Origin: a virus
Lineage: Duplodnaviria; Caudoviricetes
Reading direction: 5' to 3' (one strand)
Virus record (IMG/VR): IMGVR_UViG_3300005512_000263
Location: 1 to 27,786 of that record
DNA length: 27,786 nucleotides
Shown here: in pieces, positions 1 to 27,786 of the stretch
How the letters are laid out: each line of letters begins with the position of its first letter
Numbering within the stretch: position 1 is the stretch's first letter
Notes under the pieces: generated by a model
Told to the model about the DNA's origin: nothing
Databases searched by the model: none
What the model saw: the letters and a program-made list of their open reading frames with translations, nothing else
Program-made: the position numbers and the translations under genes

Positions 1-70
1 ATTCAAGCCACCCGATGGTGTCGATGACTTTTAACTTAGTGTGCTTGCACATTTGGTTTGGGCATCTCAT
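1..70 (-). CDS. Partial zinc-ribbon protein (NrdR-N/Ogr-Delta-like), runs off the left edge
   Basis: Hand translation from ATG at 70: MRCPNQMCKHTKLKVIDTIGWLE..., a CPxxxC...VIDT pattern like NrdR/Ogr N-termini. Confidence 0.45.
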   Translation of the reverse strand, partial: MRCPNQMCKHTKLKVIDTIGWLE

Positions 71-167
71 AGCTTGATTATCAAGGGTTTTAACCTTGAC
101 CGCAAAGACTTTGCCGGTGGATTTGATGATTCCACCTATTTTTTTTAATTTTTTTTTTATTTTCTGC

Positions 168-196
168 TTGACATGATGATAATCATGATATAGATT
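168..196 (+). promoter_or_regulatory. Sigma70-type promoter with a palindromic operator in the spacer
   Basis: TTGACA (168-173), 17 bp, TAGATT (191-196); T-rich upstream tract; inverted repeat CATGAT-N4-ATCATG (172-187). Confidence 0.7.
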
Positions 197-202
197 ATGA
201 AC

Positions 203-499
203 ATGAGCGAAACAAAAACATATTATCACGCATCACAAAGAGACTTGCCAATAGGTGAGTCTCTCAAGACTCCTACCGGACATTCAGGAATGGATATCAC
301 ATCTGGTGGCGTCGTTTACATGTGTGATAATCCAGCTGCTTGTAAAAGATACGGCACTGTGTATGAAATAGAATGTACCGAGGCTGTACCGTACAAGTTA
401 CAACTCAAAAAACAGGGCAGAAGCAAAAAACCACGATACACAAGAGGTGTCTTTGTCGCTCTGCCCGAAAAAACACTTATTGTCAGGAAACTGACATAG
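203..499 (+). CDS. Small ADP-ribosyltransferase-like protein (Arr/rifampin-ART-like fold)
   Basis: YYHASQRDLPIGESL resembles Arr FYHGTxxxLxIGDLL; VYM...A..YG.VYEIE is an H-Y-type ART motif order. ATG at 203 lies at the predicted +1 (alternative start 197). Confidence 0.5.
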   Translation: MSETKTYYHASQRDLPIGESLKTPTGHSGMDITSGGVVYMCDNPAACKRYGTVYEIECTEAVPYKLQLKKQGRSKKPRYTRGVFVALPEKTLIVRKLT

Positions 500-537
500 C
501 ATCGGCGAAAAAATATAATGCCGGGAAGGAAATTGAT

Positions 538-861
538 ATGAAGTTAGCTAAAAAAGAAGTCAAAAACCTTAAAAGATTCCTAACTACAGGAATCTTAACT
601 CAAATGACCGCTGAACATGGTTTCGGCGGGTATGAACTCGTTCTCTGGGATGCAGAAACCAGAGAACAAGAACTGTTTATAGTTGACAGGGATACAAAAT
701 ATATCCCTGACAACTGGCATGCTGGCATTTCAAACAGCATGTCGTTTAAATTCGGGGATGATTTGACCCGGACGGGCTTCGCGTCCGAAGAAGCAAAAAG
801 AAAGGTCAGGGACATGTTCCCTGAACAAGCCAAGTTCATAACCTGGGCATGGTACAACTAA
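538..861 (+). CDS. Hypothetical phage protein
   Basis: ATG at 538 after GGAAGGA RBS, inside track ORF 373..861. Confidence 0.65.
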   Translation: MKLAKKEVKNLKRFLTTGILTQMTAEHGFGGYELVLWDAETREQELFIVDRDTKYIPDNWHAGISNSMSFKFGDDLTRTGFASEEAKRKVRDMFPEQAKFITWAWYN

Positions 862-892
862 TGCCCAGAGGCGGAAACCTATTAATCAACCC

Positions 893-922
893 GCCCCGGT
901 TCGCCGGGGCAATAAAGGAGAT
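893..922 (+). repeat. UUCG hairpin + RBS intergenic motif, copy 1
   Basis: GCCCCGG-TTCG-CCGGGGC-AATAAAGGAGAT; near-identical copy at 1256-1282. Confidence 0.8.
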
Positions 923-928
923 TGAAAA

Positions 929-1249
929 ATGAAAACAAGACTTATTGTGTCCTCTGGACAGTATGAGCAGGCTGCCATAACCGTTACTGTCAACCACAAA
1001 ACCTGGTCGGGTCTTTGTCGTCGGATAACACAGCTCGAAAAAAAACACGCGGTGTATGGTGATAACTGGGCAGGCTGGATTAAAGCCCGTGTCGCACTTG
1101 CTGATGCTGACAAGGACCGTTGGTGGGATAACGTTGTCATAGGCGGGAGGTGGTGCTCCCCTGGAAACGGATGGTTGACAGAGCATCCTGACATAGAAGA
1201 GTCTATGTATATGACATATCCGGAATTAAAAGCAACTCTCGGACTATAA
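929..1249 (+). CDS. Hypothetical phage protein
   Basis: 106-aa ORF with strong AAGGAG RBS. Confidence 0.75.
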   Translation: MKTRLIVSSGQYEQAAITVTVNHKTWSGLCRRITQLEKKHAVYGDNWAGWIKARVALADADKDRWWDNVVIGGRWCSPGNGWLTEHPDIEESMYMTYPELKATLGL

Positions 1250-1255
1250 AACACA

Positions 1256-1282
1256 GCCCGGTTCGCCGGGGCAAAAGGAGAT
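1256..1282 (+). repeat. UUCG hairpin + RBS intergenic motif, copy 2
   Basis: GCCCGG-TTCG-CCGGGGC-AAAAGGAGAT. Confidence 0.8.
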
Positions 1283-1288
1283 AAAATA

Positions 1289-1591
1289 ATGAAAAAACTT
1301 TGTGATAGATGCGGTTCCGCATCGAATGGAATGATTGGAATTGGGGCAGCAAGGCTTTGTCGTGTTTGTGATGTCGAAATACGACCAGACATTGAAGCAC
1401 TCAGAAACGCAGGAAAGCCTGTAAATGTGTTACAAATAGCAAGGAAACACTTCAAAGAAAACTTTGCTGGCGGCACATATCCCTTGCGGGATATCCCTGC
1501 TGATCTTGAGCATAAATGGAAAGAACGCGCACTGAAAGATAATTGCAATCAACGAGACGTTTTATTGGCTGCCCTTGTCGAATATTTGTAA
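1289..1591 (+). CDS. Zinc-finger plus C-terminal ribbon-helix-helix DNA-binding protein
   Basis: CDRC...CRVC, then YPLRDIPADLEHKWKERA...NQRDVLLAALVEYL, an RHH pattern. Confidence 0.6.
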   Translation: MKKLCDRCGSASNGMIGIGAARLCRVCDVEIRPDIEALRNAGKPVNVLQIARKHFKENFAGGTYPLRDIPADLEHKWKERALKDNCNQRDVLLAALVEYL

Positions 1592-1619
1592 TAATTCTCT
1601 ACCATCTTAATCTTTTCCC

Positions 1620-1690
1620 GGCCCTGTTTTTCAGGGCCTTTTCTTTACCAACAAGAAGCCCCCGGCAAAGACCGGGGGTTTTTGTTTTTA
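1620..1690 (+). terminator. Tandem intrinsic terminators between convergent operons
   Basis: GGCCCTG/CAGGGCC followed by TTTT, and AGCCCCCGG/CCGGGGGTT followed by a T-tract. Confidence 0.75.
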
Positions 1691-1708
1691 AAGTTTATAT
1701 ATTATTAA

Positions 1709-1766
1709 GTTTAACGCTTAAATAACCGGCGCGGCTTTTTGCGTCCGGTTGATTGGTTGGTTATAT
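1709..1766 (-). mobile_element. Canonical integron attC site (58 bp) closing the left MTase cassette
   Basis: Minus strand ATATAAC-CAACCAAT-[C]-AACCGG-[A]-CGC-loop-GCG-CCGGTT-ATTTAAGC-GTTAAAC; AAC/GTTRRRY cores and two extrahelical bases at attC positions. Confidence 0.85.
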
Positions 1767-2482
1767 TGCGCACCTTCGATTCTCTGTTTTGCGATTTCAA
1801 AATACTTTTCGTCAAGTTCAATGCCAATGAAATCACGGTTTAAGTTTTTACAGGCAACACCTGTTGTTCCTGAACCCATGCAGTTATCAAGAACGGTATC
1901 GCCTTTATTGGTATAGGTTTTGATTAGGTATTCGATTAAGGCTACGGGTTTTTGGGTTGGGTGCAGCTTGCCTTTCTGTACGCTAGTGTTAAATCGTTGT
2001 ATTGTTGTTGGATATTTTCCTTCCAATTTTCTTGTTTTACCGTCATGAGAGGTCATAGAGGACGAACCGCTTAAAGATGCTTTTTTTCTTGTATAAATTC
2101 TGGGTTTGTCTCTTGGTGTCATTCGTGGGTAATATTTTGTTTTCCCTTTGCCAAAAACGCATATATCTTCATGATTGCCCATCGGTCTGAATTTGGCGTA
2201 ACCGTGCCCCACTGGCAGCGATTTTTCAAAAACCCATTGATACTTAAAAAACTTTCTGTTGCTCATAACTAAAGTAGATGTAAACGGCTGACTTGCAAAT
2301 AAAACAATAGCAGCATTGTCCTTACATATTCGCTTGTAATGGTGCCAAAGCATATCAAGGGGTAATACGGTATCCCACTTGCAGGCCGTTGTCCCGTACG
2401 GCATGTCACAACAAACCATATCCACGCTACGGTCTGGAATATCGAACATCTCCTTCAAGCAATCGCCGTGTATCAGTTTCAT
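1718..2482 (-). CDS. DNA amino-methyltransferase (N6A/N4C, beta class), gene cassette
   Basis: DMPY catalytic motif, HPTQKP, VLDNCMGSGTTG SAM motif, FIGIELD; C-terminal tail reads through the attC. Confidence 0.95.
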   Translation of the reverse strand: MKLIHGDCLKEMFDIPDRSVDMVCCDMPYGTTACKWDTVLPLDMLWHHYKRICKDNAAIVLFASQPFTSTLVMSNRKFFKYQWVFEKSLPVGHGYAKFRPMGNHEDICVFGKGKTKYYPRMTPRDKPRIYTRKKASLSGSSSMTSHDGKTRKLEGKYPTTIQRFNTSVQKGKLHPTQKPVALIEYLIKTYTNKGDTVLDNCMGSGTTGVACKNLNRDFIGIELDEKYFEIAKQRIEGAQYNQPINRTQKAAPVI

Positions 2483-2509
2483 TTTACCTCGTATCCCGTT
2501 TAGCGATAT

Positions 2510-2570
2510 AATAAGTGATTATACAGACCTGGAAAGCACTCATTTTGTAATGTTATCCAGGCAGGTTTAT
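2510..2570 (-). mobile_element. attI-like cassette insertion platform (left)
   Basis: ATAAACCTGCCTGGATAACAT-N18-CAGGTCTGTATAATCACTTA|TT; same layout as 15154-15214; the sequence after the junction (TTATATCGC) nearly complements the cassette's R'' (GCAATATAAC). Confidence 0.7.
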
Positions 2571-2585
2571 ACATAATAAAGTTGA

Positions 2586-2783
2586 TCACACGCCCATCAA
2601 AAGCCATAAGACAAGCCCTATGAAGGATGCGTACACGATCCCGACGACAAATCCGTTGATGAATCCAAGGTCGTATTCAATTCTCATTTCAAAATCCCCC
2701 ACTCCAGGCACAGTTTCAGGTACATTGTGATATATCCATATTCCGTTGTTGCTGCCTGGCACTGCCACATAATCCAGTACCAC
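2586..2783 (-). CDS. Small hypothetical membrane protein
   Basis: C-terminal hydrophobic helix; same strand as the operon; start uncertain. Confidence 0.45.
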   Translation of the reverse strand: MVLDYVAVPGSNNGIWIYHNVPETVPGVGDFEMRIEYDLGFINGFVVGIVYASFIGLVLWLLMGV

Positions 2784-2805
2784 AACATTCTATTTTTTCC
2801 CTGTT

Positions 2806-3096
2806 TCATTTTTTGTATCCCCTCGGTATCCACTCTCTCAGGTCATAGCCATACCAGCAGCAATCCGCGCACACGACCTCAGTCAGGACCACATTTTCTG
2901 AAAGGTTCGGCCTGGTTCTTATCCGTCGCATTGGTCCGCCACACTCAGTACATTTGCGCCATGGTTTTGACCGGGAGAAGTGAGAATATCCATGGGTGAC
3001 GCATTCCACCGGGTTAAAACAAAGCTCTGTTCTCAGCTTTGCACATTCTCCGCATGATTTTTTTTGTGGGAACGCATCAGATCCGGACATAATCAC
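2806..3096 (-). CDS. Cys-rich hypothetical protein (several CxxC)
   Basis: CGEC, CTEC, CADC motifs. Confidence 0.55.
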   Translation of the reverse strand: MIMSGSDAFPQKKSCGECAKLRTELCFNPVECVTHGYSHFSRSKPWRKCTECGGPMRRIRTRPNLSENVVLTEVVCADCCWYGYDLREWIPRGYKK

Positions 3097-3259
3097 GCCA
3101 ACCTTCCGGCAAGGAGTTCAAGTTCCCATAAAATTTGTTCAGAGACAACCTCCTTTTTCTTTTTTGTTTTCCGTGCAAGCTCATGTGTTCAGACAAAGAC
3201 ATAATTTTTTCGGTCATTCTTTTGACTGTTTCCCTGGCTGTTTTTTGCATGTTTCAACC

Positions 3260-3545
3260 TCTATTTTTTTATTTTTTTGTACGTACACAACCCCCTTAAT
3301 ACACACACCCCAGAAAAAGAGATAAAATAAGGGAAGTTGTGTTAGGGTTGTATATTCGTACGTAGTATATAATAGATATATATATATATTAGTGTTTATA
3401 GTGTTCTTCGTATTTTTTAACACGTACAAAAATAAGTACGGATTGGTACAAAAAAAACAATGTTCTTTTTGTGATTGTATTGTTTTTAAAAAAAATCCGT
3501 ACGAGTTCGTACTAATTTTGAACGTGTTTTTGAACGTGTTCTTGT
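3260..3545. other. Putative phage replication origin
   Basis: Very AT-rich intergenic region downstream of primase; TA run, clustered GTAC/CGTAC motifs, direct repeat TTTTGAACGTGTT x2. Confidence 0.45.
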
Positions 3546-5681
3546 TCATAAATTTGTTTTCTTTGGGAGATGATATTGAGTCGATCTTTCACCCTCTTTT
3601 GTGATAATCTCACCACGTTTTTTTAAAACACCAATTACAGATTCAGAGTGTTTTTGTGGCCAATTTTTTAATTGAGTTTTCCGGGTAGCCATATATGCAA
3701 AAGTTGGGGTTCGCCCTGCGCGAATAGCCATTTTAATGGCTGCCTTAAATGTCTCACAATCCCGATGAAAATCACCAGATACAATTTTGTCTGATAACAC
3801 GTTTGACTTCCATCCACCGAGCATTTCCGCTATTAAAATCCCATATTGAATATCTTTACCTGTTATTTTAGATAATAACTTTTTAGCCTTGTTGGTTGCT
3901 GCGTGATGGATCAGGGCGTATTTAAGACACAGATCAAACCGCCTGGAAATAAACCCTGTTAATCCGTCCGATTGCGCCTTGTTAGCCTCTGTTGTAATAT
4001 AATCGCTGTATTCCTTGATGTATATTAATGCCTTGTCATCCACCTGTAATTCAACGCATCCTTTTATAAGCTCCGCAAGGGTTGACTCTGGCGGCACAAA
4101 CTGTATTCTTTGTCTCAACTCATTTACAAACTTTTTTGTTTTTGGATAATAAGAGCTATTGATTAACAGCGGTTTCGGTTTAATTTCGCCGTCATAAACC
4201 CAAAAATCAAACCTCTGCATTAACCCTGTTTCAAAATCTTTTAGTTGGATTGCGTCGAAAATGACAGGAGTTGCATTGCCGATCAGAGAAAAACATGGGT
4301 TATGGATATCTATAGAATTTTTTGAATCACCGAAACCTTTTTTAAAACTTTCACCGGACCTGGAGAACACATCAAGCAGGGCTGCGCTTTTGCTTTCAGC
4401 CACCATATCAACCCCACCTTTGTTATTGTTTCTCTGGAAAAGACTTGTCACTTCATCGAAGAATCCCATTCCTTGTGGATTTTCTGAAATTGCTCTCCAT
4501 AGACCCGCGCCACTGGCTATATCGTTAAGGCTGATAAAATTCTCGATATCAAGGCATCTTAAAAACTTTCTATCCGTTGCTGTTTTGCCGGTACTGGTCC
4601 CGCCTACCTTAATATTAAAAACATTGGGATACACTCCGTTCAGGCTTGTTTTACCGGCGATTGACCTTGATATGACTGTTAATACCAATGGTAAACTGTA
4701 TTGCAGGATATCACCTTCCAAGGCTTCAAGACCCTGTGATATTAACCCTTCTACGATAGCTCCATTGGGTATCTGTGTTGAAAAATCCTCGAACATACAA
4801 TCTTCAATAGACATAACTTCAATGGTTTCAAGCTGTGATATTTCATGCCTGACTGCATTTAACCCGATTTCAACAGCCATATCGTTAAAGTCTGAACCGT
4901 TTATTCCGGTAGGCCAGACACAAGACAATCCAAGCTCAAAGGCTACTTTCTTGCCTGTTTCGATCCCTACGTTCTTTTCTTTTTTATGGTCGTTATCGGC
5001 ACATATGATTATCTTGCTGTTCTTGAACTTTTCTATTGCAGATTTAGCCACCTTTTCTATGTTGCCAGCGTTCATTGCGCATAATGTTTTGAATCCGGTA
5101 GCTAAATTAATACTGACACCAGTAGCGAACCCTTCACAAATACAAATAATGCTATCATCACCCTTGATTGGATAGCAGCATCCACCAACGACACCACCCG
5201 TCATAAACTGCTTTCTTCCGTTATTGTTTATCGTTTGATAACTATTGATAACTCCGCATGGGTTATATAAAGGTATGACAATCAGGTTGTTAATTCTAAG
5301 CGTTTTATATTTGCTGATTTGTTTTTTTTGTAAATATGGATGATGTTCTACGCTTTCAATAGCCTTTGATATAAATTTTAGTGCCCTTTCCTGTCCTGAT
5401 TTTTCCCTTTCCTCGAACTCTTTTATTCTGGCATATTCAAGTGCTTCCCACATTTTATGGTTTGTTGTCCCGGTCCCGTTTAGCGTTGAACACCGACCCT
5501 GTTCACCACGGACCCAACACCCGTAATTACAATAATATTGCCCGTTAAATTCTTTAATTGCATACCAACCGTCTTTGTTTTTTTTTGGTTTTGCCGCACT
5601 GCTGCATCTATGAATATTCCCATCGATGATAAAATTGTCAGATAGTCCAAAACTATTTAACGTATTAATAATTTCTTGCAT
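3546..5681 (-). CDS. TOPRIM primase fused to a DUF3987/P-loop helicase-like domain
   Basis: ICEGFATG, ICADND, DFND TOPRIM motifs; GGTSTGKT Walker A and FFDE Walker B. Confidence 0.9.
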   Translation of the reverse strand: MQEIINTLNSFGLSDNFIIDGNIHRCSSAAKPKKNKDGWYAIKEFNGQYYCNYGCWVRGEQGRCSTLNGTGTTNHKMWEALEYARIKEFEEREKSGQERALKFISKAIESVEHHPYLQKKQISKYKTLRINNLIVIPLYNPCGVINSYQTINNNGRKQFMTGGVVGGCCYPIKGDDSIICICEGFATGVSINLATGFKTLCAMNAGNIEKVAKSAIEKFKNSKIIICADNDHKKEKNVGIETGKKVAFELGLSCVWPTGINGSDFNDMAVEIGLNAVRHEISQLETIEVMSIEDCMFEDFSTQIPNGAIVEGLISQGLEALEGDILQYSLPLVLTVISRSIAGKTSLNGVYPNVFNIKVGGTSTGKTATDRKFLRCLDIENFISLNDIASGAGLWRAISENPQGMGFFDEVTSLFQRNNNKGGVDMVAESKSAALLDVFSRSGESFKKGFGDSKNSIDIHNPCFSLIGNATPVIFDAIQLKDFETGLMQRFDFWVYDGEIKPKPLLINSSYYPKTKKFVNELRQRIQFVPPESTLAELIKGCVELQVDDKALIYIKEYSDYITTEANKAQSDGLTGFISRRFDLCLKYALIHHAATNKAKKLLSKITGKDIQYGILIAEMLGGWKSNVLSDKIVSGDFHRDCETFKAAIKMAIRAGRTPTFAYMATRKTQLKNWPQKHSESVIGVLKKRGEIITKEGERSTQYHLPKKTNL

Positions 5682-5692
5682 GGGTATCCTTT

Positions 5693-7375
5693 TTAAAATG
5701 GGATCTCATCGTCATAGCTCATTGCAAATTCAATTTCGGCGTCTTCAGCGACGACCTCTTGGATTTCAGGGTATCTACCATTAATATCTACAAGTATATT
5801 TGTAGGATTTTTAAAATTTGATTCCATGAACTCATCAACTGACATCGGGAACGGATCGTTGGATATTGTCTCCCATGTTTTGCGTGCTTTTTGCACCGCA
5901 AATCCTGAATAATTATCAGGGAAACATAACCAAAGGAAAACTTGTCCAGGTTTATATGCAGTCTCCTGATATATATATGTTATTTTCCCGAGTTCTTTAC
6001 CGCTTTTTTTACTTGTATGTACCTCGATATTCCAATCTATTACCGCATATATGACAGGATCTGCCGGAACGATTGCGCTGAATTCTACATTTTTCATTTT
6101 CGGCAATGCTTCAGCAACGATACATTCTTTTTCTGGCCATTCAAAGCCGCACTCGGAACATTCCCTCAATGCAATATGGACCTCAGATTCACAATTTGGG
6201 CAAATCTTCAACATCCCACGTTCTTTTTCAATCGTTTTTTCAACTGATTTGGGTATTGTGATTTTAACATTATCCAGGTCTGTCCCGAACCTGGAAGTAT
6301 TATCTGTCAAATCAAGTAAAAACCCGTGGTCTTTCCCCTCATATGTTCGCAAAACCCTTCCGACGGCCTGAAGGTATAAAGCCGCTGACAATGTGGGTCG
6401 ACAAAATACAATCGCCTGTAACCTGGGAAGATCGTACCCTTCTAAAAGGATTTCAACAGAAACCATTATCCTTTTTTGCCCGGATTCCCACACCATCATA
6501 TTTGATTGGCGGTCTAAATCATTAAGTTGACTATGGACAATTGTTGAATCATGCAGCATTGAGTGAAGTTTTTCGGCATGGTCGATATTTACACAGACGA
6601 TACAGATACAGTCGTAGCCCTGACAATAACTATCAATAGCCTCTATACAGGTGTTCAAATGGATTTCACGGGTGACTATTTCTCCAAGCTGATCAATTAC
6701 ATAGTCTCCATTAACAGATACCCCGGCTAGGTCTTTTTCTAAAGATTCATGGGCAGCGACAACGCCTTTCAATGGTACAAGGTGACCCTCTTGTCTAAGT
6801 TCCTCATATGTGATTTTGTGATTACAGACAGGGAAAAGGTTTTGTGCGCCTTTTTTGATCTTGTTTCCATAGCAATATCCAAGACCAAGCCGGAATGGTG
6901 TTGCCGTTATACCTAATATCCGGCTGTTCGGACGTTGTAGCCGTAAATATTCAATGACCTGTTTGTATTGAGTGTTACCGGTGACATCTATCCTATGGCA
7001 CTCATCTATAATGATAAGCCCTGCGCCTGTCGTATATTGTTCCTTCATGTTAGAGAAGGTTTGAATAGATGCAATTGTAATTTGTCTGTCCAAACGCTTA
7101 TTTTGCAATCCTGCACAACAAACGCCGATATGACGGAAATGTATGTCTGTGAATTGTTGAAAAGCATTTTTGAATTGTGAGATCAGTTCTCTTTTGTGGG
7201 CAAGGATTAAAAAATTCATTCCAGGGTTTTCATTTTTAAGCCGTTGAATTAACCTGACGGACATAAATGTTTTTCCGGAACCCATGATGCCTGATAATAA
7301 AACATCCTGCATTATCTGAAGGTCTGAATATATTTTATCCAGGGCTTTCGTCTGATATGGCCGGGCTTCTATCAT
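5693..7375 (-). CDS. SF2 DEAD/DEAH helicase with Zn ribbon (RadD/YejH-like phage helicase)
   Basis: RPYQ, GSGKT, DECH, TAT, QAVGRVLR; CPNC...CSEC; acidic DDEIPF tail. Confidence 0.93.
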   Translation of the reverse strand: MIEARPYQTKALDKIYSDLQIMQDVLLSGIMGSGKTFMSVRLIQRLKNENPGMNFLILAHKRELISQFKNAFQQFTDIHFRHIGVCCAGLQNKRLDRQITIASIQTFSNMKEQYTTGAGLIIIDECHRIDVTGNTQYKQVIEYLRLQRPNSRILGITATPFRLGLGYCYGNKIKKGAQNLFPVCNHKITYEELRQEGHLVPLKGVVAAHESLEKDLAGVSVNGDYVIDQLGEIVTREIHLNTCIEAIDSYCQGYDCICIVCVNIDHAEKLHSMLHDSTIVHSQLNDLDRQSNMMVWESGQKRIMVSVEILLEGYDLPRLQAIVFCRPTLSAALYLQAVGRVLRTYEGKDHGFLLDLTDNTSRFGTDLDNVKITIPKSVEKTIEKERGMLKICPNCESEVHIALRECSECGFEWPEKECIVAEALPKMKNVEFSAIVPADPVIYAVIDWNIEVHTSKKSGKELGKITYIYQETAYKPGQVFLWLCFPDNYSGFAVQKARKTWETISNDPFPMSVDEFMESNFKNPTNILVDINGRYPEIQEVVAEDAEIEFAMSYDDEIPF

Positions 7376-7686
7376 AACGGCAATATTTCCTTAACGTCTG
7401 ATATACTCCTGACAACATGGTAACTTCCACCGGCTGCCCTTATCTCCTGCTCTGCTTTTTTTTGATTTTGAGATTGCCGGCCTGTTTTTGTTTTTACCTC
7501 AAGTCCAATGAATTGCCCCATGTAAGAAACCACAATATCCGGGAGCCCAGGGCGACCGGTTTTAAAAAAACGGCCTTGTTGGGTTTTAACCGCACCAGCT
7601 CCGGCCCGGAAATAATAGACAGGTTTAGACCTGGAAAGGAGTTCCAGGTAGTCAAGTATCCCTTTTTGAATGACTGATTCTTTCAT
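7372..7686 (-). CDS. VRR-NUC domain nuclease
   Basis: ESVIQ...GLPDI...LEVK...GRQSQNQ. Confidence 0.9.
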   Translation of the reverse strand: MKESVIQKGILDYLELLSRSKPVYYFRAGAGAVKTQQGRFFKTGRPGLPDIVVSYMGQFIGLEVKTKTGRQSQNQKKAEQEIRAAGGSYHVVRSISDVKEILPL

Positions 7687-8399
7687 TTAAAACACTCTCC
7701 GTAAAAATCGCACCATTTGGCTTCCCAATGATCAACCCTTGGACAAGTCCTCTCGGGTATATTTTTTGAAATAGCAACGAAAACATCCTGCAGCCTATCA
7801 ATAATCCAGTCTTTGTTTAGTTTGATGCGTTCCTGGTAAAGTGTTGAATCATTTTTGTTATAGACAAGGACGAAAATATTTTTAAGGTCCATCGCCAAGG
7901 CATAGGCATGGATTTGGAATCTATATTGTTCGTTGTATGACTCATAACCATCTTTTAAGAGTTTTTTAAAACCCTTGTCGTTCATCGTCTTACATTCGAA
8001 AAGATGAGGTTTGCTTGACTCGATCAGCCCATTAACAACCCCGTCAATATGCCCTTTTAATGTGATTCCGTTATAATCAAAAGAAACATTGTGTTGATCT
8101 TGAGTTATGGAAACCCCGGCCTGTGCCAGATCGAACATCATTTGTTTTTCTACAAGATTCCCCATTTGGAATAATCTTAAGATACGTCCATCAATTGGTT
8201 TCCCCTGGTATCCATGATGCTTGTACCAGCAATATCTATGACACTTATGCCCTGCTTGGCTTAATCCCAGGTGGCTACGTTCAGCCCTGTTGGCTTCATA
8301 GGCAAGATCAACCGCCTTGACTGTGCTGGTTTCGTTTATAACTTCTGCGAGATTCGTCATATTTGTCCCATATTTATTGTCTGATATTGCCATCATCAT
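7683..8399 (-). CDS. Cas4-like PD-(D/E)xK phage exonuclease
   Basis: CHR, GHIDG, ECKT, QIHAY and C-terminal C..C..C cluster ligands. Confidence 0.85.
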   Translation of the reverse strand: MMMAISDNKYGTNMTNLAEVINETSTVKAVDLAYEANRAERSHLGLSQAGHKCHRYCWYKHHGYQGKPIDGRILRLFQMGNLVEKQMMFDLAQAGVSITQDQHNVSFDYNGITLKGHIDGVVNGLIESSKPHLFECKTMNDKGFKKLLKDGYESYNEQYRFQIHAYALAMDLKNIFVLVYNKNDSTLYQERIKLNKDWIIDRLQDVFVAISKNIPERTCPRVDHWEAKWCDFYGECFK

Positions 8400-8412
8400 A
8401 ACTCACCACCAA

Positions 8413-8442
8413 TAAAAGATGCCGCCCCGGTTAAAGGGCGGC
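8413..8442 (-). terminator. Hairpin/weak terminator after the SSB gene
   Basis: GCCGCCC/GGGCGGC stem followed on the minus strand by ATCTTTT. Confidence 0.5.
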
Positions 8443-8449
8443 GATAATA

Positions 8450-8941
8450 TTACCAACCGCTTGCGGCTTGCTGCTGTCCCTGTGGTTGCGTCATTTGCTG
8501 CTGAGATGCTGCCGGGATTGCAGTATCTGATGGTTCATATTTTTTGATTTTGTTGCTCTTCAGTTTGTTTCCGGTGTTGTTGGAGGTGAATTCTTCCACC
8601 TGGACCGTGACAACCATCGGTTTTCCCATCAATCCGTTGGTATTCTGGGGCGGATACGGAACCTGGCATAGATTGCAGATCCGCTTTAACGTCCCCTGTC
8701 CAATCGCCTGGCACTGTGCAGACGGGTTTGTTATATTAATATTGTCAGTCAGTATTTCAGATGCGTACTGACCTTCGACGACCTGAAGTTTAATTCCAAG
8801 GATTTTCCCGGTATTGTTCTTGTTATCCTTGAGCTCATCGGACACGATACAGGCACGGTATTTGCCAGCAGGGAGGACAGTGAACCCACCGTCCGATTCT
8901 TTAACATTTGGATCTAAGTTTACGCCTGTGAAATCAGTCAT
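8450..8941 (-). CDS. DUF669-family phage single-stranded DNA-binding protein
   Basis: LPAGKY...OB-fold pattern...NKIKKY, Q-rich tail ending in W; adjacent to Sak4. Confidence 0.85.
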   Translation of the reverse strand: MTDFTGVNLDPNVKESDGGFTVLPAGKYRACIVSDELKDNKNNTGKILGIKLQVVEGQYASEILTDNINITNPSAQCQAIGQGTLKRICNLCQVPYPPQNTNGLMGKPMVVTVQVEEFTSNNTGNKLKSNKIKKYEPSDTAIPAASQQQMTQPQGQQQAASGW

Positions 8942-9109
8942 TATGCCACCTCTTTAATTTTAGTTGTTGGTTTTTTATAAAATCGTCTTTGCCTTCTGTT
9001 GTTTGCCTGTTCATCATCTGTTGCCCAACGGCAATTTTCAGGTGAATATGGCCCTGAGTTGTCAACCCTGTCTATGGAATGACGTGGTGATGGTTTCGGC
9101 CCTTGGCAT
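8941..9109 (-). pseudogene. Internally deleted HNH homing endonuclease remnant
   Basis: Translates [37 protein letters not shown]...*; the coupled ATG at 9109 is out of frame. Confidence 0.8.
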
Positions 9110-9858
9110 TATGCTGCCTCCCGTTTTATGTTCCCACCTTTAATCGCTGTCATGAGTGTGGAAAAATCCAATGGAATCTCGTCTGGAATCTGATATCTTG
9201 ATTTTGCCCGCCATGCTGGACGATTGGATGAATAAAGGACCCTTTCTCCGGAGCCAACCGCCTTGTATTTCTGAGTGGCCTTGTCCTTGGTCACAACGGT
9301 GCGGAAATTGGCAAACAAAACAGCGTCTGCCCACTCTTCAATGGCCGTGGCTGCATGACGGTGCAGCTTTATCTGATACCGATCATAAGGATCATTATCA
9401 GGAGGGTTAAATGTCTTGATTTCATTGTGCGCCAAAAGAATAATGGCAATGCCTTTTTCCCGGATCTTGTTTAGACCGTTCAAAAACTTTTCCCAATGTT
9501 TCATGGCAAAGATATAGGCTTTTCCGTATCCTATATCCTCTGGTGTTTCGACACCCTTTTCTTGACAGACCTTAGAAAATATCAACTTTTCCAACCAGTC
9601 TATGGTGTCAACGACAAATGTTTTATATTGGTGGTCCTGCTCAATAATTGCGCCCATATACTGCCAGACTTCATCCAATGACTTTGCAAGCGGGAAGTGG
9701 TCAACCTCAATATTGGTCAACCCATCTTCTGTGATAAGAAAAATAGGCTCAGGTGCATTGCTGGCAAAATAAGATTTGCCAACACCATGGATGCCGTGTA
9801 CAACAATCCTGGGAGGTCTTGATTCTTCTTTTGATTTAATCAAAGATTTAAGATCCAT
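9109..9858 (-). CDS. Sak4-like AAA_24 ATPase (phage single-strand annealing recombinase)
   Basis: HGIHGVGKS Walker A, VVDTIDW Walker B, GYGKAY, EWADAVLF, AKSR. Confidence 0.9.
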   Translation of the reverse strand: MDLKSLIKSKEESRPPRIVVHGIHGVGKSYFASNAPEPIFLITEDGLTNIEVDHFPLAKSLDEVWQYMGAIIEQDHQYKTFVVDTIDWLEKLIFSKVCQEKGVETPEDIGYGKAYIFAMKHWEKFLNGLNKIREKGIAIILLAHNEIKTFNPPDNDPYDRYQIKLHRHAATAIEEWADAVLFANFRTVVTKDKATQKYKAVGSGERVLYSSNRPAWRAKSRYQIPDEIPLDFSTLMTAIKGGNIKREAA

Positions 9859-9860
9859 GA

Positions 9861-10217
9861 TCACACCCCCTCTATTTTTAACGATGGTTTCCCAGGCTTG
9901 GTGGTGATACACTTTGCGACCAATGCCGGATCTATCCTTTCAATCATTCTGAGATTTTTCAAATTGATTGACGGTTTAAAATCAACGAAACTCATATTCT
10001 CCGGCAACTGCAAATCCTGATAGGCACCGATGTCCAGGTTACGATTGAGCTTCGTTGTGACGGAAATTTTAAATCCATCTACAGCCTTGGTTTCGGTCCC
10101 TTCAATTTTTGTCGGTCCAATGGCTTTGATTAGTGCCGCCTCTGCTGTAAGGCGGGTTTCCTTTGCCGCTTTTTCTCTTGCTTTGGCCATAATGACCGCT
10201 TGACACAAGTCTTTCAT
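9861..10217 (-). CDS. Conserved phage protein of the Sak4 recombination module
   Basis: AGGAG RBS; N-terminal helix and C-terminal TTKPGKPSLKI. Confidence 0.75.
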   Translation of the reverse strand: MKDLCQAVIMAKAREKAAKETRLTAEAALIKAIGPTKIEGTETKAVDGFKISVTTKLNRNLDIGAYQDLQLPENMSFVDFKPSINLKNLRMIERIDPALVAKCITTKPGKPSLKIEGV

Positions 10218-10284
10218 CTCATGACTCCTTATATTAGATGCAGCCGGACCATTTCCGGCTGGGTATAAACAATATTTTAATTGT

Positions 10285-10524
10285 TCATGCTGCTCCTTTT
10301 GATTTTTCCAGGCAAAAAACGATCTCATTTTCTATCCGGCCCCGGTATTCATTTAAAATGGTGATATACAAGTCGTCGCTAATATCACCGTCGTTTATTT
10401 TGATGTCTGATATTTCTATTTCAGGCCGGAACCCGGGTTGTGTCCGTGTGCGGATCTGTCCCGGGTTGAGAACCACATATTTAACCGTCATTTCCGGGTG
10501 ACAGAATGATTCATGGATAGGCAT
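10285..10524 (-). CDS. Hypothetical protein
   Basis: AGGAGGT RBS; tight packing with neighbours. Confidence 0.65.
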   Translation of the reverse strand: MPIHESFCHPEMTVKYVVLNPGQIRTRTQPGFRPEIEISDIKINDGDISDDLYITILNEYRGRIENEIVFCLEKSKGAA

Positions 10525-10526
10525 AC

Positions 10527-10691
10527 TTACCTCCTGTGAATGTTTACTATCGAAAGCATTGCCGCACTGAACAGCATCACGCCTCCGGTTGATGCCAATA
10601 CCTGAACCAGCAGGTTATCCGCTTCTGAACCTGCCAGGATAAGCCCGGTCAATGACAGGGTAGCAAGTATTGTTGTCCAGATTTTTTTCAT
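10527..10691 (-). CDS. Small two-TM membrane protein
   Basis: MKKIWTTILATLSLTGLILAG...; AAGGAGG RBS. Confidence 0.7.
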   Translation of the reverse strand: MKKIWTTILATLSLTGLILAGSEADNLLVQVLASTGGVMLFSAAMLSIVNIHRR

Positions 10692-10704
10692 TTTTCCTCC
10701 TTTT

Positions 10705-10737
10705 GGGCTTGGAACCCCCTCATAGACTTCCAAGCCC
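10705..10737 (-). promoter_or_regulatory. Leader hairpin, putative antisense-RNA target
   Basis: Perfect 10-bp stem GGGCTTGGAA/TTCCAAGCCC directly 5' of the RBS; 25/27 identity with 14375-14401. Confidence 0.65.
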
Positions 10738-10772
10738 GTTGTTAATGTTGGTATTACCGCTCTTGCCTATGT

Positions 10773-11387
10773 TTATGCCGCTTCAATCTGTTTTAGCCCC
10801 TCAACGGCATCTAAAATATTTTTGTTTCCAGCCAGATAAGCACCAAGCAATCTGGTTAACGGTTCAGATGGTTCAGGAAGTTTGTTGCTTGCAATCATGG
10901 GCAACAATGTAGAAAACCCATCAATAAGACCATCAACAATATCCTGTCTGCTTAATTCCGGGTTTCTTTTTGCATATGAATTGACAACCTTTATTGCGTT
11001 TCCAAGACCATTTTTAACAACGATCATAACCCCGCATTTCGCCATTAATTCAGGAACGTAAATACTGGATGATTTTGATTTGTATTTCCATACGGTTGTG
11101 AATGCGACATAGTTAGACAGGGCACTGTGTAAAATAGATTCCCCCTGTGTATGTACCTCTGGATTATTGTCAAGCCAAAAGTCGCTAAGGTCACTAACAA
11201 AGGTTTCCATTTCAACAAAATTTCTTGGTTTCTCAACGCTTTCCGAATTACAAAATCGCTTGATTGCTCCATTGATTTTCGCAGCCGTGTACGGTGTTGC
11301 GTCAAGAAACTGTTTCGCATCCGCATAGTTCAGGACTCCCTGATACTTGCGTTCTAATTTTTTCTCTTGAGTTGCATCTACTCTCAT
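10773..11387 (-). CDS. Hypothetical protein
   Basis: 204-aa ORF with AAGGA RBS. Confidence 0.7.
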   Translation of the reverse strand: MRVDATQEKKLERKYQGVLNYADAKQFLDATPYTAAKINGAIKRFCNSESVEKPRNFVEMETFVSDLSDFWLDNNPEVHTQGESILHSALSNYVAFTTVWKYKSKSSSIYVPELMAKCGVMIVVKNGLGNAIKVVNSYAKRNPELSRQDIVDGLIDGFSTLLPMIASNKLPEPSEPLTRLLGAYLAGNKNILDAVEGLKQIEAA

Positions 11388-11400
11388 GTTATTATTTCCT

Positions 11401-12543
11401 TTAGACATTAATGATTGCATCCTGTGACCCGGTTAATTGCTCTAATTGCCGGGTTGCTTTTTGGATAACCTGCTGAACCGTCTGGATTGATTTTTCCATT
11501 CCCCCGCCAAGTTCCTCCATTTCTTTGCCAAGGGTGCCTATATCAATCAGAAAGTCCTTGCCGGATCTTTCCAAAGTTTTCATCATTGAATTGTCAATAT
11601 TTGTTGGGTTGTCCACTTCAAGCTGAGATTTCAGCCGGTCGATTTCAGTTTCCATCTCACGGTATTTAGACCAAGAGGCTGAGGCTTTATCTAACGCCTC
11701 TTTTTGTTTGAGTTCTGCTTTCTTTTTCTCGTCTTCAAGTTTTTCGATTTGGTCTTTAAATCTTTTCTCGTGAAGTTCAGAAGCGGTCTTTTCTGCAACT
11801 TTCCTGTCTTCAAACCTTTGCCGGTCAAATTCATCTTTCAGCTTCTTAATTTCAAATTCTTTGTCAGCTAAAATCTTTGCCGTGTCCGACTGTGCGACTG
11901 CATCCAGTTTTTGCTTAACCTCATCCCGCTCTTTTGATATTTTGTTCAGGTCTTCTAAGGCCATTAGTTTTTCATCAAGCGCAGCTTGTTTTGCTTTGTT
12001 CGCATATTGACTGCTTTCAAACAGGTTTAAATAAAGCCTCTGTGATTCTTCATCCAGGACGGACAGGCGGTTTGCCATGCCTATTGTAATGGACGCACCC
12101 TTGTATTTTTTTAATAACTGCGGTATCAGGTTGTTGACATCCGGGGTCTTGCCCGATTCAAGTTCTTTGATGCGCTTGTGGGCGGCTATTAATTCTTTGG
12201 ATTGTTTGACGGTTAATGATTTTTCTTGTTCGGCTGCCTCTCTGGCTGATTCCGGAGTGGATGGCCGGGAAAGTTCAATAAGGACTTGGCTTGAAAAGCG
12301 TAGTTGACTACGCTTTTGACCGTAATGTTGAGCAATGTTCATATAATTTTGACATTGCCGTTCTTTCAATCCGGTTTCCCGCTCGATCAACGGGATAAAC
12401 TCACCATGAGGGGTGTTATCTTTGATGCTGATCAGAATCTTGCCTATATTGATACCGGATTCAACGTGAGTTTCAAGTTCTCGTTTTAACCTGTTCAAGT
12501 CGCTTTCTATCGGGCTGTAATCGTTGGTTTCCATTATATCCAT
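11401..12543 (-). CDS. DUF3102-like N-terminal domain plus long coiled coil
   Basis: IGKILISIKDNTPHGEF...ERQCQNYMNIA. Confidence 0.75.
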   Translation of the reverse strand: MDIMETNDYSPIESDLNRLKRELETHVESGINIGKILISIKDNTPHGEFIPLIERETGLKERQCQNYMNIAQHYGQKRSQLRFSSQVLIELSRPSTPESAREAAEQEKSLTVKQSKELIAAHKRIKELESGKTPDVNNLIPQLLKKYKGASITIGMANRLSVLDEESQRLYLNLFESSQYANKAKQAALDEKLMALEDLNKISKERDEVKQKLDAVAQSDTAKILADKEFEIKKLKDEFDRQRFEDRKVAEKTASELHEKRFKDQIEKLEDEKKKAELKQKEALDKASASWSKYREMETEIDRLKSQLEVDNPTNIDNSMMKTLERSGKDFLIDIGTLGKEMEELGGGMEKSIQTVQQVIQKATRQLEQLTGSQDAIINV

Positions 12544-12560
12544 TGTTTACCTTTACCCTT

Positions 12561-12770
12561 TTAATCCCTGCTGCTAAGATAGATTTCAGGGTTGAACTCG
12601 TTTTCGTGGATCTGTCTTGCCATTACAAAAAGGATTGATTGTTTTAATTTGGCTTTTTGAGGAGGGGAAAGTTTGTCCAGCTTAACCTTTAAAATCTCAG
12701 GGATTTTAACCGTCCAGCTCTCATTGCATTTATCTATTTCAATCCCGGTCATCAAGTCAGCTTCCAGCAT
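12561..12770 (-). CDS. Small putative regulator at the CII-like position
   Basis: Directly downstream of cro; WTVKIPEILKVKLDKL is RHH-like. Confidence 0.5.
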   Translation of the reverse strand: MLEADLMTGIEIDKCNESWTVKIPEILKVKLDKLSPPQKAKLKQSILFVMARQIHENEFNPEIYLSSRD

Positions 12771-13013
12771 TTACGCTGCTCCTTGTTGTTCTGATTTGAA
12801 TTTTAATTGTTCATACAGGTTATTTAATTCTTGTGTTGATGCGTTCTTCCATCCAAGGATGTCTTTGCCTGGGAATAGTTTTGAAAGCTCAACTGCGAGT
12901 GGAAAACTTACCTTGTCGGTGCCAGAAAGCAGCCTGCTAACGCCTGGTTGGTCAAGACAGGTGAACATTGCCGCAAAGTCTTTTTGTGTGAATTTTTTGT
13001 TTCTCTGTTTCAT
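12771..13013 (-). CDS. Cro-like XRE HTH repressor
   Basis: TQKDFA...DQPGVSRLLSG...LAVELSK; divergent from the CI-like gene. Confidence 0.8.
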   Translation of the reverse strand: MKQRNKKFTQKDFAAMFTCLDQPGVSRLLSGTDKVSFPLAVELSKLFPGKDILGWKNASTQELNNLYEQLKFKSEQQGAA

Positions 13014-13020
13014 AATGGCT

Positions 13021-13095
13021 TCATATTATACTCATATTATGAATGTGTCAACACAAAATATGAAAAAAAATCATTTATTGTTTTTTATTATGAAA
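13021..13095. promoter_or_regulatory. Lysis/lysogeny switch: leftward promoter and operators
   Basis: Minus strand TTGACA (13051-13046)...TATAATAT; palindrome TCATATTATGA (13032-13042) with degenerate copies nearby. Confidence 0.6.
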
Positions 13096-13160
13096 TATTA
13101 ATAAAATAGGATGGTTATAAGATGTTGATGCCGAATAAAAATTGTTTTAATGTCCATTAT

Positions 13161-13688
13161 ATGGAAGACACGGTAAAAATATTTCTTGCTGGTTTTAAAA
13201 AATGGGCCAAGTTGCACAGAATAACCCAAAAGAATATCTGTTCTGTCGTGTCAAAAGATCAAACCACCATTTCAAACTACTTCAACTTTAAAACAAGACC
13301 AGAACCTGAAATGGTACAAAAATGGATAGACCATTACAATTTAGATGAAAATGAGATCATCCAAACCGGCAGAAAAGAACTCCAGCCCGACATATTACCA
13401 GAGGACCGGATAAACGAGATTGTTGACAAGCGTATTGCAAAAATGAACAGACCTGAGAATAATGTAATTGATATGGGAGATCCGGTTAAGTTGGAATTGT
13501 ATAAAATAATCAACGATTTTCCTAACAAGCTCCAGGGGTTAGAGCTTAACCGCCTGGCCGTCCAGCTTGCTAAGGTGGACCCGGAGGCATTGAAAGACAT
13601 TATAGAACTGATTGATTTTAAATTGGGTAAATCACGGAAGGAGCTTGGCCAGTCTCCCGTATTAAAAAAGGACGTACGGGGAGCCTGA
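13161..13688 (+). CDS. CI-like XRE HTH repressor lacking an S24 peptidase domain
   Basis: ITQKNIC...DQTTISNYFNFKTRP HTH; helical C-terminus; start could be 13122. Confidence 0.75.
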   Translation: MEDTVKIFLAGFKKWAKLHRITQKNICSVVSKDQTTISNYFNFKTRPEPEMVQKWIDHYNLDENEIIQTGRKELQPDILPEDRINEIVDKRIAKMNRPENNVIDMGDPVKLELYKIINDFPNKLQGLELNRLAVQLAKVDPEALKDIIELIDFKLGKSRKELGQSPVLKKDVRGA

Positions 13689-13762
13689 TTTCCCTTAACC
13701 TCGATTACAACATCCACTTTATCAGCCGTGACCTGATTTTTAAAAGCACGACACAGCGCAAA

Positions 13763-14068
13763 ATGATATCCTGCAACGTGGATGATATCATAGGCAAGCA
13801 CATGTCAGAGTTTTTGGAGCCGGAAGAATACGAACGTGAATCAAAAATAATTAATCAGTGCTTTATTACAGGCCAGTCCGTGTGGTATCCTTATAGAATC
13901 TGCGGAGTTAATTTCATGGTCCTTGCGGACAAGATCAGCAACGACCTGGTTGCCCTGCACGAGTGCTGGCACGATATGGCCAGGACGGAAGAGATCAAAC
14001 GGATGTTGTGGGCAGCGTCCGGGAATTTTTACCGGCAGTATCACAGCAAAAAACAGGAAACAGGGTAA
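13763..14068 (+). CDS. PAS-fold-like small protein (frame open upstream to about 13631)
   Basis: DDIIGKHMSEFLEPEEYERE...CFITGQ resembles the PAS core; upstream in-frame LNLDYNIHFIS resembles the first PAS strands. Confidence 0.55.
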   Translation: MISCNVDDIIGKHMSEFLEPEEYERESKIINQCFITGQSVWYPYRICGVNFMVLADKISNDLVALHECWHDMARTEEIKRMLWAASGNFYRQYHSKKQETG

Positions 14069-14082
14069 AAAAGGAAGGCATT

Positions 14083-14337
14083 ATGGACACAAAAGACGCA
14101 TTGTTTCAGCAGGACACGGACAACATGATTACAATCATGGTTTATCTGGCCTGCATCATGCCTGTTTATTACGGGTTCAAAAAAAGCCCCCTGCACGGGC
14201 TCATAAATTCGGGCGCGGTCGGCGCGGTCCTGTACTGTTACTTTACGTTCCCGGTCGCCCAGACTATCATTGCCGTTTTGTTCATCGTCTACATCCTGGT
14301 CGGGGTTATCGGCAGCGCAATAAAAAATGTTTTTTAG
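14083..14337 (+). CDS. Small three-TM membrane protein (possible superinfection exclusion)
   Basis: Hydrophobic segments, AAGGAAGG RBS, located in the repressor operon. Confidence 0.55.
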   Translation: MDTKDALFQQDTDNMITIMVYLACIMPVYYGFKKSPLHGLINSGAVGAVLYCYFTFPVAQTIIAVLFIVYILVGVIGSAIKNVF

Positions 14338-14338
14338 C

Positions 14339-14367
14339 TTGACAAACAATTAAAACTTCCTGATAAT
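14339..14367 (+). promoter_or_regulatory. Strong sigma70-type promoter for the rightward accessory/cassette operon
   Basis: TTGACA (14339-14344), 17 bp, GATAAT (14362-14367). Confidence 0.75.
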
Positions 14368-14373
14368 CATCAT

Positions 14374-14416
14374 CGGAACCCCCTCATAGGCTTCTAAGCC
14401 CTCCAAAGCGGAGGGC
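14374..14416 (+). ncRNA. Candidate trans-acting antisense RNA / leader RNA
   Basis: Starts at the predicted +1; 27 nt complementary (two G:U pairs) to the minus-strand mRNA at 10711-10737; 3' hairpin GCCCTCC/GGAGGGC. Confidence 0.55.
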
Positions 14417-14607
14417 AGCATGACACAAAAATCTGTATTAAAAAATGAACCGGGAAAGAACCGTAATGGATCTTCACCGGTTTTCTGCGTTTTACCGACA
14501 ATACCTGCAGCATACCCGGCAAGCATCTATCAAAAACCGTTCCGTTATTCTACAAAACGGGCGGTCCACCTGTATGAAATCAATAACAGCGTCATGGGGA
14601 TTGCCAG

Positions 14608-15030
14608 ATGATGGACAATCAATACCGGAAGTTGTCTGAATTGGCGTTGATCAGATCCATACCCGATATGACCATCGGCACATTGAAACCCTCCCGTAAA
14701 AAGGGACTGTTCCTGCGCATGCAAAAGGCGGTTGACAAGGATATCAGGGACCTGCCCAAGCCGTCAGATGACGACCTGTCCAAGATATGGGAGACCATTG
14801 AAGAGTTCGGCAGGCAAACCGGTTGGCTGAACCAGACCAGGCACATAGGGACCCTGTTTTCGTTTTGCCTTGAGATTATCGAGCGGTCAGAGTTTGAGTT
14901 TAATCCGGATATTGTCAGTATTATAAATGATATTATCAACCACCTGGAAGACGGTAAAGATTTTCTATATCAAAGCTGTTGGGCCGGTGGGCTTGCTGCA
15001 AAGAAATGGGAGGGATTGTTTGATGAATAA
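14608..15030 (+). CDS. Hypothetical helical protein
   Basis: 140-aa ORF overlapping the next gene. Confidence 0.7.
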   Translation: MMDNQYRKLSELALIRSIPDMTIGTLKPSRKKGLFLRMQKAVDKDIRDLPKPSDDDLSKIWETIEEFGRQTGWLNQTRHIGTLFSFCLEIIERSEFEFNPDIVSIINDIINHLEDGKDFLYQSCWAGGLAAKKWEGLFDE

Positions 15031-15157
15031 GGAAGAATTGATCAAAGAGATCGAAAGAAAGATTGAAGATGAGAAAGCCCTGTCAGGCGAATATTACACA
15101 GGCCGGGTGGCGGCGTTTTTATATGTGTTGAGCTTGTTGGAAGACGATGCAGAATAA
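15023..15157 (+). CDS. Small hypothetical protein
   Basis: MNKEELIKEIERKIEDEK...; overlaps the upstream stop; its stop abuts the attI-like site. Confidence 0.6.
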   Translation: MNKEELIKEIERKIEDEKALSGEYYTGRVAAFLYVLSLLEDDAE

Positions 15158-15214
15158 ACCTGCCTGGATAACATGCGGATTTGAAAGATACACAGGTCTG
15201 GATAACTACTTATT
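15154..15214 (+). mobile_element. attI-like cassette insertion platform (right)
   Basis: ATAAACCTGCCTGGATAACAT-N18-CAGGTCTGGATAACTACTTA|TT; L box GGATAAC, 5 bp, ATT core. Confidence 0.7.
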
Positions 15215-15292
15215 GGCTTAGACACCCTTCGGGAGCGTCGCCAATAATTGGCTACTACGGCCGAGCCGCAGAGCAGGTCAAAGGGAAAAGGA

Positions 15293-16060
15293 ATGATTGA
15301 AATATTAAATAAAGATTGCAGAGAGTATCTGTTCGTTTGTGAACCGAACTCAGTTGATTTGACAGTAACTTCACCACCTTATGATAATCTTAGAGCCTAT
15401 AATAAAACATCTACTTGGGGATGGCCTGAATTTTCTGCTATCGCCGCTGGATTGTGGCGAGTAACGAAACCCGGTGGTGTTGTGGTTTGGGTTGTTGCGG
15501 ATTCTACGATTAAAGGAAGCGAGTCAGGAAGCAGTTTTGAACAAGCATTGTTTTTTAAAAAATGTGGTTTCAATCTACATGATACTATGATTTATGCGAA
15601 AAATAGCTACATGCCACTTACACACAACAGGTATGAGCAAGCATTTGAATACACATTTGTTTTCAGTAAGGGCAAACCAACATATTTTTACCCAAAAATG
15701 GTTGATTGTGTAACAGCAGGAACCAAACGGAATAGAGGTGGAAGTAAAGCAAAAGAACTAACGTATGCGGAAAGGTGTAGGGAAGAACGAACGGTTGTGA
15801 GACCTAAAAAACAAGCCCCAAATATTTTCTATTATGATGTAGGGAAAAATGAAAAAACAATCCATAATGCCGTGTTCCCAGAAAAATTAGCCCACGACCA
15901 TATATCCACATGGAGCGACAAGCCTTGTGTGGTTTTTGATCCATTTATGGGATCTGGAACAACAGGCGTGGCGGCAAAACAATTAAATCGTGATTTTATC
16001 GGGATTGAGATTGACCCTGAGTATTTTGAGATAGCAAAGCATAGGATCAAAGCGGCATAA
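15293..16060 (+). CDS. DNA methyltransferase (N4C/N6A beta class), cassette 1
   Basis: TSPPY, HNAVFP, FDPFMGSGTTG, FIGIEID. Confidence 0.95.
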   Translation: MIEILNKDCREYLFVCEPNSVDLTVTSPPYDNLRAYNKTSTWGWPEFSAIAAGLWRVTKPGGVVVWVVADSTIKGSESGSSFEQALFFKKCGFNLHDTMIYAKNSYMPLTHNRYEQAFEYTFVFSKGKPTYFYPKMVDCVTAGTKRNRGGSKAKELTYAERCREERTVVRPKKQAPNIFYYDVGKNEKTIHNAVFPEKLAHDHISTWSDKPCVVFDPFMGSGTTGVAAKQLNRDFIGIEIDPEYFEIAKHRIKAA

Positions 16061-16108
16061 CGCCAATAAAATAATACACCGGACGAGCCGGTGATCATTA
16101 CATTAGGG
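16061..16108 (+). mobile_element. attC-like site 1 (AAT/ATT core, 48 bp)
   Basis: CGCCAAT-N8-[A]-CACCGG-[A]-CGAG-CCGGTG-N8-ATTAGGG. Confidence 0.75.
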
Positions 16109-16114
16109 GGACAC

Positions 16115-16378
16115 ATGACAAAAATAGAAACTATACTGCACGAAAAGGTTAAAAAGCGCAATTTTCAAGGAACTGGGTGGAGATATTTAGATTTACCCAC
16201 AAAGATTCACCTACGTGCCATGTGCGAGATAATTCAAGATATCATAACCGAACAGCCCCCTAATACTCAAATCCACGTGGATGAAGACTTTTGCGACTGT
16301 GACCCAGATGAACGAAAAATAATGATAGAAGCGGGGCTTTCTTTTTGCCACTGGTGCGGGAAAAGTCTTCACCAGTGA
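16115..16378 (+). CDS. Cassette 2 hypothetical protein with a Cys-rich tail encoded in the attC loop
   Basis: GGGGG RBS; C-terminal CDC...CHWC. Confidence 0.65.
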   Translation: MTKIETILHEKVKKRNFQGTGWRYLDLPTKIHLRAMCEIIQDIITEQPPNTQIHVDEDFCDCDPDERKIMIEAGLSFCHWCGKSLHQ

Positions 16379-16393
16379 TCCCCGACATTAGGG
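16258..16393 (+). mobile_element. attC-like site 2 (136 bp)
   Basis: CCCTAAT-N8-[C]-CAC[G]TGG-[A]-TGAAGACTTTT...AAAAGTCTTCA-CCAGTG-N9-ATTAGGG. Confidence 0.8.
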
Positions 16394-16412
16394 CGACTGA
16401 AAGGAACTAACA

Positions 16413-16610
16413 ATGACAGAAAAAGAAAAGAAGGCTTTAGATTTTATCTTTGAATGGGGTGGATATGATGGTGGTCATCATAAGCAATGGGCACTTGATC
16501 AGGTCGTCAGAATTTTAAGTGAGGATGAATACCATAAATGGGTTGCTAAATATGAAGACGGTGAAGATGGCCCGAAAACATATGAATGGGATGAAGGGAT
16601 TGCGCCCTAA
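16413..16610 (+). CDS. Cassette 3 small acidic phage protein
   Basis: GGYDGGHHKQWALDQVVRIL...WDEGIAP; stop codon lies inside R''. Confidence 0.8.
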   Translation: MTEKEKKALDFIFEWGGYDGGHHKQWALDQVVRILSEDEYHKWVAKYEDGEDGPKTYEWDEGIAP

Positions 16611-16664
16611 TTATGTTAATCGACCGGACAATGAAAAGACTTGCCGGTCATACCGGCATTATTT
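16605..16664 (+). mobile_element. attC-like site 3
   Basis: CCCTAAT-N9-[C]-GACCGG-[A]-CAA...TTG-CCGGTC-N8-ATTATTT. Confidence 0.8.
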
Positions 16665-16678
16665 TTTTGGAGGTAAAA

Positions 16679-16906
16679 ATGAAAACCATGAAGGCTAAGT
16701 ATCAAAATGATCCACAGTATAAACAAACTGTCGATATTATGGAACACCTTATACGTGAGAACCAATTCACTCCGTCTGAAATACGTGAAATGGCAGTTTT
16801 AGCTTGTATTAATTATGAAATGTCAAGGCCCAATCCGCCTTCATTTGTGTTAACTCCTGAGGTTGAATCTTCTTTAAAAACTTTGCAAAAGTTGAGGGAA
16901 AAATAA
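16679..16906 (+). CDS. Cassette 4 hypothetical protein
   Basis: GGAGGT RBS; KYQNDPQYKQTVD...TPSEIREMA; stop inside R''. Confidence 0.75.
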   Translation: MKTMKAKYQNDPQYKQTVDIMEHLIRENQFTPSEIREMAVLACINYEMSRPNPPSFVLTPEVESSLKTLQKLREK

Positions 16907-16958
16907 TCAGCTCATGCACTGAATGCAAAAAGCCGCACCAGTGATGTGCGTATTATTT
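16901..16958 (+). mobile_element. attC-like site 4
   Basis: AAATAAT-N8-[G]-CACTGA-[A]-TGC-AAAAAGCC-GCA-CCAGTG-N8-ATTATTT; apex GCAAAAAGCCGC shared with the left attC. Confidence 0.8.
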
Positions 16959-16973
16959 TTTTAGGAGGTAAAA

Positions 16974-17114
16974 ATGGCATACTTGGCTTACGGATTGGCA
17001 TGGGTTTCTACATCAGCAGGTGTTTGTTGTGCTGTGTACATAACACATAGTGCGTGGCCTATTTTTGGCTTTATTTTTCCAGCATTTATATCAATAACCA
17101 ATAGCAAAAAATAA
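16974..17114 (+). CDS. Cassette 5 small membrane protein (46 aa, not in ORF track)
   Basis: AGGAGGT RBS; MAYLAYGLAWVSTSAGVCCAVYITHSAWPIFGFIFPAFISITNSKK; stop inside R''. Confidence 0.7.
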   Translation: MAYLAYGLAWVSTSAGVCCAVYITHSAWPIFGFIFPAFISITNSKK

Positions 17115-17166
17115 TAAAACAATGCTACCGATTCGCTGCGCTCACGGCAGATCGTTGGCATTCTTC
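17109..17166 (+). mobile_element. attC-like site 5
   Basis: AAATAAT-N8-[G]-CTACCG-[A]-loop-CGGCAG-N9-ATTCTTC. Confidence 0.75.
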
Positions 17167-17185
17167 GCATGGAGGCATAACTAAA

Positions 17186-17347
17186 ATGAATACAGAAAAA
17201 TGGTCTTGGATGATGGAATACTGCAAAAAGAAACGTATACCACCAGCAGAAACGTGGGCGTGGCGTGAAGCAGAAAAGGCATATCTAAAAGAGTTGAAAG
17301 CGAAGAATAAAAAGTTGAAGATCGGTATCGCTTCGCTCACGACTTAA
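17186..17347 (+). CDS. Cassette 6 small Trp-rich protein (53 aa, not in ORF track)
   Basis: GGAGG RBS; MNTEKWSWMMEYCKKKRIPPAETWAWREAEKAYLKELK... Confidence 0.7.
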   Translation: MNTEKWSWMMEYCKKKRIPPAETWAWREAEKAYLKELKAKNKKLKIGIASLTT

Positions 17348-17361
17348 CTAAATCATTAGGA
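17302..17361 (+). mobile_element. attC-like site 6
   Basis: GAAGAAT-N8-[G]-AAG[A]TCG-loop-CGACTT-N9-ATTAGGA. Confidence 0.75.
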
Positions 17362-17367
17362 GGACTT

Positions 17368-17547
17368 ATGGGCAAACCAACAGAGTTGCTGGAAAAACTA
17401 AATATTTGCATTTATTATGGCGATTGCCCTTTTAACTTTATGGATTGCCAGGAAGACGAGCCTTGGTTTATATGTCCAGAATATCAACCGTCAGTGGAAA
17501 GCAAAAAATACAAAAACAGAACCGGCAGGCTCCAAAACATTGGGTAA
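17368..17547 (+). CDS. Small Cys-containing hypothetical protein (59 aa)
   Basis: AGGAGG RBS; four Cys; no attC found after it. Confidence 0.55.
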   Translation: MGKPTELLEKLNICIYYGDCPFNFMDCQEDEPWFICPEYQPSVESKKYKNRTGRLQNIG

Positions 17548-17571
17548 CAGAGAAATCGGCCTGTCAAGTGA

Positions 17572-17820
17572 ATGTTTACACTTATGACCCAAAAGACGTT
17601 TTGGGTATCGGTCTTCCCCTGTATAGCCAGGGATCAACACGGATGTGAGAGAGGTTTAATCAATGGGATCAAAATACAACTGGAAGCCATGGAATCTGTG
17701 GATCGAATACACACCGTGGGTTTATTTCAGAGTGTCGATAAAAACCAAACACGGTTGGAGAACTATGTTCCATTTTTGGGTGTAATTGATACAAATAAAA
17801 CAATGGGGCCGACTCGGTGA
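17572..17820 (+). CDS. Hypothetical protein
   Basis: ORF on the operon strand; no recognised motif. Confidence 0.3.
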   Translation: MFTLMTQKTFWVSVFPCIARDQHGCERGLINGIKIQLEAMESVDRIHTVGLFQSVDKNQTRLENYVPFLGVIDTNKTMGPTR

Positions 17821-17933
17821 GCAATATGCCCAGAAATGGGAGAGCATCCGATAGCGCGCAAGGAAGGACGTTGCTCGACCTGCGCGTGTGCGGCCTGAAT
17901 TTGGGCAGGCCCCATTACTTTGAAAGGCGAAAA

Positions 17934-18038
17934 ATGAAAACCATCCGCATTATCATACTAACTTTTAAATACTGGTATCAAGGCGAAACCCTTGAAGACG
18001 CCTATCTTTATGCGTCTAAAATCGTGAAGGGTTGGTGA
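17934..18038 (+). CDS. Small hypothetical protein
   Basis: MKTIRIIILTFKYWYQGETLEDAYLYASKIVKGW, the 3' part of track ORF 17817..18038. Confidence 0.4.
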   Translation: MKTIRIIILTFKYWYQGETLEDAYLYASKIVKGW

Positions 18039-18044
18039 TTAATC

Positions 18045-18425
18045 TTGATTTCTACATTGCCACAAATAGTTGACATAGACGGTCTTGCTAAGATATTGTC
18101 ATGTAGCAAGTCAACGATCCTGCAAACCTGGAGGCGGTATCCTCATTTCTTTATAGGGAAAGGAGATACTGCAAAAGGGGTCAGGTTCGACGTGCTTGAT
18201 GTTGTCGATTATTTAAAAGGCAGAGATTATGCCAACCTGGGATCAGAAAACAAAGAGCTTCAAAGGACGGGTGCGGATAGGCGGACATCCGCAAACCGTA
18301 AGAACAGGATTTTTGAACAGGGAAGCCGCAAAGAGATGGGAACTCAACACCAAACACGCTCTCAAGAATCAAAAACCTGTCACAGAACCGGAGATCCGTT
18401 TAACCTTTGCATCGGGGTCCACTGA
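18045..18425 (+). CDS. Excisionase/AlpA-like winged-helix protein overlapping int
   Basis: VDIDGLAKILSCSKSTILQ...YPHFFIG...VRFDVLDVVDYL, immediately upstream of the integrase. Confidence 0.75.
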   Translation: MISTLPQIVDIDGLAKILSCSKSTILQTWRRYPHFFIGKGDTAKGVRFDVLDVVDYLKGRDYANLGSENKELQRTGADRRTSANRKNRIFEQGSRKEMGTQHQTRSQESKTCHRTGDPFNLCIGVH

Positions 18426-19281
18426 TTATCTAACGCATTGTCAAAATCACGATTACGCACCAGGGACAATCGTTACCAAGTCACAAATTGTAAGAGACTT
18501 CATATCATTCCTGAAACACGACCCACCAATTGAATCAATTGATTCCAATATAATCGAATCCTATCTCAATTCAAAACAAAAAAAGAAGACAGCAAACCGG
18601 CATTTGAGAGAGTTAAAAACCATTTTTAACTGGCTCAAGAAAAACAAATATGTTGCCGGCAATCCATGCGAAGACATAGAAAAATATCGAGTTACGAAGC
18701 ATTACCCTTATGTCCCGCCGCCAGAAGATATCAACAAGGTTCTTCTTGTCGCTGATGATTTCCAGTATGATTTTTTGCAGACCATCTATCACCTGTCGGC
18801 AAGAAGAAAAGAGGTTATGAATTTAAAATGGGAAGATGTAGACTTTGAAAACAGGACAGTCTCCGTGTGGACCCGTAAAAGATTCGGCGGCGACATGGAA
18901 AGGGACACGCTTGGAATGAACAGCATCCTTTACGGAATACTCAAGTCCAGGCATGACCATAAATGCTGTGAATGGGTATTCCATGATAATGGTAAACATC
19001 TTACCCGGTCAAAGATTGAGAAGATGGTCAACAAATTGTGCGAGAAAGCAGGAGTTAAAAAGTTTGGATTCCATTCAATCAGGCACCATGTATCTGCATT
19101 AATGGCAGCCAGCAAAAAACTTTCTTTGGTTGACATTCAACGGCAATTAAGGCATAAAAGCGCAACGACAACAAACCACTATTTAACAGGCTTGGTAAAC
19201 GAAAGTAACGCGGCGGAAGTGATAGAAGAAATGCAGACAAACAGACAATCAAATATTGTGCCAATAAGACAAAAAAAATAA
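18229..19281 (+). CDS. int: Phage tyrosine integrase
   Basis: R (ARRKEV), K, HSIRH, LRH and Y (TNHY) catalytic residues; N-terminal arm-binding and core-binding domains. Confidence 0.93.
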   Translation: MPTWDQKTKSFKGRVRIGGHPQTVRTGFLNREAAKRWELNTKHALKNQKPVTEPEIRLTFASGSTDYLTHCQNHDYAPGTIVTKSQIVRDFISFLKHDPPIESIDSNIIESYLNSKQKKKTANRHLRELKTIFNWLKKNKYVAGNPCEDIEKYRVTKHYPYVPPPEDINKVLLVADDFQYDFLQTIYHLSARRKEVMNLKWEDVDFENRTVSVWTRKRFGGDMERDTLGMNSILYGILKSRHDHKCCEWVFHDNGKHLTRSKIEKMVNKLCEKAGVKKFGFHSIRHHVSALMAASKKLSLVDIQRQLRHKSATTTNHYLTGLVNESNAAEVIEEMQTNRQSNIVPIRQKK

Positions 19282-19475
19282 ATTGGCACTCTTGGAGTGC
19301 CAAAAACTCTCAGCGCCCGTAGCCCAGTGGATAAGGCGTCAGCCTCCGAAGCTGAATTGACGCATCCTCACAACACCGAAAAGCCCGGCAAATCTGGATA
19401 ATCAAAATATCAACTCACACAAAATCACCTAAAATAGTGCCAAAAAAAAATAAATTGGCACTCCAATAGTGCCAA
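19257..19475. mobile_element. attP region with arm-type repeats
   Basis: Two copies of GTGCCAA...AAATAAATTGGCACT-N5-AGTGCCAA (19257-19303, 19436-19475) flank a tRNA fragment. Confidence 0.75.
19313..19355 (+). tRNA. 5' half of tRNA-Arg(CCG), att core; not a complete tRNA
   Basis: GCGCCCG-TA-GCCC AGTGGATA AGGC-G-TCAGC CTCCGAA GCTGA; no T-arm or 3' acceptor strand follows. Confidence 0.8.
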
Positions 19476-19524
19476 AAAGTAACCCTCCTGGGTGCGCTTA
19501 AATCAGAGGCGTGGAGGGTGTTGT

Positions 19525-19956
19525 TTAATACCGACAACCGACACCCAACATTGCCCCGATTCTGACACCCCAATACCCCAATTTTTTCGTGATCCACCAG
19601 CTTGTAGTACCCACATCAATCTCAAACTGCTTATCTGCCCATGCCCGTTCTTCAGGTGTTTTGGCTTTACGGCATCTCCAGTCGTGGCGGCATGATGCTA
19701 TTGGGTGACGGTGCCTGGGGAATACAGATCGCATACAAAAATTTAATGGTTCAGATAACACCCGAAGCAAACCCCGCTTTATTTTTGATCCGTTTTCTGA
19801 GATCAGTTCAGAGCTTGATCCGTCCCATTCAAAATCGAACGGTATAAGACCGCTTGAGCCGTCCTGTTTGGGGCAATATAGAGGCGCGGACAGCGCCCGG
19901 TGGTTAGGCTTGCCAGGGACCGTCCGCATATAAATGATGGTGCCTGAGTGCGTCAT
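19525..19956 (-). CDS. DUF1353-family protein
   Basis: FEWDGSS...ASCRHDWRC...ADKQF...GVRIG. Confidence 0.75.
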   Translation of the reverse strand: MTHSGTIIYMRTVPGKPNHRALSAPLYCPKQDGSSGLIPFDFEWDGSSSELISENGSKIKRGLLRVLSEPLNFCMRSVFPRHRHPIASCRHDWRCRKAKTPEERAWADKQFEIDVGTTSWWITKKLGYWGVRIGAMLGVGCRY

Positions 19957-20154
19957 TTACTCTTTGGCCTTGCTCCACACCGCCAACGCAGCACCGATAA
20001 CAGCCGCGATTGAACTGCCAATGGTGGTCACATTATCCACCATTGCCGTCTGTGTTTCAGGGTCAATATCAATGCCGAAATTAGCGGCCACTGTAGCACC
20101 GACAAGGAGCAGCGCTCCCCATAATCTTTTTGACGCATACCAAGGATCTTTCAT
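19957..20154 (-). CDS. Holin-like membrane protein
   Basis: KDPWYASKRLWG plus two TM helices, in the lysis module. Confidence 0.75.
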   Translation of the reverse strand: MKDPWYASKRLWGALLLVGATVAANFGIDIDPETQTAMVDNVTTIGSSIAAVIGAALAVWSKAKE

Positions 20155-20169
20155 TTTTTAACTCCTATT

Positions 20170-20397
20170 TTATTTGTTATTTCCTGTCAGCCACTCCCAT
20201 ACTGTTTTTTTTTCAGGCATATCTTCAGGGTTTCTCGCCGCACGTTCCCTGGCAATTTTCATTTCATGCCGAGTAAACATTCCTGGTGTCTCGTTGCCAT
20301 CCATGTCAATAAACAGCACCGGTTGATAGGACATGGCAGCACCGAATTTTCGTTCTGTGTTGCCGATTTCATCTTCCAGATAAATTTTGCTTTTCAT
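20170..20397 (-). CDS. Hypothetical protein
   Basis: Tightly packed ORF in the lysis module. Confidence 0.65.
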   Translation of the reverse strand: MKSKIYLEDEIGNTERKFGAAMSYQPVLFIDMDGNETPGMFTRHEMKIARERAARNPEDMPEKKTVWEWLTGNNK

Positions 20398-20398
20398 C

Positions 20399-20797
20399 TT
20401 AAAACGCCTCCCTTATCGTCAGGTGACAAATGTCTCTGACCTCTGACATCAGTGCATCCAGCGCCGCCTTTGATCTTAAGACGGCTCTTTTACCGCTGAG
20501 GTACCCTGTGTATGTGCCGGTGATCAGACATCCCTTTGTGTCTTTTACCGTGTTGCCATAATGGACTGATATATTTGTCCGGCCCGGGACATTGTGGACC
20601 TCCAGGCACGGCCGCAAATATTTGGGGGAATCATATCTTTTACAAAGATATTGACCGGTGGGGATACAGGCTTGCCCCCTCTCATTGTTTCCCTTCGGCG
20701 GCTCCAGAATAAAACAAAACACTTGTTTATTAAGGGACAACACGCCAATGGTCCCGGCTGGTGACGTTTCCATCCGTGTTAAGTCAAGAAAAATCAT
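20399..20797 (-). CDS. DUF5675-family putative endolysin
   Basis: TIGVL...LE...CIPTGQY...VPGRTNISVHYGN...DTKGCLITG. Confidence 0.85.
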   Translation of the reverse strand: MIFLDLTRMETSPAGTIGVLSLNKQVFCFILEPPKGNNERGQACIPTGQYLCKRYDSPKYLRPCLEVHNVPGRTNISVHYGNTVKDTKGCLITGTYTGYLSGKRAVLRSKAALDALMSEVRDICHLTIREAF

Positions 20798-21003
20798 TTC
20801 TTTCCCCAACGCTTTTTTTGAAGGTCCCATGCTTTGGGAAGTGTTATCCCGAATAGAGTTATGGCCGCGATCATCATTGCAAAAAACCTTGTCCATTCCT
20901 CACAAGATGCAGGGAGCAAATGAAAAAACCAACCGAATAAAGATACTGTATAACCTGTTATCTCTCGCCATACCGGCCTTAAAACAGCTTTGACACGTTC
21001 CAT
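20794..21003 (-). CDS. Small membrane protein (holin/antiholin candidate)
   Basis: Two hydrophobic segments, basic tail, ATGA overlap with the endolysin. Confidence 0.6.
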   Translation of the reverse strand: MERVKAVLRPVWREITGYTVSLFGWFFHLLPASCEEWTRFFAMMIAAITLFGITLPKAWDLQKKRWGKK

Positions 21004-21013
21004 TTTATCCCTT

Positions 21014-21283
21014 TCATCGTTCTTTAATCTTTATGAATCTTGATCGATCATCAATCCGTTCCCCTGCGGTTTCAATTCTGTTGATTATCCTATATGTTTC
21101 TCCCGCCGTGCCACCGGACAAGAAAACCGTCGTGGTGGTGGTGGTATTCGAAGACGAATCAACCGTTATACCGTCGGGGACAATCCAGTCACTTGATGAA
21201 ATTGTGTCCTCATCGAGCCAGTCAGACCAATCGTTCTCGTAGTCCAGCGCCGCGTTAGGGTCCTTAAAGTTTACCATTGTCAT
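21014..21283 (-). CDS. Phage tail/fibre adaptor-like protein
   Basis: KDPNAALDY..DWSDWL..DTI.SS.W...LSGG..G.TY.I.NRI.T..ER.DDRS. Confidence 0.75.
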   Translation of the reverse strand: MTMVNFKDPNAALDYENDWSDWLDEDTISSSDWIVPDGITVDSSSNTTTTTTVFLSGGTAGETYRIINRIETAGERIDDRSRFIKIKER

Positions 21284-21303
21284 GGGTCACCGCCTTAATG
21301 GCA

Positions 21304-21675
21304 TTAAGCAGGATCAGGAATCCCGATTGCAAACTCGGCCGTTGTCCAGGGGTTCGCAGTATAAACGGTTTGGGCAGAGGATAAAGCCCCGGCTGCCAGC
21401 AGTTTTGATGCTGAATCGTCTGTCAAGGCATAATATCCGGCTGATCCTTCCGCGTTTACAACCCCGTCAGTGACTTCAGCCACAACCACCTCACGACCGC
21501 CGCCTGTTCGTGGAGAAGGGGCCGCGATTGTCGGGGTTGCCTTTGTCCCGAGTCTGTATGTGGATGACGCCTCAGTGAATGTGGTAGGTAGCGTGCTGCA
21601 GATGTAAAGATTTTCGGTGTCGTCATCAATTACGCTTAAGCCATTGTCGAATACATCATCGTGTAAACTTGCCAT
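21304..21675 (-). CDS. Virion structural protein (tail fibre-associated)
   Basis: Beta-rich, Ala/Thr-rich; downstream of the adhesin. Confidence 0.6.
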   Translation of the reverse strand: MASLHDDVFDNGLSVIDDDTENLYICSTLPTTFTEASSTYRLGTKATPTIAAPSPRTGGGREVVVAEVTDGVVNAEGSAGYYALTDDSASKLLAAGALSSAQTVYTANPWTTAEFAIGIPDPA

Positions 21676-21687
21676 TGTTTGGATCTC

Positions 21688-23388
21688 CTATGTTATTGTA
21701 TACGTTCTTTCTTCTGCTTCTATTCCATACGTTCTGTTCTCTGCCAGGATGCTATATATCCTCCACGCTGGTGTATCTGGGGCAGAAAAGTTTAGTCTTG
21801 GTGAACCCAACACCGGAGTGCTTGCCGTGATACCCAAAGCGGCCAATACGTGAGTCTGGCCTATTAATAATGAACCAACCACCGGGAGGCCGGTTGTGAC
21901 ACCATCTGAAACAAAAGAATGGATTTGGCCGATAGCCGGTGAGCCGATATCTGGGGAACTATTTGTTATGCCGGTTGCGGATAGGGTATGGGTCTGCCCA
22001 AGCCCAGGGGATACTAAAACCGGTGTACCTGCAGTAATATCTAAAAGAGAAAGGCCATTGATGGTCCCGGAGCCAAGATCAGGTGACCCAAGCACAGGCG
22101 TACTTGCGGTTATGTCTTCAGGTGATAACGTATGGGTCTGGCCAACCGATGGGGTCCCAAGCTCCGGTATACCTGAGATAAAATCCTCGAGAACAAACGA
22201 GTGGGTCTGACCAACCGCAGGAGATTCAATATCAGGAGCGCCCGTCGTGATATCTGAAGCGATTAGGGTGCTGGTCTGGCCAATGGCCGGGGAGGCTATA
22301 TCAGGTATTCCGGAAACAAAACCTGTCGGTGATAACGTATGGGTCTGGCCAAGGTTGGGTGAACCTAAAACAGGGGTGCCGGTAATCAAGTTTATGGGCA
22401 ATAAAGTTGAAGGTGGTTCTGCGGCTGAATCAAAAACAAAAAACAACTGATCATCATCAAAAAATGATGTGGTGATTGTCGGTTTTATAAACTCAATATC
22501 AGACGGCCATCTTAGAGTTGATGCGCCGTCATCTGCAATTGACCATGTTTTAATTGATGTCAGATACAGTTTTTTATTTGCCGGTGCGCCTGTGTAATAT
22601 TTGGCTGATCCGAAATGTGCTGATACCCCCGACTGTAAATTTTGGTGCGACCAATTGACAAGGGCCTTGGAATATATTTCGTCCGTTAGTCCTGAGCAAT
22701 TGCGGAACGCATAGTAAAAGGTCGTGACTGCTGAGACATCCCAGGACGACACGTCCAGTGTTGTCAAAGATGAGCAACTGCGGAACGCATAGTAAAAGGT
22801 CGTGACTGCTGAGACATCCCAGGACGACACGTCCAGTGTTGTCAAAGATGAGCAATTGTAGAACGCATAGTAAAAGCTCTCGACTGCTGAGACATCCCAG
22901 GACGACACGTCCAGTGTTGTCAAAGATGAGCAATTGCAGAACGCATAGTAAAAGCTCTCGACTGCTGAGACATCCCAGGACGAAACGTCCAGTGTTGTCA
23001 AAGATGAGCAACTGCGGAACGCAGAGGAAAAGCTCGTGACTGCTGATATACCAAAGATCCCGGTTGCACTAACAGTCATGCCAGAACAACCATAGAAAAA
23101 GGCGACATTCGCCCCGACATCCAGGTCACCCCAATCTGAAACATCCCGAACTTTAGGGGCAGACGAGGAATTATCAAATTTCCAGCCGGTTATTGTGCCA
23201 GTAATTGTGATTGTGTAGGTATCAGCGGTCGCATATGTGTGAGTAATAGCAGCATCGTTATAAGTGGTGATATCATCATCTGACGAATCACCCCAATCAA
23301 CATTAAAATCATAAGTGCCATTGCTGGTCAGGGGCAGAGTAAATGTCTCTGACGCCCCGGTAGTCAGTATGTCAAATACAAATGCCAT
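21688..23388 (-). CDS. PKD + DUF285/BspA-like LRR surface protein with C-terminal ~24-aa repeats (putative receptor-binding protein)
   Basis: VDWGD...HTYA PKD domain; WDVSAVxxFxxAFxxCSSL repeats; GQTHxL...GxPxxxSP repeats. Confidence 0.85.
   Translation of the reverse strand: MAFVFDILTTGASETFTLPLTSNGTYDFNVDWGDSSDDDITTYNDAAITHTYATADTYTITITGTITGWKFDNSSSAPKVRDVSDWGDLDVGANVAFFYGCSGMTVSATGIFGISAVTSFSSAFRSCSSLTTLDVSSWDVSAVESFYYAFCNCSSLTTLDVSSWDVSAVESFYYAFYNCSSLTTLDVSSWDVSAVTTFYYAFRSCSSLTTLDVSSWDVSAVTTFYYAFRNCSGLTDEIYSKALVNWSHQNLQSGVSAHFGSAKYYTGAPANKKLYLTSIKTWSIADDGASTLRWPSDIEFIKPTITTSFFDDDQLFFVFDSAAEPPSTLLPINLITGTPVLGSPNLGQTHTLSPTGFVSGIPDIASPAIGQTSTLIASDITTGAPDIESPAVGQTHSFVLEDFISGIPELGTPSVGQTHTLSPEDITASTPVLGSPDLGSGTINGLSLLDITAGTPVLVSPGLGQTHTLSATGITNSSPDIGSPAIGQIHSFVSDGVTTGLPVVGSLLIGQTHVLAALGITASTPVLGSPRLNFSAPDTPAWRIYSILAENRTYGIEAEERTYTIT
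22693..23046. repeat. 78-bp tandem repeat x4.5 encoding 26-aa LRR units
   Basis: Near-identical units differing at a few fixed columns. Confidence 0.95.
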
Positions 23389-23576
23389 TAGAGGGTAATA
23401 TTCACTTCACGGAATACTTCGGTGAAATCGGTTACTTTATCCGGATCTATATAGACGGAATTATCCGTAATATTCACTTCACGGAATACTTTGGTGAAAT
23501 CGGTTACTTCATCCGTGTTCCAGGGTTCGATATCAGAATCTTCAAACGTGTAAGACAAGGATTCTTCGCTAAACAT
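23388..23576 (-). CDS. 62-aa mini DUF285-like repeat protein
   Basis: AAGGAG RBS; WNTDEVTDFTKVFREVNIT / DPDKVTDFTEVFREVNIT; 49-bp duplication with a 72-bp period. Confidence 0.6.
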   Translation of the reverse strand: MFSEESLSYTFEDSDIEPWNTDEVTDFTKVFREVNITDNSVYIDPDKVTDFTEVFREVNITL

Positions 23577-23589
23577 GTTATTTCTCCTT

Positions 23590-23988
23590 TTAATTAAAAC
23601 CGATATAATGGACTGTTGAAATATCGTGGCTGTCAGTGCTGTCGTCCTGGACAAAACCCACCTGCAAATAAGCCGGTGGGTTGAAGATCATAAGCGTAAG
23701 CTGCTCAGGATCTTTTGACTTGTCACCGGCAATTAGATCCATGGGTGTATCATCAAAGTTTGTGCCGTCTTTGCTGCCGTAGATGTAGATTGCTATGTTG
23801 GCGGTTGGTGTTGCATCATAATTAATATCAATCGTCAACTGTAGAGACCAATACGTTCGACAATCAATACTGCCAGTCTTGGATTCTGTTGTTGTTGATA
23901 ATGTCTCAGCCGCCGTGGTAGGTGTTCCGGTTGTCCAGGTATCGTCATTCCAATCGTGTTGGTAGGTATCTCCTGCTGTCCGTGCCAT
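23590..23988 (-). CDS. Putative virion protein (beta-sandwich)
   Basis: Thr/Asp-rich, YGSKDGTNFD; tail-module position. Confidence 0.65.
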   Translation of the reverse strand: MARTAGDTYQHDWNDDTWTTGTPTTAAETLSTTTESKTGSIDCRTYWSLQLTIDINYDATPTANIAIYIYGSKDGTNFDDTPMDLIAGDKSKDPEQLTLMIFNPPAYLQVGFVQDDSTDSHDISTVHYIGFN

Positions 23989-24308
23989 TAGATGATCCCC
24001 GCTGAGTCATAGGCCAGAGCAAGTTTGCCGAACTGATCATCAGTTACGACTGCCCATTCAAGATCGGATTCAGACGGCGTATTCCCTGCGTCAATAGTAC
24101 CGCCAATGCTGGTATTGGTTATCACGGTCAAGCACATATCCTTTTTAGATACCTTGTCAGCATAGACTGCTTTCGCCATTGTTAAATCTAATGCTTCCGG
24201 GGTTTCAAGGGCTAAAACCTGGCTCGCTCTAAGCCAATAATAATAAGCTACTCGTTTTTGAAACCCAGCCTCTTCCGCGTAAACCATTCTTTTCACGCTA
24301 TCTGCCAT
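23988..24308 (-). CDS. Hypothetical virion-module protein
   Basis: AGAGG RBS; TAATG overlap with the next gene. Confidence 0.7.
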   Translation of the reverse strand: MADSVKRMVYAEEAGFQKRVAYYYWLRASQVLALETPEALDLTMAKAVYADKVSKKDMCLTVITNTSIGGTIDAGNTPSESDLEWAVVTDDQFGKLALAYDSAGII

Positions 24309-24459
24309 TTTATTTTCCTCTTAAAAAATTAAAGTTACTTCCTCATTAAGTTTAATTTACGATTGTGTGATTTTCGCCCATACCGCGCCATATTCACTTT
24401 TAGTTTCCATGCCTTTCAGTAAGAGTTCAAGCCTTACTTGAGCATATACCGCTATATGT

Positions 24460-27400
24460 TTATCTGGCCTGTTGAATCCTTTGGAACAATGCCTTCGATA
24501 TCTGACTTTTTATCTTATTCAGCCGGTCTATTTTTTCTTGTTTTTCAAGTCCCGGGATGTCTGCGCGCTGGACCCGTTTCAGCTCTTGGTTAATCTCAGC
24601 CAGGGCAGACCGAATTTTATTTACCGGAGTTTTCATTGAAATAAGGTCTTTCTCTTTCTCGTAAAAGTCCTTTGCCTTGTCCACCTGGCCTGTTTTTACG
24701 TAATGGCTCAGGGTCCGGTGAGCGCTGTCAACCTCTTCATACAACTTATAAAAGCGCGTGATATACTTGGTTGACCTGGGCTCACCCGTTTCCTTGATCC
24801 TCAGCATAAACGGGTTTGAAGCCCTGGAAGGCTTGTCTGGATAATCCATGGCCCATCTTGTCACAACGTCCGTTCCGGTAAGCACCATGGCCCCAATCGT
24901 TGACAAATAGCCATTGACATAATGCTGCAATTTTATAGGGGAAACATTCAGCGCGCCGCCGATCATTCTCATGGTGTCTGCTGTCCATGGCTGGTATTGC
25001 TCAGACGGCCTCAAGCTGGCCATGCTGTCGGGCACGATTGCCCTTCCACGGAATGTGTCCTTGTTAAACCGCTCTTCAATGACCGGCTTGAAAAGCTGTG
25101 GGATGTCAACATTGAAAACCGAATGTGACGTGAATTTAAACCAGTCCCAGACAAACTTTCCCTCTTCCGTCTTATTCTGGACATTGCCGATACTTTCCGG
25201 CAGACTGCAGAACAGGGCGCCAATCTCAAAGGGCTTTGGCAGCCGGTAATGGTCGTCTCCGATCCAAAAGTGAAAGTATGTCCATTTGTCCCAATCTTCC
25301 AAATCTTTATACCGGTCGTCATCTTTAAATTGTGCCCATAAGGCCATGGCGGCCGTGGTCAATAAAGCGGACTTTAAAAGAAATGCTTTCGGATTTTCTC
25401 TTGAAGCCCTGCCCAATTTATAAAGGGCCTGGAACCTGGCATTCAGAAACGGGACGATCCGGGTTAATATCTGAACCGTCTGTGAAGACCCGCGCATGGA
25501 AAAATCCATTAAGTCGCGGCCTTCAAACCCGGCGTCAAAGTTGCTCATGCCTTTTTTCTTCAGGTTCGTGTAAAGCCCTAACCTGGCAGCATTTTCAGAA
25601 GCAGACCCGATCTTATCCCATAGTCTGAACAACTTATTGTCCCATGGCCTTAAGGGGTCAATTATCCTCCGCAGTGCCCCCTTGCCCTCATGCCTGATAA
25701 TCCGTTTAAGGAACCTTGACCCCTCCTTCGGATTATCAGAGTTGACATAGGAAGACCCGAACCCAAACCCGGACGCCATGTATTCAATATAATCCGCATC
25801 CTCTCTCATGGCTTTCAAGAAACCTCTGGCCGTGTCCATGAACGGAACGAAAGATTTTGATACAACCGACGTATGAACCGTGTCACGGATCATATTCCGG
25901 ATACGGAAAGCAGGCCCGAAGGTTGCCCCGTAAGACAGCAGTCTTTTTGCGCCCCCCATCATCCGCATGAAAACATTGTTGAAGGCTGCGGTGTCTACTT
26001 CTGAAAGTGCTTCAAACAAATCCATGTCATCGGTCTTGAAATAGACGGCCTCCCCATTCTTCTGGAAAGACAAAATGCCATGATCCCTCATGCTGCCGAA
26101 CACCACCTTATATGTGGTGCGCGGTTCAACCTTATAGTTGCCCTTCCCCTTGTCAGCCAGATCATAGGCCCATGCGTCGGCCTCTTCTTTCGTGTCAAAG
26201 ATATCCCTTGCCTTTTTGGCTCCTTCTTTTATGACGGCAAACCGCTTGATGGTTTCAGACCCAAGGACCTTCACGAGGTCTTTTTTAGAGACTTCTTTTA
26301 TAATCCCCACATGGCTTCCGACTTCAAACGCTGCAGACCTGGCCCTGTTCATTGCTGCCGCGTCAATAAGGTGCATCCAGTTTGTCATCAGGTTTTCCAA
26401 AGGGTCCCCGATCTTGGCATTGCCGCCCTTTAATTTCTTAATTTGCGCGGAAATATGTTTCTTGCTGCGATGGGGTCCGGACAAGAACTCCTGCTTCGTG
26501 GTCTCGTCCTCGAAAATCCGATAAAAGGGGATATAAAAGTTTGACTCCCACATTGCCCGGGCTTCCGGGTCAATCAGCCCGGCTTGTTCTGCAATGTCCA
26601 GGACATTCTTATTGATGGTCTGGAATCGTAAATTCAATTCCTTCCAGGATTTACCGCTTTTGGAATGGGTCCCGACCTTGGCAAATATTTTTTCCCGGGC
26701 ATCTTTGTCCAGCCAGTTTTCCCGGCCTTCTGCTTCAAGCTGTTCGGCCCGTTTGGCAGACACCCAATATAAAAGGTTCTGCCAGTCAGGCCCGATGGAT
26801 TTAAGGAACGGCAGCACGCCCTTGTTCCTTGTCGTCACGGTCAGCGCATCATCGGCCCATGACAATGGACCATGCTCAAGGAACATGGCAAAGGTGGCCG
26901 TCTTGACCCCGGTAAGCTGCCGGTGCAGTTTATAAGACCGGTCGTCCAGCCGTTTTTTAATCGGGTATAGCCGGTCAAGGGTTTTTGTGATAAACTTTTC
27001 TGCAGCAATCGCCCGGTCTTCTTTTGACATTGCCTTATCGACCAGTGCTGCCGCTTCTTCCCGGATGGTCGGATCTGAATCGAATTTTTCCTTGATGATG
27101 TCATCTGAGGTTGAGAACCTGATATCCGGGTTGCTTTGGTCCCATGTGCCTTTGTTAAAGACTGATTTTATCTGGGTGGGGGAGAAGGCGACTACTTCTG
27201 TAAGTGTTCTTTCTTTTGGTAAAGATTTCGCTAGTTTTTCGCCATAAGAAGATACAACATCGCCATACTGCATCCCTCTTTTTAAAGAAGTCTCCAGCAT
27301 TTTTTTTGTAGCAAAAGGAGGTAGATCCCTATAAATTTCTGCCCATAGCTTATCACTAATAGGTTGATCGGATTTTATAATGTCCGTGTAAACAAAGACA

Positions 27401-27786
27401 CCATCATATCCTTGATCCATAAGCTCTTTTGTCTTTTCTAATGATGCTCTTTCCCCTCCAATACCACGGAGCGACTTGCCTTCATTCTTACGCCAATCAT
27501 ATGGTTTTTCAATTTTCACATATAATGGGTATATTTGTGGGGTTCCGGCGTTTGCATATTGGTTTGCTATTTCTGGATCAGGGGTAAGGTAAAATCCGCT
27601 TGAAAACCATCCGGTGTCTGTTGTTCTGCTTTTTTTAAGAGAATCAAATTCTGTGAAATTGCTCGGGCTACCATGGTATAATTTTAACGGCTCCGACCCA
27701 GCCTTCCCATCAACCGTGACAACAGAATCACCAAACCATTCCTTGAAAGCTGGGGTATCGGTGTTTCTCTGCTGCCCATCTTCTGA
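24460..27786 (-). CDS. Large polyvalent (probably ejected) protein with ART-PolyVal and C-terminal LPD38 domains; 5' end outside the window
   Basis: Frame is open to the window edge: TPAFKEWFGDS...LYHGS...GFYLT...YPLYV...GYDGV...EVVAFSPTQIKS...NPDIRFS; C-terminal PFLNARFQ...RLPKPFEIG...PIV. Confidence 0.85.
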   Translation of the reverse strand, partial: SEDGQQRNTDTPAFKEWFGDSVVTVDGKAGSEPLKLYHGSPSNFTEFDSLKKSRTTDTGWFSSGFYLTPDPEIANQYANAGTPQIYPLYVKIEKPYDWRKNEGKSLRGIGGERASLEKTKELMDQGYDGVFVYTDIIKSDQPISDKLWAEIYRDLPPFATKKMLETSLKRGMQYGDVVSSYGEKLAKSLPKERTLTEVVAFSPTQIKSVFNKGTWDQSNPDIRFSTSDDIIKEKFDSDPTIREEAAALVDKAMSKEDRAIAAEKFITKTLDRLYPIKKRLDDRSYKLHRQLTGVKTATFAMFLEHGPLSWADDALTVTTRNKGVLPFLKSIGPDWQNLLYWVSAKRAEQLEAEGRENWLDKDAREKIFAKVGTHSKSGKSWKELNLRFQTINKNVLDIAEQAGLIDPEARAMWESNFYIPFYRIFEDETTKQEFLSGPHRSKKHISAQIKKLKGGNAKIGDPLENLMTNWMHLIDAAAMNRARSAAFEVGSHVGIIKEVSKKDLVKVLGSETIKRFAVIKEGAKKARDIFDTKEEADAWAYDLADKGKGNYKVEPRTTYKVVFGSMRDHGILSFQKNGEAVYFKTDDMDLFEALSEVDTAAFNNVFMRMMGGAKRLLSYGATFGPAFRIRNMIRDTVHTSVVSKSFVPFMDTARGFLKAMREDADYIEYMASGFGFGSSYVNSDNPKEGSRFLKRIIRHEGKGALRRIIDPLRPWDNKLFRLWDKIGSASENAARLGLYTNLKKKGMSNFDAGFEGRDLMDFSMRGSSQTVQILTRIVPFLNARFQALYKLGRASRENPKAFLLKSALLTTAAMALWAQFKDDDRYKDLEDWDKWTYFHFWIGDDHYRLPKPFEIGALFCSLPESIGNVQNKTEEGKFVWDWFKFTSHSVFNVDIPQLFKPVIEERFNKDTFRGRAIVPDSMASLRPSEQYQPWTADTMRMIGGALNVSPIKLQHYVNGYLSTIGAMVLTGTDVVTRWAMDYPDKPSRASNPFMLRIKETGEPRSTKYITRFYKLYEEVDSAHRTLSHYVKTGQVDKAKDFYEKEKDLISMKTPVNKIRSALAEINQELKRVQRADIPGLEKQEKIDRLNKIKSQISKALFQRIQQAR

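Follow-up and report, generated by a model that had tools for sequence, protein, structure and literature searches.

How does a phage come to carry two copies of one short sequence in inverted orientation, each with a DNA methyltransferase (MTase) gene as the first gene behind it? In the window, by which we mean the whole 27,786-nt stretch of DNA analyzed, positions 2570–2510 (minus strand) and 15154–15214 (plus strand) were described in an earlier note as two matching attI-like platforms, and recomputation bore out the match, with 46/61 positions identical overall and successive segments of 21/21, 6/18 and 19/22. When the inverted repeats of the window are ranked by length the platform pair comes second, and the chance expectation for exact 21-mer inverted pairs is about 1e-4. 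The putative left attI platform (2510–2570, minus strand) comprises box1, CTGGATAACA, at 2560–2551, a degenerate box2 at 2537–2529 and the L box GTATAAT at 2524–2518, followed by the 5-bp spacer CACTT and an A|TT core, where the crossover is predicted to fall between 2512 and 2511. The putative right platform (15154–15214, plus strand) has box1, again CTGGATAACA, at 15164–15173, box2 at 15187–15195 and the L box GGATAAC at 15200–15206, then the spacer TACTT and an A|TT core whose crossover is predicted between 15212 and 15213. The L boxes, 5-bp spacers, ATT cores and second upstream box were all located where the note had placed them. A third box, TGATATCCAG-like, lies inside the 18-bp spacer and is inverted relative to the upstream box in the family alignment. 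The description of that spacer as unrelated holds between the two copies (6/18) but not across the 14 family members, in which it is partly conserved with a different part kept in each copy. Each copy shows the attI simple site, with L box, 5-bp spacer and R core, at the head of its array, and neither platform folds (z −1.9 to +0.8). The left L box contains TATAAT.

What do these platforms head? Both copies terminate at a cassette junction, with six attC-bounded cassettes behind the right one and a single cassette behind the left. The left cassette (1715–2511, minus strand) carries a DMPY-type DNA MTase gene (2482–1718) and a canonical G-type attC (1709–1766, minus strand; z −3.2, score 34.9) whose AAC...GTT core is mismatched to the A|TT platform; its R'' matches its own start over 6 nt outside the core base, and a terminator-like hairpin at 1654–1683, readable on both strands, closes the array. 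On the plus strand, cassette R1 (15213–16102) carries an SPPY-type DNA MTase (15293–16060) and an attC (16061–16108; z −5.5, score 36.4) of the same family as the common host attC, and in R2 (16103–16387) an 87-aa ORF (16115–16378) reads through a long attC (16258–16393). The remaining cassettes are R3 (16388–16658; 65-aa ORF, phrog_23179; attC 16605–16664), R4 (16659–16952; 75-aa ORF; attC 16901–16958), R5 (16953–17160; 46-aa hydrophobic ORF at 16974–17114; attC 17109–17166) and R6 (17161–17355; 53-aa ORF; attC 17302–17361), and all six right-hand attCs are AAT/ATT. A seventh unit (17356–17547, plus strand) has a cassette-like start and a 59-aa ORF, and an attC looked for in it was not found. 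PADLOC gave no match for the six small cassette ORFs.

These assignments draw on an attC scorer trained on host G-type attCs alone with the core base left out, which called six attCs in the 27.8-kb window, all within the two arrays and making up 6/7 of the cassette attCs. Two finders built on fixed rules for attC were dropped for their noise. The R6 attC falls under the scorer threshold and folds weakly (z −1.1), its R'' equals its own start over 9 nt, and it is 84% identical over 81 nt to an attC in another locus (L083), where different genes stand behind the same attC and cassette start. The R''/L''/L'/R' layout, the extrahelical base and own-start complementarity are present, and R'' agrees with its own cassette start at 6–7 of 7 positions in 7/7 cassettes, as against 3–7 of 7 positions with the start of the next cassette (six right cassettes). 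Taking a CALIN as at least two attCs with no nearby intI, the right array is one, with six attCs, and the left has one attC.

No intI was found in the window at the TIGR02249 cut-off, the contig being 57% complete with about 43% of the phage missing. The tyrosine integrase that the phage does encode (18229–19281, plus strand) is not IntI, scoring 29.9 bits against the cut-off of 265. Beside it, the attP-like core (19313–19364, plus strand) holds a 5' piece of a tRNA with a CCG anticodon, which points to Desulfobacteraceae/Desulfobacterales hosts, and the phage likely infects sulfate-reducing bacteria. Rfam returned no family above its threshold. The opposite orientation of the arrays follows from the operons diverging at a cro-like/cI-like switch (12771–13688, both directions); each platform copy follows the local gene direction, in keeping with the earlier claim of one platform per divergent transcript.

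Is the platform peculiar to this phage? The same platform of about 50 bp recurs at 7 chromosomal sites of Desulfobacterota and in 5 further contigs that are phages or phage-like (a small sample, in which L106 is only phage-like). Column by column over the 14 sites, about 50 bp are conserved and conservation drops directly after the core TT. Mu-like, lambda-like and other phages all have the four boxes at the same spacing. A bipartite pattern search returned 3 viral contigs, 5/401 order genomes and 2/401 phylum genomes with 0 control hits, and a simple-site pattern gave 12 matches in 7/161 family genomes against 2 control hits. Because the sites behind the platform PWMs had been chosen by pattern, the self-scores of these matrices are circular. 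One 41-kb phage (L094), rated 100% complete by CheckV, has a platform and array and gave no PF00589 match, that is, no tyrosine recombinase. When own-start complementarity was required as a run of 6 nt, only 4 of the 12 other platforms had a plausible first attC that passed. The same cassette was never found in identical form in two arrays, and phage homologs of two cassette genes came without an attC of the platform-associated family.

Other searches were less productive. The strict pattern had 0 matches in genome contigs, and in metagenomes gave only three contigs of the same phage. A loose bipartite pattern had 17 matches in viral contigs, all by chance; an A-only proximal pattern gave 5, of which 2 were known and 3 chance; an attC loop pattern gave 5 in viral contigs, none useful; and locus L087 was discarded as a chance match. 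Among primase- or integrase-related phages (5 loci), no platform was seen in the three inspected by eye.

A fundamental question is which enzyme would act on a platform that has no integrase beside it. In one clade of host genes for long IntI proteins (tree support 1.0), both platform halves occur in the upstream region, about 100 bp apart. Across 115 intI loci, the proximal half scores at least 5 in 11/28 members of this clade and 0/87 others. The distal palindrome has its best match 5–25 bp before the gene in 16/28 clade members and 3/87 others, and is judged on position only because score thresholds failed to separate it from shuffles (24/59 real versus 28/59 shuffles). One clade locus, L241, has both halves, matching the left simple site at 14/17 and the left distal half at 20/32 (hand count), and its genome also carries a Mu-like prophage with an A platform. 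The long-form IntI clade is thereby named as a candidate enzyme for the platform. The distal palindrome lies just downstream of a promoter-like element at host intI genes, and this 5' palindrome may be an autoregulatory site of the clade. As to the motif search suggested in the earlier note, the motif heads attC arrays; the compact form directly beside intI was found at 0 of the 115 scored loci.

We consider it probable that the platforms are compact, integrase-less attI docking sites at which a host long-form IntI would recombine in trans with an A|TT crossover. This reading draws on the repeat and its cassette junctions, the attC folds, the recurrence of the platform in other phages and in chromosomes, its resemblance to the IntI-clade region, the A/G split at the core and the L094 phage without a tyrosine recombinase. 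The attI-like character claimed in the note is upheld in the same terms, since attC arrays follow the sites, unrelated elements share them with conservation that ends at the core, and they match the attI region in the host IntI clade. In the proposed mechanism, the host IntI would bind the four boxes (box1 forward, box2 reverse, L and R) and, in a lysogen or an infected cell, would use the core to insert and excise cassettes, and the phage operons would express the cassettes by transcribing through the platform. Loss of the intI promoter stretch, roughly 100 bp lying between two box2 repeats, probably gave rise to the compact form. The second copy is probably a duplicate made within the phage, because the 9 bp upstream of box1 are common to the left and right copies only.

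The crossover triplet at both platforms and at 6/7 attCs is A|TT, not G|TT. Core A occurs in 4/6 phage elements, against 1/7 chromosomal orphans and 1/23 intI-linked sites (p=0.003). With a scorer that ignores the uncompensated pairs AAC/ATT and AAT/GTT, matched attCs numbered 37 G-type and 0 A-type in 18 host arrays (156 kb); a 799-kb set that overlaps these in part gave 35 G and 0 A. In the right array 6/6 attCs are matched AAT/ATT, across different attC subtypes and lengths, and an A core with an A-type attC is repeated in three other unrelated elements. There are exceptions: at the left site an A core precedes a G-type cassette, L105 has a G core with an A-type cassette behind, L102 a G-type attC with an A core, phage elements L095 and L107 have G cores, and the A core of L170 is linked to intI. 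Uncompensated sites do occur in hosts, with 7 AAC/ATT in 5/7 loci that had been selected for an ATT end; the 18 calls in 30 unselected loci included 1 AAC/ATT and 2 AAT/GTT. An AAT/ATT call in L300 lay inside a 406-codon ORF and was discarded as chance.

Why would the first base matter? With IntI1, recombination falls 10^3–10^4-fold when the first bases of the partners differ and recovers when both carry the change (PMC2811028). Frumerie et al. found that the chemistry does not require the G of GTT and suggested that its conservation serves cassette exchange among integrons; all integrons characterized by then had GTT (PMC2811028). If the IntI1 rule, established for an enzyme outside the long-IntI clade, extends to that clade, AAT/ATT cassettes would be exchanged mainly among A-type phage platforms, and the phage cassette pool would be largely separate from that of the host because IntI1 needs an identical first base in both partners. 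The earlier note recorded the ATT core but drew no such consequence from it. We tentatively hypothesize, as a possibility that falls a little short of probable, that unrelated Desulfobacterota phages parasitize the host integron through minimal attI docks, a borrowed long IntI and a private A|TT cassette economy. An alternative that we find somewhat doubtful is that the attI sites are genuine and the A core is neutral drift, a tolerated G-to-A wobble with no functional separation. The AAC/ATT and AAT/GTT attCs of host arrays and the platform/cassette mismatches at the left site, L105 and L102 favor drift, and the A cores of phages could all descend from one founder. However, drift would have to account for both changes in all six right-array attCs of varied subtype and length, for A paired with A again in three unrelated elements, and for matched host attCs that are 37 G-type and 0 A-type.

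It is also conceivable, and in our view unlikely, that the sites are inert CALIN heads whose arrays arrived by homologous or illegitimate recombination and no longer recombine. The window has no intI, its seventh unit has no attC, and three metagenome contigs of the same phage, 99.96–99.99% identical to it, have equal cassette content where they overlap; yet the four boxes and their spacing are retained across Mu-like, lambda-like and other phages, and L083 and R6 share an attC and cassette start while their genes differ. Those three contigs are also collinear across both sites, which argues against an invertible switch by which the arrays would trade places between the operons on the cro and cI sides. 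The earlier, speculative suggestion of inversion retains its precedent, in that IntI1 can at low frequency invert a segment flanked by inverted attI1 sites (72-fold over background), but attI x attI recombination runs 3–4 orders of magnitude below attC reactions (PMC4792948), two near-complete other phages have one platform each, and the divergent operons already explain the orientation; we regard a switch as very unlikely. Highly improbable is an operator or promoter before accessory genes, served by a phage repressor, LexA or another host regulator. The promoter-like element just upstream of the distal palindrome at host intI genes and the TATAAT within the left L box would fit it, but the platform occurs in chromosomes and in phages of unrelated gene content, its conservation stops at the cassette junction, and the promoter scan found no −35/−10 pair and no consensus promoter on either L box. 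Candidate promoters lie upstream of the platforms, at 14339–14367 (11/12) and 2600–2573 (9/12). A LexA box was rejected, the motif being absent upstream of 3/3 lexA-like genes and 5 other palindrome matches being intragenic. That a small Xer-type phage recombinase rather than IntI works the platforms is barely credible: the missing 43% of the phage genome could hold one, but L094, a complete phage, lacks any tyrosine recombinase, and sites and attCs resemble host IntI-linked ones.

The compact attI reading has clear relatives. Like class 1 attI1 (L, R, DR1 and DR2, bound by IntI1), the platform has an L box, a 5-bp spacer, an R core and two accessory boxes in about 50–60 bp, and it heads attC-bounded cassettes with R''/L''/L'/R', an extrahelical base and own-start complementarity. 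It differs in having no adjacent intI, an A|TT rather than G|TT core, a distal box reversed into a palindrome with the second box where attI1 has two direct repeats, and as its likely integrase an N-terminally extended IntI of 430–510 aa. Phage-borne integrons and CALINs (Qi et al. 2023, PMC9892861) likewise have attC arrays, often with orphan DNA MTase cassettes, and in Shewanella prophage M16-3 an attI heads a CALIN; that prophage is cryptic, with its own intI and verified G|TTRRRY junctions (PMC9892861), whereas the present family recurs in unrelated phages, one complete without a tyrosine recombinase, with matched AAT/ATT attCs. The attI1/attC variants of Frumerie et al., altered at the same base in both partners, are laboratory mutants (PMC2811028), and the phage A|TT sites look like a natural population of that variant. 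SALINs, placed at attG by a distant IntI, also lack a nearby integrase, but attG has only a GWT consensus (bioRxiv 10.1101/2022.09.11.507474); here about 50 bp upstream of the junction are conserved in 14 sites, and the first base is A in both window platforms. The mostly open-access literature surveyed yielded no natural ATT-core integron sites and no such platform.

Chromosomal integrons are described by Darracq et al. as stores of anti-phage genes, and a phage dock using the same enzyme with a different key would turn the host system to the phage's use. If the private economy exists, phages would trade counter-defense genes such as MTases while avoiding the G|TT cassettes of the host, which may be defense-rich. 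Integron recombination would then have an orthogonal channel of natural origin in A|TT, and GTT would not be as invariant as has been supposed. The concentration of natural A|TT sites on phages makes the exchange idea of Frumerie et al. directly testable. It is also suggested that some CALINs have unrecognized attI heads, and GTT-core attC finders may miss A-type arrays.

The platform-first genes agree with the earlier account of two MTases of different subtypes: both are PF01555, with DMPY and SPPY motifs, and are 30% identical to each other. A search of 161 family genomes at E 1e-50 returned a match to neither. The note's swappable anti-restriction methylation is plausible as a prediction for the right MTase cassette only; the left is predicted to be poorly mobile because its G-type attC sits in an A-type attI. 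No DNA MTase was recognized as first gene at the other 12 platforms (Pfam on 6, the others by eye), and the DNA-MTase-first arrangement is, among the platforms found, particular to this phage.

The attI-like platforms at 2570-2510 (minus strand) and 15154-15214 (plus strand) had been described in the earlier note as matching inverted copies, and their comparison bears this out, with 46 of 61 positions equal (21/21, 6/18 and 19/22) and a chance expectation of ~1e-4 for the 21-mer alone. One site does lie in each divergent operon, as had been claimed, and the opposite orientation of the copies follows that of the operons. The attI-like description also holds in that both sites head attC-bounded cassettes. 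Behind the right platform (15213-17547, plus strand) come six units, 195-890 bp long and each closed by an attC-like hairpin, and a seventh unit that lacks one. Behind the left platform there is one cassette (1715-2511, minus strand) and then a terminator-like hairpin. In all seven cassettes R'' is complementary to the first bases of its own cassette (6-7 of 7 positions, with runs of 9-10 in five of the seven), which is a sign that the unit was formerly a circle. An attC scorer trained on G-type host attCs only (crossover first base G), with the core base excluded, called six attCs in the window, every one inside the two arrays. A search with the inner arms of the first attC shows them to be part of a family: of 161 host-family genomes, 115 contain matches, 282 in total versus 8 in controls, although some of these are chance matches in coding regions. 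Self-folding was looked for in both window platforms and none was found, which fits the expectation for attI.

The earlier note proposed seeking the motif in phage and host genomes, and there it recurs in five other phage or phage-like elements and at seven chromosomal sites, with zero control matches in both 401-genome pattern searches. Among the elements, L084/L096 is a Mu-like prophage whose platform is flanked by a Mor-like and an endolysin-like gene, L094 is a complete phage of 41 kb, L095 is a fragment of a phage head region, L107 is the head region of a lambda-like prophage and L106 is a phage-like contig of 6 kb; the chromosomal sites (L091, L097, L099, L100, L101, L229 and L230) carry no intI in the flanks fetched. 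The consensus of 14 aligned sites reads box1 (CTGGATAWCA), ~13 bp, box2 reverse (TGATATCCAG), 2 bp, L box (CTGKATAAY), NACTT and RTT, and conservation drops immediately past the core TT. In the seven Desulfobacterota chromosomes a compact attI lies far from intI and heads at least one cassette, and the attI at the head of some other CALINs may likewise have gone unrecognised. No tyrosine recombinase was found in the complete L094 phage, so that at least there the enzyme would have to come from outside. Ten genomes in which a platform (or a related simple site) stands as an orphan were checked for IntI: six have one over the cut-off elsewhere, and none was seen in the other four, all incomplete.

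Does the motif adjoin intI? Across 115 of 123 intI loci scored (the other eight had no match that could be used or too little DNA upstream), the compact platform is never directly beside one. Its halves point to one clade of long host IntIs, which was initially delimited by at least 48% identity to one member. A tree of 59 sequences recovers it as monophyletic (support 1.0) and places two additional members inside. The proximal half scores at least 5 upstream of intI in 11/28 clade members versus 0/87 others, and the distal palindrome has its best match 5-25 bp ahead of intI in 16/28 versus 3/87 (p ~1e-9). At the host locus L241 the palindrome ends up 19 bp ahead of the intI start codon and the simple site ~100 bp further on, in a genome that also holds the Mu-like prophage and its A-type platform; the compact platform therefore resembles this region minus the intI promoter stretch, which would have been lost between two box2 repeats. 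At L241 (1766-1801) and 15 other long-IntI loci the palindrome consists of two IntI-type boxes, placed after a promoter-like element and ahead of the start codon, and is a candidate autoregulatory site; it is absent upstream of three lexA-like genes. The long-form IntIs are extended at the N terminus by ~130-150 aa, and the L241 protein shows a second SAM-like match.

The window system is not a complete integron, having no intI and no GTT; the integrase that the phage does encode scores 29.9 bits where the IntI cut-off is 265, and so is not an IntI. Qi et al. 2023 (PMC9892861) report phage integrons and CALINs, among them a CALIN headed by an attI in a prophage that is cryptic and has its own intI, whereas none was found for the window platforms, on a linear phage contig that is 57% complete. 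The attG/SALIN insertions differ in having only a GWT consensus (10.1101/2022.09.11.507474). Neither natural ATT-core sites nor such a platform were found in the literature, supplements being outside the search. We consider that the window sites probably function as an integron dock does, but one that lacks an integrase of its own.

The crossover base is A in both window platforms and in 6/6 right-array attCs, which have the matching T in R''. An A core occurs in 4/6 phage elements versus 1/7 chromosomal orphans and 1/23 intI-linked sites (Fisher p=0.003), and matched attCs in host arrays are 37 G-type and 0 A-type (35 and 0 in a second, partly overlapping host set). Frumerie et al. (PMC2811028) found that IntI1 requires the same first base in both partners, a mismatch costing 10^3-10^4-fold, and proposed that GTT is conserved to permit inter-integron exchange. 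If the long-clade IntIs obey this rule too, the A-type docks of phages and their cassettes would form a largely separate pool; that phages keep a private, A-keyed cassette pool is the bolder reading, to which we give slightly less than even odds. A G-type platform in the lambda-like prophage, adjoining the portal gene, holds an FRG-domain candidate defence gene (PDC-S15; L107:9970-10836), a single case that fits the separation. Exceptions to a strict split are the left MTase cassette (G-type at an A-core platform), locus L105, where an A-type cassette meets a G core, and locus L102, with a G-type attC and an A core. Uncompensated AAC/ATT sites number seven in host arrays, in 5/7 loci picked for an ATT end, and 1/18 attC calls in 30 unpicked host loci; they may be intermediates or decay. 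Host attCs with uncompensated AAC/ATT or AAT/GTT cores were recorded at L325-L329, L307 and L308, and are possible bridges between the G and A pools.

The suggestion that a DNA methyltransferase comes first at each platform stands for the window, where both first genes are PF01555 and 30% identical to each other; at the 12 other platforms none was recognised in first position. Neither window enzyme has a neighbouring nuclease. The SPPY motif of the right enzyme presumably indicates N4-cytosine methylation, and the DPPY-like class of the left (DMPY) presumably N6-adenine methylation. A homolog 65% identical to the right enzyme lies in a phage without attC. Judged from core pairing, the right cassette is matched and plausibly mobile, and the left one is predicted to be immobile. 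MTase cassettes are already known from phages, five of them in Qi et al. 2023 (PMC9892861). As for inversion of the intervening segment, PMC4792948 reports that IntI1 can invert a segment flanked by inverted attI1 sites, at a frequency 3-4 orders of magnitude under that of attC reactions. No inversion was seen here: three metagenome contigs, which are 99.96-99.99% identical and come from the same phage, run collinear through the sites. The other two phages that are near-complete carry a single platform apiece.

Several cassettes show further structure. Cassette R1 starts (15212-15246) with a short ATTGGC...GCCAAT hairpin and then a second ATTGGCT, and host cassettes in L085, L090 and L222 likewise start with a hairpin closing in AAT. 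At 16258-16393, 17302-17361 and in the L094 phage, ORFs extend through their own attC, so that their products end in Cys-rich peptides encoded by the long attC loops. Repeated GC hairpins with a ribosome-binding leader (888-934 and 1250-1294, plus strand) precede small left-end genes, and the scorer rejected them as attC.

The early genes of the phage are organised around a divergent cro/cI-like switch (12771-13688). Replication genes form the leftward operon, and the rightward one finishes with genes for an excisionase-like protein and an integrase, followed by a 33-base attP-like tRNA piece. This piece matches exactly in 26 genomes, mostly titled Desulfobacteraceae or its genera, and the host is therefore likely of that family. 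The 36-bp repeats with an inner palindrome on either side of it (19271-19306 and 19443-19478) probably serve the integrase as arm sites, the attP being intact. A 27-bp direct repeat (25/27; 10711-10737 and 14375-14401), intergenic and present once in each divergent operon, is a candidate operator. The tail region (21688-23388, minus strand) encodes a 566-aa protein with DUF285/BspA-type repeats, and in another primase-related phage (L020) both strands contain attC-like sites of the G type.

Follow-up and report, generated by a model that had tools for sequence, protein, structure and literature searches.

A candidate natural toehold-switch-like RNA pair that may connect two divergent early operons in a temperate phage and its relatives

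Control of the PL and PR arms of phage lambda relies on the OL operators and on N-nut antitermination. In the C4/icd-ant system of phage P1 the leader protein is Icd/Kil (Ash-like), and RNA-OUT and RNA-IN of IS10 are encoded on opposite strands of one site. Phage antisense RNAs such as OOP, PaQ, sar and CI mostly repress, as far as the accounts drawn on here go. According to one of them (PMC4825925), the CI RNA of P4 shares one transcript, from which it is processed, with both of its targets, seqA on the upstream side and seqC on the downstream side. The same account describes IsrK of the Salmonella prophage Gifsy-1 as an activator within its own locus: acting in trans, it exposes the ribosome-binding site at a small leader ORF, from which translation runs into the coupled next gene, and an intrinsic terminator lies near the promoter (PMC4825925). 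The hairpin loop of IS10 RNA-OUT is described as recognising the unstructured 5' end of RNA-IN, with orthogonal variants (PMC4737173). In synthetic crRNA/taRNA riboregulators and toehold switches, a hairpin-locked site is opened through strand displacement by a trigger RNA, and many mutually independent pairs are described (PMC4737173, PMC8601185), while natural toehold switches are called scarce in the latter source.

The window, that is the whole 27,786-nt stretch of viral DNA analysed, contains two divergent early operons that carry a shared repeat, with one copy in element A and the other in element B. The features referred to below are as follows.

3546-10524: run headed by the 54-aa ORF (DUF7173, Sak4-like, SSB, Cas4-like exonuclease, endonuclease, helicase, primase)
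10527-10691, minus strand: 54-aa hydrophobic ORF after hairpin A
10696-10700, minus strand: GGAGG ribosome-binding site directly after hairpin A, predicted to be open paired or unpaired
10705-10737, minus strand: element A, the predicted trigger, a 10-bp hairpin with a 13-nt loop (10715-10727) in the cro-side mRNA
10738-10767, minus strand: A/C-rich stretch upstream of hairpin A, with the GGCAAGAGC motif at its head (10767-10759)
12771-13013, minus strand: cro-like HTH gene, heading the leftward operon that contains A
13023-13051, minus strand: PR-like promoter (promoter scan)
13122-13688, plus strand: cI-like HTH gene
14339-14367, plus strand: PL-like promoter of B, TTGACA-17-GATAAT (promoter scan), predicted +1 at about 14374-14375
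14375-14401, plus strand: 5' end of element B, the predicted toehold, complementary to A
14398-14416, plus strand: 7-bp hairpin with GGAGG (14410-14414) in its 3' arm, 5 nt before the ATG at 14420
14420-14611, plus strand: leader ORF, ATG at 14420
14449-14488, plus strand: terminator-like hairpin (-14.3 kcal/mol) and U-rich tail within the leader ORF
14608-15030, plus strand: 140-aa conserved protein, first gene behind the leader
18045-19281, plus strand: excisionase-like gene (18045-18425) and tyrosine integrase (18229-19281), end of the rightward run

The promoter-like site that the first-pass annotation had placed at 14339 was found, and so was the repeat that it had reported: 14375-14401 and 10711-10737 agreed in 25 of 27 positions, and nothing comparable arose in 30 windows that had been shuffled locally. 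In the window (tandem-repeat gene left out) it was the sole 27-nt repeat with at most two mismatches whose copies are separated by more than 200 nt; below nine mismatches, neither strand held a third copy. The copies are 3.7 kb apart, and the start of B is complementary to the 5' arm, the loop and part of the 3' arm of A (10737-10711). Pairing of the plus-strand RNA from 14375 with the minus-strand mRNA was computed at -57.6 kcal/mol, with both differences becoming G:U pairs, compared to -47.6 kcal/mol for the opposite strand combination. The earlier argument that these G:U pairs identify the strands held in the window but not across the family, where 12 differences were G:U-compatible vs 6 of the opposite kind (17 loci, p = 0.12), with a further 6 transversions and 8 indel positions; it was given up as proof of strand. 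The exact DNA pattern of the window repeat had no match in viral contigs, as expected if the repeat sequence is private to each phage.

A loose scan of promoters and duplex energies returned mostly noise and was replaced by a repeat detector with offset controls. Applied uniformly, the detector found a repeat at an offset of 30-42 in 17 of 70 loci, 16 of them with the architecture described here, compared to two or three loci at each of six control offsets. Locus L073 was flagged but left out of the count, its repeat lying inside coding sequence without hairpins, and DUF7173 was discarded as a marker in genomes (1/161). A matched A/B pair, each of private sequence, was present in 20 loci (the window and 19 from related phage or prophage regions); TTGAC was invariant in all 14 aligned loci, and the distance from the start of TTGAC to that of the repeat was 33-39 nt in 17/17 loci and 34 nt in two more. 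The cognate alignment score averaged 23.4 (minimum 14), compared to 5.5 (maximum 12) over 272 non-cognate combinations, and cognate pairing was the best in its own row in 16 of 18 cases, the exceptions being L067 and L072. Several pairs were perfectly identical, and the spacing between A and B ranged from 381 to 9581 nt. By these comparisons the design is conserved and the sequence is not, since matched pairs recur with unrelated sequences. The covariation of both sites that the first-pass annotation had proposed to look for is therefore present, and on this evidence from 20 loci there is good support for RNA-RNA pairing that links the two divergent early operons.

The predicted consequence of pairing differs between the two sites. 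The last 4 nt of 14375-14401 form the base of the hairpin concealing B's ribosome-binding site, and in 14 of 17 loci the repeat overlaps the anti-SD arm by 3-7 nt. In the window, the computed cost of opening B's site fell from 11.3 kcal/mol unpaired to 1.9 kcal/mol paired, and that of A's site, which lies outside the hairpin, was 0.2 and 1.1 kcal/mol, respectively. Over 17 loci the median opening energy of B's site was 11.3 kcal/mol alone, 3.1 kcal/mol with the cognate A and 9.1 kcal/mol with a non-cognate A, with a drop of at least 3 kcal/mol for the cognate A in 15 loci. For A's site the values were 2.0 kcal/mol alone and 1.8 kcal/mol paired (p = 0.31), the unpaired site costing no more than 3.2 kcal/mol in 15/17 loci. 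No opening of B's site was predicted in L065 (5.9 to 5.6), and the change was small or nil in L086 and L087 (9.6 to 7.2 and 3.8 to 3.8, with uncertain site assignment). All of these energies come from equilibrium folding of cut fragments, with SD positions set by an automatic rule and an anti-SD sequence taken from general knowledge. The hidden site of B is thus predicted to open upon pairing with A and the site of A to stay unchanged. The first-pass annotation had cast the B RNA as an antisense regulator of the site in front of the recombination and replication genes; with A's site predicted to be open already and B's site to open upon pairing, the direction is probably reversed.

Termination at 14449-14488 would yield an RNA of about 114 nt. 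The U tract is short in the window. In 14 of 17 loci a terminator-like hairpin with a U tract lay behind the start codon of B, vs 1.4 expected from shuffles; by the detector no leader terminator was present in L039, L062 and L065, and in L062 a run of seven U comes after the SD hairpin itself. A standard terminator scan, which accepts only loops of 3-8 nt and ungapped stems, did not list 14449-14488. Both this hairpin and that at 14398-14416 are additions to the first-pass annotation. B's hairpin showed no strand preference (8 vs 9 in 17 loci). A -1 stop/start overlap joins the leader to the next gene in the window, L010, L012 and L072 (4/16). The leader peptide of the window had no relatives among 5.8 billion proteins, and the gene after it had 19. 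No Pfam family was found in the six leader ORFs scanned, and no PHROG. In L024, L054 and L065 the ORF at B encodes a full-length protein rather than a short leader.

On the cro side, the 10-bp hairpin that had been described as adjoining a ribosome-binding site was confirmed at 10705-10737 beside GGAGG 10696-10700, with a folding energy of -22.4 kcal/mol (z -4.8). In relatives its position and fold are kept while the sequences differ, and it is more stable on the mRNA strand in 13 of 17 loci (p = 0.0015). The 54-aa ORF has homologues in L012, L013, L015 and L026, and the closest minus-strand promoter-like site upstream of A in the scan was the PR-like promoter, 2.3 kb away. An alternative fold between CAUAGGC and the loop, also proposed earlier, is possible energetically (-9.1 kcal/mol), but the heptamer lies at 10771-10765, one base from its reported position, and the pairing is absent from the predicted fold. 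As a conserved switch of the family it was rejected, the GGCAAGAGC motif upstream of A being constant in sequence while the loop changes. In 8 of 18 loci this motif precedes A by 23-36 nt; that it is a coding remnant was rejected by eye, the reading frames varying among loci.

Five TTCATA/TATGAA words, which may be operator half-sites, occupy the spacer before the cI-like gene and none occurs around the B promoter. Such candidate words were absent from the second promoter in the two loci counted, and in a weak test on 8 loci no convincing word was common to the cro-cI spacer and the B promoter. Behind the 140-aa gene follow a methyltransferase and small ORFs, and no N-like gene was identified. 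Translations and tblastn placed a xis-like or integrase-like ORF at or just behind B in L062, L065, L072, L086 and L087. Neither the 140-aa protein nor the cro-like protein had a match in GenBank phages, and so no cultured phage could be linked. Among sequencing runs no RNA run was listed as containing the sequence, and two DNA contig sets aligned to the region covered neither copy of the repeat.

Compared with the systems outlined above, the locus comes close to several and coincides with none. As in the parts of the IsrK system described, an RNA acting in trans would free the site of a leader that is coupled to the gene behind it, with a (here predicted) terminator near the promoter. Unlike IsrK, where one promoter serves both sRNA and target, A and B stand behind divergent promoter-like sites in two operons, and they share one near-perfect block of 20-38 nt from +1 that is private to each phage and has no Rfam match. 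The resemblance to P4 CI or P1 C4 noted at first does not amount to membership of either family, whether judged by Rfam or by layout: Rfam models gave nothing close to either element in the window at E <= 1, and at gathering score 21 other loci returned tRNAs only. What is shared with P4 CI and P1 C4 is a phage RNA encoded apart from its target that controls, or here would control, termination or translation of a short leader ORF heading an operon. In those systems, however, the RNA comes from the target's own transcript, uses two short sites and represses, whereas here there is one long site and activation is predicted. As far as P4 CI is described, its pairing leads to premature termination, and folding here predicts the opposite sign, on a single target in a divergent operon 3.7 kb away. 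Nor was an Icd/Kil-type leader recognised, by Pfam in six of six leader ORFs, by PHROG or as a homologue of the window's leader. The loop and 5' arm of A match B from its predicted +1, as in the IS10 pair as described; there, pairing blocks the ribosome-binding site, whereas here the duplex ends in the anti-SD arm and the site is predicted to be freed, and the partners are encoded at separate places 0.4-9.6 kb apart. In silico, B resembles a toehold switch in its hidden site and weakly folded upstream toehold, opened by the cognate trigger and not by non-cognate ones. It differs from the synthetic devices in being natural, in having as trigger a hairpin inside an mRNA, in that the window's site lies in the 3' arm with the start codon outside the stem, and in the transcriptional output that the terminator-like leader hairpin would add. 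The gene order is lambda-like (cro, cI, two small genes, leftward-type promoter, accessory genes, xis, int), but unlike lambda there are no candidate operator words at the second promoter (two loci counted), no N-like gene was identified and the transcripts are complementary instead of sharing a nut site; RNA gating would here do the job that OL and N are known for. No earlier description of such a natural pair was found in open-licence PMC papers or bioRxiv, and supplements or subscription papers could hold motif lists.

We consider it probable that A triggers B, so that the leader would be translated, the terminator-like hairpin overridden and the xis-int arm switched on. Without A, untranslated B transcripts would stop at about +114. 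The loop of A would contact the free 5' end of B on the nascent RNA, and the duplex would zip along the 5' arm of A and on into the anti-SD arm of B. Ribosomes translating the leader ORF would prevent folding of the terminator and would reinitiate on the next gene, which overlaps it. Pairing would be needed before about +114. Since the PR-like promoter is followed by A only after about 2.3 kb, and no candidate operator words mark the promoter of B, RNA and not repressor would gate the second operon, with a delay, and the xis-int arm would be expressed only after the lytic operon fires. In L012 and L014 the A/B pair is kept without a cI-like gene between the promoters, and coupling to repressor release is thus not the whole story.

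It is rather unlikely, by our estimate, that regulation runs from B to A. The short terminated B RNA, about 114 nt long and produced in the lysogen, would then pair with A in the lytic mRNA and lower recombination and replication expression, through RNase III cleavage of the 27-bp duplex or through refolding of A's freed 3' arm onto its site. This would provide RNA immunity, with which sequence-specific pairs would fit in the form of immunity groups, or a threshold against leaky transcription, and it could coexist with triggering of B by A. In its favour, termination at the terminator-like site would release B as a separate small RNA whose 5' end is free. In most loci hairpin A is followed by an SD-like word, in 2 of 17 loci A's site becomes at least 3 kcal/mol harder to open when paired, and RNase III is described as cleaving the near-perfect antisense duplexes of IS10 (PMC4737173) and lambda OOP/cII (PMC5415839). 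However, A's site lies outside its hairpin, already open and on average unchanged, and repression of A by B leaves unexplained both the locked site of B and the complement that reaches its anti-SD arm in 14/17 loci. Moreover, L062 lacks an SD-like site after A, and the working start of L045 and L015 is located further downstream.

That the repeat acts as DNA, either as two looping operators for one protein or as homologous stretches through which the cro-cI module could undergo exchange or gene conversion, is very improbable for the two variants together. The direct repeats do flank the immunity region, one of them over the predicted start site of the B promoter, the perfectly identical pairs would also be expected from gene conversion, and the G:U bias is not significant. 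Yet no sequence or dyad is common among the phages, copy A lies in no promoter and its hairpin prefers the mRNA strand, the repeat ends within the anti-SD arm, and the spacing varies widely (381 to 9581 nt). A deletion between the copies would lose both promoters, and the window and L039 differ in their repeat despite candidate operator words common to their cro-cI spacers. We attach the slightest probability to A and B being nut- or put-like antitermination sites bound as RNA by a protein or by RNA polymerase. Such sites would suit a layout that resembles lambda's and has a terminator-like site near the beginning of the PL-like arm, and the motif upstream of A resembles boxA, as generally known, on the opposite strand; but the two transcripts are complementary in sequence and not identical, the loop differs between phages, and an N-like gene is missing from those identified.

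Triggering of B by A would mean that one early mRNA switches on the other early operon, an RNA-only timing of excision after the lytic switch. The wider proposal is one that we regard as a serious possibility just short of probable: that phages of sulfate reducers wire their two early operons by RNA alone, with natural, sequence-programmable toehold switches in which a hairpin of the lytic mRNA unlocks translation and read-through of the xis-int arm, each phage having its own orthogonal pair in place of lambda's second operator and antiterminator. About 19 different sequences are predicted to be largely non-cross-reacting, which makes the design directly testable with short reporters. If true, a device familiar mostly from synthetic biology would gain its natural examples. 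Searches for RNA families by sequence would miss such pairs, conservation being confined to the architecture, and similar ones may be hidden in other temperate phages.

The single virus record (27,786 nt) holds a repeat shared by two divergent operons, with 25 positions identical between the 27-nt stretches 14375-14401 (copy B) and 10711-10737 (copy A). This match, described in the first-pass annotation, was reproduced; there was no third copy in the window, and 30 locally shuffled windows yielded no comparable repeat. Genes are arranged in a lambda-like order, which includes the following features:

13013, leftward: cro-like gene, heading the operon that contains A
13122, rightward: cI-like gene, followed by two small genes and then the B promoter
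14398-14416, plus strand: 7-bp B hairpin with GGAGG in its 3' arm, 5 nt before ATG 14420
14449-14481, plus strand: terminator-like hairpin (-14.3 kcal/mol) with a U-rich tail, inside a 63-codon leader ORF

The 10-bp hairpin proposed earlier at A was also recovered (10705-10737, -22.4 kcal/mol, z -4.8), and copy A covers its 5' arm, its loop and part of its 3' arm. Copy B begins 36 nt past the first base of TTGACA-17-GATAAT (14339-14367), where a transcription start is expected. The duplex between plus-strand RNA from 14375 and the minus-strand mRNA was predicted at -57.6 kcal/mol, including two G:U pairs, and that of the opposite strands at -47.6 kcal/mol. A low-depth contig of a relative from sequencing run X1 tracks the window to the foot of hairpin A (10708) and diverges exactly there, as would fit a hairpin that varies within conserved surroundings.

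In the leftward operon the cro-like gene is followed by DUF3102, a 215-aa gene, hairpin A, a 54-aa hydrophobic ORF and DUF7173, and then by Sak4-like, SSB, Cas4-like exonuclease, endonuclease, helicase and primase genes. The rightward arm after the B promoter carries accessory genes, an excisionase-like gene and the integrase. The two small genes before that promoter, 13763-14068 (101 aa) and 14083-14337 (84 aa, hydrophobic), gave no significant family match; they occupy what we take to be the place of lambda rexAB, and the 84-aa protein has homologues in related loci L015, L026 and L045. TTCATA/TATGAA words, which are candidate operators, occur five times in the cro-cI spacer of the window and four times in that of L039, and none was found around the B promoters of either. 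Directly after the integrase, 36-nt direct repeats with an internal dyad (19271-19306 and 19443-19478) flank a tRNA-like remnant (19313-19364, below the Rfam cut-off) beside a sub-threshold abiF RNA match (19482-19518, 34.4 bits, cut-off 37); this is probably the attachment region, and a direct repeat of 24-31 nt follows the integrase in L010 and L015 too. Elsewhere, a GC-rich hairpin repeated at 888-912 and 1250-1274, each time with AAGGAG and a start codon behind it, precedes two small unknown genes of the cluster 197-1591, and gene 21688-23388 (566 aa) contains internal repeats, four of 78 nt and several of 69-72 nt.

Relatives were collected with neighboring proteins as bait; L045 came from genome G001, and the other genomic loci from its family, order, class and phylum. 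Covariation of both sites, proposed at first pass as a check, was found as matched pairs in 20 loci (the window, L010, L012, L014, L015, L024, L026, L039, L045, L046, L048, L050, L054, L062, L065, L067, L070, L072, L086 and L087), each with its own private sequence. L072, closely related to L050, was excluded from most statistics. Cognate copies, from one locus, had a mean local alignment score of 23.4 (minimum 14), compared to 5.5 (maximum 12) for 272 non-cognate combinations. The distance between the copies ranges from 381 to 9581 nt, and the repeat starts 33-39 nt past the start of TTGAC in 17/17 loci (34 nt in L086 and L087). L012 (2515-3005) and L014 (1540-1945) keep the pair, 0.4 kb apart, although between their back-to-back promoters there is only one HTH gene and a cI-like gene is missing; both records are rated complete, with a tyrosine integrase in one and none in the other. 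L003, L018, L019 and L044 have an A-type hairpin and no B on the contig, and no pair was found in related loci L013, L036, L043, L047 and L056. In L044 (1790-1814 and 2283-2307), the complete hairpin sits behind its own promoter-like site, and a truncated second copy of its 5' part lies 0.5 kb upstream. In L054 (9292-11093), a 27-45 nt stretch with a ribosome-binding site recurs four times within the cro-side operon.

As a control, one uniform repeat detector was applied to the 70 loci that were left once 13 duplicates of the same contigs had been removed. At offset 30-42 it flagged 17/70, 16 with the architecture, which is not a prevalence figure because many loci were short or unrelated; at each of six other offsets it flagged 2-3, and on 5 further loci, 2. 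Its match in L073 was a repeat within coding sequence and was rejected. L014 and L070, missed by the detector, were found through duplex scans.

In 13/17 loci the mRNA strand gives the better fold of hairpin A (p = 0.0015), and the B hairpin showed no strand preference (8 vs 9). The G:U argument first made for RNA pairing held in the window, with its two G:U pairs, but not significantly across 17 loci, where 12 family differences between copies were G:U-compatible and 6 opposite (p = 0.12), beside 6 transversions, 8 indel positions and 446 matches. Judged from sequence, position argues for RNA more strongly than this bias, because the repeat starts at +1, its end falls 3-7 nt inside the anti-SD arm in 14/17 loci, and the 3' arm of the hairpin at A varies together with the repeat. 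A DNA-level role through paired operators or gene conversion would account for the identity of the copies but would not yield these boundaries, and is unlikely. That A and B are nut-like sites is more improbable still. A GGCARGARC-type motif, the reverse complement of which we take to resemble boxA, was found 23-36 nt upstream of A in 8/18 loci (window copy 10759-10767, minus strand) and is listed for the window, L003, L010, L012, L015, L026, L039, L048, L054 and L067; its sequence is kept while the adjacent hairpin A changes.

The two hairpins of the B leader were absent from the first-pass annotation. The last four bases of the window repeat form the base of the 7-bp hairpin, and the terminator-like hairpin would end the B RNA at about 114 nt. 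The leader ORF stop overlaps the next gene's start; its product had no protein relative, and the next gene had 19. A terminator-like hairpin (at most -8 kcal/mol, then a U tract, within 110 nt of the B start codon) was found in 14/17 loci with enough sequence, compared to 1.4 expected from dinucleotide shuffles, and was missing in L039, L062 and L065. In L062, a run of seven U comes directly after the site-hiding hairpin itself, the 5' arm of which is covered at its base by A; this would amount to direct antitermination. Translations and tblastn point to an ORF of xis-like or integrase-like type, at B or immediately behind it, in L062, L065, L072, L086 and L087. In L086 (2777-2830) and L087 (11281-11335), a longer hairpin after the repeat, with a GTG or TTG start codon in its 3' arm, precedes such ORFs near tRNA genes, a variant nearer to an engineered toehold switch.

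The energy to open ribosome-binding sites, alone and paired, was computed with ViennaRNA for 17 loci, in equilibrium models of hand-chosen fragments with sites assigned automatically from an anti-SD sequence. For the B site the median of 11.3 kcal/mol without a partner compared to 3.1 when cognate A was present and 9.1 when A was non-cognate, and cognate A lowered the energy by at least 3 kcal/mol in 15/17 loci; little or no opening was predicted in L065, L086 and L087. The cognate partner was best in its row in 16/18 (exceptions L067 and L072). For the site after hairpin A the medians were 2.0 kcal/mol unpaired and 1.8 paired (p = 0.31), with opening at least 3 kcal/mol harder in 2/17 and easier in 1/17. 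In the window, pairing gained about 20 kcal/mol over separate folds, and the B and A-side sites changed from 11.3 to 1.9 and from 0.2 to 1.1 kcal/mol, respectively. The RNA link first proposed between the divergent operons is well supported by the 20 pairs; with the B site predicted to open and the A site to change little, its direction is probably the reverse, activating one. In the main rival, which keeps the direction proposed at first, a short RNA from B would dampen the mRNA that carries A, for example via RNase III; this is a lesser possibility that may coexist with activation.

P1 C4 and lambda OL/N are comparison systems, and the Rfam search suggested at first pass matched no family at either copy, both for the window and for 21 further loci. 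Among natural systems IsrK comes nearest: as described in PMC4825925, which also covers P4 CI, this RNA acts in trans to switch on translation of a leader ORF that is coupled to the next one, but it is made from its own promoter, whereas A and B sit in two operons. PMC4737173 describes a similar loop-to-5'-end geometry in IS10 RNA-OUT/IN and a similarly locked ribosome-binding site in crRNA/taRNA riboregulators. Natural toehold switches are called scarce in a review (PMC8601185), and PMC5415839 counts OOP, PaQ and sar among the repressing RNAs. The parts of the element have precedents; the element, with its arrangement across two operons and its sequence freedom per phage, was not found described in the main texts of open-licence PMC papers and bioRxiv preprints.

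These findings indicate that A/B is real and conserved as a predicted RNA-RNA control element. The most likely reading, favored with some confidence on the folding models, is that A unlocks the B leader, giving terminator read-through and a delayed xis-int arm. B transcripts would be translationally locked and end near +114 until transcription of the cro-side operon reaches A, the loop of which would bind the free 5' end of B and strip the anti-SD arm off its ribosome-binding site. Ribosomes would then read across the terminator and start again at the following gene, and expression of the xis-int arm would thereby lag behind that of the lytic operon.

Follow-up and report, generated by a model that had tools for sequence, protein, structure and literature searches.

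A phage cassette array with A|TT crossover cores and its own attI-like site

Cassette array and attI-like sites in the window

The window, the whole 27,786 nt stretch of DNA analysed here, is a 27.8-kb part of a temperate phage genome and encodes a primase, a helicase, a Sak4-like annealase, a divergent repressor pair, an excisionase and an integrase. Between the repressor gene and the excisionase, and on the same strand, lies an array of six cassettes headed by an attI-like site; a second attI-like site followed by a single cassette lies on the opposite strand. No viral relatives were found for the protein encoded upstream of the array. The features of both loci are as follows.

1713-1762, minus strand: canonical attC, AAC...G|TT, with an L-box of the family seen in attC 3 and attC 4
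1715-2511, minus strand: sole cassette at attI-like site 2, N6/N4 DNA methyltransferase (2482-1718)
2510-2570, minus strand: attI-like site 2, A|TT core, putative crossover between 2512 and 2511
15154-15214, plus strand: attI-like site 1 at the head of the array, GGATAACA-N19-CAG-N6-ATAA-N3-CTTA|TT with an AA-N7-TT core, putative crossover between 15212 and 15213
15213-16102, plus strand: cassette 1, structured leader and N6/N4 DNA methyltransferase (15293-16060)
15213-15282, plus strand: leader of cassette 1, a TTGGC...GCCAAT hairpin followed by a half-attC (AAT at 15243-15245, L''/L' stem) without R'
16065-16104, plus strand: attC 1, AAT...A|TT
16103-16387, plus strand: cassette 2, 87-aa ORF (16115-16378) extending through its long attC
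16262-16389, plus strand: attC 2, AAT...A|TT, long variable loop
16388-16658, plus strand: cassette 3, 65-aa ORF (16413-16610; phrog_23179; 126 homologues)
16609-16660, plus strand: attC 3, AAT...A|TT
16659-16952, plus strand: cassette 4, 75-aa ORF (16679-16906)
16905-16954, plus strand: attC 4, AAT...A|TT
16953-17160, plus strand: cassette 5, 46-aa hydrophobic ORF (16974-17114)
17113-17162, plus strand: attC 5, AAT...A|TT
17161-17355, plus strand: cassette 6, 53-aa ORF (17186-17347) extending through its attC
17306-17357, plus strand: attC 6, AAT...A|TT, L box GTT/AAC
18229-19281, plus strand: phage tyrosine integrase, not an IntI, given for context

All six attC-shaped sites of the array have AAT...A|TT cores and follow one plan: AAT, a 5-6 nt spacer, a 3-nt L'' triplet, an extrahelical base, a stem, an L' triplet, another 5-6 nt spacer, and A|TT. 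They thus display the R''-spacer-L''...L'-spacer-R' palindrome of attC sites, with an unpaired central spacer and extrahelical bases. The start of every cassette is complementary to its own R'' over 3, 6, 6, 6, 7 and 6 bases beyond the triplet (cassettes 1 to 6, respectively), and each contains one ORF (255, 87, 65, 75, 46 and 53 aa), the first encoding the methyltransferase and the remainder five small proteins that received no Pfam or PADLOC assignment above cut-off. Read from the sequence, the L-box and first stem contain five A.C appositions, corresponding to G:T on the bottom strand, and none of the G.T type. A first-pass annotation of this DNA had proposed these core triplets, self-complementary cassette ends, bottom-strand G:T pairs and single-ORF cassettes, and all of them hold. 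Its description of the attC geometry is accurate for the core, spacers, extrahelical base and stem, and needs qualifying at attC 2, which has three bulges in addition to its long loop, and at attC 6, where the stem is broken. The conserved AAC/GTT attC triplet is absent from 6/6 array sites and present at the second locus, and a comparison with Rfam gave no match to the sites. None of 200 dinucleotide shuffles of the array region yielded more than one site, and none a chain of two, against the observed six sites in a six-cassette chain; this test is lenient because the scorer had been tuned on the same six sites.

The preferred strand is less clearly indicated. The second bulge and the A.C appositions are consistent with bottom-strand recombination, and in fold predictions with the attC pairs enforced, circularizing the cassette raises the attC fold at 4/6 sites. 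As to the bottom-strand folding predicted by the first-pass annotation, fold probability is higher for the bottom strand in no more than 4/6 circular forms, and thermodynamics alone gives no clear preference. In minimum-energy folding the bottom strand is lower in 13/23 sites, which is no clear strand bias.

Three elements were added to that annotation: the attI-like site at the head of the array, the half-attC within cassette 1, and the second attI-like site with its canonical cassette. The window contains two copies of the attI-like motif, against a chance expectation of 0.00-0.01, and the second copy differs from its closest host-type attI sites at 8-9 of 49 nt. The motif terminates in an AA-N7-TT core in which TT is preceded by A, a geometry that matches the attI core (compare the attI1 oligonucleotides in PMC2811028). 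Besides this core, the attI features found are an upstream repeat, the position at the head of the array, and membership in a family linked to intI, the link being seen in one sub-type and as remnants only.

The leader of cassette 1 belongs to a recurrent type. The succession of a TT(A/G)GC hairpin, AAT, half-attC and RBS was found in 12 distinct leaders on 9 contigs, and in two phage records, L009 and L010, one gene is preceded by two diverged leaders of unchanged shape, suggesting selection on structure. Such leaders may derive from gene-less mini-cassettes through loss of R' and fusion to the next cassette, or else may be structures that tune expression or excision. The window's leader also contains a promoter-like match (15219-15248); inspected by eye, this match is not kept in the other leaders, and we rejected the idea of a conserved leader promoter.

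With at least two closely spaced attC sites and no neighbouring intI, the array is a CALIN, here one with its own attI. As the first-pass annotation had stated, there is no IntI gene in the 27,786-nt window. The array is not a complete integron, since an adjacent intI with the IntI insertion is missing. Judged by its sequence, it is predicted to work like an integron.

Relatives of the array and of its attI

A search with an attC pattern turned up a second phage carrying an array with a related motif at its head, and the attI consensus was then refined. Exact attI patterns derived from the window had returned nothing or chance matches in IMG/VR; the refined consensus identified 5 contigs with the A|TT pattern, and the G|TT mirror of this viral pattern identified none. 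A relaxed pattern admitting A or G returned 59 IMG/VR loci, six of them attI-like (24-36 bits, other loci ≤11), and the core was A|TT in 6/6 and G|TT in 0/6. The attI DNA had no match among INPHARED phages or PLSDB plasmids, long-form IntI was not found in plasmids, a GTDB scan with the AAT/ATT attC pattern gave 2 chance-like matches, and the attI pattern was absent from 401 genomes of the phylum of G006 (a Prolixibacteraceae genome).

Metagenomes contain at least 120 matches to the attI consensus (about 370 estimated). Among the matches listed, 108 are G|TT and 12 are A|TT, 6 of the 12 being cellular-looking or unclassified. Also among the matches listed, a divergent intI remnant lies upstream, ~180 nt away, in 16 of the 90 G|TT loci with at least 300 nt of upstream sequence; the longest remnant (L054) matches TIGR02249 and full-length integron integrases of 444-591 aa, and the long-form IntI matches are named from Deltaproteobacteria, Chthoniobacter and Methylomonas. 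No intact intI adjoins attI in the 33 listed G|TT loci with at least 1 kb upstream (5 have remnants), and a motif scan of 124 loci detected no intact tyrosine recombinase. All remnants among the matches listed adjoin one attI sub-type. The sub-type nearest to the phage sites has no remnant beside any of its 65 listed G|TT matches (23 with at least 1 kb upstream), so its link to IntI rests on similarity. The genes beside sites of this nearest sub-type are ordinary chromosomal ones, and for two of them the proteins group with those of Desulfobacterales or Desulfobacteraceae. A relative of the window's phage integrase is labelled Thermodesulfobacteriota, and it is on the indirect grounds of these two attI-neighbour genes and this label that we regard Desulfobacterales as the likely phage host.

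Cassette turnover is visible among three related phage records with identical attI sites (L009, L010, L012). A ~400-nt cassette, 94-98% identical across the three records, occupies the second position in both L009 and L010 and the third in L012, its neighbours being different; L009 lacks the cassette that opens the arrays of L010 and L012, and L012 has an additional cassette between the two that are shared. Cassettes have thus been gained, lost and shifted at A|TT junctions, as expected if circular cassettes cross over there, which the first-pass annotation had suggested, and in 2/3 pairwise comparisons the alignment begins only a few bases from A|TT; alignment ends, too, lie near such junctions. 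For the array of the window itself, no close relative turned up; its attC 4 has 92% identity over 52 nt to the attC that closes a different gene in L009. Methyltransferase cassettes occur in four of the A|TT phages. The rule that a cassette start complements its own end is broken in three cassettes read by hand (the third of L010, the sixth of L011 and the first of L012).

Candidate recombinases and competing explanations

From the A|TT cores, the first-pass annotation had concluded that a recombinase of altered or relaxed specificity was implied. Such an enzyme is not needed, because unmodified IntI1 brings about ATT x ATT recombination at the wild-type frequency (=1; Frumerie 2010, PMC2811028, Table 4). 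The sole demand of IntI1 is that the first core base be equal in both partners, and ATT x GTT crosses occur at 3.1-3.4e-3, about 300-fold worse (Frumerie 2010, PMC2811028). The A|TT sites are likely to be worked by a host IntI acting in trans.

We consider it probable that the array is a phage integron platform without an integrase, made up of an attI and A|TT cassettes and served in trans by the host IntI, with free exchange among A|TT cassettes and poor exchange with G|TT. On such a platform the bottom strand would fold as single-stranded DNA during phage replication, the host IntI would cut the folded strand between A and T of AAT, and the same enzyme would insert and excise the phage cassettes. 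Given single-base docking homology of the kind known from IntI1, partners would be sorted by that one base, and a phage attI with A would mainly accept A cassettes and rarely G. A stronger reading, towards which we lean with little more than even confidence, is that phages of sulfate-reducing bacteria run a private, orthogonal integron through the host integrase, which excludes host G|TT cassettes, anti-phage ones included. One base would then have been changed in attI and in every attC, and accessory and anti-restriction cassettes would be traded among phages. The split could have been selected, for excluding host defence cassettes or for avoiding the loss of genes to host sites, or it could be a neutral lock-in.

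The distribution of cores between phages and other loci bears directly on these readings. Among 18 attC cores from the window and IMG/VR contigs, 15 are AAT/ATT, 2 are AAC/GTT and 1 is doubtful; for phage or phage-like arrays together (n = 23) the corresponding numbers are 20, 2 and 1. Other loci (n = 30) have 28 AAC/GTT, 1 AAC/ATT and 1 weak AAT/ATT core. Score cut-offs were 17 for the phage group and 19 for the others; L058, identical in sequence to the window, and one L025 call were left out by hand, and L025, L078 and L100 were tentatively grouped with the phages on account of shared leaders, having no hallmark gene. For the division between phage and other loci the Fisher p is 4e-9, a value that overstates the split because sites share arrays and the viral examples represent some five lineages, so that the counts are not independent. 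Mixed junctions occur on both sides. The window's second locus and L013 have canonical cassettes behind A|TT, two cellular-looking loci (L016, L061) have A|TT attI sites with canonical cassettes, and in L101 a gene-less AAT/A|TT unit stands behind G|TT. Either the insulation leaks, or the IntI family concerned here is more tolerant than IntI1.

The main rival takes the latter course: the platform and the host IntI are the same, but the integrase accepts either purine, and A|TT is a habit of the lineage (founder effect, AT drift) that provides no insulation. The mixed junctions, five or more in number, and the A|TT attI sites with canonical cassettes in cellular-looking loci speak for it. With such an enzyme, however, the far larger host pool should fill phage arrays with G, which is at odds with the core counts in viral and other loci; moreover, docking homology is a constraint at the level of DNA in IntI1, and a 0.3% leak can explain rare crosses. 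Mixed junctions are compatible with that leak or with later mutation as well as with a more tolerant integrase, and taking all of this together we judge the tolerant enzyme unlikely, though a serious competitor.

A dedicated phage-encoded recombinase of changed specificity might instead work the A|TT sites. The window does encode a tyrosine integrase ~900 nt downstream of the array, and the records of related phages are incomplete. This integrase is of the phage type: it scores 43 bits against the IntI profile (cut-off 265), lacks most of the IntI insertion region (~36 residues), has 20% identity to a long IntI, and is paired with the excisionase as its partner. Six other A|TT phage records (12-78% complete, three of them at 67-78%) have no PF00589 match, and the five of these partial records compared with TIGR02249 do not match it either. 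As no changed enzyme is required for ATT x ATT (PMC2811028), we regard a recombinase of the phage's own as very improbable. Least probable of all is a fossil, that is, a captured host array or a series of transcription hairpins in which only homologous recombination, acting on junctions of similar sequence, has caused rearrangement: several attC copies are weakly folded in array form, some sites are degenerate, and similar leaders could feed recombination by the phage's Sak4-like annealase, but compensated A/T is seen at attI and, in nearly every site, at each of the two ends, complementarity runs within cassettes and not across junctions, breakpoints fall at A|TT between dissimilar neighbours, and an intact attI stands at the head of each array.

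Known integrons and the biology of the phage sites

CALINs carrying methyltransferases have already been described from phages, and their junctions are G|TT; an orthogonal A|TT version is known only from engineered sites. In the accessible part of their report, Qi et al. 2023 (PMC9892861) describe phage attC clusters that, as here, have no intI and carry DNA methyltransferase cargo, among them one Shewanella prophage CALIN with its own attI, as in the window; phage attC sites are reported there to be substrates for bacterial IntI1. The junctions verified in that part read G|TTRRRY and mix with those of the bacterial pool, in contrast to the window, which has A|TT at attI and at nearly all attC sites; the turnover of cassettes among related phages, visible here, is likewise a difference from what that part describes. 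The engineered pair attI1(ATT) x attCaadA7(ATT) (PMC2811028) has the same G-to-A change in the first core base with C-to-T in the partner and is fully active when matched. That pair is a laboratory mutant, whereas the switch seen here occurs in nature and throughout the lineage.

Chromosomal integrons with long-form IntI (444-591 aa) share the attI family and the attC L-box types with the phage sites. The chromosomal host sites differ in being G|TT with AAC/GTT cassettes, many of them beside housekeeping genes and without an adjoining intact intI. The gene-less cassettes described in the accessible part of Blanco et al. (10.1101/2023.11.21.568050) resemble the phage leaders, that of the window having a promoter-like match; unlike them, the phage leaders have no R' and are fused to a gene cassette.

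The GTT crossover triplet has been described as universal in integrons (PMC2811028; the portion of PMC4792948 available), and Escudero et al. 2016, in the section accessible to us, describe it as universal to attI sites. GTT is retained in all characterised integrons, a conservation put down to the exchange of cassettes between integrons (PMC2811028), and a coordinated natural switch away from it was deemed unlikely (Frumerie 2010, PMC2811028). The literature consulted, mostly that which is openly accessible, contained no description of natural A|TT arrays; the supplements of Qi et al. 2023 could list such sites. A natural lineage outside the shared GTT pool makes the cassette-sharing explanation of GTT conservation directly testable and gives a picture of what departure from the pool involves. 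In practical terms, phage arrays may be undercounted where attC searches presuppose AAC/GTT, and the attI consensus offers a simple search handle.

Chromosomal integrons store anti-phage cassettes, according to the accessible portion of Darracq et al. (10.1101/2024.07.02.601686), and a single-base barrier separating the pools of phage and host could therefore belong to the conflict between the two. On the platform proposed here, phages would gain a site-specific route to modular accessory genes without encoding the enzyme. If the stronger reading is true, these phages would possess in nature the kind of orthogonal pair that until now has existed only as engineered IntI1 sites.

Cassette leader and attC sites in the window

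The leader of cassette 1 follows a recurrent plan (12 distinct copies): a hairpin, then a half-attC that has the L''/L' stem but lacks R', with the ribosome binding site immediately after it. Within the array, one long attC overlaps the gene of its cassette: the protein's Cys-rich C-terminus is encoded in the variable loop of the site. Downstream, two candidate decayed attC remnants come after ORFs of 59 and 82 aa, respectively, and the array may formerly have been longer.

15213-15282, recurrent hairpin and half-attC leader; also in L009, L010, L011, L013, L025, L060, L078 and L165
16262-16389, long attC overlapping a gene; also in L010, L011, L012 and L100
17504-17540, candidate decayed attC remnant, downstream of array
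17794-17830, candidate decayed attC remnant, downstream of array

Other genes in the window and at host loci

Farther along the window is a DUF285/BspA-like gene whose 78-nt tandem repeat spans about 22693-23046. Reading by eye picked out two reverse transcriptase/maturase-like ORFs, each inside a host attI locus or close to one; that of L054 is oriented antiparallel to the cassette array, as are attC-targeting group II introns.

21688-23654, minus, DUF285/BspA-like gene, comprising ORFs of 88 and 566 aa
24460-27519, minus, large polyvalent protein with LPD38 domain, incomplete at the edge of the window
L054:3749-5530, reverse transcriptase/maturase-like ORF
L066:1615-2694, reverse transcriptase/maturase-like ORF

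Host attI sites and their surroundings

Alignment of the attI family reveals, in the upstream part of many members, an imperfect palindrome, GGATAACA with inverted partner TGTTATCC at a spacing of ~12 nt, which is a putative second integrase-binding pair; the half-site also resembles a DnaA box. Strongly self-paired units containing no gene immediately follow the host G|TT attI in L090, L101 and L117, and that of L101 ends in AAT...A|TT.

Many host G|TT attI with short cassette arrays adjoin housekeeping genes (e.g. L030, L066, L075, L079) and have no intact intI (metagenome loci L014-L132). No intI was found beside the Desulfobacterales-like attI sub-type in any of its 23 G|TT loci with at least 1 kb upstream, and at metagenome G|TT loci of the other sub-type the only intI copies found are truncated. 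Hosts may keep dispersed solo attI platforms that are served in trans.
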